Assembly (NCBI GenBank): GCA_045590715.1 | Contig: JAZNRO010000024.1 | Location: 1-43,674 of the forward strand | Direction: 5' to 3' | DNA length: 43,674 nucleotides | From: Eubacteriales bacterium | Lineage (GTDB): Bacteria > Bacillota > Clostridia > Oscillospirales > SIG627 | Part shown: piece after piece, positions 1 to 43,674 of the stretch | Layout of the letters: the number at the start of each line of letters is the position of its first letter | Position numbering within the stretch: the first letter of the stretch is position 1 | Notes under the pieces: generated by a model | The model's input: only the letters and a program-made list of their open reading frames with translations | Told to the model about the DNA's origin: nothing | Database searches by the model: none | Translations under genes and position numbers: made by a program

Positions 1-308
1 AGGCTGAAGACGAAGAAGTTCAGAAGTACATCGGCAAGGAAGTAATCGGCGGTATCCGTTCTGAAGCAATTCACGACGAGCCCATGTATCTGTCCCAGTT
101 CTCCGATTGGGTAATTGATGCAAACGTTGACGTAACCGAGCTGATGGGCGCAGAAATCTTCCTGTACCTGAACAGCCAGGAAACCAACTTCATTGCAAGA
201 GTATCTCCCAGATCCAAGGCAAAGGTTGGCGATTCCATCAAAGTTGCTTTCGATATCAACAGACTGCACCTGTTTGACAAAGATACCGAAATCTGCTTCT
301 GCCACTAA
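1..308 (+). CDS. 3' end of an ABC-transporter ATP-binding subunit (MsmX/MalK/UgpC-type C-terminal regulatory domain); 5' end lies outside the window
   Basis: The frame is open from the window edge to TAA at 306-308. The translation ...KEVIGGIRSEAIHDEP...VDVTELMGAEIFLYLN...ARVSPRSKAKVGDSIKVAFDINRLHLFDKDTE is typical of the C-terminal beta-domain of sugar-importer ATPases. A terminator follows. Confidence 0.75.
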   Translation, partial: AEDEEVQKYIGKEVIGGIRSEAIHDEPMYLSQFSDWVIDANVDVTELMGAEIFLYLNSQETNFIARVSPRSKAKVGDSIKVAFDINRLHLFDKDTEICFCH

Positions 309-321
309 TTTAAAAGCAAAA

Positions 322-348
322 AGACGGACCTTGTGTCCGTCTTTTTTT
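322..348 (+). terminator. Rho-independent terminator
   Basis: Stem GACGGAC / GTCCGTC (323-329 and 335-341) followed by T7 (342-348). Confidence 0.7.
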
Positions 349-360
349 GTCGATTTTTTC

Positions 361-389
361 TTGCATTCTAGTGCTTTTTATGGTAAAAT
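361..389 (+). promoter_or_regulatory. Sigma-A-type promoter for the NSS transporter gene
   Basis: TTGCAT (361-366), 17-nt spacer, TGg-TAAAAT (384-389). It sits about 30 nt upstream of the ATG at 419. Confidence 0.5.
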
Positions 390-418
390 ACTGTATCTTT
401 TGTTTGCGAGGAAAAAAT

Positions 419-1921
419 ATGGAAAAAAAGCATAACGGCTTTGCCAGCGGACTTGGTTTTGTGCTGGCGGCGGGAGGGTCTGCCGTAGGTCTTGGAAACC
501 TTTGGGGCTTCCCTTATAAGACCCATGATAACGGCGGTGCCGCATTTGTACTGGTATATATCGCTTGCGTACTATTGATCGGTGTTATTACCATGACCTG
601 CGAGATCTTTATTGGCAGAAGAGCCCAGGCAAATCCGGTAACGGCATTTAAAAAGGTGGATAGCCGCCTTGGCTGGATCGGCGTTTTGGCCATTTTGATC
701 CCCGGATTTATCGCTTGCTACTACTCGGTTTTGGGTGGTTACACCGTGCGCTTTGCCGCTACTTCTCTTTTTGGCAATGCAGGCACCTTCGTTCCCTTTG
801 CAGGAAACGTATGGCAGGTGATTCTCTATTCCGCGATCTTTATCGGTATGGCGCTGTTTGTTGTTATGGGCGGTGTAAAAGACGGCATTGAAAAGGCTTC
901 CAAAGTATTGATGCCGGCGCTGTTTGTGATCCTTTTGGGTACGGTTATCTTCTCTCTTTCTTTGGGAGAAGGAGTAAAGGAAGGACTTGCCTTTTACTTG
1001 AAACCCGATTTTTCTAAGCTTTCCGGTACCGGAATTTTGGCGGCAATGGGACAGGCTTTCTATTCTCTTTCTTTGGGAATGGGCGCTATGATCGCCTACG
1101 GTTCTTATACCGGTAAGGAAATAAGCCTTGTAAAATCCACTGCCATGATCTGTATTTTCGATACCATGGTAGCCTTGCTTGCCGGTTTTGCTATTTTCCC
1201 TGCGGTATATCATTATACGGCTACTACCGGTCTTGAGGTTGGCTCTTTCCAGGGCGTGGGACTGATGTTCCAGACGCTTCCTTTGGTATTTGAAGACCTG
1301 GGTATGTTAGGAAAGGTCATCAGTACTTTCTTTTTTGCAATGGTTACTATTGCAGCGGGAACTTCCGTTATTTCTCTTCTGGAAGTTGTTTGTCAGTTTA
1401 TCATTCAGAAATTTAAGGTTTCCCGTAAAAAGGCCGTTTCCGTTTTGTCCCTTGTCTGCTTTGCCATCTCTATTCCCGTGGGAATTTCTTTGGGCCAGGT
1501 ATTAAACGGTGCGGAAGATGCCATTGTAATCTTCGGTCAGAACCTACTTGATCTTTTTGATATTATTACCAACACGGTTCTAATGCCCGTATGTGCTTTC
1601 CTTGGCTGTATTACCGTTGGCTGGATCTTAGGTCCCAAGAAGGCGGTAAGCGAAATGGAAGAAGACGGCCAGAAGCTGGGCTTCTTTAAGCCGATCTTTA
1701 TGGTGATGGTAAAATTTGTAACACCCGTTTTGATCCTTGCTATTGAGATCTTCGGTGTATTTGATCTCATCTTCCCCAAGGGAGAAGGCGGCAGAGTATT
1801 TTCCTCTGACGGTCTTGGCATTTCCTTGACCGCTTACGGACTTCTGCTTCTGGGCGTTATCGCATACTTTGTATTCTTCAAAAAAGGAAATACCGGCTGT
1901 AACGCAGACGAAGAAGAATAA
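419..1921 (+). CDS. Sodium-dependent transporter, neurotransmitter:sodium symporter (NSS/SNF) family
   Basis: The N-terminal signature GFVLAAGGSAVGLGNLWGFPY and about 11-12 hydrophobic segments fit the NSS family. I chose the start at ATG 419 (MEKKHNGF) because it has a GAGGA RBS and lies downstream of the predicted promoter. The ORF-track start at 347 lies inside the terminator/promoter. Confidence 0.9.
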   Translation: MEKKHNGFASGLGFVLAAGGSAVGLGNLWGFPYKTHDNGGAAFVLVYIACVLLIGVITMTCEIFIGRRAQANPVTAFKKVDSRLGWIGVLAILIPGFIACYYSVLGGYTVRFAATSLFGNAGTFVPFAGNVWQVILYSAIFIGMALFVVMGGVKDGIEKASKVLMPALFVILLGTVIFSLSLGEGVKEGLAFYLKPDFSKLSGTGILAAMGQAFYSLSLGMGAMIAYGSYTGKEISLVKSTAMICIFDTMVALLAGFAIFPAVYHYTATTGLEVGSFQGVGLMFQTLPLVFEDLGMLGKVISTFFFAMVTIAAGTSVISLLEVVCQFIIQKFKVSRKKAVSVLSLVCFAISIPVGISLGQVLNGAEDAIVIFGQNLLDLFDIITNTVLMPVCAFLGCITVGWILGPKKAVSEMEEDGQKLGFFKPIFMVMVKFVTPVLILAIEIFGVFDLIFPKGEGGRVFSSDGLGISLTAYGLLLLGVIAYFVFFKKGNTGCNADEEE

Positions 1922-1940
1922 AATGAAATAAAAGAAAAAA

Positions 1941-1974
1941 GCCTCTTGTGTTTGGCAAGAGGCTTTTTATTTTG
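1941..1974 (+). terminator. Rho-independent terminator
   Basis: Stem GCCTCTTG / CAAGAGGC (1941-1948 and 1956-1963) followed by a T-run. Confidence 0.7.
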
Positions 1975-1984
1975 GCTTTGTGAG

Positions 1985-2024
1985 AAAAAAGAAAATACCG
2001 GGCGATAAGCCCGGTATTTTTTGT
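1985..2024. terminator. Bidirectional hairpin terminator (serves pck on the minus strand)
   Basis: Stem AATACCGGGC / GCCCGGTATT (1994-2003 and 2009-2018), flanked by an A-run on the left and a T-run on the right. Confidence 0.65.
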
Positions 2025-2025
2025 T

Positions 2026-3801
2026 TTACTTCAGGTTAGCTTTGAGGGTTTCCAGCTGTGCTTTCAGCTCAGCGGGGAGACGGTCAAACTTCTTGAAATA
2101 TTCTTCTACGTCAGCAGCGTATTCGGTCCAAGCGTCCTTATCAACGGTGAGGATGGACTTGAGAACGTCGATGTCCATATCCAGGTCGGTAAGGTCGATA
2201 TCTTCGGGCTTGGGAATGAAGCCGATAGCGGTTTCATCAGCGTCTGCCTTGCCTTCGCAGCGATCAATGATCCAGTTGAGAACTCTCATATTGTCGCCGA
2301 AGCCGGGCCACAGGAAGTTGCCTTCGTCATCGGTACGGAACCAGTTTACGTTGAAGATCTTGGGAGCTTTGTCACCCAGCTTTTCGCCCATGTTGAGCCA
2401 GTGCTGGAAGTAGTCGCCCATATTGTAACCGCAGAAGGGAAGCATTGCCATGGGGTCGTGACGAACTACGCCAACGGCACCGGCAGCAGCGGCGGTGGTT
2501 TCGGAAGCCATGGTAGCGCCTACGAATACGCCGTTCTTCCAATCCTTGGACTGGTAAACCAGGGGAGCCAGTTTTGCTCTTCTGCCGCCGAATACGATGG
2601 CAGAGATGGGAACGCCCGCGCCCTTATCAAACTCTTCGGAGATGCAGGGGCAGTTCACAGCGGGAGCGGTGAAACGGGAGTTGGGATGAGCAGCGCAAGT
2701 GGACTTGTCAGCCTTGTTGAACTTTGCGGGATCCCAGGGCTTGCCCGTCCAGTCGATTGCGTTTTCAGGCAGATTCTTGTTCAGACCTTCCCACCAAACG
2801 GTGTTGTCGTTAAGATCAAGAGCAACGTTGGTGAAGATGGTGTTCTTCTTGGTGGATTCCAGAGCGTTGAAGTTGCTCTTTTCGTTGGTACCGGGAGCTA
2901 CGCCGAAGAAGCCGTTTTCGGGGTTGATGGCGTAGAGTCTTCCGTCAGCGCCGATGCGCATCCAAGCAATATCGTCACCTACGGTCCAGATCTTGTAGCC
3001 CTTCTTGCGGAGATATTCCGGAGGAATGAGCATAGCAAGGTTGGTCTTACCGCAAGCGGAGGGGAATGCAGCGGCGATGTATTTTACTTCGCCCTTGGGA
3101 TTTTCAAGACCCAGGATGAGCATGTGTTCTGCCATCCAGCCTTCTTTCCAACCCTGGTAGGAAGCGATACGCAGTGCGAAGCACTTCTTGCCCAGAAGAA
3201 CGTTTCCGCCGTAAGCGGAGTTTACGGAAATGATGGTGTTGTCTTCGGGGAACTGGCAGATGTATCTGTTTTCGGGGTCAACGTCGCACTTTGCGTGGAG
3301 ACCGCGAACCCAGTCATTGGAGTCGCCGAGAACTTCCAGAACCTTGCTGCCTACGCGGGTCATGATAGCCATGTTCAGAACTACGTAGATAGAGTCGGTG
3401 ATTTCAATACCAACTTTTGCAAGAGGAGAACCGATGGGGCCCATAGAGAAGGGGATCACATACATGGTTCTGCCCTGGTAGGTGCCGCGAGCGATGTTGT
3501 AGAGCTTTTCATACATCTCTGCGGGAGCGCACCAGTTGTTGGTGGGGCCTGCATCTTCTTTGACAGAGGTGCAAATGAAGGTGCGGTCTTCCACACGTGC
3601 TACGTCATTCTGCTTGGTTCTGTGCAGGTAGCATCCGGGAAGTCTTTCTTCGTTGAGCTTAATGAGCTCGCCGGACTGGCAAGCTTCTTTGCGAAGTGCT
3701 TCCAGCTGATCTTCTTCACCGGTGATCCAAACGATCTTGTCGGGATTCAGAAGAGTTTTCATCTCTTCGATCCACTTTTGTACGGTTGCGTTAGTGGTCA
3801 T
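2026..3801 (-). CDS. pck: Phosphoenolpyruvate carboxykinase (GTP-dependent)
   Basis: 591 aa. The kinase-1a motif FPSACGKTNLAML and many GTP-PEPCK blocks (GDDIAWM, NPENGFFGVAPGT, WEGL) are present. Codon usage is strongly biased. Confidence 0.95.
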   Translation of the reverse strand: MTTNATVQKWIEEMKTLLNPDKIVWITGEEDQLEALRKEACQSGELIKLNEERLPGCYLHRTKQNDVARVEDRTFICTSVKEDAGPTNNWCAPAEMYEKLYNIARGTYQGRTMYVIPFSMGPIGSPLAKVGIEITDSIYVVLNMAIMTRVGSKVLEVLGDSNDWVRGLHAKCDVDPENRYICQFPEDNTIISVNSAYGGNVLLGKKCFALRIASYQGWKEGWMAEHMLILGLENPKGEVKYIAAAFPSACGKTNLAMLIPPEYLRKKGYKIWTVGDDIAWMRIGADGRLYAINPENGFFGVAPGTNEKSNFNALESTKKNTIFTNVALDLNDNTVWWEGLNKNLPENAIDWTGKPWDPAKFNKADKSTCAAHPNSRFTAPAVNCPCISEEFDKGAGVPISAIVFGGRRAKLAPLVYQSKDWKNGVFVGATMASETTAAAAGAVGVVRHDPMAMLPFCGYNMGDYFQHWLNMGEKLGDKAPKIFNVNWFRTDDEGNFLWPGFGDNMRVLNWIIDRCEGKADADETAIGFIPKPEDIDLTDLDMDIDVLKSILTVDKDAWTEYAADVEEYFKKFDRLPAELKAQLETLKANLK

Positions 3802-3839
3802 AATTTTGTGTTCCTTTCACAAATATCATATTCATATAC

Positions 3840-3868
3840 ATTATACTGAAAAAAGCCGATTTGTGCAA
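3840..3868 (-). promoter_or_regulatory. Sigma-A-type promoter for pck
   Basis: On the minus strand: TTGCAC (3863-3868), 17-nt spacer, TATAAT (3840-3845). Confidence 0.45.
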
Positions 3869-3957
3869 GAGGAAGAAAAGAAAAAAATGGGGAAAAACAT
3901 TATTTTTTTTGATTAAAACAGTAAAAAATCTTTTTCACAAAAAAATCACAAAAAAAT

Positions 3958-3986
3958 TTGAAAAGATAGAAAAAATATAGTATACT
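3958..3986 (+). promoter_or_regulatory. Sigma-A-type promoter for the M16-lgt-folD operon
   Basis: TTGAAA (3958-3963), 17-nt spacer, TATACT (3981-3986), in an AT-rich divergent intergenic region. Confidence 0.5.
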
Positions 3987-4026
3987 ATAAAGGTGTAATA
4001 TTTTTCATATCAAGAAAGGACCGGAT

Positions 4027-5310
4027 ATGAACCGAAAATTGCTGAATCGCCGGGAGATTGCGCCGGGCGTTTCGTTAAACTTTGTGGAAAACGATCGGTA
4101 TAAAACCAATTATATCACCTTTTATTTTGTATCAAAACTGGATGGGAAGACTGCTTCTTACAACACTCTTTTATCCCGGGTTCTGACCCGCGGAACGGAA
4201 AACTATCCCAGCCAGATGAAATTAAATCGTGCCTTGGATGAGCTGTACGATGCCTGTCTTTCTTCCGATTCGGTAAAGGTGGGTGAGTGGCATGCTCTGG
4301 CTATTTCCATGGCGCTTTTGGATAACGCCTTTGCTTTAAGCGGGGAGGACATTACTTCAAAGGGTATCGACCTTTTGGAGGAAGTGATCTTTTCGCCCTA
4401 TCTTCCCGGGGGCGTTTTCTCGGAAGAATACGTAAAGAGCGAAAAGAAAATGGCTCTTTTGGAAATTGATTCTCTTGTAAATAACAAGGCAAGATATGCA
4501 AGACAGAGAATGATCGAGCATATGTGCCGATTAGAGCCTTACAGCACCTGTGCACTGGGCGAAAAAAGAGAGATTTCCAAGATCGGTGCAGAAAGTCTTT
4601 TTGCTTATTACAAGGAACTTATCCGTACCGCCCGCATTGAGATCTTTTTCGTAGGCAGATTTGATGAGAAGGCGGTGGAAGAGAGAGTTCTAAAACTGTT
4701 TTCACAGAAAGAGCGTAATTTTTCGCCTTTGCCCCAGCCTTCCATCCGTACCCGTGCCAAAGGGGTGAAAGAGGTAACGGAGGAAATGGATATTACCCAG
4801 GCAAATCTTGTGATGGGCTTCCGTACCGGTGTCAGCATTTACGATCCCCAGTGGCGGGCCATGAGCCTTTATAATTCCGTTTTGGGCGGATCTTTAACCT
4901 CGAAGCTTTTCTGCGTTCTGCGAGAGAAGATGAGCCTTTGCTATTCCATTTCTTCTTACCCCGATGCCCTAAAGGGGATCATGACTGTTTACGCCGGCAT
5001 TGCATCGGAAAACAGAGAACTTGCCATCAAGGAAGCCCTTCATCAGATGGAGGAGATAAGACTTGGCAATATTACGCCGGAGGAACTGGAAAACGCCAGA
5101 GGCGCTTTGACCCACGCCCTGCGCGGTCTTGGGGACAATCCCGGGGCGCTGGCGGATTGGTTCTTACCCAGAATTCTGGCAGGGGTATTCTCTACGCCCG
5201 ATGAAATCATAAAAGAACTTTCTCTTCTCACCAAAGAAGACGTGGTTGGCGTATCGGAAAATATTACCCTGGATACGGTTTATACCCTGAAGGGAAAGGA
5301 GGCAAAATAA
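4027..5310 (+). CDS. M16 (pitrilysin/insulinase) family peptidase-like protein, probably the non-catalytic subunit (no HxxEH motif)
   Basis: 427 aa with M16 N- and C-domain-like organisation. I saw no HxxEH zinc motif. Its stop overlaps the next start (TAATG). Confidence 0.75.
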   Translation: MNRKLLNRREIAPGVSLNFVENDRYKTNYITFYFVSKLDGKTASYNTLLSRVLTRGTENYPSQMKLNRALDELYDACLSSDSVKVGEWHALAISMALLDNAFALSGEDITSKGIDLLEEVIFSPYLPGGVFSEEYVKSEKKMALLEIDSLVNNKARYARQRMIEHMCRLEPYSTCALGEKREISKIGAESLFAYYKELIRTARIEIFFVGRFDEKAVEERVLKLFSQKERNFSPLPQPSIRTRAKGVKEVTEEMDITQANLVMGFRTGVSIYDPQWRAMSLYNSVLGGSLTSKLFCVLREKMSLCYSISSYPDALKGIMTVYAGIASENRELAIKEALHQMEEIRLGNITPEELENARGALTHALRGLGDNPGALADWFLPRILAGVFSTPDEIIKELSLLTKEDVVGVSENITLDTVYTLKGKEAK

Positions 5311-6602
5311 TGCGTTTTATCACCAAAGAAAATCCGAAGATCGGTGAAAAGTATTATCGCGGAAAGCACGCCTCCGGCCTTGAGGTTGTCATTGTTCCCA
5401 AAGCCCATCGGAAGGCCTTTGCTCTTCTGGGCACCCGTTACGGTTCGGTGAACCGGGTATTTAAAACGGATAAGGATAAAGATTTCATCACCGTTCCCGA
5501 CGGAATTGCCCATTTTCTGGAGCACAAGCTTTTTGAGAATGAGGACGGCAGTGATACCTTCAGTCATTTCGCGGCCTTGGGCGCCAGCTGTAACGCTTTT
5601 ACCTCTACGGAAATGACCGCTTATCTCTTTTCCGCTACGGAAAATTACTATGAAAACTTAAAGGTCCTGGTGGACTTTGTTACCACGCCTTATTTTACCC
5701 CGGAAACGGTGGAAAAGGAAATGGGAATTATCGGGCAGGAGATCCGTATGTGCCACGACGAGCCCTTCCACCAGCTGTATTACGGACTTTTGGACGCGCT
5801 TTTTGTAAACCATAACGTAAAAGTGGATATTGCGGGAACGGAAGAGACCATTTCCCATATTACAAGCGATATTCTTTACCGCTGTTATAACACGTTTTAT
5901 AATCTTAACAATATGCTCCTTGTTCTTTGCGGTCCTTGGGACAAGAAAAAGGTGAAAGCGGTGCTGGACGAAAATCTGAAGGAAAGCAAGCCCATTCAGA
6001 TCCAGACCCGTTTCCCGGAAGAGCCCCGGCGCATCAACAAGAAAAAAGTAGTCAAGGAATTTCCCGTAGGAACGCCTCTTTTTGCCGTTGGTATGAAAGA
6101 GGACGATCTGAAAAAGAGAATTTCTCCCCGGGATATTTTAAAGAAGCAGGCGGAGCACGAAATTTTGTCCGATATGCTTTTCGGAAAGTCCAGTGCTTTT
6201 TATAACGAACTTTATGACAAGGGACTCATCGGCGACCGATTCTCCCTGGAATACAATCTTTCAAAAAGCTACGGGTATCTTCTCATCTTCGGTGAGAGCC
6301 GCAGACCTGAAAGCGTATATAAGAGAATCTATGAAACCGTAAAGGGCGCTATGGATCTTGTGACAAAAGAGGATTTTGAAAGAAGCCGCAAGGCTGTTTA
6401 TTCCCGGGCGGTGCAGGATTGGAATTCCACCACCCAGATTTCTGAAAACTTTATGGACTTTGCCTTTTCCGGAACGGATATGCTCCTTTATCCGGAAGCC
6501 ATTGGCAGTGTTACTCTAGAGGATATTAAAAATCGGATCCGGGCATCGTATAACCCTCGCCGTCTTGCCCTGTCCATTGTGAAACCTTGTAAGGAGAAAT
6601 AA
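5310..6602 (+). CDS. M16 family zinc peptidase, catalytic subunit
   Basis: 430 aa. It carries the inverted zinc motif HFLEH followed by a downstream Glu (GIAHFLEHKLFENEDG). It is translationally coupled to the upstream paralogue. Confidence 0.85.
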   Translation: MRFITKENPKIGEKYYRGKHASGLEVVIVPKAHRKAFALLGTRYGSVNRVFKTDKDKDFITVPDGIAHFLEHKLFENEDGSDTFSHFAALGASCNAFTSTEMTAYLFSATENYYENLKVLVDFVTTPYFTPETVEKEMGIIGQEIRMCHDEPFHQLYYGLLDALFVNHNVKVDIAGTEETISHITSDILYRCYNTFYNLNNMLLVLCGPWDKKKVKAVLDENLKESKPIQIQTRFPEEPRRINKKKVVKEFPVGTPLFAVGMKEDDLKKRISPRDILKKQAEHEILSDMLFGKSSAFYNELYDKGLIGDRFSLEYNLSKSYGYLLIFGESRRPESVYKRIYETVKGAMDLVTKEDFERSRKAVYSRAVQDWNSTTQISENFMDFAFSGTDMLLYPEAIGSVTLEDIKNRIRASYNPRRLALSIVKPCKEK

Positions 6603-6603
6603 A

Positions 6604-7503
6604 ATGTATCTGATGAATTCGACTACCATCGTTTCCTTTCCGGAACTGGATCTGGGACCTTGGACCATCAACCGTTTTTTGGTGAAGGATCTGTTTGGAA
6701 AGATCTCCATCGCCTGGTACGGCGTGATCATTTGCTTTGCGATGATCCTGGCCGCCTCGCTTATTTTGTACCACGCGGTGAAAAAAGAAGGAATGGATCT
6801 GGATTCCTTTTTGGATTACTTCCTTTTCGCCATCCCTTTAGGTGTGGTAGGCGCCCGGACCATGTACGTTTTGGCAAGGCTTGAGGAATACGACAGCTTT
6901 TCCGAAATGATCGCCATCTGGAACGGCGGTATCGCCATTTACGGCGCTATCATTGCCGGGGCACTGACCATCTTTGTTTTGACAAGGATCAAAAAGCACA
7001 GTGTTTTGAAGGTGTTTGATACTTTCGTGCCCGGCCTTCTCATTGCCCAGTCCCTGGGACGTTGGGGCAACTTTATCAACGGAGAAGCCTATGGCGAAGT
7101 GATGAAAAATCCCCTTCCCTGGGGTATGATCGTAAACGGCACCGGCCCTGTACATCCCACCTTCCTTTATGAATCCATCATTACCTTTGTGGGATTTTTG
7201 CTTGCTACCTTTGTGGTTTACCGCCTGAAAAAAACAGACGGTCAGGTAACTGCTTTTTACCTTGTTTGGTACGGCATCGGAAGAACGCTGGTGGAGGGCC
7301 TTCGCACTGACTCCCTGATGATCGGGGACTTGCGCCTTTCCCAGTGTATCGGAATTTTTTCCGCCCTTTGCGGCATTTTGCTCTTTGTCCTGCCTATGAC
7401 TCTGAAAAAGCCGGAGAAAGAAGAGAAAGCGGAAGAAATCGAAGAAAAAATGGAAGAAACAAAAGAAGAAAATACACAAGAAACAGAAGGAGAAAAAGAA
7501 TAA
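6604..7503 (+). CDS. lgt: Prolipoprotein diacylglyceryl transferase
   Basis: Lgt signature GRWGNFINGEAYG, a polytopic membrane profile and YGIGRTLVEGLRTDS. It also has an unusual about 45-aa Glu/Lys-rich C-terminal tail. Confidence 0.92.
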   Translation: MYLMNSTTIVSFPELDLGPWTINRFLVKDLFGKISIAWYGVIICFAMILAASLILYHAVKKEGMDLDSFLDYFLFAIPLGVVGARTMYVLARLEEYDSFSEMIAIWNGGIAIYGAIIAGALTIFVLTRIKKHSVLKVFDTFVPGLLIAQSLGRWGNFINGEAYGEVMKNPLPWGMIVNGTGPVHPTFLYESIITFVGFLLATFVVYRLKKTDGQVTAFYLVWYGIGRTLVEGLRTDSLMIGDLRLSQCIGIFSALCGILLFVLPMTLKKPEKEEKAEEIEEKMEETKEENTQETEGEKE

Positions 7504-8351
7504 TGGCAATTCTCATTGACGGAAAAAAGACCTCTTTGAAACTGAGAGAGCAGATAAAAAAAGAAACGGAAAAACTGGTAGAGGAAACCGGCGTTCGACC
7601 CGGCCTTGCGGTGATCTTGGTAGGAGATGACCCTGCTTCCGCTATCTACGTAAGAAATAAGAAAAAGGCTTGCGAAGAGGTAGGTTTCCAGTCCCTGGAA
7701 TATAAGCTTCCCGCCACTTCCACCCAGGAAGAAGTGCTTTCTCTTATTGATACCTTAAACGCAGATGAAAACGTACACGGTATTTTGGTACAGCTCCCCG
7801 TGCCTAAGCATATTAATGATAAGGCTGTTATCGATAGAATTTCCCCTAAAAAGGACGTAGATGCTTTCTCTTATGAAAACGTAGGAAGAATCGTTACCGG
7901 TGAATTTGATTTCGTTCCCTGTACCCCTGCCGGTATTATGGCACTGCTAGAAGAATACGGCATTGATCCCAGTGGCAAGCAGGCAGTGGTGATCGGCCGA
8001 AGCAACATCGTAGGAAAGCCTATGGGACTTTTGCTTTTACATAAGAATGCTACCGTAACGATCTGCCACTCCAGAACCCAGAACCTTTCCGAGGTTTGCC
8101 GCGGTGCGGATATTTTGGTTGCGGCAGTAGGCAAGGCAAAATTTGTAACGGAAGATATGGTAAAAGAAGGAGCCGTTGTCATTGACGTTGGTATGAACCG
8201 TGACGAAAACGGACTTTGCGGCGACGTTGATTTTGAAAACGTAGAGAAAAAGGCTTCCTACATTACCCCCGTTCCCGGCGGCGTAGGACCTATGACTATT
8301 ACCCTTTTGCTTCAGAATACTTTAACCAGTGCAAAGAAAGCTTCTAAATAA
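7503..8351 (+). CDS. folD: Bifunctional 5,10-methylene-tetrahydrofolate dehydrogenase / methenyl-THF cyclohydrolase
   Basis: MAILIDGKK..., VILVGDDPASAIYVRNKKKAC, ILVQLPVP, GRSNIVGKP and PVPGGVGPMT are all FolD blocks. The start at ATG 7503 overlaps the lgt stop. The upstream extension to 7344 is an Arg-rich out-of-context read-through of the lgt tail. Confidence 0.95.
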   Translation: MAILIDGKKTSLKLREQIKKETEKLVEETGVRPGLAVILVGDDPASAIYVRNKKKACEEVGFQSLEYKLPATSTQEEVLSLIDTLNADENVHGILVQLPVPKHINDKAVIDRISPKKDVDAFSYENVGRIVTGEFDFVPCTPAGIMALLEEYGIDPSGKQAVVIGRSNIVGKPMGLLLLHKNATVTICHSRTQNLSEVCRGADILVAAVGKAKFVTEDMVKEGAVVIDVGMNRDENGLCGDVDFENVEKKASYITPVPGGVGPMTITLLLQNTLTSAKKASK

Positions 8352-8361
8352 GGAGTAAAAA

Positions 8362-9579
8362 ATGAAACAAATGAAACGGGTCCTTTGTATTTTTCTTGCC
8401 CTCTTTTTGCTTTTTGGTGCCGTGTCTTGCGGTGAAAAAGAAAAGAAGACCGAAACGGCGGAAGAAACAAAAACCGGAGAGTCGGAAAAAAAGGACGAAG
8501 AATTTCTGAATCAATTCTTAAGTGATTACAAGGCTGGAAAATACGACGATAAGAAGTATTTTAACTATGAAGATCTTTCTCTTTATTTTGACCTGGCTTC
8601 ATACAAAGGGATCTCTTATCCCGAAGATCCCATGATCAGCGAAGAGATAACGGATCAAAACGTGGAAGACTATATTGCCCAGATCTTTTTGGCGTCCGAA
8701 GTCAGTGACGACGATTATACCACTCTGACGGAAGGCGTGATCCAGCGCTACGATATGCTGACTCTGGATTACAAAGGGGTCATTGACGGGAAAGAAGCGA
8801 AAAACGCTACCGCCGAAGGGCAGTCTCTTCTGATCGGAAGCGGTTCCTTTATCAAGGGCTTTGAAGAAGGACTTATCGGCAAAAAAGTGGGAGAAGAGAT
8901 CGTTTTAAATCTGAAATTCTCTCCTTACTATCAGTCCGACGAGGTAAAGGGAAAGGATATTACCTTCTACGTGACGGTACACAAGATCCAAAGACCTACG
9001 ATCCCGGAATACAAGGTAGACGTGATCAATAAGGCTTATTCTACCACCTTAAAGGATATGGATGAAGCGAGAAAATGGCTGAAGGACATGCTTACCACCC
9101 AGGCCAAAAACAGCGCTTATTCCTATCTTGCTTCTTACCTGCAGGATGATATTCTCTCCCGCAGCACGGTAAAAGAATATCCGAAGAAGGAAATGGAACA
9201 TTTCGTGACCCATTACAAGGATTATTACTCCCAGTACGTGGAAGACGATCAGACCCTGGAAGATTTCTGCCGGGATTCTCTTGGTATCAGCTACGATGAA
9301 TTCCTAAAGGCGGCAGAGGATTATGCAAAGCAAGAGGTAGGGGTCAAGCTGATGCTTTCTTCCATTGCGGAAAAAGAAAATATCACTTGTACAAAAGAGC
9401 AGATGAGCGCTCTCATCAAGGGCCTTTACCAGACGGAAAACGACGGCTATTACGGAAGTCTTGAGTCCATGGTAAAGGATTATATGAACATTTACGGCGC
9501 CGATTACTTTGAAAATCAGGTTGTGGCAAATGCCGTAATGGAAGTAGTTGTGGCAAACGCCGTAAAAGAGGGTGTATGA
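8362..9579 (+). CDS. Lipoprotein with a trigger-factor-like FKBP PPIase domain and C-terminal chaperone domain; the ribosome-binding N-domain is replaced by a signal peptide
   Basis: Signal peptide with lipobox-like AVSC|GEK. The segment TLDYKGVIDGKEAKNATAEGQSLLIGSGSFIKGFEEGLIGKKVGEE matches the Tig PPIase core. I saw no GFRxGxxP ribosome-binding motif. Confidence 0.75.
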   Translation: MKQMKRVLCIFLALFLLFGAVSCGEKEKKTETAEETKTGESEKKDEEFLNQFLSDYKAGKYDDKKYFNYEDLSLYFDLASYKGISYPEDPMISEEITDQNVEDYIAQIFLASEVSDDDYTTLTEGVIQRYDMLTLDYKGVIDGKEAKNATAEGQSLLIGSGSFIKGFEEGLIGKKVGEEIVLNLKFSPYYQSDEVKGKDITFYVTVHKIQRPTIPEYKVDVINKAYSTTLKDMDEARKWLKDMLTTQAKNSAYSYLASYLQDDILSRSTVKEYPKKEMEHFVTHYKDYYSQYVEDDQTLEDFCRDSLGISYDEFLKAAEDYAKQEVGVKLMLSSIAEKENITCTKEQMSALIKGLYQTENDGYYGSLESMVKDYMNIYGADYFENQVVANAVMEVVVANAVKEGV

Positions 9580-10670
9580 GGAATTTTAAAATCTCTCTTT
9601 GTTTTCTCTTTGTGCTTTCCTTCCTTTTTCTTTCGGCAGACAGTTTCTTTTTGCCGAAAAAGCAGGAATTAAAGCCCGTGGAAAAAGTCCCCTATGATTA
9701 CGATCTCTCTTCTTATATTTCTCTAGGGGATCTGGATCAGCTTACGGCAGAGTACGAAGATCCTACAGTCTGCACGGAAAAAGAGATCGACCAGGCGATT
9801 TTCCGCATTTTGCTGGAAAAGGCTACCTTTACGGAAAAAAGCGTGCCTGCCGCCAGATACTATAAAGTAAAGATTGATTTTTCTATTGAAAAGGACGGCC
9901 AGATCCTTCCAACCTATACCCAAACGGATTACGAACTCATTATCGGCTATTCGGAAGAAAATGAAATCGAATATCTTCTGGGAGAAAAGCTCATGGGCGC
10001 GGTGATCGGGGAAGTCAGAAGGGTAAATTACACTTACCCGGAAGAACTTTTGGGCTCCGTTCTTTCCGGTCAAGAGGTAACGCTCTGCGCTAAAGTAAAA
10101 GGGGTCTACCCTTATGAACTTCCCACTTTAAACAATCGCACGGTGGGAGAGGTGTTTTCCGGCGCTTTCCAGACGGTCGATGAACTGCGGGAGTCGGTAA
10201 AACAGGACATTTTAAAAGAAAAAGTTTTGGCCCGGGCCAAAGCGGTCTGGCTGGCTCTTTTGGATCAGGTGCGGGTGCGCTCTTATCCGGAAGAGGAGCT
10301 TTCCGATTACAAGACTTTGTATCGGAAAAACTATGAAGAGATGGCTGAAAAGTACTCTTTAACCCTTTCTCAATTTGTAGAAAATTATCTGGAAACGGAT
10401 ATGGAAGGCTTTTTAGCCGAAGGGGAAGAGGCTGCCCGGGAAAAAGTGAAGAACGATATGATCTTCATTCAGCTGGTGCGGACCCTTAAAGTGACCTTGA
10501 GCGAAGAAGAGTACGAAGCCGGCGCACAAAAATATTTTCTGGAAGAAGAAAATGAATTTAATTCCTTCGAGGAATTTGAAGAATACTATACCAAAGAAAA
10601 TTTAGAGCAGAATATTCTTTGGGATAAGGCCCTGGGACTTTTGATTGAAAAAGTTCAGGCAAAGAAATAA
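9576..10670 (+). CDS. Secreted or membrane-anchored trigger-factor-like paralogue (degenerate PPIase core)
   Basis: The ATGA overlap with the upstream gene suggests translational coupling. It has an N-terminal hydrophobic signal (...FLFLSA|DS). It is clearly paralogous to the next gene (YDYDLS.Y, VKNDM.FIQ, L.EEEYEAG.Q.YF, ILWDK). Confidence 0.65.
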   Translation: MRNFKISLCFLFVLSFLFLSADSFFLPKKQELKPVEKVPYDYDLSSYISLGDLDQLTAEYEDPTVCTEKEIDQAIFRILLEKATFTEKSVPAARYYKVKIDFSIEKDGQILPTYTQTDYELIIGYSEENEIEYLLGEKLMGAVIGEVRRVNYTYPEELLGSVLSGQEVTLCAKVKGVYPYELPTLNNRTVGEVFSGAFQTVDELRESVKQDILKEKVLARAKAVWLALLDQVRVRSYPEEELSDYKTLYRKNYEEMAEKYSLTLSQFVENYLETDMEGFLAEGEEAAREKVKNDMIFIQLVRTLKVTLSEEEYEAGAQKYFLEEENEFNSFEEFEEYYTKENLEQNILWDKALGLLIEKVQAKK

Positions 10671-10680
10671 AGAGGATAAT

Positions 10681-11751
10681 ATGAAAAAAAAGATCTTGGC
10701 GCTGCTTTTTTCCTTTGTAATGCTTTTTTCTCTTTTCTCCTGCGGGGAAAAGACGGTAAAGCGTTACGACTACGATCTTTCCCAGTACGTGGACGTAGGG
10801 CAGATCGATCCTATTCGCTGTAAATTCGTTTCTCCGGATGTTATTACCGAGGAGGACGTGGATCACGCGGTCTTTCAGATCATGCTGGGGTATTCTGCTT
10901 TTGAAGAAAAAGAAGGCCCGGCAGAACAGTACGATCGGGTGAAGGCAGAGTATCAGATCCTTTATGAAGGAGAGCCTATTGATGAATATTCAAGCAGTGA
11001 ATACTATATTCTCATCGGTTATGAATCCGGCGGGGATATTGACTGGCTTTTGGGCCAGGCACTGATCGGCAAAAACAAAGGGGAAACCGCTTCCATTACC
11101 TATACCTTCCCCGAGAGCGATGTATCTCTGGGCGTTTGGGCAGGAAGAACGGTAGAAGCTACCGCCAAGGTGCTTGCGGTCTATGATTCCCATCCTCCGG
11201 AATGTACCGATGAATTCGTACAGAATATCGGTTCTTTTTCCTTTGGTACGGTGCTGGATTTCCGCCAGCAGTTAAGAGAGGATATCCTGGATCAGCGGGA
11301 AGCCGACAAAAAAGAAGCGGTAAAGAACGCCTTTCTCAGCGGCGTTACCGTGAAAAAGTATCCGGAAGCGGAGCTTCAGGCTTACGTGACCCGGTTTTTG
11401 GAGGAGATCAAGGCTTCCGCAGAGGAAATGGATATGACCCTTTCGGAGTATGCCAAAGAATACTTTGATATGACCGAAAGCGACCTTTCCAAGGCGGCTA
11501 TGGAGGATGCCAAGGAAAGAGTGAAAAACGATCTTGCCTGTATTCAGACCTCCCGCCTTTTAAAAACCACTTTGACGAAAGAAGAGTATGAAGCGGGCCT
11601 TCAGCGTTATTTCGAGTCAGAGGGCGAAGGATTTGAAACCGTAGAAGATTTTGAAAAGTATTATACCCGTGATTTTATGTACGAAAGTATTCTTTGGGAC
11701 AAGACCTTTGAAACGTTAGTGGAAAAAGCTGAAAATATCACAGAAGAATAA
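10681..11751 (+). CDS. Lipoprotein, trigger-factor-like paralogue (degenerate PPIase core)
   Basis: Start at ATG 10681 (MKKKILALLF...SLFSC|GEK, lipobox-like). It aligns by eye along its whole length with the 9576-10670 product. Confidence 0.7.
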   Translation: MKKKILALLFSFVMLFSLFSCGEKTVKRYDYDLSQYVDVGQIDPIRCKFVSPDVITEEDVDHAVFQIMLGYSAFEEKEGPAEQYDRVKAEYQILYEGEPIDEYSSSEYYILIGYESGGDIDWLLGQALIGKNKGETASITYTFPESDVSLGVWAGRTVEATAKVLAVYDSHPPECTDEFVQNIGSFSFGTVLDFRQQLREDILDQREADKKEAVKNAFLSGVTVKKYPEAELQAYVTRFLEEIKASAEEMDMTLSEYAKEYFDMTESDLSKAAMEDAKERVKNDLACIQTSRLLKTTLTKEEYEAGLQRYFESEGEGFETVEDFEKYYTRDFMYESILWDKTFETLVEKAENITEE

Positions 11752-11787
11752 AAAAAGGAACGATGCATTGCATCGTTCCTTTTTTTA
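11751..11787. terminator. Bidirectional terminator between the tig-like operon and the LysR gene
   Basis: Stem GGAACGATGCA / TGCATCGTTCC (11757-11779), flanked by A6 and T7. Confidence 0.7.
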
Positions 11788-11790
11788 TCT

Positions 11791-12666
11791 TTACAGTTTT
11801 TCCCGGCAGAGGGAGATGAAGTTTTCCGTGGCTTTGGAGTGGAAACTGTTTCGCATGGTGACAATGGCGCGCTTGGTGGTCAGCGCATCGCTTTCCAGAA
11901 GCTTGTAGTCCAGTTTTTTCTGGCAGTAGGACAGACTGTTTTCGGGAACGATGGCAATGCCAAGTCCCGCCTCCGCCCATTTCAGATTCAAGGTAAGCTG
12001 TTTGTTTCTGGCGCGGATATTGGGGTGGAACAGTTCCTTGTCGCAAGCGGCGCGGAACATATCTTCGTATCGCTTGATGATGAGAAGGGGTTTTTCTTCC
12101 AGTTTTTTCAAGGAAATGGTTTTTTCCTCGGTATCAAAGGAAAAGACGTCCGGGTCGTAAGCGCAAACAAGCCTCTCGTCACTGATATAGAATACGTCCA
12201 TATCCGGGCTGATGGGGCAGGGGGTACTTACTACGCCGATCTCTGCTACGCCGTCTTCCAGCATACGCAGGATATCCTCCGACTCTTTTTCCATAATTTC
12301 ATAGGTGATCTTGGGGTAGTTTTTGGAAAAGAGGGGAATGATCTCCTGGAGCAGGTTGATCTCGCCGGATTGGATGGTGGCAATTTTCAGGCATCCGATA
12401 TCGCCTTCTCTGGCGTCGGAAATTTCACCTACCATAGCATTTTCCAGCAAAATGATGCTTTTTGCCCGGTCGTAAAAGACTTTGCCTGCGTGGGTCAGTC
12501 TTTGGTGACGGGAGTTTCTTTCAATGAGGGTAACGTCCAGTTCCTTCTCCAGGGCTTTTAACTGATTGGAGAGGGCGGGTTGGGCGATAAAGAGTTTTTT
12601 GGAGGCGGCTGTCAGAGAGCCGGAGTCCACGATTTCCACAAAATTGCGCAAAACTTTAATGTCCAT
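11791..12666 (-). CDS. LysR-family transcriptional regulator
   Basis: N-terminal wHTH (LRNFVEIVDSGSLTAASKKLFIAQPALSNQLKALEKELDVTLIERNSR) plus a substrate-binding-type C-domain. 291 aa. Confidence 0.9.
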   Translation of the reverse strand: MDIKVLRNFVEIVDSGSLTAASKKLFIAQPALSNQLKALEKELDVTLIERNSRHQRLTHAGKVFYDRAKSIILLENAMVGEISDAREGDIGCLKIATIQSGEINLLQEIIPLFSKNYPKITYEIMEKESEDILRMLEDGVAEIGVVSTPCPISPDMDVFYISDERLVCAYDPDVFSFDTEEKTISLKKLEEKPLLIIKRYEDMFRAACDKELFHPNIRARNKQLTLNLKWAEAGLGIAIVPENSLSYCQKKLDYKLLESDALTTKRAIVTMRNSFHSKATENFISLCREKL

Positions 12667-12738
12667 ACAAGTTCACCTATTCTAAAGCATTATAAAAAAC
12701 GAAAGATCAAAAACTTTTTGTGATAGATCCAGTATAAG

Positions 12739-12776
12739 GCCAAAACCCGATCATTTCAAGGGTTTTGGCTTTTTTT
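12739..12776 (+). terminator. Orphan plus-strand hairpin terminator upstream of the phage-like operon
   Basis: 10-bp stem GCCAAAACCC / GGGTTTTGGC (12739-12748 and 12760-12769) followed by T7. No plus-strand gene lies upstream of it. Confidence 0.6.
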
Positions 12777-12822
12777 CTTGATTTTTTCTGAAAAAAGAAA
12801 CGAGAAAGAAGAAAAGATGTCA

Positions 12823-12852
12823 TTGCGTGTCAGTAAGGCTGTCGGGTATGAT
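12823..12852 (+). promoter_or_regulatory. Candidate sigma-A-type promoter of the phage-like operon
   Basis: TTGCGT (12823-12828), 18-nt spacer, TATGAT (12847-12852), 30 nt upstream of ATG 12882. The match is weak to moderate. Confidence 0.35.
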
Positions 12853-12881
12853 GCAGGCAAAGAAAACAACAAGGAGGCAAT

Positions 12882-14444
12882 ATGAACGAAAATCAAAAGA
12901 TTCTCACAGAGGATTTCAGACTTTTGGAACAGGGAAGAGCGTATAACCGAAAGATTTCTCTCTACGACACGGTAAATCGCAACGAAAGATTTTATCGGGG
13001 CGATCAGTGGCACGGAGTGGAAAAAGGCGATCTGCCCACACCGGTCTTTAATCTTTTCAAACGAGTGATCAATTACTTTGTATCCACCATTATGAGCCAG
13101 AAAATGTCTTTGCACTTTTCTGCAGAAGGTCTAAGCGGCCTTTTTGATCGGGAAAAGCGAAACCAGGTGGAAGAAGCTTGCAGACTTTTGACCCGTCACG
13201 CAAATTACCGTTTCGACCGGGATAAGATGGATCATCTTCTGACCAAGGGGCTATTGGATGCAGCGGTAACGGGAGATCTCTTTTTCTACGTTTACTGGGA
13301 TCCCAATAAAAGGACTTCCCAAGGCTTCTCCGGTGATTTTGTAACCACTTTGGTAGATAGCACCCAGGTCTTTTTCGGTGACGTAAATACGCCGGAAGTA
13401 GAAGAACAGCCCTATATTCTTTTAACCGGTAGAGAGCTTGTGGAAAACCTTCGAAAGGAAGCCATGGCAAACGGCGCTTCGGAAGAAGAGGTGAAAAAGA
13501 TCGTGGCGGATTCCGATACTGCGGAGCAGAGCGGGGATCTGGGCAAGGAAGAACTGGAAGGCACCAAGGCAAGCTTTGTGATCTGTCTTTATAAAAAGGA
13601 CGGAACGGTGCGTTTCCGTAAAAGCACCCGAAATCTTGTGGTGTCCCCGGAAAAAGATACGGGTCTGACCCTTTACCCGGTGGTACTGATGAACTGGGAG
13701 CAGGTGAAAAACAGTTATCACGGCCAGGCGGCGGCCACCAATCTTGTGGACAACCAGATCTACATCAACAAGGCCTTTGCCATGGTGATGAAGCATATGA
13801 TGGACGTATCCTTCTCCAAGGTCATGTACAACGCAAATCTCATTGACGAGTGGACCGGAGAGATCGGTGAGGCCATTGCAGTAAACGGTCCGGTAGAGCA
13901 GGCGGCTTACCGCATTGATCCCGGCAGTATGCAGGGTGGATTTCTGGACGTGATCAATATGACCATGGGCATTACAAAAGAGCTGATGGGCGCAACGGAC
14001 GCGGCGCTGGGTAACGTTCAGCCGGATAACACTTCGGCGATCATTGCCCTGCAGCAAAGCGCGGCGGTACCTTTGGAACTGCAGAAGAGAGCCCTTTACG
14101 GGGCAGTGGAACGGCTTGGTATGATCTGGCTTGATTTTATCCTTCATTACTATGATTCTGCCAGAGTAATGCTGTTCAGAGAAAAAGGAGAGCTGTTCGG
14201 CGGGACCTTGGATCTGGAGGAAATGAAGAATATTCTTTTTTCCTGCAACATCCAGGCCGGCGCTTCCAGTCACTGGAGTGAGATCGCGCAGATCACTACC
14301 CTGGATCGGCTTCTCACGGCTGGCGTTATTACTTTCTCCCAGTACTTAGAACGCCTTCCCGACGGCTATATTGCAAAGAGGGAAGAACTTTTGGAGGAAA
14401 CCAGAGAGAAAGAAGATCAAATGGATTTTCCGGCAGATGCCTGA
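12882..14444 (+). CDS. Phage portal protein-like
   Basis: 520 aa, sitting immediately upstream of scaffold-like and capsid genes. The N-terminal region (YDTVNRNERFYRGDQWHG...LPTPVFNLFKRVINYFVS) resembles portal-family N-termini as I recall them. RBS is AAGGAGG. Confidence 0.75.
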   Translation: MNENQKILTEDFRLLEQGRAYNRKISLYDTVNRNERFYRGDQWHGVEKGDLPTPVFNLFKRVINYFVSTIMSQKMSLHFSAEGLSGLFDREKRNQVEEACRLLTRHANYRFDRDKMDHLLTKGLLDAAVTGDLFFYVYWDPNKRTSQGFSGDFVTTLVDSTQVFFGDVNTPEVEEQPYILLTGRELVENLRKEAMANGASEEEVKKIVADSDTAEQSGDLGKEELEGTKASFVICLYKKDGTVRFRKSTRNLVVSPEKDTGLTLYPVVLMNWEQVKNSYHGQAAATNLVDNQIYINKAFAMVMKHMMDVSFSKVMYNANLIDEWTGEIGEAIAVNGPVEQAAYRIDPGSMQGGFLDVINMTMGITKELMGATDAALGNVQPDNTSAIIALQQSAAVPLELQKRALYGAVERLGMIWLDFILHYYDSARVMLFREKGELFGGTLDLEEMKNILFSCNIQAGASSHWSEIAQITTLDRLLTAGVITFSQYLERLPDGYIAKREELLEETREKEDQMDFPADA

Positions 14445-14472
14445 AAATAAAACAAATAAAAGGAGGTAAAAA

Positions 14473-14931
14473 ATGAAAAAGAAGAAAGCAAAAGAAAATC
14501 CGATTCCCGAAGCAGAACTTCTGGCGCTGATGACGGCCCAGGAAGAAGCATTGGAGGAGGAATCGGACCAGGTGGAAGAAGCGGAAGAAGAATCCCTTTC
14601 TCCCGAAGCGAAAATGCAGGCGGATATCACACTTTTCCACAGTCTGTTTCCTGACGTGAAGGCGCAGGACATTCCCAAAGAAGTCTGGGACAGCGTGGAA
14701 GAGGGCGAGAGTCTTGCGGCAAGTTACAGTCTGTATGCGGTGAAGACATTCCGAGAAGAGGAAAGAATTCGCAAAGTAAACGAGGAAAACGACAAGAAAG
14801 CCGCTCCTCGCGTACAGTCTGACCCCGGCGGAGAAGAATACTTCTCTCCCGAAGCGGTAAAACAAATGACCCGGGCGGAGATCCGGAAAAACTACAACAA
14901 AATTTTAACTTCCATGGAAAAATGGAACTGA
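14473..14931 (+). CDS. Putative scaffolding protein
   Basis: 152 aa, highly acidic with helical-looking composition. The call rests on its position between the portal and capsid genes. I recognised no family. Confidence 0.45.
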   Translation: MKKKKAKENPIPEAELLALMTAQEEALEEESDQVEEAEEESLSPEAKMQADITLFHSLFPDVKAQDIPKEVWDSVEEGESLAASYSLYAVKTFREEERIRKVNEENDKKAAPRVQSDPGGEEYFSPEAVKQMTRAEIRKNYNKILTSMEKWN

Positions 14932-14949
14932 AAGAAAGGATGAAAAAAT

Positions 14950-15789
14950 ATGTCAATTCAACATTTTATTCCCACTCTTTGGAGTGAAACTCTTTATTCC
15001 GAACTGGAAAAAGACTACGTAGGCGTACGTCTTTGTAACCGCGAATTCGAAGGCGAGATCCGCGGTGAAGGCGATCGCGTAAAGATCTGCGGCATTGATA
15101 ACGTTTCTGTTTTTAATTATCACAGAGACGAGGATATGCCTTCTGCCGAAGTACTTAGCGCAAAGGAAAGAACCCTGATCATCGATCAGGCGAAAGGCTT
15201 TAATTTCTGCCTGGATTCCGTAGACGCCGCCCAGGCAAAAAAAGGCGTGATGCAGCAGGCAATGAAGCAGGCTTCCAACGCTTTGGCGGACGTAGCGGAC
15301 AGATTCGTTTATAGCCTTTACGATTCCAGCGTTGCTACCGTTGAGTACGAAAACGTGTCCAGCGCAACGATCCTTCCCGTTATTGCAGAGGCAAGAAAAA
15401 TTCTGATGCAGAACAACGTTCCCAGTTCTGCTAAACTTTCTCTGGAGGTTTCTCCTGCCATTGAAGAAAAACTGCTTCTTGCCAACGTTCTTCGCGCTAC
15501 CGATAATACTGCGGCGCTGGGCAACGGGTATCTTGGCTCTGTGATGGGCTTTGATATTTACGTGAGCAACAATCTCCACTATGACGTTGAGAACGATATG
15601 TACCGTTGTGTTGCAAGAACCGGCAGAGCCATTGCTTTTGCCGAACAGCTTTCCGAAGTGAAGGCGTATGAGCCCGAGCTTCGTCACGGCGATGCGGTAA
15701 AGGGTCTGCACCTTTACGGCGCAAAGATCATTTACCCCAAGGAAATGGTATATCTGAATCTGAGCCCTGCTTTGCAGGAAACCCTTTAA
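14950..15789 (+). CDS. Major capsid protein, P22-coat-like (HK97-fold) family
   Basis: 279 aa. The N-terminus HFIPTLWSETLYSELEKDYVGVRLCNREFEGEIRGEGDRVKI matches the characteristic FIPE.WS...N.dYEGEI...GDtVKI pattern of P22-coat-type capsid proteins (from memory). Confidence 0.72.
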   Translation: MSIQHFIPTLWSETLYSELEKDYVGVRLCNREFEGEIRGEGDRVKICGIDNVSVFNYHRDEDMPSAEVLSAKERTLIIDQAKGFNFCLDSVDAAQAKKGVMQQAMKQASNALADVADRFVYSLYDSSVATVEYENVSSATILPVIAEARKILMQNNVPSSAKLSLEVSPAIEEKLLLANVLRATDNTAALGNGYLGSVMGFDIYVSNNLHYDVENDMYRCVARTGRAIAFAEQLSEVKAYEPELRHGDAVKGLHLYGAKIIYPKEMVYLNLSPALQETL

Positions 15790-15819
15790 TTTTTTTCAAT
15801 AAGGAAGGGAGATGCCGAC

Positions 15820-16203
15820 GTGAAGACAGGCAATGAAATTTTCAAAAGAAGTCTTTCCTTAATGGGTGAAACCTTGCAGGAAGACAGCGAAAGTCTAAAA
15901 GAGAAGTCGGTGGAACTGATCAATCTGATCTTATCCCAACTTTATGAACTGGAGCTCTCCCTTCGGGGAGAGCGAAGGGATGAGGCAGAAAGCGTTCCCC
16001 AGATCACGTCTCTTTCCGACACCATCGGTTTTTCCGAACCGATCCTTTTCACCTTGATGCCTTTGGCGCTTGCCGGATATCTCTTAAACGAAGAGGAACC
16101 GGATCGAAGCAGTTTCTATTTGAGCCTTTATCATACGGAAAGAGAACTTGTGCGGGCCCGGTGTAAAAGAAGCCGTAGGCACAAAATTTCCCGCAGTTTT
16201 TAA
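15820..16203 (+). CDS. Hypothetical protein; positional analogue of a head-completion/adaptor protein (P22 gp4-like position)
   Basis: GTG start preceded by GGAAGGGAG. 127 aa and helical. The functional call rests on synteny only. Confidence 0.35.
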   Translation: MKTGNEIFKRSLSLMGETLQEDSESLKEKSVELINLILSQLYELELSLRGERRDEAESVPQITSLSDTIGFSEPILFTLMPLALAGYLLNEEEPDRSSFYLSLYHTERELVRARCKRSRRHKISRSF

Positions 16204-16212
16204 GGAGGCGTT

Positions 16213-17928
16213 ATGGCAAGAGATTTTACACTGGATATTACCCGTTTTCTGGGAATCGATAATTCTTCCGAGCATCCCGAAAGTCTTTCGGACGGGGTAA
16301 GTCCCGATATGGTGAATCTGCAGGTGACTCCGGATTACCATTTGAAGCGTAGAGACGGCTTTTATTCCGTTTCCACAAAAACGAAACCGATTCGCGGAAT
16401 CTATTACGTTGTGATGGGGGAAGAAAATCGGTATCTTGCTGTGGCGGGGGACACGCTGTATCATTCCGCTCAAGGCTTTTTGGCTCTTACCCCCGTGGAA
16501 GGGGTAGTTCCGGGAACGGGAAACGTTACGTTTTTCCATTTTTACTCAAAGGTCTATCTTTTGACCGGAGATGGAATTTTGGAATATGACGGAGAAAACC
16601 TCCGGGTTCCCCAGCCCTATATTCCTACCCTGATGATCTCGACCAATGCAGATGGAAGCGGTGTGGTTTACGAAGAAGTAAATCTTCTGACCAGAAAAGT
16701 AAAACAGCTTTTTTCCGGAGATGATCGGTCTTGCCGTTTTGTTCCCATTACCACTGATATCAAAAAGGTGGATTATGTGAAGGTGGACGGTGTGGAAATG
16801 GAGCCGAATACTTACATCTGGGATGATGGAGATCTGGTTTTCATTCTTGGCGCAGCTCCCAGAAAAGGCGTTGATAATATTGAGATCCAATATGAGCTGG
16901 AAGGGGAGGATCTGTCCCCCGTAATTTTAAAAAGCCGATTTGCTACCGCTTTCGGCGGTGCCAGCGATACCAGAGCTTTTCTTTACGGAAATGCAGAAAA
17001 TCCTGCTGTTCGGTATCATAGCGGTATTGTGGACGGAAAACCGGAGTTCACCTATTTCCCTGAAACCGCGGTTTCTCTGGTTGGTAACGGAGACCCTATT
17101 ACCTCTATCCTTTGTCATTATGACAGACAACTGATCTTTACTACTTCTGCGGCATATTATTCTTATTTGGAGTATATGACCGGTACAGATGGAAAACTGG
17201 TGACGGCTTTTCCGGTATTTCCGTTGAATGATGAAAGAGGTAACTGCCCTTCGGGACAGGCAGTTTTAATCGAAAATACGCCCTACACCTTAACGGAAAA
17301 CGGTTTGTTTCAATGGATTTCCACAAACATACGGGACGAACGAAATGCAAAATCGATTTCTGAACCCATCGATCGGTCTTTGCGAAACGAAAAAACCGAT
17401 GAGGCAGTTCTTTTCAATCGCAAAGATACGCAGGAATTGTACGTTTGCATCGGCAGTCACTGCTATGTTTATAATTACCGTTTGAAACTGTTTTACTATT
17501 ATGATCTGAACGGCTTTCAGCCCCGGGGATTTGTGCAAGGGGAAAAGGATCTGTTTTTCTTTGCGGGAAATTCCATTTTCAAAATGGCCGGAAATACCGA
17601 TGAAGCGTGGCCCATTTTTACCCGCTGGCGGTCCCGCTTTTTTGATTTTTCCAAAGCCGGTTTGCAGAAGAAACTCTTTGGTATGACACTGTATTTGAAA
17701 GCGGAAGAAGGGGAAGATTTTCGGATCGGGATCCGGGAGGATCACGAAGAAATGTCGGCCAAGAAAATTCTTTCCGTTTTGCCCGCCAAAGACAGTGCGA
17801 AAAAAAGGGTTTTTATGAAAAAGCGGCGTTTTCGTCTTTTGGAAGTGGAGATCGAAACAGACGGTAGGAAGCCATTCTCCCTTTTGGGTCTTTCTCTGAA
17901 GGGAAGGATCACAGATCGGGAAGATTAA
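16213..17928 (+). CDS. Hypothetical beta-rich protein; positional analogue of a podovirus tail hub/nozzle (P22 gp10-like position)
   Basis: 571 aa with an AAGGAGG RBS. Repeated short hydrophobic/aromatic-Gly strands (LYHSAQG, VYLLTGDG, LIFTTSAAYY, LYVCIGSHCYVY, LFFFAGNSIF) suggest a beta-propeller or beta-sandwich. I recognised no family. Confidence 0.35.
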   Translation: MARDFTLDITRFLGIDNSSEHPESLSDGVSPDMVNLQVTPDYHLKRRDGFYSVSTKTKPIRGIYYVVMGEENRYLAVAGDTLYHSAQGFLALTPVEGVVPGTGNVTFFHFYSKVYLLTGDGILEYDGENLRVPQPYIPTLMISTNADGSGVVYEEVNLLTRKVKQLFSGDDRSCRFVPITTDIKKVDYVKVDGVEMEPNTYIWDDGDLVFILGAAPRKGVDNIEIQYELEGEDLSPVILKSRFATAFGGASDTRAFLYGNAENPAVRYHSGIVDGKPEFTYFPETAVSLVGNGDPITSILCHYDRQLIFTTSAAYYSYLEYMTGTDGKLVTAFPVFPLNDERGNCPSGQAVLIENTPYTLTENGLFQWISTNIRDERNAKSISEPIDRSLRNEKTDEAVLFNRKDTQELYVCIGSHCYVYNYRLKLFYYYDLNGFQPRGFVQGEKDLFFFAGNSIFKMAGNTDEAWPIFTRWRSRFFDFSKAGLQKKLFGMTLYLKAEEGEDFRIGIREDHEEMSAKKILSVLPAKDSAKKRVFMKKRRFRLLEVEIETDGRKPFSLLGLSLKGRITDRED

Positions 17929-17944
17929 AGAAAAGGAGTGTATT

Positions 17945-18781
17945 ATGGCACAATCAGAAAAAGTAAAAGAACTGCTGCGCCGCCTGGAAGAAGGAACGGG
18001 CGAGATTTATGCCCGTTATGAAAGCCTGATCCGGGCCAGCGATGCAGGGTATGACGGAAAGATTGCAGAGCTGGAAAACGATTACCAGAGAGCGGCCGGG
18101 CAGGTTTCGGCCCAAGCAAAAATCGATCGCAAGAATACTTTGGAGAAGATGGCGGACGCCGGGTATTTAAACTCCGGTGAGACCGTGCAGGCAACCATTG
18201 CGGCAAATGCCAATCGCGCCGCTGCGCTATCCGCTCTTTCTGTACAGAAAGCCAAGGATAAGAAGGCTTATTTGCAGGAAAAGGATAAGGCCAGAGCAAG
18301 CCTTTCTCTCCAGGGAGAAAAAGAGGTTACAAATTTGAAAAAAGAAGTGACCGATGCGGTGCGAGAGCAGGAAAATCTGGATCGTGAGTTCGAGGCCCAG
18401 GAGAGACAGAGAGCTTACGAGCAGGCTCTCAAGGAAGAAAATCTGAAGCTGGAAAAGGAGCTTTCTGCAGCCAGGATCGCACAGATGGCGGCGCAGACCC
18501 GTCAGGCAGAGCAGGAAACGGCTTTGGCGGCGGCTGCCCAGGTTCAGAAAGAGGCAGAAAGCAAGAAAAATAAAGGTATTCAGCCGAAAAAGACACCTTA
18601 TGAATACGTGGATGATATTATCGAGCAGAACACCACGTATAATAAGAAAAAGAAGTATAAGGTGATCGACCGAAAGGCCATCTTGCTTGCGATTTCCGCC
18701 ATTGTAAAAGATACCAAGATCTCTTACGATTACCGATATGAAATGTATTTGTACGGAAAGAGTCTGGGATATGTGACTTAA
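17945..18781 (+). CDS. Hypothetical coiled-coil protein; positional analogue of a portal plug/needle (P22 gp26-like position)
   Basis: 278 aa. There is a long Ala/Glu/Lys/Gln-rich heptad-like region (residues about 20-200), then a small globular C-terminal domain. RBS is AAAGGAG. Confidence 0.3.
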   Translation: MAQSEKVKELLRRLEEGTGEIYARYESLIRASDAGYDGKIAELENDYQRAAGQVSAQAKIDRKNTLEKMADAGYLNSGETVQATIAANANRAAALSALSVQKAKDKKAYLQEKDKARASLSLQGEKEVTNLKKEVTDAVREQENLDREFEAQERQRAYEQALKEENLKLEKELSAARIAQMAAQTRQAEQETALAAAAQVQKEAESKKNKGIQPKKTPYEYVDDIIEQNTTYNKKKKYKVIDRKAILLAISAIVKDTKISYDYRYEMYLYGKSLGYVT

Positions 18782-18787
18782 AGAAAA

Positions 18788-18829
18788 AAACTACTCTGCT
18801 TTACCGGGTAAGGCAGGGTAGTTTTTTTA
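18788..18829 (+). terminator. Rho-independent terminator ending the phage-like operon
   Basis: Stem CTACTCTGC / GCAGGGTAG (18791-18799 and 18813-18821) followed by T7. Confidence 0.7.
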
Positions 18830-18945
18830 TCTTTTGTATCCGGCTTTTGAAAAAGTGAGAGAGGGAAGAGGGGAAAACGAAAAAAACACTTTTCTTCTCT
18901 TTCTTTTTGTTGTATAATGAAAAAAGAACAAACAAAGGAGCCGAA

Positions 18946-19380
18946 ATGAAGGAAGTTACGATCTATACCGACGGTGCTTGCTCGGGGAATCCGGGACCCG
19001 GAGGGTATTGTGCGATTCTGGTGTATCAGGGAAAAGAAAAATGCGTATCCGGCGGTGAAAAAGAAACCACCAACAATCGAATGGAACTTTTGGCGGTCAT
19101 CAGTGCGCTGGAGGCTTTAAAGGAGCCTTGCGCGGTAGAGGTGGTATCCGATTCCAAATACGTGGTGGATGCCATTGAAAAAGGATGGCTTTCCTCCTGG
19201 CAGGCGAAGGGCTGGAAAAAAGCGGATCGGAAGCCGGTGCTCAACGTGGAATTGTGGCAGAGGCTTTTGCCGATGCTTACAAAGCATACGGTTCGTTTCA
19301 CCTGGATCCGGGGACACGCGGGACATCCTTACAACGAGCGCTGTGATGCAGTAGCGGTGCAGGAATCTCAAAAGTTTTAA
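18946..19380 (+). CDS. rnhA: Ribonuclease HI
   Basis: [28 protein letters not shown] and [12 protein letters not shown] are the DEDD catalytic blocks. Start at ATG 18946 has an AAAGGAG RBS. Confidence 0.9.
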
Positions 19381-19389
19381 GGGGAAAGA

Positions 19390-20409
19390 ATGGAAAAAGT
19401 ATTGGTAGGGCTTTCCGGCGGGGTAGATAGCGCCGCCACAGCTCTGGTCCTGAAAAAAATGGGATACCGGGTTTATGGCGTTTGCTTTTTGTTTTGCCCC
19501 GGCTCTGATGCCGAAGGGGCCAGAAGAATTGCAGAAAAGCTGGATATCCCTTTCCACGTGGTAAGAAGGCAGCGCCGTTTTGAAAATCAGGTGATTACCC
19601 CTTTCGTTCAAACTTATTCGGAAGGGCGCACGCCCAATCCTTGCGTGGAATGTAACCGAAAAATGAAATTTAGGTGCCTTTTGGAAGAGGCTGACCGGCT
19701 TGGAATTGAAAAGGTAGCCACCGGCCATTATGCTGCCATCCGAAAAGGGGAAAACGGCAGAATGATCTTGTCCCGGGGAAAAGACAAGGGGAAAGATCAG
19801 AGCTATTTCTTGTGGAAACTGACGCAAAAGCAGTTGTCCCGTATTTTGTTTCCTTTGGCGGATGCGGAGAAAAGCCAGATTCGGGAAGAGGCGAAAAAGC
19901 TTGTTTCCAAAGAGAAAAAAGAGAGTATGGAGATCTGCTTTGTTTCCGACGGAGATACCCAGTCCTTTGTAGCGAAGCGGGTACAGAATTTGCATCCCGG
20001 GGATTTTGTGGATCAAAGCGGCCGGGTTTTAGGCCGGCACAAAGGAATTTATCGCTATACCATCGGGCAGAGAAGAGGTCTCGGTATTGCTATGGGAGAG
20101 AGATGGTTTGTTACCGGAATTTTGCCGGAAGAGGGAAAAGTAGTTTTAGGACCGGAACGGGAACTTTATACCGACAGGCTTTTTGTGAAAGATCTTCGCT
20201 TTGTTTCCTGTGCCAAAAAGGACCTTCCCAAAGAGGGGATTTTGTTCCAGGGACGGAATCGGGGAACACCCATTCCTTGTAAGATCTGCTTTGAAAACGG
20301 GGGCGTTACCGTACTGTTTTCAGAGCCCGTCAGACGCTTTGCGCCGGGTCAATCGGCTTGTTTTTACCGGGGCGAGGACCTACTTTTCGGGGGAGAAATC
20401 GCTCTCTGA
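19390..20409 (+). CDS. mnmA: tRNA 2-thiouridine(34) synthase
   Basis: PP-loop VGLSGGVDSA, NPCVECN, ATGHYA, KDQSYFL. Confidence 0.9.
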   Translation: MEKVLVGLSGGVDSAATALVLKKMGYRVYGVCFLFCPGSDAEGARRIAEKLDIPFHVVRRQRRFENQVITPFVQTYSEGRTPNPCVECNRKMKFRCLLEEADRLGIEKVATGHYAAIRKGENGRMILSRGKDKGKDQSYFLWKLTQKQLSRILFPLADAEKSQIREEAKKLVSKEKKESMEICFVSDGDTQSFVAKRVQNLHPGDFVDQSGRVLGRHKGIYRYTIGQRRGLGIAMGERWFVTGILPEEGKVVLGPERELYTDRLFVKDLRFVSCAKKDLPKEGILFQGRNRGTPIPCKICFENGGVTVLFSEPVRRFAPGQSACFYRGEDLLFGGEIAL

Positions 20410-20472
20410 AGAAGCAATTTGGCTGCAAAAAAACGTATGTGCAAATTGTAGAATTTTATTTTGTTTTTTTGG

Positions 20473-20515
20473 GAAAATCTCACAAGAAATTTTGTGAGAT
20501 TTTCTTTTTCTTTTT
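20473..20515 (+). terminator. Rho-independent terminator after mnmA
   Basis: 13-bp stem GAAAATCTCACAA / TTGTGAGATTTTC (20473-20485 and 20492-20504) followed by a T-rich tract. Confidence 0.6.
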
Positions 20516-20800
20516 ACTTGAAAAAATACTGAAAAAAACATCAAAATATAAATTATAAACAAAATGTTAGTAAAAAAATAGTTATCAAAAATATAACATT
20601 GTTTTCTTCTGATCTCTCAAAACCATAGTAAAATCAAGGAAAAAATAATATTTATAAAGTGTAAATATATTTTTTCGTTAAAATTTGTGCACTTTTGAAA
20701 AGCGCATAATTCATGCAACTGTGTCAAAAACGGCAAAAAAAGCCTTTTTTCGCCCTTCAAAAAGGCCCAAAACCGTTGATATTCTGCGCTTTTTGGTTTC

Positions 20801-20829
20801 TTGACAAAGGGGGGGCATTATGTTAGAAT
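20801..20829 (+). promoter_or_regulatory. Near-consensus sigma-A promoter of the 12-kb ABC locus, with a G7 tract in the spacer
   Basis: TTGACA (20801-20806), 17-nt spacer containing GGGGGGG (20809-20815), then TGt-TAGAAT (20821-20829). The AGGAGG RBS and ATG 20866 follow. Confidence 0.65.
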
Positions 20830-20865
20830 TATGCTACATACACATGACTATAGGAGGAACTTTGT

Positions 20866-23800
20866 ATGATGAAGAAATTTCTGTCAAAATCGCTTGTACT
20901 TTTGCTTGCTTTTTTGATGGTATTTTCCTGCTTCGGCACCGCGGTTTTTGCAACCGATGACGTTGCCCTTGCCGAGGAAAATGCTGAAGAAGAAAAGAAC
21001 AACAGCAAATTACAGGAGATTGAGGAGCTTTTAAACTCCAACGACTATGCCGAATATCGCCTTCTGTATCAGGGCGCGAAAAACGGTGAAGACGATATCG
21101 TAATTTCCGGAAAGGATTTTGATCCGGAAAAGACCACCGCTACCGTTTTCAAGGACAAGTACCTTGGCAGCGAGAGTGAGGTCGTTATGATTGGCGATAC
21201 CGGTGACGTTACCTGGAATTTCGAGGTGAAGAAGACCGGTAACTATCATATCCAGATCACTTACGCTCCCATCGTTTCTTATGACGGAGATCAAGACGGC
21301 AAAGCTGATTTTGTCAGCAATTCCGCCACCATTAAGCGCGCGCTTTTGATCGACGGATCTTATCCTTTTAAGCAGTCCCGTTATATTGAATTGAACCGCG
21401 TATGGAAGGATACTATGGGCGGCGAAGGTTCTAATGACAGAGGATTCATTTTGGATAACGACGGAAACGAGATCAAACCCAACAAGGCTGAAAATCCCGT
21501 TTGGCGTACCATTATGGCTTCCGACTCTACCGGCTATATCGTGGATCCCTTCCTTTATTATGTAGAAGAAGGTGTTCATACCATTTCTCTTGCCGAAGTG
21601 CAGGAAGTTTGCGCGATTAAAGAAATTCGCATTTTCTACGATGATTCTTCCATCACTTACGAAGAATATCTGAAGGAAAACGATAAGAAGGCAGATAAAG
21701 CTGCCGGCGCAGAAATCGAAGTGATCGAAGCAGAAATTCCCAGTTTTACTTCCTCCAACATTATATATCCCATTTACGACCGCTCTTCTGCGGCTACCCA
21801 GCCTCAGAGCGCATACAATATTTACTTGAACGCGATTGGCGGCGAAAAATGGCAGACTGCCGGCCAGTGGATCTCCTGGGACTTTGAAGTTCCGGAAGAT
21901 GGCTACTACACCATCAGCCCCCGCTTCCTTCAGTCTTTTGCAGAGGGTATGTACGTATCCCGCGAACTGAAGATCGACGGCAAAACTCCCTTTGATGAAG
22001 CAAAGACCCTCCGCTTTAAATACAGTGACGAATGGCAGCTTCTCCCTCTGACTGACGGTGTGATCGATGAAAAGACCGGAAAAGAGAGAGCACTGAAGTT
22101 CTATTTGACCAAGGGAACTCACGAAATGGAAATGTGGGTTGTACTGGGTGAAATGGCAGACATTCTCAATACCGTTGAAAAAGCACTTTCCCACGTAAAC
22201 GAATGCTACCTGCAGATTCTGATGCTGACCGGTTCTGAACCTGATGAATACAGAGATTATCAGTTCAGCCGTCTAATGCCCGAAGTACTGAAGGGCATGG
22301 CAGAAGAGTCCAAGGTTCTCTATGAAGTTTCCGCTCAGCTGGAAGCCATCAACGGAACCAAAGGTTCTGACTCTGTAACCCTTGACAACGTAGCACTTCT
22401 TCTGGAAAGAATGAGCGGCGACGAAGATCTGATCGCTCCCAACTTTACCGAACTGAAAGACTACATCGGTAACCTGGGTACCTGGATCATGACCGCTCGT
22501 AACCAGCCTCTGGAATTTGACTACATCCTGGTTTCTCCCGCGGAAGACATGAAAGAAAAGGATGCTTCCGATTACTTTGATGATAAAGGCTTTGATGCCG
22601 ACGCTTCCTTCTGGGATGCTCTTTCTTACGAATTTGAACAGTTCATCATGAGCTGGATCAGCGACTACTCCAGCTACGGTGTGCGCACCCAGGAAGGCTC
22701 TGAAAACTACGCTTCCGTTGAAGTTTGGACCACCTCCGGTCGTGACCAGTCTACGATCATGAGATCTCTGATCAGTGATACCTTCACTTCTCAGAAGAAC
22801 ATTGCAGTAGACTTAAAACTGGTAGCAGCAGGTTCTCTGCTTCCCGCTACTCTTTCCGGCTCCGGCCCTGACGTGAATATGACCCTGGGCTCCGGCACGG
22901 TTATCAACTACGCGATCCGTTCCGCTGTTCTTCCCATCAATCCCGAGGGATACGTTGATGAAGAAGACGATGATGAAGAAACCCGCGAATTTAATGCAAA
23001 ATGCCGCGAGATCTTCTCTGATTACGAGCAGGTTGTTTCCTGGTTCGATGAAGCAGCTACCATTCCTCTGGAACTTTACGGTGTTGCTTACGCCCTCCCC
23101 GAAACCGAAAGCTTCTCAATGCTCTTCTACCGCAGTGACATTCTCCTGCAGCTGGGTCTTGATATCCCCGAAACCTGGGACGACGTTTATAACATGCTTC
23201 CCACCCTTCAGACCAATAACCTGGACTTCGGTTACCACGAATCCCTGGCAGGTCTTCTGATCATGCTGTATCAGCGCGGCCAGCAGCTTTACAGCAAGCC
23301 CTTGGAAGGCGATAAAGACGGTCTGACCGGCGCAATGAGTATCAACCTTGATTCCAACGAAGCCCTTGAAACTTTCAAGGAAATGTGTGAACTTTACACC
23401 ATGTACGGTTTCCCCTATTCTTACAGCTTTGTAAACCGTTTCCGTACCGGTGAAATGCCCATTGGTGTACAGGGTTACACCACCTACTCTCAGCTGACCA
23501 TCTTCGCTCCCGAACTTCGCGGTCTTTGGGGCTTTACCGTTCTTCCCGGTACTGTTCGTACCGATGAAAACGGCAATACCTTCGTCGATCACACTGCCGA
23601 TACCACCGTAACCGGTATCGCAATGATGAGAGACTGCAAAGAAATCGCAGCCGCTTGGGAATTTATGAAGTGGTGGGTTTCCACAGAAACTCAGTCCACC
23701 TACGGTCAGGAATATTACGCACTGCTCGGTGCTTCCGGTCAGTACGCTACTGCCAACATTGAAGCCCTCTATTCTATGAGCTGGACAGCAGACGAAAGAA

Positions 23801-24039
23801 AAGAACTGCACAACCAGTTTGATTGGCTTCAGGCTACTCCCGAGATGCCCGGTGGTTATATCGTTGCTCGTTACGTTGAATTTGCATTCCTTGCCGCTTA
23901 CAACGATGACAAGGATCCGGTAGAATCCATGCTGGAGTATATCGATGCGATCAACTCCGAGCTTACCAGAAAGCGCGGCGAGTTTGACCTGCCCACTCTG
24001 GAAAACTACGAAGACTACATGGCACAGCAAAAAGCTTAA
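20866..24039 (+). CDS. Giant extracellular solute-binding protein: signal peptide, two CBM-like beta-sandwich modules, helical linker, family-1-type sugar SBP domain
   Basis: 1057 aa. There are two internally similar units (GDVTWNFEVKKTGNYHIQITY...LLIDG..PF...GVHTISL and GQWISWDFEVPEDGYYTISPRF...LKIDGKTPF...GTHEMEMWV) of CBM6/35-like pattern. The C-terminal about 440 aa has SBP blocks (VEVWTTSG, SGSGPDV, YALPETESFSMLFYRSDIL..LGLDIPETWDDV, VLPG). Confidence 0.7.
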   Translation: MMKKFLSKSLVLLLAFLMVFSCFGTAVFATDDVALAEENAEEEKNNSKLQEIEELLNSNDYAEYRLLYQGAKNGEDDIVISGKDFDPEKTTATVFKDKYLGSESEVVMIGDTGDVTWNFEVKKTGNYHIQITYAPIVSYDGDQDGKADFVSNSATIKRALLIDGSYPFKQSRYIELNRVWKDTMGGEGSNDRGFILDNDGNEIKPNKAENPVWRTIMASDSTGYIVDPFLYYVEEGVHTISLAEVQEVCAIKEIRIFYDDSSITYEEYLKENDKKADKAAGAEIEVIEAEIPSFTSSNIIYPIYDRSSAATQPQSAYNIYLNAIGGEKWQTAGQWISWDFEVPEDGYYTISPRFLQSFAEGMYVSRELKIDGKTPFDEAKTLRFKYSDEWQLLPLTDGVIDEKTGKERALKFYLTKGTHEMEMWVVLGEMADILNTVEKALSHVNECYLQILMLTGSEPDEYRDYQFSRLMPEVLKGMAEESKVLYEVSAQLEAINGTKGSDSVTLDNVALLLERMSGDEDLIAPNFTELKDYIGNLGTWIMTARNQPLEFDYILVSPAEDMKEKDASDYFDDKGFDADASFWDALSYEFEQFIMSWISDYSSYGVRTQEGSENYASVEVWTTSGRDQSTIMRSLISDTFTSQKNIAVDLKLVAAGSLLPATLSGSGPDVNMTLGSGTVINYAIRSAVLPINPEGYVDEEDDDEETREFNAKCREIFSDYEQVVSWFDEAATIPLELYGVAYALPETESFSMLFYRSDILLQLGLDIPETWDDVYNMLPTLQTNNLDFGYHESLAGLLIMLYQRGQQLYSKPLEGDKDGLTGAMSINLDSNEALETFKEMCELYTMYGFPYSYSFVNRFRTGEMPIGVQGYTTYSQLTIFAPELRGLWGFTVLPGTVRTDENGNTFVDHTADTTVTGIAMMRDCKEIAAAWEFMKWWVSTETQSTYGQEYYALLGASGQYATANIEALYSMSWTADERKELHNQFDWLQATPEMPGGYIVARYVEFAFLAAYNDDKDPVESMLEYIDAINSELTRKRGEFDLPTLENYEDYMAQQKA

Positions 24040-24065
24040 TCTAAAAGTAAGGAGAGGATTTTCTC

Positions 24066-25016
24066 ATGTCTCAAAAGACAACAACAGCAAAAGCGCCTGT
24101 CTCAAGAAAAGACATGACCAAGTGGCAGTGGACACTGAAGGAAATGAAGAATAACAAGACCGGTTATTTCCTTTTGGCTCCGTTCTATATTATTTTCTTC
24201 ATTTTTACCGTATTTCCTGTTATTTTGTCGATCTTTTTCAGTTTGACAGACTTTAACATGCTTGAAACACCAAATATGGTTTGGTTTGATAACTATATCC
24301 GTCTGTTCCTGGATGACGATATCTTCCTGTTATCCGTAAAGAATACCCTGGTATTTGCAGCTATCACTGGTCCCGGCTCGTACCTTCTGTCCCTTATCAT
24401 GGCATGGTTTATCAACGAGCTGCCCCCCAAGATCCGTGCGATCATGACACTGATCTTCTATGCGCCCAGTATTTCCGGTAACGTTTACATGGTATGGACC
24501 TACATTTTCTCTGCAGACTCCCACGGTTTCTTGAACGGTACTTTGATGGATCTGGGTCTGATTACAACGCCTATCGCGTTTCTGAAAGACCCCACCTACA
24601 TTATAGCAATCGTTATTATCGTAGCCCTCTTGACTTCTCTGGGTACCTCCTTCCTTACCTTTATTGCAGGTTTCCAGGTTGTTGACCGCTCTCTCTATGA
24701 GGCGGCTGCTGTGGACGGCGTTAAAAACCGTTGGCAGGAGCTTTGGTTTATTACCATGCCGTATATGAAACCGCAGATGATGTTCGGTGCGGTAATGGCA
24801 ATTACCAACTCCTTCGGTTTTGGTTCGGTTATTACCGGTCTGGTAGGCTTCCCGTCTCCCGACTACTGTGCACACACCATCATGCACCATCTGGACGACT
24901 ACGGCGGATCCCCTTTTGAAATGGGTTATGCATCTACCATTGCAGTGGTACTGTTCTTTATGATGATCGGTTCCAATATGCTGGTTCGTAAACTTCTCGG
25001 AAAGGTTGGTAAGTGA
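24066..25016 (+). CDS. Carbohydrate ABC transporter permease (MalF/UgpA-type)
   Basis: 316 aa with 6 TM segments. EAA-loop is YEAAAVDGVKNRWQELWFITMPYMKP. Confidence 0.9.
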   Translation: MSQKTTTAKAPVSRKDMTKWQWTLKEMKNNKTGYFLLAPFYIIFFIFTVFPVILSIFFSLTDFNMLETPNMVWFDNYIRLFLDDDIFLLSVKNTLVFAAITGPGSYLLSLIMAWFINELPPKIRAIMTLIFYAPSISGNVYMVWTYIFSADSHGFLNGTLMDLGLITTPIAFLKDPTYIIAIVIIVALLTSLGTSFLTFIAGFQVVDRSLYEAAAVDGVKNRWQELWFITMPYMKPQMMFGAVMAITNSFGFGSVITGLVGFPSPDYCAHTIMHHLDDYGGSPFEMGYASTIAVVLFFMMIGSNMLVRKLLGKVGK

Positions 25017-25017
25017 T

Positions 25018-25890
25018 ATGGCAAAATTAAGAATTCGCAAATCCAACCACGCTATGAACCGCTCTTTGGGCGGCGATATCGGTATCAACGCTGTCCTTCT
25101 TATCATGGGCGCGTTCATGTTCCTTCCTATGCTTTATACTGTCATGCAGTCCTTAAAGCCTCTGGACGAACTCTGGATGTATCCCCCTCGTTTCTTCGTT
25201 AGAAACCCCACCTTGGTTAACTTTAAGACCCTGTTTAACCTGATGAGCACCTCTTGGGTGCCCTTCTCCCGTTACATTTTTAACACCGCGTTCGTATCCA
25301 TCTTGGGTACCTTCGGTAACGTTATTCTGTCTTCTATGGCAGCTTATTCTCTGGCAAAAATGAAGTTCCCCGGAAAAGCCTTCCTTTTCCAGGTTGTTGT
25401 TTACTCCCTGATGTTCCACACCACAGTAACTTCTATCACCAACTTCTGGACCATGAGTAAACTGGGCCTGGTTGATACCTATTGGGCAAGAATCATTCCT
25501 GCCTGCGCAACCAGTATGGGTCTTTACCTGATGAAGCAGTTTATGGAAACCTCCGTTCCGGATTCCGTTCTGGAATCTGCAAGACTTGACGGTTCCACTG
25601 AGCTGCGCGTGTTCTGGCAGATCGCGATGCCTATGGTTAAGCCCGCTTGGCTGACCCTGATCGTATTCTGCTTTAAGGATCTGTGGAATGCAGGTTCTTC
25701 CATTTACATTTATTCCGAGCAGTACAAGAGTTTCAACTACGCCATTGGTCAGATCGTTACCGGTGGTGTATCCCGTCAGGGCGCCGGCGCCGCATCTACC
25801 GTTATTATGATGATGGTACCGATCCTGGTATTCGTTGTTACCCAGAGTAACATTATTGAAACCATGTCTTCTTCCGGTATGAAAGATTAA
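25018..25890 (+). CDS. Carbohydrate ABC transporter permease (MalG/UgpE-type)
   Basis: EAA-loop is ESARLDGSTELRVFWQIAMPMVKP. I preferred ATG 25018, but the in-frame TTG at 25006 is also possible. Confidence 0.9.
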   Translation: MAKLRIRKSNHAMNRSLGGDIGINAVLLIMGAFMFLPMLYTVMQSLKPLDELWMYPPRFFVRNPTLVNFKTLFNLMSTSWVPFSRYIFNTAFVSILGTFGNVILSSMAAYSLAKMKFPGKAFLFQVVVYSLMFHTTVTSITNFWTMSKLGLVDTYWARIIPACATSMGLYLMKQFMETSVPDSVLESARLDGSTELRVFWQIAMPMVKPAWLTLIVFCFKDLWNAGSSIYIYSEQYKSFNYAIGQIVTGGVSRQGAGAASTVIMMMVPILVFVVTQSNIIETMSSSGMKD

Positions 25891-25908
25891 GAAAAGGAGA
25901 AAAGCAAG

Positions 25909-28074
25909 ATGAAAAAAGCATTAAGAGTATTTCTCTTGATTATTTGTATTGCGGCTCTCCTTGCACCTTGTGCAAGTGCACTGGTGCCGTATACGACCTA
26001 CACTTACGACATTGACGGAAACTATGTGGAATCTCCTCACGCCTACGTGCCTGACCGCATCGTAGACTCTGCGGATATGGGACTGAAAACCCCTCTTTCC
26101 TCTCCCACGGACCTTGTTTCCGATGAAAACGGCAACCTGTTCTTGGCTGACCCCAATAACAACCGTTTTGTTATTCTCAATACGGACTACACCGTAAACA
26201 CTACCGTTTCCCGTTTCTTGAACGGCCAGGGTGTTCCGGATAGTTTTGAGAAACCCCGTGGACTTTTTGTAAAGGACGAAGAGATCTTCGTTTGTGATAC
26301 GGAGAATAACCGTATCGTAGTATTCGATAAGACCTGCGATGAAAACGGCAAGATCCTCTCCGTTGATTTTGACAGAGTGATCGGTAAGCCCGAAAGCACT
26401 GCTTTCCCCGAAGGCGCTACCTATAAGCCGATCGCCTGTGCCGTTGATACCGCCGGAAGAATCTACGTTGTTTCTTCCACCACCAACCTTGGTATCATCT
26501 CTCTCAATGCCGGCGGCGAATTCTTAGGATTCCTCGGCGCGCAGAAAACTGCGCCCAGCGCATTCCAGATCTTCTGGAGAATGTTCCAGACGAAAGAGCA
26601 GAGAGAAGCGCTCCAGTCCCTGGTTCCTACCGAGTACAACAACATTGATATTGACGAATCCGGCTTTATTTACGCTACCATCTCCTCTCTGGACGAAAAG
26701 AAAATGGCAGACGCCATCTCCTCCAAGTCCACTTCCGGAGACTATGCGCCTGTAAAGAAACTGAATGCAGAAGGTACCGACGTTATGCTCCGTACCGGTT
26801 TCTGGCCTCCCTCCGGTGAGGTTACCGTTGTTCAGTATCAGTCCGTTGCAGCGGATGCAAACCTTGACGTATCTATGATCATCGACGTTGCCCTTGGCCA
26901 GGCAGGTACCTGGACTCTGGCAGACGGTGACCGTCAGAGATTCTACACCTACGATTCTCAGGGCAACCTGCTCTTCATCTTCGGAGACAACGGTCCTCAG
27001 CTTGGTAATAACGTTGGCGTATCTTCCATCTGCTACCAGCAGGATAAATTCCTGGTACTGGACCGCACCAACAACTCCTTTACCATTTATAAGAGAACTG
27101 CTTACGGCGAAAGCCTGATGGCTGCCATCCAGAACGTAGCAGACCGTAATTACGATAAGTCCGCTGTATACTGGCAGGAAGTTCTTTTAAGAAACTCCAA
27201 CTTCGACGAAGCTTACATTGGTATTGCAGATAGCTACTACCGTGCAGGCGACTACGAAAAGGCTCAGGAATATTACGCTGCCGCTTACGATGCAGAAGGT
27301 TATTCCAAGAGCTACTCCAGAATCCGTAAAGGCTGGATCGAAAAGTATATTCTTCTGATTCCCATTACCGTAGCGGTAATTGCCGTTGCCATTACCAAGT
27401 TCTTCGGTTACGCTGCGAAAGTAAACGTTGCCGGACAGGTAATGAAGGATAAGAGAACCTTTAAAGAGGCTGCTCTTTACGGCTGCCACGTGATCTTCCA
27501 TCCCTTTGACGGCTTCTGGGATCTGAAACACGAAAAACGAGGCAATTTCAAAGCAGGTATCTTCTTTGTAGTGTTGACCATTGCTGCTTATATCTACAAC
27601 GGTATGGGACAGTCCTTCTGGTACGATCCCTACAATAAAGGTATCAGCATCGTAGCACAGCTCACCGGCGTTTTGGTTCCCCTTGCCCTTTGGGTAATTG
27701 CCAACTGGTGTCTGACTACTCTGTTTGAAGGCGAAGGAAGCCTGAAGGACATTTGCCTGGCAACTTGCTACTGTCTGCTTCCCCTGCCTATGATGATGAT
27801 TCCCGCTACCATTCTGACTCACGTTTTGACTCTGGATGAAAGCGCAATCGTTACTCTTTTGATTTCTATCGGCTACGTATGGACCGGTATGCTGTTGTTC
27901 TTTGCCGTTATGGTAACCCACGACTACAGCTTCTCTAAAAACATTCTGACCGTTGTAGGAACTCTTGCCGGTATGGTAATTATCATGTTCCTGGCGCTTC
28001 TGTTCTCCGGTCTGTTTGGTAAGATCATTTCGTTTGTTGTAAATATTTACACCGAGCTATCGCTCAGAGTTTAG
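25909..28074 (+). CDS. Membrane protein: signal peptide, extracellular NHL-repeat beta-propeller, TPR-like segment, C-terminal polytopic Yip1-like domain
   Basis: 721 aa. NHL-type repeats are present (PTDLVSDENGNLFLADPNNNRFVILN; PRGLFVKDEEIFVCDTENNRIVVFD; PIACAVDTAGRIYVVSS; QRFYTYDSQGNLLFIFG; FLVLDRTNNSFTIYK). A TPR-like segment (AYIGIADSYYRAGDYEKAQEYY) follows, then about 6 TM helices. Confidence 0.65.
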   Translation: MKKALRVFLLIICIAALLAPCASALVPYTTYTYDIDGNYVESPHAYVPDRIVDSADMGLKTPLSSPTDLVSDENGNLFLADPNNNRFVILNTDYTVNTTVSRFLNGQGVPDSFEKPRGLFVKDEEIFVCDTENNRIVVFDKTCDENGKILSVDFDRVIGKPESTAFPEGATYKPIACAVDTAGRIYVVSSTTNLGIISLNAGGEFLGFLGAQKTAPSAFQIFWRMFQTKEQREALQSLVPTEYNNIDIDESGFIYATISSLDEKKMADAISSKSTSGDYAPVKKLNAEGTDVMLRTGFWPPSGEVTVVQYQSVAADANLDVSMIIDVALGQAGTWTLADGDRQRFYTYDSQGNLLFIFGDNGPQLGNNVGVSSICYQQDKFLVLDRTNNSFTIYKRTAYGESLMAAIQNVADRNYDKSAVYWQEVLLRNSNFDEAYIGIADSYYRAGDYEKAQEYYAAAYDAEGYSKSYSRIRKGWIEKYILLIPITVAVIAVAITKFFGYAAKVNVAGQVMKDKRTFKEAALYGCHVIFHPFDGFWDLKHEKRGNFKAGIFFVVLTIAAYIYNGMGQSFWYDPYNKGISIVAQLTGVLVPLALWVIANWCLTTLFEGEGSLKDICLATCYCLLPLPMMMIPATILTHVLTLDESAIVTLLISIGYVWTGMLLFFAVMVTHDYSFSKNILTVVGTLAGMVIIMFLALLFSGLFGKIISFVVNIYTELSLRV

Positions 28075-28091
28075 GAAAGGAGGTACCTTGA

Positions 28092-30941
28092 ATGAAAAAG
28101 ATTTTGTCTCTTGCATTAACGTTTGTTCTTGTTTTCAGTATGGTTCTTCCTCTCCTTGCCACTGCCGGCCAGGCAGAGGGATTGGGTGATAAAAAACTTT
28201 ATGACACTCTGAAAAACACCAATTACACCACCACCATTTATGATTCTCCTGAAGCAAAGCTTGAGACCATGACCAAAGTGGTGGAAAACGAGGGCTACGC
28301 TCTTTACATCCAGGAATTTACCGCAGAGGTTTGTGTTGTAGATAAGGTTACCGGCCAGATGCTCTTCACCAACCCCTACGACGTAGCAGACGGTTCTGCT
28401 TCTCCTGCTATTAAGTACGAGCTCCTCAGCCAGATCAAGCTTTCCTATCACGGAACCTCCGAGGCAAGCGGAAATCTGAACAGCTTTTCCGACGCTGCAT
28501 ATCCCGAGCAGATCAATATTAAACTGATCCGCGGCGGTGTACGCGTTGAGTACACCATGGGTGAAGCAATTAAGAAAAGACTGGTTCCTTATCAGATCGA
28601 AAAGAGCCGTTTTGAAAACGACATTCTGGCTCCCTTCTTTGAAGCTACCACCGATTCTGATTTAAGCTATGAAGAGTATGCGACTCTGAAGAAAAGCGAA
28701 GATCTTGCCGATCAGTCCAAGGCTTCTTCCGCAGAATCCTTCGAATTCGGCCGTTTCCTTTCCTTCTATACTCTTTACGACCTTTCTGATCCTTCCCTGA
28801 CTGCCCGTCAGCAGTCTACCATTCTTTCTACTTATCCTATTACTGAGCGCTACGCCATCTACATTGTAGAAGAAGAAATTCAGGCGCAGGAGCTGAACGC
28901 TCTGGAAAATTATATTCGTAAGAATACCGAATTCTCTCTGGACGATATGCTTGCCGCTCATGAAGAAGTAGAGTACGTGCTGGAAGAAGGCTCCGCTCCT
29001 ATCTTTAAGATGGCGCTGGAGTACACTCTCACGAAAGACGGCTTCCAGGTTCGTCTTCCTGCACGAGGCATCACCTTTGATGCTTCCACTTACACCCTGG
29101 ATACCATTCAGATCCTGCCTTATCTGGGCGCCGGCAGACATGCAGATGCAAATGCCATCCGCAGAGATACCGGTTACAACTTCATTCCTGACGGAAGCGG
29201 TGCTACCATTTCCTTCGATAAGAATGACCTTTATACCCAGGTATCCGGCACTCTTTACGGCAGTGACTTCGGTTTCTATAACAGCACCTCTGCTACCACT
29301 GCCAGCTATCAGACCTGGCGTGTTCCCGTATACGGAACCGTTATGACCTCTGATATGACCATCAAGGAAACCGTTCTTGATGCAGAAGGTAAGCCTGTTT
29401 TGGATGAAGATGGAAAGCCTGTGAAGCAGGTTGTTGAAAATCGCAGTGTAAAACAGGGTTACGTAGCCTTTATGACCGAAGGTGAAAGCCTTACCCGTAT
29501 TGACGCTGTCAGCGGAAACGGTGTTCACGGATACCACTCCGTATCCACCACCTTCTTTGCCCGTCAGACCGACTCCTATCCTCTGGACGGTATTACCGTT
29601 ACCGGTGGTGTGGCAGTTTACACCAAGCCCATCGACAGAAAGTACGTTGGCAACTACACCATTCAGTACAGACTTCTGTACGGTGACAATGCTGATTACG
29701 TAGGTATGGCAAATGCATACCGCAAGTTCCTTTTGGAAGAGGGCATTCTGGAAAAGATCGAAACCGGTGATGACAAAGACATCAACCTGTATATGGACCT
29801 TCTGGGTGTCATTGATATTATTAAGACCGTTCTTGGCGTTCCGGTTGATGCTACCGCAGATCTTACCACCTTTGAAAATGCAAAGGTTATTCTGGACGAA
29901 CTGAAGGAAGCCGGCGTAAACGACCAGGTAATCCGTTATCTGGGCTGGGTGAATGGCGGTCTTGCTTCCACCGTTCCTTCCAAACTGAAAGTGGTAAAGG
30001 AACTGGGCGGTGAAAAGAAACTGAAAGAACTGATCAGCCACGTTCAGAAAAACGGCGATCAGATCTATCTGGATCTTGATTTTGCCTACATCAAAGCCGT
30101 TGGTATGTTTGATGGCTATGATGAAGAAAAAGATGCTGCCAAGACCATCGACGGCAAAGCAGCATACTATCAGACCTACAACCCCATTGTACAGGCGTAC
30201 AATACACAGGTAGCCTTTGTTCTCTCTGCCAAGACCATCAAGACTTATTACGATAGAATCGTAGATAAGTACACCGGTTACTTCGGAGAAGGTGCAAAGA
30301 CCATCTCTATGGGAACGCTGGGTCACGCGCTGAACTCCAGCCAGGATGAAGACTTCCCCTTGAACCGTGAAGATGCAAAAGATTACACTGCATCCACAAT
30401 GGGTCAGATCAAAGAAGACGTTGAAAGCATCCTGATTGAAAAAGGAAACTATTACACCTGGAAATATGCAGACACCGTTCTGGATATTCCACTGGATAGC
30501 TCCAACCGTATTACCACCACGGCAGAGGTTCCTTTCCTTGGTATCCTGCTCCATGGTTATATGAATTACACCGGTGAAGCCATCAATATGGCAGGCGACT
30601 ATGAATATACTCTCCTGAAAACCATTGAAAACGGTGCAAATCCCTACTTTGTCCTTGCTTACGACAATATTGCAGAGCTGAAGACCAACGGTTACAGCGA
30701 ATATTACGCAGTAGAATATGGCGTATGGAAGGAAAGTATCGTAGAAGAATACAAGAAGCTCAATGAGGTTCTCGGACCTCTCCAGGATCAGCTGATTACC
30801 GGGCATGAGATCCTGCAGGAGAGAATTGTAAAGGTAGTCTACGAAAACGGTACTGAAATTTACCTCAACTATAACAACTTCGCAAAGAACGTAGAAGGCG
30901 TTGAAATCCCGGCAATGGGCTTCTACGTTGCAGAAGCGTAA
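28092..30941 (+). CDS. Secreted 949-aa protein of unknown family; C-terminal half looks like a (beta/alpha)8 glycoside-hydrolase-like barrel (tentative)
   Basis: AAGGAGG RBS and a signal peptide (...LLATAGQA|EG). The strand-loop pattern YLGWVNGG, IYLDLDF, SMGTLGH and PFLGILLHGYMNY is reminiscent of a TIM-barrel. From memory, similar proteins may be annotated only as a DUF family; I did not verify this. Confidence 0.5.
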   Translation: MKKILSLALTFVLVFSMVLPLLATAGQAEGLGDKKLYDTLKNTNYTTTIYDSPEAKLETMTKVVENEGYALYIQEFTAEVCVVDKVTGQMLFTNPYDVADGSASPAIKYELLSQIKLSYHGTSEASGNLNSFSDAAYPEQINIKLIRGGVRVEYTMGEAIKKRLVPYQIEKSRFENDILAPFFEATTDSDLSYEEYATLKKSEDLADQSKASSAESFEFGRFLSFYTLYDLSDPSLTARQQSTILSTYPITERYAIYIVEEEIQAQELNALENYIRKNTEFSLDDMLAAHEEVEYVLEEGSAPIFKMALEYTLTKDGFQVRLPARGITFDASTYTLDTIQILPYLGAGRHADANAIRRDTGYNFIPDGSGATISFDKNDLYTQVSGTLYGSDFGFYNSTSATTASYQTWRVPVYGTVMTSDMTIKETVLDAEGKPVLDEDGKPVKQVVENRSVKQGYVAFMTEGESLTRIDAVSGNGVHGYHSVSTTFFARQTDSYPLDGITVTGGVAVYTKPIDRKYVGNYTIQYRLLYGDNADYVGMANAYRKFLLEEGILEKIETGDDKDINLYMDLLGVIDIIKTVLGVPVDATADLTTFENAKVILDELKEAGVNDQVIRYLGWVNGGLASTVPSKLKVVKELGGEKKLKELISHVQKNGDQIYLDLDFAYIKAVGMFDGYDEEKDAAKTIDGKAAYYQTYNPIVQAYNTQVAFVLSAKTIKTYYDRIVDKYTGYFGEGAKTISMGTLGHALNSSQDEDFPLNREDAKDYTASTMGQIKEDVESILIEKGNYYTWKYADTVLDIPLDSSNRITTTAEVPFLGILLHGYMNYTGEAINMAGDYEYTLLKTIENGANPYFVLAYDNIAELKTNGYSEYYAVEYGVWKESIVEEYKKLNEVLGPLQDQLITGHEILQERIVKVVYENGTEIYLNYNNFAKNVEGVEIPAMGFYVAEA

Positions 30942-30959
30942 GGAAAGGAGAGGTGAAAA

Positions 30960-31976
30960 ATGAATCAAGCAGTCACAAAAAAGGTTGAACCTATGACAAA
31001 GCCTGTGAAAAAGAAAAAATCCAAGGCCAAATCGCTGGATAAAGCGAAGGCCCGTTCCGGTTGGTTCTTTGTAGCACCTTTTGTTTTGATCTTCTTCCTT
31101 GTTTACATTCCCGTTATTATCGACTCCATTACCTACAGTTTCAACACCATCTACCCCTTATCCGGCGGCGGATTCGTTCTTGACTACGTAGGATGGGAAA
31201 ACTACTACAACGCACTCTTTGTAGATGCAAACTTTGTTACCACCTTGACCGGCGGTATCAAGCAGCTGGTATTGGAAGTTCCTGCCATCGTTGTATTCTC
31301 TCTGTTTATGGCAGTTCTTCTGAACCAGAAAATGGTCGGCCGTACTTTGTTCCGTGCCATCTTCTTTATCCCCGTTATTCTGTCTACCGGTCTTATCGAT
31401 GATATCGATATGAGCAACGCCTTTGCTGACTATGCAAGCGGTGGCGGTGCGGCAGGCGGAGCAGAAGCCGGCGCAACAGCGGGAGAAGGCGTTCAGCAGA
31501 ACTCCAACTCTCTGATCACTGCGGTTGACTTGCAGGGCCTTTTCTCTACCATGAAGGTAGGTACCGGCCTTGTGGATTACGTAGTAAATATTGTAAACGA
31601 TATTTATGACCTGGTAAACCGTTCCGGTGTACAGATGCTCATCTTCCTGGCAGGTCTGCAGTCTATCTCTCCTGCTATTTATGAGTCCTGTACCATCGAC
31701 GGCGCAACCACTTGGGAGACCTTCTGGAAGATCACCTTCCCCATGATCAGCCCCATGATCCTGGTAAACTCCATCTATACGGTAATCGACTCCTTTACAT
31801 CTTCCTCCAACCGAGTGATGAACTACGTGGGTCACGTATATGATAGCGTTACCACCTCCGGCGGCGACGTACTTGCTACTGCAATGTACTGGATCTACTT
31901 CTCCATTGTAATTCTGATTATCGCGGCAGTTGCGGCATTCATGTCCGCCTACGTCTTCTATCAGAGAAGAGACTAA
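30960..31976 (+). CDS. Carbohydrate ABC transporter permease (MalF-type), second pair
   Basis: 338 aa. EAA-loop is YESCTIDGATTWETFWKITFPMISP. There is a Gly/Ala-rich periplasmic insert (GGGAAGGAEAGATAGEG). Confidence 0.88.
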   Translation: MNQAVTKKVEPMTKPVKKKKSKAKSLDKAKARSGWFFVAPFVLIFFLVYIPVIIDSITYSFNTIYPLSGGGFVLDYVGWENYYNALFVDANFVTTLTGGIKQLVLEVPAIVVFSLFMAVLLNQKMVGRTLFRAIFFIPVILSTGLIDDIDMSNAFADYASGGGAAGGAEAGATAGEGVQQNSNSLITAVDLQGLFSTMKVGTGLVDYVVNIVNDIYDLVNRSGVQMLIFLAGLQSISPAIYESCTIDGATTWETFWKITFPMISPMILVNSIYTVIDSFTSSSNRVMNYVGHVYDSVTTSGGDVLATAMYWIYFSIVILIIAAVAAFMSAYVFYQRRD

Positions 31977-31993
31977 GAAAGGAGGACAAATAG

Positions 31994-33013
31994 ATGAATG
32001 CAGATATCAAAACCAAAAAGTTTGGTAAGAAAAAGGAATTCGACGTAGAATTCCAGGATCGTACTCCCTTCTGGGAAAGAGTGAAGGCAAAATTCTTCAC
32101 CCTGACCTTCGCGAAAAATCTTGTTTGGGCAATCTTCCGTTATGTCCTTCTGATCGGTATTGCATACGTAATCCTTTATCCCTTCATTGCAAAGATCGCC
32201 GGTTCTTTTATGAGCCGTGAAGACTTTGTGGATGTTACGGTAAAACTGATCCCTAAGTATCCTACCCTGGATACTTATAAGGCGATCATTACTGAAAACC
32301 GTTACTTTGAAGCACTGTGGAACACCACCGTTATCTCTCTGCTTTGTGCAGTGGTACAGATGGTAACCACCATGCTCATCGGTTACGGTCTTGCAAAGTT
32401 CAAGTTTAAAGGTAATTCCTTCCTGTTCTACTGTGTAATCTTTACCATGGTAGTTCCTCACCAGGCGCTTCGTCTGGCTCTGTTCCAGAAGTTCCGTTAC
32501 TTTGATATGTACGGAATCATCAAGCTCCTGACCGGTAATACCTTGAACCTGATCAACACCTACTGGCCTTTGGCTCTCCTTTCCTTCGGCGGTCTTGCCT
32601 TTAAGAACGGACTTTACATCTTCTTGATGCGTCAGTTCTTCCGCGGCGTACCCGATGAATTGGAAGAAGCGGCCTATGTGGACGGTTCCGGCGTATTTAA
32701 GACCTTCGTTCGTATCATCGTGCCCCTTTCCGTGCCGATGCTGATCACCGTGTTCATTTTCGCCTTCTCCTGGCAGTGGACCGATGACTTCTATACGCAG
32801 ATGTTCTTTACCAGAACCTCTACCTATCTGATGCCTAATATCGTTACGGTTCCTCCTTCTCTGGACACCACCGGTTTTGAAGCTGCCATGGTTTACTCCT
32901 CGGCAATTATCAATACCGCCGCACTGATGATTATCGCTCCGCTGGTAATTATCTACTGCTTCTGCCAGAAGTACATTGTACAGGGTATCGAACGAAGCGG
33001 TATCGTTGGTTAA
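31994..33013 (+). CDS. Carbohydrate ABC transporter permease (MalG-type), second pair
   Basis: 339 aa. EAA-loop is EEAAYVDGSGVFKTFVRIIVPLSVP. Confidence 0.88.
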   Translation: MNADIKTKKFGKKKEFDVEFQDRTPFWERVKAKFFTLTFAKNLVWAIFRYVLLIGIAYVILYPFIAKIAGSFMSREDFVDVTVKLIPKYPTLDTYKAIITENRYFEALWNTTVISLLCAVVQMVTTMLIGYGLAKFKFKGNSFLFYCVIFTMVVPHQALRLALFQKFRYFDMYGIIKLLTGNTLNLINTYWPLALLSFGGLAFKNGLYIFLMRQFFRGVPDELEEAAYVDGSGVFKTFVRIIVPLSVPMLITVFIFAFSWQWTDDFYTQMFFTRTSTYLMPNIVTVPPSLDTTGFEAAMVYSSAIINTAALMIIAPLVIIYCFCQKYIVQGIERSGIVG

Positions 33014-33020
33014 AAAAACA

Positions 33021-33052
33021 AAAAAGATGTGCCTTATGGCACATCTTTTTTT
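33021..33052 (+). terminator. Rho-independent terminator ending the ABC locus
   Basis: Stem AGATGTGCC / GGCACATCT (33025-33033 and 33038-33046), loop TTAT, then T-run 33047-33052. Confidence 0.75.
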
Positions 33053-33065
33053 GGTCTTACAGAAA

Positions 33066-33100
33066 AAGAAAAAAAGCAGTTCATTCGAACTGCTTTTTTG
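33066..33100 (-). terminator. Terminator for rpsO-pnp (bidirectional hairpin)
   Basis: Stem GCAGTTC / GAACTGC (33076-33082 and 33087-33093), flanked by an A-run and a T-run. Confidence 0.7.
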
Positions 33101-33104
33101 ATTT

Positions 33105-35201
33105 TTATTCTTCGTCCATTGCGTCCTTGCGGGAGAGATTGATTCTACCCTTGTCGTCGATCTCGATGAGTTTTACCTTCATCTTGTCGCCAACCTGGCA
33201 GATATCTTCTACCTTTTCCACTCTCTTCTTATCCAGTTTAGAGATGTGAACAAGGCCTTCCTTGCCGGGAGCAAATTCAACGAATGCACCGAAGGTCATC
33301 AGTCTGGTTACGGTACAGTTATCAAATACCATACCAACTTCAGGCTCAAATACAATGGCATCTACGATCTTCTTTGCAGCATAAGCGCTGTCGCGGTTTA
33401 CTGCGGAGATGAATACGCTGCCGTCGTCTTCGATGTCGATCTTGGCACCGGTATCGGCGCAGATCTTCTGAATCACCTTACCGCCGGAACCGATTACTTC
33501 GCGGATCTTGTCGGGGTTGATCTTCATGGAGAGCATCTTGGGTGCAAATTCAGATACGTCTTCTCTGGGCTTGTCGATGGCTTTCAGCATCACTTCGTCC
33601 AGGATATAGAGTCTTGCGGTGTGAGTGGTTTCCAGTGCCTGCTTGATGATCTCGGGAGTCAGACCGTCGATCTTCAGGTCCATCTGGATAGCGGTAATAC
33701 CGTTATGAGTACCTGCTACCTTAAAGTCCATATCGCCGAAGAAGTCTTCCAGACCCTGGATGTCGATCATGGTGTCCCATTCATCGCCTTCGGTGATCAG
33801 ACCGCAGGAGATACCGGCAACGGGTGCCTTCAAAGGTACACCGGCATCCATCAGTGCCAGGGTAGAACCACAGATGGAACCCTGGGAGGTGGAACCGTTG
33901 GAAGAAACGATTTCGGAAACCAGACGAATGGTGTAGGGGAACTCTTCCACAGAGGGAATAACGGGTTCCAATGCTCTTTCGGCAAGAGCACCGTGACCGA
34001 TCTCACGTCTGCCGGGGCTTCTGGAGGCTTTTGCTTCGCCTACGGAGTAGCCGGGCATATTGTAGTGGTGCATATAACGCTTGTATTCTTCGGTATCGAT
34101 ACCGTCCAGCATCTGCTGATCGGAGATGGAGCCCAAAGTAGCAAGAGTCAGCACCTGGGTCTGACCTCTGGTAAAGAGACCGGAACCGTGTACGCGGGGG
34201 ATCAGACCAACTTCAGAAGCCAGAGGACGGATCTCGTCCATTCTTCTGCCGTCAACACGCTTCTTCTCGTCCAGGAGCCAACGACGTACTACAAACTTCT
34301 GCAGTTTGTAAACGCACTCGTTGATGGCAAGGCGCATATCGGGGTAGATCTCATCAAACTTTGCGTAGATCTTTTCGTAAACTACCTGCATTCTTTCGTC
34401 ACGAACGTTCTTGTCGTCGGTATCAAGGGCAGCCTTTACGTCTTCAATGGCAAATTCCTTGATGGCCTCAAACATATCGTGGTCAACGTCGCAGGAGGGG
34501 TAAGAGAACTTGGGTTTGCCGATTTCCTTTACGATATCGTTGATAAAGGCAACCAGGCCCTGGATCTCTTTGAAAGCGGTCATAATAGCGCCGTACATAT
34601 CTTCGTCAGATACTTCCTTTGCGCCTGCTTCGATCATAACAACTTTCTTTTCGCTGGCAGCTACGGTCAGCTCAAGGGTGCTCTTCTCTCTCTGTTCCAG
34701 GGTGGGGTTGATTACAACTTCACCGTCCACAAGACCTACGAAAGCACCGCCGATGGGTCCGTTCCAAGGAATATCGGAAATGGACAGGGCGATGGATGCG
34801 CCGATCATAGCGGCGATCTCAGGAGAATTGTCCTGATCTACGGAAAGGGTCAGAAGGGAGATGCACACGTCGTTTCTCAGATCCTTGGGGAAAAGAGGAC
34901 GAATGGGACGGTCGATCACACGGGAAGTGAGGATCGCCTTGGTAGAAGGTCTGCCTTCTCTTCTGTTAAAGCTTCCGGGAATGCGGCCTACTGCGTAAAG
35001 TCTTTCTTCGTAGTCAACGGACAGGGGAAGAAAGTCAATGCCGTCTCTGGGAGCGGCAGAAGCAGTAGCGTTTGCCAGGATGCAGGTGTCGCCGTAGCGA
35101 ACCAGACAGGAACCGTTGGAAAGCTGGGCAATTTTGCCGGTTTCCACGATCAGGGGTCTGCCTGCATATTCATATTTGAAGATTCTGTGATTTTCAAACA
35201 T
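33105..35201 (-). CDS. pnp: Polyribonucleotide nucleotidyltransferase (PNPase)
   Basis: 698 aa with two RNase PH domains plus KH and S1 domains (GKIAQLSNGS, FPLSVDYEE, GRREIGHGALAERAL, GAFVEF.PGKEGLVHIS). Confidence 0.97.
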   Translation of the reverse strand: MFENHRIFKYEYAGRPLIVETGKIAQLSNGSCLVRYGDTCILANATASAAPRDGIDFLPLSVDYEERLYAVGRIPGSFNRREGRPSTKAILTSRVIDRPIRPLFPKDLRNDVCISLLTLSVDQDNSPEIAAMIGASIALSISDIPWNGPIGGAFVGLVDGEVVINPTLEQREKSTLELTVAASEKKVVMIEAGAKEVSDEDMYGAIMTAFKEIQGLVAFINDIVKEIGKPKFSYPSCDVDHDMFEAIKEFAIEDVKAALDTDDKNVRDERMQVVYEKIYAKFDEIYPDMRLAINECVYKLQKFVVRRWLLDEKKRVDGRRMDEIRPLASEVGLIPRVHGSGLFTRGQTQVLTLATLGSISDQQMLDGIDTEEYKRYMHHYNMPGYSVGEAKASRSPGRREIGHGALAERALEPVIPSVEEFPYTIRLVSEIVSSNGSTSQGSICGSTLALMDAGVPLKAPVAGISCGLITEGDEWDTMIDIQGLEDFFGDMDFKVAGTHNGITAIQMDLKIDGLTPEIIKQALETTHTARLYILDEVMLKAIDKPREDVSEFAPKMLSMKINPDKIREVIGSGGKVIQKICADTGAKIDIEDDGSVFISAVNRDSAYAAKKIVDAIVFEPEVGMVFDNCTVTRLMTFGAFVEFAPGKEGLVHISKLDKKRVEKVEDICQVGDKMKVKLIEIDDKGRINLSRKDAMDEE

Positions 35202-35213
35202 ATCGTTTCCCGA

Positions 35214-35477
35214 TTACTTTCTCAGACCGAGCTTTTCGATGATAGCTCTGTAACGGTTGATGTCCTTCTTCTGCAGATAGCCCAGAAGGTTTCTTCTGTG
35301 ACCAACCATCTTCAGCATACCTCTGCGGGAGTGGTGGTCCTTCTTGTTCACCTTAAGATGCTCGGTGAGGGTGTTGATTCTTGAGGTCAGGATTGCGATC
35401 TGAACCTCGGGAGATCCGGTATCTCCTTCGTGAGTTGCGTAAGTGGTAATGATCTGCTGCTTTTCTTCTTTCAGCAT
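35214..35477 (-). CDS. rpsO: 30S ribosomal protein S15
   Basis: [10 protein letters not shown]...[47 protein letters not shown]. Start at 35477 has a GGAGGTG RBS. The track extension to 35540 is rejected. Confidence 0.95.
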
Positions 35478-35616
35478 GGTTTTCACCTCCATAAATTCTG
35501 ATCCGATAACCCGGCAAGGGCAGGTGAATGGTCCGGCCACAAGGCAAGGACCCGTTACCCCTTTACTGCGTTACGGATTCTGGTATAATTTGCTTCGCCT
35601 TACCACAGACGGAGCA
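35478..35616 (-). promoter_or_regulatory. About 140-nt GC-rich 5' leader of rpsO; candidate S15 autoregulatory structure
   Basis: The leader is long and lies between the predicted promoter and the RBS. It is noticeably more GC-rich than neighbouring intergenic DNA and has complementary segments (CCGGC..GCCGG type). S15 autoregulates through leader structures in many bacteria. Confidence 0.4.
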
Positions 35617-35622
35617 GAGAAA

Positions 35623-35651
35623 ATTCTACCATAATCTATAGAAAAAAGCAA
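35623..35651 (-). promoter_or_regulatory. Sigma-A promoter of rpsO-pnp
   Basis: On the minus strand: TTGCTT (35646-35651), 17-nt spacer, TGg-TAGAAT (35623-35631). Confidence 0.55.
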
Positions 35652-35710
35652 GTTTTTCTTTGAAAAAAACGCTTCTTTTCCTTATATATATAAGAAAATT
35701 TACAACTTCT

Positions 35711-35995
35711 TCACGATTTCCGGTGATGTTTTCTCTTTTTTCTCATCTTTTTCATATAAAAAAGGCGGCTTTTCATATTGAAAAACATACTCATCGCTCT
35801 CAGGATCAGCATGATCGCAATGAAAATTACGATCATTTTGTAAAGAGTGGCAGAGGCGCTGACGGTAACGCTCCGGGGGCCGGAGGCTTTGCCGGTCTTT
35901 TTGTCGTAAGAGGAAATGCCGAAGGTGAGAGAGGGGGAGAGGACGAAACGGTCCAAAAAACAGCGGCAGCTTTTTGCCATTGGTACAAGGTCCAT
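35711..35995 (-). CDS. Small hypothetical protein with a C-terminal transmembrane helix and basic tail
   Basis: 94 aa. This is the only frame in the region with host-like C-ending codon preference (TTC, GGC, ACC, GAC, ATC, CTG). The TM segment is MIVIFIAIMLILRAM, followed by KKMRKKRKHHRK. I recognised no homology. Confidence 0.35.
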   Translation of the reverse strand: MDLVPMAKSCRCFLDRFVLSPSLTFGISSYDKKTGKASGPRSVTVSASATLYKMIVIFIAIMLILRAMSMFFNMKSRLFYMKKMRKKRKHHRKS

Positions 35996-36071
35996 TCTTT
36001 TTCATTCCTTTCATTTTTTTATTATAGTTTGCCTTCTTTTCAAAAAAATAGTATTCCTTTCCTTTCTTCTT

Positions 36072-36104
36072 TTGACAATTCCTGCAAAAGAAGAATGATA
36101 GAAT
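36072..36104 (+). promoter_or_regulatory. spoIIE promoter with over-long 21-nt spacer (Spo0A-dependent type)
   Basis: TTGACA (36072-36077), 21-nt spacer, TGa-TAGAAT (36096-36104). TTTGACA at 36071-36077 is one mismatch from the 0A-box complement TTCGACA. Confidence 0.5.
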
Positions 36105-36141
36105 GATTTTCCAAATCTTAGAAAAGACGGGAAGTGTAACG

Positions 36142-38598
36142 ATGGAACAGGAAAACAAAAGCAAACTAAAAGAAAAATCAAAAGGGCAGAAAATCGGGAA
36201 GGCGATTTATGAAAAGTGCCTTTTGGCAGCAAGGGTATTTTTGCGGCGGATGGAAACGGTATCCGAAGCTTTTTGGAAACAGTTTTTGGCGGAAAAGGGA
36301 AGAGAAAAGAAAAGCTTTGTATCAAGGCTCTACGCCGCCCTCTTTTTCCTTGCCGTATTTACCTTTTCCGCAGTGGTATCTCTTGCCCGTTTTCCCTTAA
36401 GGGTTTACCCGGCGGGCTTTGCCCTGCTTTCTGCCCTGGGCGGAAGACAAAGAGCCAAGGGAAAGGAAGATCTGATTCTTGCCGTGATCTTAAGTTCTTT
36501 CTCCGGGGTGCTTCTTTCCTGCGCCTTTGTGGAAAAATACGGTTTCTTTTATCTTTTGGCTTATTTGATCTTATTTATGGCAAGAGCCGGGATCACGGCG
36601 GGAAAGCTGAATGAGTCGATCCTGGCCAGAGTGACCTTCTCCGCCTCTATGGCGGTGGGACTGGGACTGCTTGTGTCCATGTTTGAATCCTTTTCCGTGC
36701 GCAGTGTTTTTGCGGCGGTAAGCTTTGGTATTCTGACACCCCTTATCACCTATCTGCTTTGCGGATTTTACGTGTTTATCGGCTCGGACCTTTTGGTAGG
36801 CCAGATCCCTTCCCAGAAAAAGGTGTACGTGGAAGGAGCCTTTTTCACCTTGGCCTATCTCTTTTTATATGCGCTGAAGGATATTTCTTTTTTCAGTGTT
36901 TCTCCCGCCTTTGTTCTGGCGGTGCTTTTTGCTCTTATTCTAGCCAGAACCCGAGGCGCCCTTTACGGCGCGGCGGCGGGGATGATCGGAGGCATGGCGG
37001 CGGCCAGTTCCGGTACGGCACCGGCTCTGGCGGTGGCAGGCTTTTTTGCCGGTCTCTTTTTTGAATATTCCGGCTACGTGGCAATGACCGTCTCCTTTGT
37101 GGCGGCCTGCGGTTACTGTATGTATACGGAGGGGCTGGGTAGTTTTGGCTACTTTACGGCGGATTATCTATTGGCCCTTCTTCTTTTTGTTCCTCTTTGG
37201 TATCTTTTCCCCAAATCTTCCCCCGTTGTAGAAAAGACAAACTTTGGCGAGGTTATCACAAAGGATCTTGCAGGAAAGGCAAAAGAGAAACTGCGCAGTA
37301 TGAGCGACGCTTTTTCCTCTTTGTCAGAGGTATTCTATACGGTTAGTGACACCATCAAAAAGCCAAAGCTTTCCGAGTGTAGCCGCCTTGTTTCCGATTG
37401 TTGCAGTCAGATCTGCTCCCAGTGCGCTTTATCCGGCGTTTGCTGGGGTCAGGAGCAGGGAAAAAACGTTGACGCCACAACCCTTGCCGCTACCCGCCTT
37501 TTGACGGAAGGGAAGGTAAAGAAGGAGGACTTCTCCGAGCCCTTCCGTTCCAAATGTATTCATCTCTCCCGGCTTCTGGAACTGATCAATCAGCGCTACG
37601 ACGTTTTAAGCGGAGGCTTTCTGAAAAACAATAAAACAAGACTTCTGGCAGGGGAATACAGCTCCGTATCCCGGCTTTTAAAAAGTACGGCCGGAGAACT
37701 TTCTCAAGAACTGGAGTATAACCCAATGCTAGAAGAGAGGGCCAATAAAGTGCTCCGGAATCTTGGCATCTATTACCGCAGAGTGGCGGTATTCGGAAAT
37801 CGGGAGCTGAAGATCGACGTATACGGCATCAAAATGGATCGGGTATCTTTCGGTACGGATAAGATCCTTTCCGCTTTTGAAAAGGAGTTTTCCTGTCTTT
37901 TTGATGCGCCCAGCTTTTTGATGTTTGAAGAAAGTGTGGTCATGCGCCTTCGGAGAAAAAGGGTGCTGTCCCTGGAATGCGCCAAATCCGGCTACACCAA
38001 AAAGGGAGAAGCGGTCAGCGGAGATCACTTAAGCTTTTTTGAAACGGATCGGGAATATTTCTATACCCTTATCTGCGACGGAATGGGAAGCGGTAGGGAA
38101 GCGGCCTTCACCAGCCGGCTTGCCTCTATTTTCATTGAGAAACTGATGCACTGCGCAACGCCGAAAAACGTGACCCTTGAAATGCTTAACGCTTTTCTGA
38201 TGAGTAAGACCGATGAAACCTTTACCACCGTAGACCTTCTGGAAATAGACCTTTTATCGGCCGGCGCCAATTTTATTAAAGCCGGTGCGGCACCTTCTTA
38301 CGTTTTGCGGGGAGATCGGCTACACCGCATCGAATCCCGTACACCGCCGGCCGGGATCTTAAACCGTATGTGCGCCGAGCAAACCAGCTTTACCCTGAAA
38401 GCAGGGGATTTCGTGATTTTGTTATCCGACGGGGCGGACCTGGGAGAGTCCGGCTCGGTGCTGGCTTCTATGATCGCAGGGAAAAGCTTTGAAAACGCCG
38501 GCGCGCTTTGTGATCTGATCTTCCAAGGAGTAAAAGAAAATCGTTCAGTCAGTGACGATCTGAGCATATCAGTCATTCGAGTTATGAACAATAAATGA
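36142..38598 (+). CDS. spoIIE: Stage II sporulation protein E (membrane PP2C phosphatase)
   Basis: About 10 N-terminal TM helices, a central domain and a C-terminal PP2C domain (GDHLSFFETD...LICDGMGSGREAA...ILLSDG). I chose ATG 36142 because the ATG at 36103 lies inside the -10 element. Confidence 0.9.
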   Translation: MEQENKSKLKEKSKGQKIGKAIYEKCLLAARVFLRRMETVSEAFWKQFLAEKGREKKSFVSRLYAALFFLAVFTFSAVVSLARFPLRVYPAGFALLSALGGRQRAKGKEDLILAVILSSFSGVLLSCAFVEKYGFFYLLAYLILFMARAGITAGKLNESILARVTFSASMAVGLGLLVSMFESFSVRSVFAAVSFGILTPLITYLLCGFYVFIGSDLLVGQIPSQKKVYVEGAFFTLAYLFLYALKDISFFSVSPAFVLAVLFALILARTRGALYGAAAGMIGGMAAASSGTAPALAVAGFFAGLFFEYSGYVAMTVSFVAACGYCMYTEGLGSFGYFTADYLLALLLFVPLWYLFPKSSPVVEKTNFGEVITKDLAGKAKEKLRSMSDAFSSLSEVFYTVSDTIKKPKLSECSRLVSDCCSQICSQCALSGVCWGQEQGKNVDATTLAATRLLTEGKVKKEDFSEPFRSKCIHLSRLLELINQRYDVLSGGFLKNNKTRLLAGEYSSVSRLLKSTAGELSQELEYNPMLEERANKVLRNLGIYYRRVAVFGNRELKIDVYGIKMDRVSFGTDKILSAFEKEFSCLFDAPSFLMFEESVVMRLRRKRVLSLECAKSGYTKKGEAVSGDHLSFFETDREYFYTLICDGMGSGREAAFTSRLASIFIEKLMHCATPKNVTLEMLNAFLMSKTDETFTTVDLLEIDLLSAGANFIKAGAAPSYVLRGDRLHRIESRTPPAGILNRMCAEQTSFTLKAGDFVILLSDGADLGESGSVLASMIAGKSFENAGALCDLIFQGVKENRSVSDDLSISVIRVMNNK

Positions 38599-38628
38599 AT
38601 AAAATATATATTTTTTTATAAGAAACGG

Positions 38629-38657
38629 TTGACAAATTGTTCCCCTTCCTTCATAAT
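38629..38657 (+). promoter_or_regulatory. Sigma-A-type promoter of the small lipoprotein gene
   Basis: TTGACA (38629-38634), 17-nt spacer, CATAAT (38652-38657). Confidence 0.55.
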
Positions 38658-38682
38658 AGGAAGAGAAGGAAGGAGGGATCAT

Positions 38683-39045
38683 ATGAAAAAAAGCATTGCA
38701 ATTTCAGTACTTTTCGTGCTGGCCTTGTGTTCTTTTATCGTCCTTTCTTCTTGTGCCGCTCCGGAAAACCAGCTTCTCGGCCGCTGGGAAACCACCATTG
38801 AGTCAAAGGATCTGGGAAATATCAAGATGGTGTATCATTTCACCGAAGAGGGTGAGATCTTCCTGGAGCAAAAGAATTCGGATGCCATTCCTTTTTCCAT
38901 TCCCTTCGGTACCTACCGGGTGGAAAAGGAAAAGCTTATCATCATCAGTGACGGCGTGGAAAAACCTTTTACCTATTCGGTAAAAGAGGGGAAACTGACC
39001 CTTTCTTACCCGGATGAAGCGGACCTTGTTTTTCAAAAGATTTAG
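38683..39045 (+). CDS. Small lipoprotein, lipocalin-like beta-barrel type (function unknown)
   Basis: MKKSIAISVLFVLALCSFIVLSSC|AAPEN lipobox. LLGRWE...YHFTEEGEIF...GTYRVEKEKLII...YSVKEGKLTL is a typical lipocalin-like repeat-strand pattern. RBS is GGAAGGAGGG. Confidence 0.65.
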   Translation: MKKSIAISVLFVLALCSFIVLSSCAAPENQLLGRWETTIESKDLGNIKMVYHFTEEGEIFLEQKNSDAIPFSIPFGTYRVEKEKLIIISDGVEKPFTYSVKEGKLTLSYPDEADLVFQKI

Positions 39046-39078
39046 CTTGTAAAAGCTTTAAAAAAAGCGCTGAATACG

Positions 39079-39117
39079 GCCTCTTTTCCCGTTTTCGGGG
39101 GAAGAGGCTCTGTTTTT
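39079..39117 (+). terminator. Rho-independent terminator
   Basis: Stem GCCTCTTTTCCC / GGGGAAGAGGC (39079-39090 and about 39097-39108) followed by TCTGTTTTT. Confidence 0.7.
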
Positions 39118-39132
39118 GCACGAAACCGTATA

Positions 39133-39180
39133 TCACAAGATATTGTTTGTACTTTTTAGTAAAAACACAATATCTTGTGT
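39133..39180. promoter_or_regulatory. Two NrdR boxes, 32 bp start-to-start
   Basis: Box 2 ACACAATATCTTGTGT (39165-39180) matches the acaCwAtATaTwGtgt consensus at 15 of 16 positions. Box 1 TCACAAGATATTGTTT (39133-39148) is its near reverse complement (14 of 16). The 32-bp spacing is about three helical turns, as is typical. Confidence 0.7.
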
Positions 39181-39187
39181 TTTTGTA

Positions 39188-39216
39188 TTGACGAATACTA
39201 CCGGTCGTGGTATACT
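39188..39216 (+). promoter_or_regulatory. Sigma-A promoter of the nrdG-nrdD-trxB-like operon
   Basis: TTGACG (39188-39193), 17-nt spacer, TGg-TATACT (39208-39216), abutting NrdR box 2. Confidence 0.6.
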
Positions 39217-39246
39217 AACTAAGCACCAAACATGCGAGGAAAGAAA

Positions 39247-39945
39247 ATGAATGTTCAAGGCTATCAGAAACTGACGCTCCTGGATTTTCCGGGGAAAGTG
39301 GCGTGTACGGTCTTCACCGGTGGGTGTAACCTAAGATGCCCTTTTTGTCATAATGCTTCCCTGGTCCTATCTCCCAGAGAGGGGGACAACCTGGAGGAGG
39401 AAGTCCTTTCCTACCTTGCCCGTCGGCAGGGAATTCTGGAAGGGGTCTGCATCACCGGCGGGGAGCCTCTTTTACAGCCCGATCTGTCGGATTTTATTGA
39501 AAAAGTAAAGAAGATGGGCTTTTCTGTGAAACTTGATACCAACGGCTCGGATCCCGATGCCTTGGCGGCCCTTTTATCCCGGGGAAATATTGATTACATT
39601 GCTATGGATATCAAAAGTTCTCCCGAAGGGTACGAAAAGGCCATCGGCAAAAAAATGGATTTTGACCGTTTTGCCCGTTCGGTGGATCTGATCCGAAAAA
39701 GCGGCGTTCCCTATGAATTCCGTACCACGCTGGTAAAAGGGATCCATACGGAAGAGGACCTGGAAGAGATCGGTAAGTGGCTTTCCGGTGAGGAGAAATA
39801 CTTTCTCCAGGGCTTTGTGGATTCGGGAAACCTTATCGGAAGCGGCGTAGGCGCCTTTTCCTCGGATGAAATGAGTAAGTTTTTATCAGTTATCAGAAAA
39901 AATATTCCCGGAGCAGCACTTCGGGGACAGAAAGAAGGAGAATGA
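39247..39945 (+). CDS. nrdG: Anaerobic ribonucleoside-triphosphate reductase activating protein (radical SAM)
   Basis: FPGKVACTVFTGGCNLRCPFCHN (CxxxCxxC) and GVCITGGEPL. Start at ATG 39247 is 7 nt after a GAGG RBS. Confidence 0.92.
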   Translation: MNVQGYQKLTLLDFPGKVACTVFTGGCNLRCPFCHNASLVLSPREGDNLEEEVLSYLARRQGILEGVCITGGEPLLQPDLSDFIEKVKKMGFSVKLDTNGSDPDALAALLSRGNIDYIAMDIKSSPEGYEKAIGKKMDFDRFARSVDLIRKSGVPYEFRTTLVKGIHTEEDLEEIGKWLSGEEKYFLQGFVDSGNLIGSGVGAFSSDEMSKFLSVIRKNIPGAALRGQKEGE

Positions 39946-39947
39946 GA

Positions 39948-42314
39948 ATGTATCAGGTAAACAAACGTGACGGAAAGACCGTAGCATTTGAGATTTCCAA
40001 GATCTCTTCCGCCATCAAACTGGCTTTTGAAGCCTGCGAAAGAAATTACAATGACAATATCATCGACTTTTTGGCGCTGAAGGTTACCTCTGATTTTGAG
40101 CCCAAGGTAGAGAATGATATCGTTGCCGTAGAAGATATTCAGGACAGTGTAGAAACCGTTCTGGTACAGGCCGGCTATGCCGACGTGGCAAAGGCATATA
40201 TTCTGTACCGCCGTCAGAGAGAAAAACTCCGTAATATGAAGTCTACCCTGGTGGACTATACCGACATCGTAAACCAGTACGTAAAGAATATCGACTGGCG
40301 TGTAAAGGAAAACTCTACCGTTACCTATTCCGTAGGCGGTCTGATCCTGAACAACTCCGGTGCCATTACCGCAAACTACTGGCTCAGCGAAATTTACGAT
40401 GACGAAATCAGCCAGGCACACAAGAATGCTGACCTTCACATTCACGACCTTTCCATGCTCACCGGTTACTGTGCCGGTTGGTCTTTAAAGCAGCTGATCG
40501 AAGAGGGTCTTGGCGGTGTTGCCGGAAAGATCACTTCCGCTCCCGCAAAGCATCTTGCTACCCTCTGTAACCAGATGGTAAACTTCCTTGGTATCATGCA
40601 GAATGAGTGGGCCGGCGCGCAGGCATTCTCTTCCTTTGATACCTACCTTGCTCCCTTTGTAAAGGTAGACAATTTAAGCTACGACGCAGTAAAGAAGTGC
40701 ATTGAGTCCTTCGTTTACGGCGTGAATACCCCCAGCCGTTGGGGTACCCAGGCTCCCTTCTCCAACATTACTCTGGACTGGACCTGCCCCCCCGACCTGG
40801 AAGACGAGTACGTAATCGTAGGCGGTAAGCGCCTTGACTTTAAGTACGGCGACTGTAAGAAGGAAATGGATATGGTAAACCGTGCCTTCATCGAAATCAT
40901 GATCGAAGGCGACGCCAACGGCCGCGGATTCCAGTATCCCATCCCCACCTACTCCATCACCCGTGACTTTGACTGGTCCGAAACCGAGAACAACAAGCTT
41001 CTCTTCGAAATGACCTCCAAGTACGGTACTCCCTACTTCTCTAACTACGTAAACAGCGATATGGAACCCTCTGACGTTCGTTCCATGTGCTGCCGTCTCC
41101 GTCTTGACCTTCGTGAACTGAGAAAGAAATCCGGCGGCTTCTTCGGTTCCGGCGAAAGCACCGGTTCCGTTGGCGTTGTTACCATCAATATGCCCCGTAT
41201 CGCTTACCTTTCCGAAAACAAGGAAGAGTTCTACAAGAAGCTGGATCATATGATGGATATTGCCGCTCGTTCTCTGAAGATCAAGCGTACCATCATCACC
41301 AAACTCTTGGATGAAGGTCTGTATCCCTACACCAAGCGTTACCTTGGCACCTTCAACAACCACTTCTCTACCATCGGTCTTGTTGGTATGAACGAAGCAG
41401 GCCTGAATGCCAAGTGGATCGGCAAGGATATGACCCATAAGGAAACCCAGGAATTCACCAAGGAAGTACTCAATCACATGCGTGAGCGTCTCTCCGACTA
41501 CCAGGAGAAGTACGGCGACCTTTACAACCTGGAAGCTACTCCCGCAGAATCTACTTCCTTCCGTCTTGCCAAGCACGACCGCAAGAGATATCCCGATATC
41601 CTCTGCGCTTCCGACGGAGAAGTTCCTTATTACACCAACTCTTCTCACCTGCCCGTAGGCTATACCGACGATATCTTTACCGCTCTGGATATCCAGGACG
41701 AACTGCAGACCCTTTACACCTCCGGTACCGTATTCCACGCCTTCATCGGCGAGAAACTGCCTGACTGGAAAGCGGCTGCTTCCATCATCCGCAAGATCTC
41801 CGAGAACTACCGTCTGCCTTATTACACCCTGTCTCCCACCTACTCCGTATGTAAGGAGCACGGTTATATCGCCGGCGAACAGTATCAGTGTCCCAAGTGC
41901 GGCAAGGAAACCGAAGTTTACAGCCGTATCACCGGTTACTACCGTCCCGTAAAGAACTGGAACGACGGTAAGAGCCAGGAATACAAGGAAAGAAAGACCT
42001 ACGACATTCTGGGCTCCAAGCTCACCCGTAAAGGTCCCAAGGAAGAGGAAAAGGCAGAAGAAAAGAATACCGCTTTCTTAGCAGACGGCGTTTACCTCTT
42101 TGCTTCCGCAACCTGTCCCAACTGTAAGATCGCTACCCAGCTTCTGGATAAGGCGGGTGTGTCCTTTAATAAAGTAATGGCACAGGAAAACGTAGCCCTT
42201 ACCGAAGGCCTTGGCATTAAGCAGGCTCCCACTCTGGTAACGGTAAAAGACGGCGAAATTGAAAAGTTCGTTTCCGTTCCCGGCGTGAAGAAGTACATTC
42301 AGTCCGTTCAGTAA
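39948..42314 (+). CDS. nrdD: Anaerobic (class III) ribonucleoside-triphosphate reductase fused to a C-terminal glutaredoxin/NrdH-like thioredoxin-fold domain
   Basis: ATP-cone (YQVNKRDGKTVAFEISKI), finger-loop-like SMCCRLRL (CC at 41088-41093), Zn-ribbon CKEH...CPKCG and glycyl-radical motif SRITGYYRP (Gly codon 41934-41936). A KE-rich linker follows, then an about 80-aa domain with CPNC (42114-42125). ATG 39948 is 7 nt after GGAG. The in-frame ATG 39942 overlaps the nrdG stop and is the alternative start. Confidence 0.93.
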   Translation: MYQVNKRDGKTVAFEISKISSAIKLAFEACERNYNDNIIDFLALKVTSDFEPKVENDIVAVEDIQDSVETVLVQAGYADVAKAYILYRRQREKLRNMKSTLVDYTDIVNQYVKNIDWRVKENSTVTYSVGGLILNNSGAITANYWLSEIYDDEISQAHKNADLHIHDLSMLTGYCAGWSLKQLIEEGLGGVAGKITSAPAKHLATLCNQMVNFLGIMQNEWAGAQAFSSFDTYLAPFVKVDNLSYDAVKKCIESFVYGVNTPSRWGTQAPFSNITLDWTCPPDLEDEYVIVGGKRLDFKYGDCKKEMDMVNRAFIEIMIEGDANGRGFQYPIPTYSITRDFDWSETENNKLLFEMTSKYGTPYFSNYVNSDMEPSDVRSMCCRLRLDLRELRKKSGGFFGSGESTGSVGVVTINMPRIAYLSENKEEFYKKLDHMMDIAARSLKIKRTIITKLLDEGLYPYTKRYLGTFNNHFSTIGLVGMNEAGLNAKWIGKDMTHKETQEFTKEVLNHMRERLSDYQEKYGDLYNLEATPAESTSFRLAKHDRKRYPDILCASDGEVPYYTNSSHLPVGYTDDIFTALDIQDELQTLYTSGTVFHAFIGEKLPDWKAAASIIRKISENYRLPYYTLSPTYSVCKEHGYIAGEQYQCPKCGKETEVYSRITGYYRPVKNWNDGKSQEYKERKTYDILGSKLTRKGPKEEEKAEEKNTAFLADGVYLFASATCPNCKIATQLLDKAGVSFNKVMAQENVALTEGLGIKQAPTLVTVKDGEIEKFVSVPGVKKYIQSVQ

Positions 42315-42331
42315 AAAAATCAAGCAAAATA

Positions 42332-42352
42332 GGGCGGGGCATTGCCCCGCCC
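42332..42352. other. Very GC-rich intercistronic hairpin between nrdD and the trxB-like gene
   Basis: GGGCGGGGC-ATT-GCCCCGCCC, a perfect 9-bp all-G/C-containing stem. No T-run follows on the plus strand. On the minus strand a T-rich tract follows. Confidence 0.5.
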
Positions 42353-42373
42353 GTATTGATAAGAGGTATAACA

Positions 42374-43288
42374 ATGTATGATATCGTAATCGTGGGAGCC
42401 GGCCCTGCAGGACTGACTGCCGCTATTTATGCAAGAAGAGCCAATAAGACCGTACTCATTCTGGATAAGGGAGCCTTTGGCGGACAGATCACCTTCTCTC
42501 CCAAGGTGGAAAATTATCCCGGTTTCACCTCTGCCAGCGGTACGGAACTTGCCGATGCTTTTGTGGAGCAGGTGCTCAGCCAGGGCGCAGACGTTGAGGT
42601 GGAAAACGCCATCCAGATCCGTGATCTTGGTGACCGCAAGGTGGTTCTCACCGAAGAGGGAAGCGAATACGAGTGCGGCGCGGTGATCCTTGCTTTGGGT
42701 GCCCGTCACCGTCACCTGGGTCTGCCCGGTGAAGAAAAGTTTATCGGAGAGGGTATCTCTTTCTGCGCTGTATGTGACGGCGCTTTCTATCAGAATAAGA
42801 CCGTAGCTCTCATTGGCGGCGGAAACTCCGCGCTTCAGGAAGCCATTCTTCTTTCCGAAACCTGTGAAAAGGTGTACGTGATCCAGAACCTTCCCTTCCT
42901 GACCGGTGAGAAGCGTCTGGAAGAGATCCTTCGCGGCAGAAGAAACGTAGAGATCATTACCGAAACGGTGGTTTCTGCCATTGCAGACGGGGATACTTTC
43001 CACGCTATTACCCTGAAAAATACTGCCAGCGGCGAAGAAAAGGAACTGGAAATTGCCGGTATGTTCGTTGCCATCGGTCTGGTTCCCGAAAACGGCGCTT
43101 TTGCGGATTTTGCCGATCTGGATAAGGCCGGTTATTTTGATTCCGGTGAAGATTGCCTGACCAAAACCGAAGGCATCTTCGTAGCAGGGGACTGCCGCAG
43201 AAAAGGCGTTCGCCAGGTTACTACCGCCACGGCTGACGGTGCTACCGCCGCTGTTGCCGCATGCAGATATCTGGAAATGAAAGCATAG
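42374..43288 (+). CDS. Thioredoxin-reductase-like flavoprotein disulfide reductase (low-Mr TrxR family) lacking the NADPH HRRxxxR motif
   Basis: FAD motif VIVGAGPAGLTAAIYA, redox-active CAVC (42764-42775) and second dinucleotide motif GGGNSALQEA. Where E. coli TrxR has HRRDGFRA, this protein reads QNLPFLTG (from 42884). Start at ATG 42374 has an AAGAGG RBS. Confidence 0.85.
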   Translation: MYDIVIVGAGPAGLTAAIYARRANKTVLILDKGAFGGQITFSPKVENYPGFTSASGTELADAFVEQVLSQGADVEVENAIQIRDLGDRKVVLTEEGSEYECGAVILALGARHRHLGLPGEEKFIGEGISFCAVCDGAFYQNKTVALIGGGNSALQEAILLSETCEKVYVIQNLPFLTGEKRLEEILRGRRNVEIITETVVSAIADGDTFHAITLKNTASGEEKELEIAGMFVAIGLVPENGAFADFADLDKAGYFDSGEDCLTKTEGIFVAGDCRRKGVRQVTTATADGATAAVAACRYLEMKA

Positions 43289-43300
43289 AACTTTCAAAAA

Positions 43301-43334
43301 AGAAAAGAGGCTTTTGCCTCTTTTCTCTTTTTTG
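43301..43334 (+). terminator. Rho-independent terminator ending the nrd operon
   Basis: Stem AGAAAAGAGGC / GCCTCTTTTCT (43301-43311 and 43316-43326), loop TTTT, then a T-run. Confidence 0.75.
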
Positions 43335-43389
43335 GGGAGAAAATTTTATAGCGAAAAATTCGATTTTTTGTAAATTTTAATAGAAAGAC

Positions 43390-43418
43390 TTGTATTCTTT
43401 TCTTCCTTGGAGTAAAAT
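43390..43418 (+). promoter_or_regulatory. Candidate sigma-A promoter
   Basis: TTGTAT (43390-43395), 17-nt spacer, TAAAAT (43413-43418). Confidence 0.4.
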
Positions 43419-43481
43419 GTAAGATAAGAATGTAGTCTTCTTTTTGTACTTGCAAAAAGAGGTTTGATTAAAGGAGTTTTT

Positions 43482-43674
43482 ATGGCAAATATTCCGGATG
43501 GAAATAAAAAGATAGAAGATTTACAGAAAAAGTCTGTGAAAGCCAGCGCCAAGGCGCAAGCACAGCGGAGAAAAAAAAGGCTTATCACCGTTTTTTGTAT
43601 CATCGTTGTGGTTCTGCTATTACTTTTTGGTGCCTATCACCTGATCTTAAATCATTACCTTGGAAAACTGAATT
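43482..43674 (+). CDS. 5' end of a membrane-anchored protein (possibly LytR-CpsA-Psr family); continues beyond the window
   Basis: AAAGGAG RBS and ATG 43482. MANIPDGNKK...AQRRKKRLITVFCIIVVVLLLLFGAYHLILNHYLGKLN is a basic cytoplasmic tail, one TM helix and a YL.K.N start, as is common in LCP proteins. Only 64 codons are visible. Confidence 0.4.
   Translation, partial: MANIPDGNKKIEDLQKKSVKASAKAQAQRRKKRLITVFCIIVVVLLLLFGAYHLILNHYLGKLN

Follow-up and report, generated by a model that had tools for sequence, protein, structure and literature searches.

A conserved head-neck operon points to a dispersed, podovirus-type gene transfer agent-like element in uncultured gut and rumen Clostridia

What kind of entity is encoded by a compact set of phage head and neck genes standing by itself among the housekeeping genes of a Clostridia chromosome? 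This question is raised by six co-directional ORFs of the forward strand (12882-18781) in the 43.7-kb window, i.e., the whole stretch of DNA analyzed, which corresponds to an entire contig; the terminase, lysis and fibre loci discussed below are known from relatives or from a metagenomic contig and not from the source genome. The coordinates and lengths of these ORFs match exactly those of a preliminary description of the same DNA, whose account of tight spacing (intergenic gaps of 28, 18, 30, 9 and 16 nt), of a purine-rich Shine-Dalgarno sequence before each of the six genes and of housekeeping genes on the right flank was confirmed as well, all neighbours being housekeeping genes. The host-like codon usage that it had noted is reflected in an RSCU correlation of r = 0.84, with which base composition agrees (GC of 0.476 for the cluster vs 0.478 for its neighbours, and a GC3 inside the host range). 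Genes for a terminase, fibre, lysis protein, integrase or tRNA were not found anywhere in the 43.7-kb window.

The first gene (12882-14444, + strand) encodes a protein of 520 aa which is, as had been suggested, a P22-type portal. It matched PF16510 (P22_portal) in a Pfam profile search (1.1e-15; 57.7 bits vs a cut-off of 26.1) and phrog_156 in a PHROG profile search (9.5e-29), and a search of PDB sequences with the portal alone returned nothing useful. The following gene (14473-14931, + strand) encodes an acidic protein of 152 aa, a putative scaffolding protein by its position, its gene being flanked by those of portal and capsid in all locus classes. The C-terminal two-thirds of this protein are conserved among relatives, and searches of Pfam, PHROG and NCBIfam gave no informative family.

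The third gene (14950-15789, + strand) encodes a 279-aa protein which, judged by profile similarity, is a major capsid protein with a minimal HK97 fold similar to Che8 gp6. This assignment is supported by PF25209 (9.4e-10), phrog_267 (2.8e-36) and a full-length profile match to Che8 gp6 (PDB 8E16; 4.6e-38, residues 1-269). The corresponding AlphaFold2 (AF2) model, built from a shallow alignment (pLDDT 58.6), serves only to confirm the HK97 fold class: all of its Foldseek matches were HK97-fold capsids or encapsulins, with low confidence outside residues 100-230. The earlier designation as a "P22-coat-type" capsid was not sustained, the hhalign probability against P22 gp5 being 0.2 and the Pfam scan revealing no P22 coat family. 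An NCBIfam scan of the six proteins produced no meaningful match, and none for the capsid protein at E <= 0.1. Encapsulin nanocompartments are HK97-fold shells without portal or tail, encoded beside a cargo gene. Such an identity was rejected on account of the portal and nozzle genes of the operon and of the terminase present in the lineage.

The tail side of the operon begins with a gene (15820-16203, + strand) for a helical protein of 127 aa, regarded by position as a putative portal-nozzle adaptor. No family or PDB match was obtained for it (Pfam, PHROG, NCBIfam and profile vs PDB), and its gene always adjoins the nozzle gene, even in the rearranged class B and C loci. The next gene (16213-17928, + strand) encodes a beta-rich protein of 571 aa at the position of P22 gene 10, and this placement was borne out by structure prediction. 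Its AF2 model (pLDDT 92.3, pTM 0.88) matched the Pa223 tail (1.7e-21), P22 gp10 (8EAP_D; 1.7e-17, TM 0.72), Sf6 and T7 gp12 in a Foldseek search of the PDB, and by its predicted fold the protein is a podovirus tail nozzle/hub of the P22 gp10 / T7 gp12 type. At the sequence level, it was assigned to phrog_3287 (virion structural protein, 1e-11), and its profile gave only a weak N-terminal match among PDB sequences.

The last gene (17945-18781, + strand) encodes a protein of 278 aa (242-319 aa among aligned relatives) made of three parts: a conserved N-terminal domain, whose "..SGE.." motif contains the invariant residues G73 and G78, a charged coiled coil which varies in length, and a C-terminal domain that is likewise conserved (YRYEMYLYGKSLGY). 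No family or PDB match was found for it (Pfam, PHROG and profile vs PDB). This gene invariably closes the structural block and, in loci which also carry fibre and M15 peptidase genes, comes after them; its product may act as a distal tail, plug or ejection protein. The proposal that the 127-aa and 278-aa proteins are homologues of P22 gp4 and gp26 was not upheld by hhalign, which returned probabilities of 0.1 or less in a comparison of profile with single sequence that leaves very remote homology possible. The analogy with phage P22 is hence a partial one: gene order, portal family and nozzle fold agree, but the coat protein, gp4 and gp26 do not.

Relatives of the capsid protein are encoded in 362 GTDB species genomes, and all genomes compared here are uncultured MAGs. 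The six genes, all intact in the window as had been described, are likewise intact in 19 other species-level genomes (class A), mostly within the same synteny (TF-TF-TF-lysR, cluster, rnhA-mnmA-SBP). The capsid gene is the most conserved of the cluster (median dN 0.11), and the portal gene has a median dN of 0.19 and is intact in 18 out of 18 assessable class A loci; both surpass the adjacent mnmA, lysR and rnhA genes in conservation. With synonymous sites near saturation, dN/dS is 0.05-0.25, and 0.05-0.15 in the closest pairs, and the pairwise dN values of the portal, nozzle, 127-aa and 278-aa genes correlate with those of the genes on either side of the cluster (rho 0.4-0.8). Neither integrase nor replication genes were found in class A/A'/B loci at distances of up to 10 kb from the cluster, and none of the relatives carries a full prophage at the cluster site. 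Collectively, these data identify the six genes as a chromosomally fixed set which is inherited vertically and maintained by purifying selection. In more distant relatives (class C1), TerS, TerL, head, nozzle, holin, amidase and fibre genes are gathered in one 10-kb block, and integrase and replication genes are again missing from these blocks.

Upstream of the portal gene, a conserved promoter/operator (12818-12852, + strand) consists of TGTCATTGCGTGTCAG, 13 nt and a -10-like TATGAT (12847-12852); within the first element, a pair of TGTCA repeats at a distance of 10 bp frames a -35-like TTGCGT. A generic sigma-70 scan did not flag this promoter because its -35 element is atypical. From the alignment of relatives, a consensus was obtained (TGTCATTGnnTGKCAG-12/13 nt-TAnnnT; in search form, TGTCATTGNNTGKCAG-N12-13-TANNNT) whose core positions are 91-100% conserved. 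This motif precedes the portal gene in 42 out of 42 terminase-less loci (class A/A'/B); when up to 3 mismatches are allowed, the promoter is its sole match in the window, and in 2.27 Mb of loci a single match seemed spurious. The adjacent lysR gene was considered as a source of the dedicated regulator but not supported, as the motif persists at loci with no lysR next to it (L003-L006, L008 and L010), also occurs upstream of TerS where there is no lysR, and is a direct repeat and not an LTTR-type dyad.

Both hairpins reported to bracket the operon are present. The downstream one (18785-18827, annotated up to 18837, + strand; a 20-bp stem followed by a T-run) is an intrinsic terminator closing the operon. 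The upstream one (12736-12779, + strand; AAGGCCAAAACCC-11 nt-GGGTTTTGGC-TTTTTTT) does not qualify as a gene-ending terminator: it sits 5' of the operon promoter and hence probably shields the operon against read-through. A promoter-like lysR site on the - strand overlaps this hairpin, and alignment of relatives with different left flanks revealed a terminator-like hairpin again just 5' of the conserved motif.

The apparent lack of a terminase was resolved by inspection of related genomes. In the five relatives tested, TerS and TerL were all found at a locus separate from the head genes, so that the initial view of an orphan, terminase-free element holds for the 43.7-kb window only, the two genes being chromosomal at another locus in related genomes. 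At locus L036, TerL is 5.6 kb from the cluster; the TerL of L164 and cluster L009 are on one 299-kb contig, about 85 kb apart, both loci of the class A assembly GCA_017517325.1 being on one 299-kb contig; and terminase loci L165, L236 and L237 share assemblies with clusters L015, L019 and L011. Co-occurrence of terminase and capsid genes is thus established by MAG binning in three of these five cases and on one contig or one locus in two. The layout of the terminase locus is invariant (TerS - tpk< - thiT< - (TPP riboswitch) - TerL - queG-like), which embeds the terminase genes among thiamine genes. TerL is intact, with 79-85% identity between genomes and saturated dS, and the TerS of relatives is P22 gp3-like (PF16677, 2.6e-6; phrog_606, 5e-6). 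The same promoter motif was found upstream of the separate TerS gene in all five genomes examined (5/5). No convincing copy precedes TerL, where the upstream interval holds the TPP riboswitch of the divergent thiT-tpk genes.

A metagenome-wide scan for the motif returned 69 matches, mostly by chance, of which L183, L168 and some phage-like contigs were informative. On L168, a metagenomic contig of 3.2 kb, the motif precedes an operon encoding a holin (PF09682, 1e-11) and a collagen-like fibre without relatives in IMG/VR; this locus is linked to the system by promoter identity only, over 27 out of 27 nt with L010. With this common promoter motif, the dispersed loci may be co-regulated.

The dispersal of these genes over several host loci points to a podovirus-type element resembling a gene transfer agent (GTA), and the six genes of the window are probably its head-neck operon, fixed in the chromosome of uncultured gut and rumen Clostridia, in which gene transfer is its most likely role. 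As expected from a GTA, no replication, integration or lysogeny module was observed within 10 kb in class A/A'/B loci, and the dispersed arrangement seen in five relatives would preclude self-packaging. The "domesticated GTA-like particle", one of the readings offered initially, is thereby favoured by intact synteny, purifying selection and dispersed terminase genes. A plausible course of events can be proposed. A factor acting at the conserved promoter would switch on the head-neck operon and, at its separate locus, TerS. A small procapsid would then be assembled from the portal, the Che8-type capsid protein and the acidic protein as putative scaffold, and the P22 gp3-like TerS and TerL, encoded elsewhere as seen in relatives, would fill it by a headful mechanism. 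Since a gene set scattered over 85 kb or more prevents the particle from carrying its own genome, the packaged cargo would be host DNA. The 127-aa protein, the nozzle with its gp10-like fold and the coiled-coil protein would seal the portal and build a short tail, and the holin, endolysin and fibre genes of a further locus, as on the single contig L168, could serve to release and target the particles.

The evidence for domestication would fit equally well a particle of phage origin that serves a purpose different from gene transfer, such as programmed lysis or eDNA release, the killing of competitors, or the delivery or storage of cargo, and a developmental role is conceivable in this lineage, which sporulates as indicated by the presence of SpoIIE. 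Such a role is nevertheless considered unlikely: DNA packaging is implied by the TerS/TerL pair, which is conserved and kept by selection, DNA delivery is implied by the genes for portal, nozzle and fibre, and the closest characterized analogue packages host DNA. Much less probable is a capsid-forming satellite, similar to cf-PICIs, which would build its own heads and borrow its other functions from a helper phage. While the presence of head and neck genes only in the window, and the flagging of short fragments of such clusters as viral in IMG/VR, are in line with this earlier suggestion, neither the window nor the flanks of relatives contain an integrase, a primase/replication gene, an att-like repeat or a tRNA gene. 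In addition, many species share one insertion context, with divergence paralleling that of the flanking genes, and the cognate terminase is encoded by chromosomal single genes located among thiamine genes and not by a helper.

Slightly less credit still is given to a temperate phage that would have remained autonomous, with its genome rearranged into separate chromosomal pieces. Phage-like metagenomic contigs do carry the motif beside XRE-type regulators, a serine recombinase and a portal-like gene, and a DnaD-like gene follows the motif in one class B locus; however, distances of 5.6 to 85 kb or more, occupied by housekeeping genes, separate the loci, which are stably inherited across species with no accompanying replication or integration genes. 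The least probable explanation, already largely refuted, is a decaying or recently truncated prophage, which the preliminary description had evoked as a remnant "not yet decayed". Essential phage modules are indeed missing from the window, but a remnant would hardly account for six syntenic frames intact in 19 other species despite synonymous divergence near saturation, for the purifying selection acting on them, for a promoter kept to the base, or for the lack of any relative with a full prophage at this site.

To our knowledge, GTAs were for long known almost solely from Alphaproteobacteria. FpGTA, from Faecalibacterium prausnitzii, was published in 2026 as the first podovirus-like GTA from the gut (Borodovich et al., Nat Commun 2026, PMC12946183). 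The same study described GTA-like packaging in Oscillospiraceae, Christensenellaceae and Ruminococcus without identifying a corresponding operon (PMC12946183). A broader reading, given somewhat less than an even chance, is that a vertically inherited, podovirus-type GTA regulon is carried by a large clade of uncultured Clostridia from gut and rumen, with an origin independent of FpGTA in view of its different capsid family. Such a regulon would comprise three or more loci (head-neck; TerS/TerL interspersed with the thiamine operon; holin-fibre) tied by one dedicated promoter, the relatives would represent stages from a compact 10-kb block to full dispersal, and these might be the missing gene sets behind the packaging observed in the three groups above. 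The gene family of the window provides candidate GTA gene sets for hundreds of uncultured species, and its graded series, from compact element to dispersed loci, would illustrate how a phage becomes a host organelle. The sharply defined promoter motif could be used to locate the remaining parts and the regulator. Caution is warranted with virus-detection pipelines, which record pieces of such host loci as viral contigs.

Among known systems, FpGTA is the closest. Its genes form two operons, I and II, 125 kb apart, and its particles, which have been shown, package host DNA pieces of ~9 kb (PMC12946183); the system of the window is known from genes alone. Both are of podovirus type and chromosomally fixed in gut Clostridia (Oscillospirales), are devoid of replication and integration genes, and have their genes split between loci. 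The gene order is similar as well, with portal, small protein, capsid, several genes, nozzle and coiled-coil ("TolA-like") protein, the proteins reported for FpGTA including portal RCH50851, TerL RCH50852, coiled coil RCH50844 and nozzle RCH50846 (PMC12946183). The latter was annotated with P22 gp10 (8EAP), the same PDB entry as found for the window nozzle, and the M15 peptidase, holin and fibre/RBP genes of operon II parallel the class B genes and contig L168. In contrast, the FpGTA capsid is named "N4-gp56 family", an annotation which sets it apart from the Che8 gp6-like capsid of the window; a Prp-like protein is encoded between its portal and capsid genes in place of the acidic scaffold-like protein; and its TerS/TerL genes head operon I, whereas here they are unlinked from the head genes and split by tpk-thiT.

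Similarly, the alphaproteobacterial RcGTA and CcGTA rely on domesticated head and tail genes which are vertically inherited, distributed over several loci and unable to package themselves (PMC12946183), and which are co-regulated by host-integrated regulators (PMC12946183). These agents are siphovirus-like, consist of unrelated protein families and depend on the regulators CtrA and GafA, in contrast to the podovirus-like system described here. With the late operon of P22 (genes 3-2-1-8-5-4-10-26), the window operon has in common the order of portal, scaffold, capsid, small protein, nozzle and coiled-coil genes, the portal family PF16510, the gp10 nozzle fold and, in relatives, a gp3-like TerS. 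It differs by a capsid protein of 279 aa which has no I-domain and no profile similarity to gp5, by the lack of ejection proteins and tailspike, and by the lack of similarity to gp4 and gp26. Che8, whose gp6 is the best structural match of the window capsid (PDB 8E16, 27% identity), is an autonomous long-tailed (siphovirus) mycobacteriophage, with which the capsid protein alone is held in common.

Profile and structure searches, recommended in the preliminary description, recovered the portal, an HK97 fold and the nozzle among the six proteins of the cluster. ORF1 is the portal protein, as had been proposed (PF16510 P22_portal, 1e-15; phrog_156, 1e-28). ORF3, a major capsid protein (MCP) with a minimal HK97 fold, matches PF25209 and phrog_267 (3e-36); its family profile aligned over the whole length of mycobacteriophage Che8 gp6 (PDB 8E16, E 4.6e-38) and the structural matches of its partly confident AF2 model were all HK97-fold capsids and encapsulins. 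Its assignment to the P22 coat type had to be abandoned, as the protein has no I-domain and no profile similarity to P22 gp5. The high-confidence AF2 model of ORF5 (pLDDT 92.3) found its best structural matches in podovirus tail nozzles and hubs, from Pa223, P22 (gp10), Sf6 and T7 (gp12), the comparison with P22 gp10 (8EAP) giving an E value of 1.7e-17 and a TM score of 0.72. For the 152-aa acidic, the 127-aa and the 278-aa proteins, no informative family, PDB or P22 match was obtained, and the equation of the last two with P22 gp4 and gp26 was therefore not confirmed. Their conserved positions suggest a scaffold, an adaptor and a distal plug, needle or ejection protein, respectively. In alignments, the conserved parts of the 278-aa protein (o278) are its N-domain and its C-terminal domain, between which lies a charged coiled coil that varies in length; relatives measure 242-319 aa in total.

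The six plus-strand ORFs (12882-18781) have the sizes and positions initially reported, are separated by gaps of 28, 18, 30, 9 and 16 nt and are each preceded by a purine-rich Shine-Dalgarno sequence. The last gene is followed by a strong intrinsic terminator with a 20-bp stem and a T-run (18785-18827). The set had been described as bracketed by hairpin terminators; while both hairpins are real, the upstream one (12736-12772, then a T-run) terminates no gene of the set because it is located before the operon's promoter. Antisense ORFs of 250-370 aa lie opposite the capsid and portal genes and are open across many species; the one opposite the capsid gene (14953-15711, minus strand) has equivalents in 24 loci. 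These are most likely shadow ORFs.

By base composition and codon usage, the six genes are indistinguishable from their neighbours, as first judged by eye: their GC content is 0.476 versus 0.478, their GC3 lies within the host range and their RSCU correlates with that of the neighbours (r = 0.84). The housekeeping nature of the flanks extends to every gene outside the cluster in the 43.7-kb window, including those for PEPCK, M16 peptidases, Lgt, FolD, three trigger-factor-like paralogues, a divergent LysR regulator, RnhA, MnmA, a large sugar-uptake locus, PNPase, SpoIIE and an anaerobic ribonucleotide reductase. In this window, neither tRNA genes nor matches to Rfam families were found, and homologue searches returned no TerS, TerL, fibre, holin or endolysin. 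The tandem paralogues (8362-9579, 9576-10670 and 10645-11751) combine domains of the trigger-factor C-terminal and FKBP-like types, a lipoprotein-type signal sequence (…LFSLFSCGEK) is present in one or more of them, and they look like PrsA-type extracellular foldases; the triplet is also kept upstream of lysR in class A relatives. The SpoIIE homologue (36103-38598; PF07228, PF19732) points to an endospore-forming lineage. The carbohydrate-uptake locus (20866-33013), the start of which class A relatives share to the right of mnmA, encodes a solute-binding protein of 1057 aa whose N-terminal part is CBM35-like, four permeases, an NHL/Yip1 membrane protein and a DUF5696 protein of 949 aa.

The MCP has 2148 database relatives, the best 120 of which grade smoothly over 58-76% identity, each about 278 aa long; the named sources among these 120 are Clostridia, Oscillospiraceae or Ruminococcaceae MAGs, many of the contigs being 50-150 kb long. 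When one genome per GTDB species was scanned, 362 species proved to have MCP relatives. Eighty loci were fetched, and clustering of all their ORFs defined four arrangements. Class A comprises the window and 19 genomes with MCPs 65-76% identical to that of the window, in the order portal, scaffold, MCP, o127 (the 127-aa protein), nozzle and o278, usually between the trigger-factor triplet with leftward lysR and rnhA, mnmA and the solute-binding protein gene. Class A' adds a glycine-rich fibre gene to this order (PF21722, phrog_863/14469). Class B, found between GntR/ABC genes and a GH94 gene, reads portal, o127, nozzle, scaffold, MCP, fibre, M15 peptidase and o278. In class C (MCP 47-54% identical to that of the window), TerS and TerL directly precede the head genes. 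Its compact subclass C1 (~10 kb), placed between host membrane-protein and sigma-factor genes, runs from a leftward LexA-like repressor through TerS, TerL, portal, scaffold, MCP, o127, nozzle, holin, amidase-LysM and fibre to a coiled-coil protein. In several C1 loci (L064, L073, L080 and others), the block is flanked by a LexA/cI-like repressor (Peptidase_S24) and, at its other end, by an ECF-type sigma factor, and the blocks in Ruminococcus-labelled MAGs are possibly SOS-inducible, all-in-one GTA-like elements. Neither integrase genes nor replication modules were seen in any class A, A', B or C locus. Among the IMG/VR entries, true phage contigs share only the MCP with this family, at 35-48% identity. 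The closer IMG/VR matches (UViGs L084-L095) are 4-10-kb fragments of these chromosomal clusters filed as viral, and virome catalogues therefore contain host GTA-like loci.

The cluster had been called an orphan without terminase. This holds for the window; its class A relatives, however, keep TerS and TerL elsewhere. In class A locus L036, an intact 455-aa TerL with Walker A motif GGARGGGKS is encoded 5.6 kb rightward of the cluster, with unrelated genes in between. It has 6310 relatives, the best 120 graded from 92 to 60% identity, and all 13 named sources among these 120 are Clostridia/Clostridiales, Ruminococcaceae/Oscillospiraceae or a bioreactor metagenome. One relative (L164) shares a contig of 298,762 bp with class A cluster L009, at a distance of ~85 kb, and three others (L165, L236 and L237) come from the assemblies of class A clusters L015, L019 and L011. 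Terminase genes are thus present in five of five class A genomes tested, two cases being independent of MAG binning, and "orphan" is therefore a property of the window, which is bounded by its contig ends, and not of the lineage as judged from these relatives. The layout is constant: TerS, opposite-strand tpk and thiT, a TPP riboswitch, TerL and a queG-like gene. TerS (129-131 aa; PF16677 GP3_package, 2.6e-6; phrog_606, 5e-6) is intact, and the TerL sequences of the five genomes share 79-85% identity at saturated dS. The riboswitch (RF00059; L164 9855-9950, minus strand, 63.7 bits; likewise just upstream of TerL in L036, L165, L236 and L237) controls thiT-tpk, a divergent pair inserted between the two terminase genes, so that TerL starts ~50 nt past it with only a weak Shine-Dalgarno sequence. 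Just downstream of TerL-queG, a conserved protein of 1170-1189 aa without Pfam match is encoded in two genomes (L164 12414-15926, L236 8500-12069), followed in L164 by a sigma-70 r2/r4 gene.

When the 300 nt preceding the portal gene were aligned across class A, a single conserved block emerged, ~50 nt before the portal start: TGTCATTGCGTGTCAG, then 12-13 nt and a -10-like TAnnnT. The window has one match at ≤3 mismatches (12818-12833, with TATGAT at 12847-12852). At ≤2 mismatches, the 16-mer occurs 33 times in 2.27 Mb of fetched loci; all but three copies precede the portal of class A/A'/B loci, irrespective of the left flank. Two of the three precede the separate TerS (L164, L165); the third, on the minus strand of viral contig L158 and followed by no clear -10-like hexamer, seems fortuitous. 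In L036, L236 and L237, TerS is preceded by copies that diverge slightly more. At ≤4 mismatches, the motif is present in 42/42 class A/A'/B loci, its core positions being 91-100% conserved, and class C3 loci carry a related TGTCAC-N4-TGGCAC plus -10 before TerS. Two TGTCA direct repeats one helical turn apart straddle a weak -35, a geometry that would be expected for an activator or a dedicated sigma factor. The adjacent LysR is an unlikely regulator, since the motif is kept where lysR is not adjacent and is not a dyad.

Metagenome contigs scanned for the motif plus -10 gave 69 matches, mostly by chance, one being another class A cluster (L183). The promoter of contig L168 shares a 27-nt identity with that of class A locus L010 and precedes an LL-H holin (PF09682, 1.2e-11), a small membrane protein and a collagen-repeat tail-fibre protein running to the contig end; the block adjoins a host HAD-phosphatase gene. 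It is plausibly a third locus, matching operon II of FpGTA, the Faecalibacterium gene transfer agent, its class A assignment being circumstantial. The motif also occurs on phage-like contigs of metagenome JAEIGA01 (L188, L190, L196, L198, L202, L205 and L218) in the vicinity of XRE regulators, a portal-like gene and a serine recombinase, which suggests that the control element was inherited from the phage ancestor. On these contigs, motif and -10 lie between the terminator of an XRE-type HTH gene, to which the motif is antisense, and a gene of ~550 aa followed by the portal-like gene, with the serine recombinase gene nearby. In L041, a second copy directly follows the class B cluster, before a 213-aa DnaD-like/wHTH gene (13794-14492; phrog_2514, 1.8e-27) without homologue in the other fetched loci; it may be a residual replication gene or, alternatively, a regulator candidate.

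Three readings had been offered: a prophage remnant, a domesticated GTA-like particle and a capsid-encoding satellite. The missing terminase and lysis genes of the window would suit a remnant, notably a recent deletion derivative. All six genes are, however, intact in every assessable class A locus, and the dN/dS comparison proposed at the outset revealed purifying selection (0.05-0.15 for the closest genome pairs, 0.08-0.26 overall, with synonymous sites near saturation). Median dN is lower for the MCP (0.11) and portal (0.19) than for mnmA (0.39), lysR (0.29) and rnhA (0.27). Pairwise dN of portal, nozzle, o127 and o278 tracks the flanking host genes (Spearman rho 0.4-0.8, descriptive only, as pairs are non-independent); that of the MCP showed no correlation with them, probably because its distances hardly vary. 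Intactness, selection, conserved synteny and divergence tracking the flanks therefore rule out a recent deletion derivative, and the cluster is a conserved host locus. A mobile satellite could likewise do without a terminase of its own; conservation and divergence paralleling the flanks argue against it. Collectively, conservation, dispersal and the shared motif support the domesticated, GTA-like particle.

The most likely mechanism for this GTA-like particle is a DNA-packaging one based on dispersed loci. These would be expressed together from the common promoter, a small podovirus-like particle would assemble and be filled with host DNA by the unlinked TerS/TerL pair, and particles would be released by lysis genes encoded elsewhere. 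The identities of portal, MCP, nozzle, TerS and TerL, the conservation, selection and synteny of the cluster, the dispersal of the loci and the common motif are direct results; we infer particle formation, host-DNA packaging and transfer, the functions assigned to three of the six proteins, the locus for lysis and fibre, and a regulator.

In the literature searched, the closest described system is FpGTA, a podovirus-type GTA (Borodovich et al., Nat Commun 2026; PMC12946183). Its particles measure ~40 nm, show no visible tail and package host DNA in pieces of 8.4-8.9 kb. Operon I encodes both terminase subunits (TerS and TerL), the portal, a Prp-like protein, a capsid protein of the "N4-gp56 family", a nozzle that was matched to 8EAP and a coiled-coil protein resembling TolA; operon II, 125 kb away, encodes a receptor-binding protein (RBP) and its anchor, an endolysin of the M15 type and a holin (PMC12946183). 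GTA-like packaging was also reported in other Ruminococcaceae, Oscillospiraceae and Christensenellaceae, with the gene clusters unidentified (PMC12946183). Compared by description, FpGTA and the class A-C family share their overall design and nozzle fold. In contrast, the present capsid protein belongs to another family, Che8-like and without NCBIfam match, a scaffold-like protein takes the place of the Prp-like one, and the family is more fragmented in class A.

Follow-up and report, generated by a model that had tools for sequence, protein, structure and literature searches.

ABC importers of the CUT1 type, such as E. coli MalEFGK2 and the Firmicute systems MsmEFGK and AraNPQ-MsmX, combine one heterodimer of MalF- and MalG-like permeases with a binding protein of the SBP_bac_1 type, and in Firmicutes they commonly share an orphan MsmX/MsmK ATPase. 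An ABC importer together with extracellular glycan-recognition proteins is also found in the gpPULs, which were defined for Roseburia and Eubacterium and for which a three-part definition is in use. That a glycosidase fold can serve transport is known from the heteromeric amino acid transporters, in which SLC3 heavy chains (4F2hc, rBAT) join SLC7 light chains; here the ectodomain of the ancillary subunit 4F2hc has a glycosidase fold without catalytic residues. Finally, the Yip1-family protein YknW of Bacillus subtilis modulates the assembly of the ABC transporter YknXYZ (PMC4887032). In this study we describe an apparently unstudied, tightly conserved and real seven-gene operon of Gram-positive bacteria, probably for sugar uptake.

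The window, by which we mean the whole analyzed stretch of 43,674 nucleotides from a Eubacteriales bacterium (assembly GCA_045590715.1, contig JAZNRO010000024.1), contains seven co-directional forward-strand open reading frames at 20866–33013. Their products are a binding protein of 1057 aa, four permeases that form two MalF/MalG-like pairs, a membrane protein with NHL, TPR and Yip1 domains, and a DUF5696 protein of 949 aa (Table 1). The cassette shares with CUT1 importers the EAA-bearing MalF-/MalG-like subunits and the SBP_bac_1-type oligosaccharide-binding fold. It differs in having two permease heterodimers rather than one, in a binding protein whose size is 2.5 times the usual and which includes CBM-like modules as well as a helical bundle, and in two additional obligatory parts, the NHL-TPR-Yip1 and DUF5696 proteins.

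Table 1. Positions of the operon features in the window.
Feature	Position	Strand	Evidence
Conserved non-coding element TTTGTGCACTTTTGAAAAGCGCATAATTCA	20684..20713	+	about 90 nt upstream of the −35 hexamer
Sigma-70-type promoter TTGACA-17-TAGAAT, extended −10 TG	20801..20829	+	11/12 positions matched
g1, secreted solute-binding protein, 1057 aa	20866..24039	+	Pfam SBP_bac_1, 68 bits
g2, MalF/UgpA-like permease, pair 1, 316 aa	24066..25016	+	BPD_transp_1; UgpA/PotB-type NCBIfam
g3, MalG/UgpE-like permease, pair 1, 290 aa	25018..25890	+	BPD_transp_1; UgpE/GlcU/MalG models
g4, NHL-TPR-Yip1 membrane protein, 721 aa	25909..28074	+	Pfam Yip1 50 bits, NHL 43 bits, TPR
g5, secreted DUF5696 protein, 949 aa	28092..30941	+	Pfam DUF5696, 529 bits, E 1.5e-158
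g6, MalF-like permease, pair 2, 338 aa	30960..31976	+	BPD_transp_1
g7, MalG-like permease, pair 2, 339 aa	31994..33013	+	BPD_transp_1; MalG/UgpE models
Two-way intrinsic terminator hairpin, T-runs on both sides	33020..33051	.	14 pairs, loop 4; closes the operon

The first-pass annotation had placed the seven genes between a single strong promoter and a single terminator. We could locate both signals, with all seven reading frames between them, and the genes indeed behave as one operon-like, strongly co-conserved unit. The promoter is near-consensus and the top-scoring site of the region; its −35 hexamer, a TGnTAnnAT −10 element and the leader CTACATACACATGACT-TAGGAGGA are all conserved across 15 orthologous loci. 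A second hairpin at 33070–33099 serves the convergent pnp gene. The gaps between g1 and g7 measure, in order, 26, 1, 18, 17, 18 and 17 nt, so that the proposed spacing of 12–26 nt holds for five of them (17–26 nt) but not for g2–g3. Likewise, Shine-Dalgarno sites of the GGAGG type, said to be consensus throughout, precede six genes, while that of g3 is weaker. For g3 we use the ATG at 25018 instead of the TTG at 25006 given in the ORF list; the orthologues have 290–291 aa and begin 1 nt after g2. No regulator gene is present within the operon, as noted before, but the conserved 30-nt element ahead of the promoter points to control in trans. This element is near-invariant in 15 orthologous upstream regions, in which the surrounding intergenic DNA is variable. 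The window contains it a single time, where chance would predict 0 occurrences, and each of 13 loci has one copy of its exact core. The element may act as an operator or as a secondary promoter.

All four permeases carry an EAA-type ATPase-coupling motif, at aa 212 in g2, at aa 190 of the 294-aa ORF in g3, at aa 225 in g7 and as the variant ESCTIDG in g6. The pairs are only distantly related to each other (g6 versus g2 22% identity, g7 versus g3 24%), while the orthologues of g2 are 54–94% and those of g6 49–86% identical. The four subunits make up two complete MalF/MalG-type heterodimers that diverged anciently. g6 additionally has a long Gly/Ala-rich loop (about aa 148–215), which we infer to be extracytoplasmic.

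The binding protein g1 consists of a signal peptide, two CBM6/35-like β-sandwiches (about aa 75–257 and 285–426), a helical bundle (aa 430–545) and an oligosaccharide-type binding fold (aa 549–1040), within which the SBP_bac_1 match spans aa 629–943. The nearest solved folds to this last domain, with E values of about 1e-16, are binders of cycloisomalto-oligosaccharides, sophoro-oligosaccharides, maltodextrin and acarbose. The CBM modules proposed earlier are borne out by the two β-sandwiches of the AlphaFold2 model (pLDDT 84) and by the orthologues, which match CBM_35, Golvesin_C, GH115_C or CBM_6; CBM_35 itself is matched by 11 of 40, with E values down to 1e-5, whereas g1 scores 22 bits and stays under the 28-bit cut-off. 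Only 13 of 40 orthologues have a lipobox-like Cys, unlike in CUT1 importers, and most DUF5696 orthologues lack a lipobox as well.

In g4, a signal peptide is followed, on the outside of the cell, by an NHL β-propeller and TPR repeats. A TM helix (aa 481–499) comes next, and the C-terminus is a multi-pass Yip1 domain (aa 527–696); the membrane segments are visible in the hydropathy profile. Sequence matches in the PDB are the NHL propellers of TRIM71, Thin, SOQ1 and PknD and consensus TPR proteins. In Butyrivibrio and Cohnella, NHL and YIP1 are each encoded by a gene of their own. As in YknWXYZ, a Yip1-domain membrane protein is here encoded together with an ABC transporter, and YknW may by analogy be regarded as a precedent for a Yip1 accessory of such a transporter. 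YknW, however, has neither the NHL nor the TPR ectodomain, both of which are present in g4.

We examined about 90 loci from rumen and gut Clostridia, Butyrivibrio and Paenibacillaceae and found the identical gene set and order in every complete one. In the 84 loci fetched with DUF5696, order and strand of the seven genes are kept on every contig of sufficient length. The same holds for two additional loci from metagenomes and for five cultured members of the Bacillota, showing that the co-occurrence is not due to chance. The downstream neighbors are heterogeneous; because the gene order stays constant whatever the flanks, we regard the cassette as probably one functional unit. In Paenibacillus, the Yip1, DUF5696 and P2a (pair 2 permease) genes even overlap by 4 nt, which suggests coupled translation. 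In contrast to the variable enzyme set of the gpPULs, the core is a fixed seven-gene transporter module. Although DUF5696 comprises about 6000 clusters at 50% identity, a literature search retrieved no paper on this family or on the combination of genes, in agreement with the earlier view that the non-transporter parts have no established role.

The 949-aa protein g5 had been called barrel-like and of unknown function. The AlphaFold2 model (pLDDT 86, pTM 0.80) contains the (β/α)8 barrel, preceded by an N-terminal extra module and a GH129/GH101-like β-sandwich and followed by a C-terminal β-sandwich. Foldseek returned ZgGH129, a 3,6-anhydro-D-galactosidase, with E 1e-28, the α-N-acetylgalactosaminidase NagBb with 2e-22, and GH101, GH31 and GH36 structures with 1e-13 to 1e-10. 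The DUF5696 family profile matches NagBb as well (E 9e-4), and hhalign gave probabilities of 93–98% against GH129 at about 12% identity. The protein is without any paper that we could find, but not without a recognizable fold, and the locus lacks a recognizable hydrolase by annotation only. DUF5696 has the domain order sandwich, barrel, sandwich of GH129 and GH101 and shares the motifs GW-x-x-G after β2, F-D, L/V-x-H and N-G-x-x-P-Y; it differs from them by its extra 300-aa N-terminal module and matches no GH Pfam family. DUF5696 is secreted, while NagBb is cytosolic (PMC7232152).

The catalytic positions tell a different story from the fold. In an alignment whose local confidence is low around strands β4 and β5, DUF5696 has no family-wide acid at the GH129 nucleophile or acid/base positions. 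According to Sato et al. (2017), the catalytic residues of NagBb are reportedly D435 and E478, and we confirmed the residue types D and E at these positions. By hhalign, glycine/serine-type residues, G785-N786 and G822 stand at the nucleophile, acid/base and H-D aspartate positions of NagBb, so that its H-D aligns with an invariant H-G. Owing to these missing acids, DUF5696 may bind glycans rather than cleave them, as far as its sequence can tell. The suggestion that the protein processes the polymer thereby finds no backing in the sequence. The non-cleaving glycosidase fold would resemble 4F2hc, by analogy only, since transporter class and lineage are unrelated and the SLC3 heavy chain is GH13-like.

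Neither Walker-A nor LSGGQ motifs occur in the whole window. The absence of an ATPase was thus correctly noted, but is not atypical, as many Firmicute CUT1 loci lack the gene and depend on an orphan MsmX/MsmK. In three Bacilli (Paenibacillus cellulosilyticus, P. mucilaginosus and Neobacillus kokaensis), a MalK-type gene (ABC_tran, OB_MalK, TOBE_2) lies directly upstream of the cassette, and for this reason we believe that the clade of the window probably uses a MalK/MsmX-type ATPase encoded elsewhere in the genome.

Based on the MalF/MalG/UgpA/UgpE-like permeases, the EAA-type motifs and the predicted oligosaccharide-binding folds, we put at about 50% the probability that the cassette constitutes the membrane and surface parts of a single CUT1-type (MalFGK2-like) ABC importer of glycans or oligosaccharides, including the following roles. 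The MalK/MsmX-type ATPase, which heads the same cassette in Bacilli, would power the system from elsewhere in the genome. The CBM-bearing g1, at the cell surface, would catch the glycan and pass it to pair 1. g4 would be a membrane scaffold that keeps the DUF5696 protein, which would otherwise have no anchor, beside pair 2, and perhaps the binding protein as well. DUF5696, with its retained GH129-like pocket, would more likely bind, select or hand over the glycan than cut it by the GH129 mechanism. In this way, an ordinary ABC importer would be extended by one more membrane channel, by a surface protein in the shape of a glycosidase and by a membrane protein that bears a propeller.

The idea of surface glycan capture and import, already put forward in the first-pass annotation, fits the neighborhood of the relatives, which adjoin GH43 with histidine kinase/response regulator genes, LacI with GH26, GH113 and GH9, or GH2 with GH38. 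Indeed, the Butyrivibrio, Cohnella and Neobacillus cassettes lie in typical plant-glycan utilization loci. With their glycoside hydrolase and regulator genes, the Butyrivibrio and Cohnella loci resemble gpPULs; the locus in the window, which has neither a regulator gene nor a classified CAZyme, misses the usual three-part definition.

It is also possible, if doubtful, that we are looking at an ordinary glycan utilization operon, in which DUF5696 is an active extracellular α-glycosidase of an unclassified family near GH129/GH101/GH31 that trims the polymer with relocated catalytic residues. The pairs would then be two conventional importers of the products, one with the giant binding protein and the other with a binding protein from elsewhere, and the NHL-Yip1 protein only an anchor or chaperone. 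The strong fold match to GH129 speaks for this, as does a near-invariant polar/acidic cluster after barrel strands β2 to β8 (W619, N621, D674, R759, E760, N786, D802, H821, N832, D836), of the kind found in active sites; E760, D802, D674 and D836 on the C-terminal face of the barrel might make up a catalytic centre of a non-canonical kind in this subfamily. In the N-terminal sandwich, conservation of D367, D392 and E310 extends from Clostridia to Paenibacillus, and some sources name Paenibacillus members "glycoside hydrolase", by automatic annotation only. Moreover, Butyrivibrio, Cohnella and Neobacillus have additional conventional binding-protein genes next to the cassette, and pair 2 may simply be served by an ordinary binding protein encoded elsewhere. 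However, E760 and D802 are not kept in the Butyrivibrio and Paenibacillus members, the H-G replacement is invariant, and a family-wide acid is missing at or near the ends of β4 and β5, where GH129, GH101 and GH13-type enzymes have their nucleophile and acid/base. The fixed gene order with an NHL-Yip1 partner in every lineage would be left unexplained.

We consider it unlikely that the cassette recovers or senses a self-made glycan (wall polysaccharide, capsule or spore-related) instead of a dietary one. In the clade of the window, the operon does sit by itself in a housekeeping neighborhood, with rnhA and mnmA on its upstream side, pnp, spoIIE and nrdDG on its downstream side, and no CAZyme gene nearby that would give a substrate clue. 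The near-consensus promoter, the lack of a local regulator and the unusually well conserved permeases would suit such a role, and mnmA lies directly upstream in 25 loci, a synteny that may however reflect shared ancestry alone. Against it stand the relatives inside plant-glycan loci with their GH43, GH26, GH113, GH9, GH2 and LacI or two-component genes, and the two paralogous copies in some Paenibacillus genomes, as is seen with nutrient loci. Very improbable is a YknWXYZ-like export or resistance machine, in which the Yip1 protein assembles an ABC exporter for toxic compounds or polymer secretion: YknW, the only studied bacterial Yip1-family protein, is an efflux accessory, but YknYZ is an exporter of the MacB type that comes with a membrane-fusion protein, whereas the cassette lacks both components and has four type I importer-fold subunits with EAA motifs, a solute-binding protein and, in Bacilli, a MalK-type ATPase with OB and TOBE domains.

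Returning to the importer, we observe that where the permeases are 55–70% identical, the binding protein and DUF5696 are only 35–45% identical. These two surface proteins change much more rapidly than the permeases, and from this we infer that the lineages differ in specificity.

The ORF listing of the window places seven genes in the stretch 20801-33052, all on the + strand and running from the best of the promoter-consensus matches to a closing hairpin (see the table). Six of the genes are preceded by strong Shine-Dalgarno sites. The intergenic gaps, from the first gene to the last, are 26, 1, 18, 17, 18 and 17 nt; the spacing of 12-26 nt given in the first-pass annotation holds for all of them except the gap within the first permease pair, which is a single nucleotide. 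The flanks are housekeeping genes, with RNase H and MnmA upstream and a convergent PNPase, then SpoIIE, NrdG and NrdD, downstream. The operon is separated from the convergent pnp by two adjacent hairpins with T-runs, either of which could stop transcription both ways.

Coordinates of the seven genes, their signals and neighbouring features in the window
Feature	Position	Strand	Annotation
Trigger-factor-like gene, first of three	8362-9579
Middle gene of the three	9576-10670
Trigger-factor-like gene, third of three	10645-11751
P22-like portal protein	12882-14444	+	phage-like cluster
ORF without assignment	14473-14931	+	phage-like cluster
Major head protein	14950-15789	+	phage-like cluster
ORF without assignment	15820-16203	+	phage-like cluster
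Virion structural protein	16213-17928	+	phage-like cluster
ORF without assignment	17945-18781	+	phage-like cluster
mnmA	19390-20409
Conserved 30-nt element	20684-20713		non-coding
Promoter	20801-20829		TTGACA-17-TAGAAT with TG extension
Binding protein	20866-24039	+	1057 aa; Pfam SBP_bac_1 in C-terminal 40%
Permease, pair 1	24066-25016	+	Pfam BPD_transp_1; NCBIfam UgpA/MalF-type permease
Permease, pair 1	25018-25890	+	Pfam BPD_transp_1; NCBIfam UgpE/MalG/GlcU-type permease
NHL-TPR-Yip1 protein	25909-28074	+	Pfam NHL, TPR, Yip1
DUF5696 protein	28092-30941	+	Pfam DUF5696 (529 bits)
Permease, pair 2	30960-31976	+	Pfam BPD_transp_1; NCBIfam UgpA/MalF-type permease
Permease, pair 2	31994-33013	+	Pfam BPD_transp_1; NCBIfam UgpE/MalG/GlcU-type permease
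Hairpin with flanking T-runs	33020-33051		closes the unit
Second hairpin with T-runs	33070-33099

The same seven genes, which we call the cassette, were found in identical order and strand in 84 of 84 fetched loci wherever the contig allows, over a range of DUF5696 identity of 33-75% and despite flanks that vary from locus to locus. Two more metagenomic loci, found via partial-coverage homologues, have the identical gene order. The cassette is a conserved module and not a chance neighbourhood, and the supposed co-conservation of its genes is borne out. A scan with one genome per species gave at least 528 stretches that encode a DUF5696 relative, uncultured rumen and gut Clostridia being rich in such homologues, while a profile search of the full library returned 6044 clusters (50% identity) at E <= 1e-3 and 3576 at E <= 1e-30. 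The permeases are still 55-70% identical where the binding protein and DUF5696 have fallen to 35-45%, as would be expected if specificity resided in the surface proteins. A consistent downstream CAZyme or regulator was sought in the metagenomic loci and rejected, the 58 neighbours giving 64 Pfam families, none of them in more than four loci. Additionally, mnmA stands directly upstream of the cassette in 25 fetched loci, including lineages whose DUF5696 is only 36-40% identical. This gene order has persisted across a long span of evolution.

All four permeases score above the BPD_transp_1 cut-off, match MalF/MalG/UgpA/UgpE-type models and carry an EAA or ES-x-x-x-DG coupling motif; by family and motif, the transporter is a type I ABC importer of the CUT1 family. 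The two pairs are, judged by their sequences, ancient paralogues (22% identity between the MalF-type members, 24% between the MalG-type members). The first-pass annotation took the lack of an ATPase to make the locus atypical. Indeed, no Walker-A or LSGGQ motif was found anywhere in the 43.7-kb window, but three Bacilli (Paenibacillus cellulosilyticus, P. mucilaginosus and Neobacillus kokaensis) have, immediately before the first gene of the orthologous cassette, one for a MalK/MsmX-type ATPase of 369-372 aa that includes OB_MalK and TOBE domains. The idea that the flanks conceal an ATPase was discounted: within 10 kb of the cassette, the 84 loci contain only seven ORFs that show ABC ATPase motifs, and these are inconsistent in position and of sizes that do not suggest MalK-type proteins. 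A shared MsmX/MsmK ATPase is a familiar arrangement in Firmicutes. From the loci of the cultured relatives we infer that the cassette would be a sugar importer powered by a MalK-type ATPase and that, by analogy, its absence in the Clostridia clade would reflect this shared arrangement.

In the cassettes of Butyrivibrio and P. cellulosilyticus, every window protein matches the protein encoded at the corresponding position. On plasmid pNP243 of Butyrivibrio fibrisolvens D1 the order runs from GH43 through a binding protein of 977 aa, a first pair of permeases, an NHL protein and YIP1 as separate proteins, DUF5696 and a second pair of permeases to two conventional binding proteins; genes for a histidine kinase and a response regulator lie upstream of these, on the opposite strand. 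In Cohnella luojiensis the cassette has a LacI gene and a conventional binding protein on one side and genes for GH26, GH113 and GH9 on the other, the GH26 and GH113 genes hinting at mannans; in Neobacillus, GH2 and GH38 genes stand downstream of it, and some Paenibacillus genomes hold two copies. Judged by such neighbours, different cassette copies occupy different glycan loci. In Paenibacillus the genes for Yip1, DUF5696 and the MalF-like permease of pair 2 overlap by 4 nt. In two Paenibacillus species (loci L168 and L169) the genes downstream of the cassette include extra ones for binding proteins and several for flavin oxidoreductases of the luciferase-like LLM class, which are unusual company for a sugar importer. 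A Gram-positive polysaccharide utilisation locus (gpPUL) is defined by the co-location of a polysaccharide-degrading enzyme, a transporter and a transcriptional regulator. The window locus has the transporter, with neither a regulator gene nor a classified CAZyme in the operon or its flanks, and falls outside this definition, which fits only the distant relatives in Butyrivibrio and Cohnella.

The binding protein falls into the sugar-binding SBP class (Pfam SBP_bac_1 68 bits, SBP_bac_8 45 bits). Its predicted structure (pLDDT 84) comprises a signal peptide, beta-sandwiches at about aa 75-257 and 285-426, a four-helix region (aa 430-545) and a complete binding fold (aa 549-1040). The binding domain reaches TM-scores of 0.7-0.8, normalised by target length, against oligosaccharide-binding proteins, and the most similar structures in the PDB are those of proteins that bind cycloisomalto-oligosaccharides, sophoro-oligosaccharides, cycloalternan, maltodextrin or acarbose. 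Its earlier description as CBM-fused is reasonable rather than proven: CBM_35 scores 22 bits in the window protein, below the cut-off of 28, but is matched in 11 of 40 orthologues (best E 1e-5) and CBM_6 in one, and the two modelled beta-sandwiches agree with it. Golvesin_C and GH115_C matches occur among the same 40 as well. Because a lipobox-like Cys is present in only 13 of 40 orthologues and the DUF5696 proteins have plain signal peptides, surface retention of the binding protein and of DUF5696 probably depends on protein contacts.

The 949-aa DUF5696 protein (PF18952, 529.5 bits against a cut-off of 25.6), described at first as barrel-like and of unknown function, can be placed by its fold. 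A confident AlphaFold2 model (pLDDT 86, pTM 0.80), for which 40 homologues were used, has the GH129/GH101 architecture of an N-terminal beta-sandwich, a (beta/alpha)8 barrel and a C-terminal beta-sandwich. Foldseek against the PDB ranks ZgGH129, a GH129 3,6-anhydro-D-galactosidase, first (E 1.1e-28; 8rzk, 5opq), followed by the GH129 alpha-N-acetylgalactosaminidase NagBb (about 2e-22; 5wzp, 5wzn), with TM-scores of 0.64-0.72 to GH129 entries, normalised by target length; GH101 (about 1e-13) and then GH31 and GH36 rank below. By sequence the relation is distant: the protein matches no GH Pfam family at E <= 0.01, and a search with the DUF5696 profile finds NagBb at no better than E 9e-4, with GW-N-GG aligned to DGWAQPG. 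With a NagBb gene taken from gut metagenome contigs, hhalign gives a probability of 93-97% for the window's subfamily and of 97.8%, nearly over the full length, for the Paenibacillus subfamily.

The catalytic residues of GH129 seem to be lost. We take D435 of NagBb to be the nucleophile and E478 the acid/base, which is reportedly the assignment of Sato et al. 2017; the two positions were checked to be D and E. PDB entry titles point to the same kind of assignment in relatives (ZgGH129 D486N; GH101 D764N and E796Q mutants). In the hhalign alignments, whose local confidence is low at both sites, D435 (YLDVF) falls on a gap or on G741 in the strand I-S-M-G-T-L-G, and E478 on G785, next to the invariant N786; H520-D521 aligns to the invariant H821-G822. 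Whatever the exact register, no conserved acid was found at residues 736-750 or 778-790 in 116 homologues, nor in these regions of the Paenibacillus subfamily. Asp 739 of Butyrivibrio and P. cellulosilyticus, considered as an ancestral nucleophile, was rejected, since it is not conserved within the Paenibacillus subfamily. Conserved polar residues follow other barrel strands (W619, N621, D674, R759, E760, N786, D802, H821, N832, D836), and only some persist in Butyrivibrio and Paenibacillus; those common to NagBb (F-D674, G-D836, H821) appear to belong to the pocket or to have a structural role. The protein is unlikely to hydrolyse glycans by the GH129 mechanism, and our reading is that the GH129-like pocket was kept for binding. 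Some DUF5696 proteins, from eight of the fetched loci, carry C-terminal extensions of 500-900 aa (totals 1450-1870 aa), and library representatives reach 2545 aa. The extensions were dropped as a clue to anchoring, the proteins of 1250-1870 aa giving no Pfam match there.

The protein encoded between pair 1 and DUF5696 consists, in order, of a signal peptide, an NHL propeller, TPR repeats, a transmembrane helix and a Yip1 multi-pass domain. The propeller is related to TRIM71-, Thin- and PknD-type binding domains. The Yip1 domain (PF04893, aa 527-696) scores 50.3 bits against a cut-off of 28.6 and contains five hydrophobic segments, in line with a multi-pass topology. Butyrivibrio and Cohnella encode the NHL and Yip1 parts in two genes. 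YknW, the one bacterial Yip1 protein that has been studied, modulates ABC transporter assembly (PMC4887032); apart from YknW, searches of the literature that combined Yip1 or NHL with ABC transporters gave no relevant result.

The model with the best support takes the cassette to be a CUT1 glycan importer with two translocators. We infer a division of labour in which the binding protein with its CBM-like modules would serve pair 1, the NHL-TPR-Yip1 protein would be a scaffold that keeps DUF5696 at pair 2, and DUF5696 would mainly bind or select glycans. To the sharper proposal, that a dead GH129-like DUF5696, held at the membrane by this scaffold, is the substrate receptor of the second permease pair, we assign a probability of roughly 15%. 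If true, a type I ABC importer would have a receptor of non-SBP fold within a two-translocator supercomplex, and such a supercomplex would be common to thousands of Bacillota lineages. An ordinary locus, with DUF5696 as an active glycosidase of an unclassified family and a further binding protein whose gene lies elsewhere, is a serious possibility, if short of even odds: the conventional binding proteins beside the Butyrivibrio and Cohnella cassettes would suit it and a relocated catalytic centre in DUF5696 is conceivable, set against the missing acids. The housekeeping flanks would fit a role in envelope-glycan housekeeping, which we consider unlikely next to the varied glycan loci of the relatives. 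Export is very improbable for permeases of importer type encoded with a sugar-binding protein. Compared with a textbook ABC importer, the cassette differs by its second translocator and adds a propeller-bearing Yip1 membrane protein and a glycosidase-fold protein whose family catalytic residues are seemingly lost.

Phylogenetic footprinting across 15 orthologous loci found the -35 hexamer, the extended -10, the leader and a 30-nt non-coding element, TTTGTGCACTTTTGAAAAGCGCATAATTCA, to be conserved. The element lies about 90 nt upstream of the -35 hexamer and is near-invariant, while the intergenic DNA around it is not conserved in the same loci; it may be an operator bound by a regulator whose gene lies elsewhere. 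Its sequence is an imperfect inverted repeat with a loose likeness to a CodY box. No CcpA cre site was found upstream of the first gene (one-mismatch matches in the window number 4 against 2.5 expected), and the whole window, leader included, gave no Rfam match to a riboswitch or other known RNA.

Our literature searches found no papers on DUF5696 or on this gene combination. Since its components come from known superfamilies and it is itself an ABC importer, we do not rate the system as categorically new. The cassette is widespread yet apparently unstudied, being common among Clostridia of the rumen and gut and among Paenibacillaceae of soil, and its mechanism could reveal a new Gram-positive coupling of surface polymer capture to uptake. 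Functional work would assign roles to DUF5696 and to bacterial Yip1 proteins and would make carbohydrate use easier to interpret in metagenomes from the gut and rumen, and the cultured carriers Paenibacillus, Cohnella and Butyrivibrio fibrisolvens D1 make the cassette testable.

Just upstream of RNase H and mnmA, the window contains a small cluster of phage-like structural genes (12882-18781, + strand), beside which no terminase, tail or integrase genes were identified within the window. Further upstream lie three consecutive genes (8362-11751). The middle one has no Pfam match and a PHROG of unknown function as its sole match; the first and third encode trigger-factor C-terminal domains, joined in the first by an FKBP domain.
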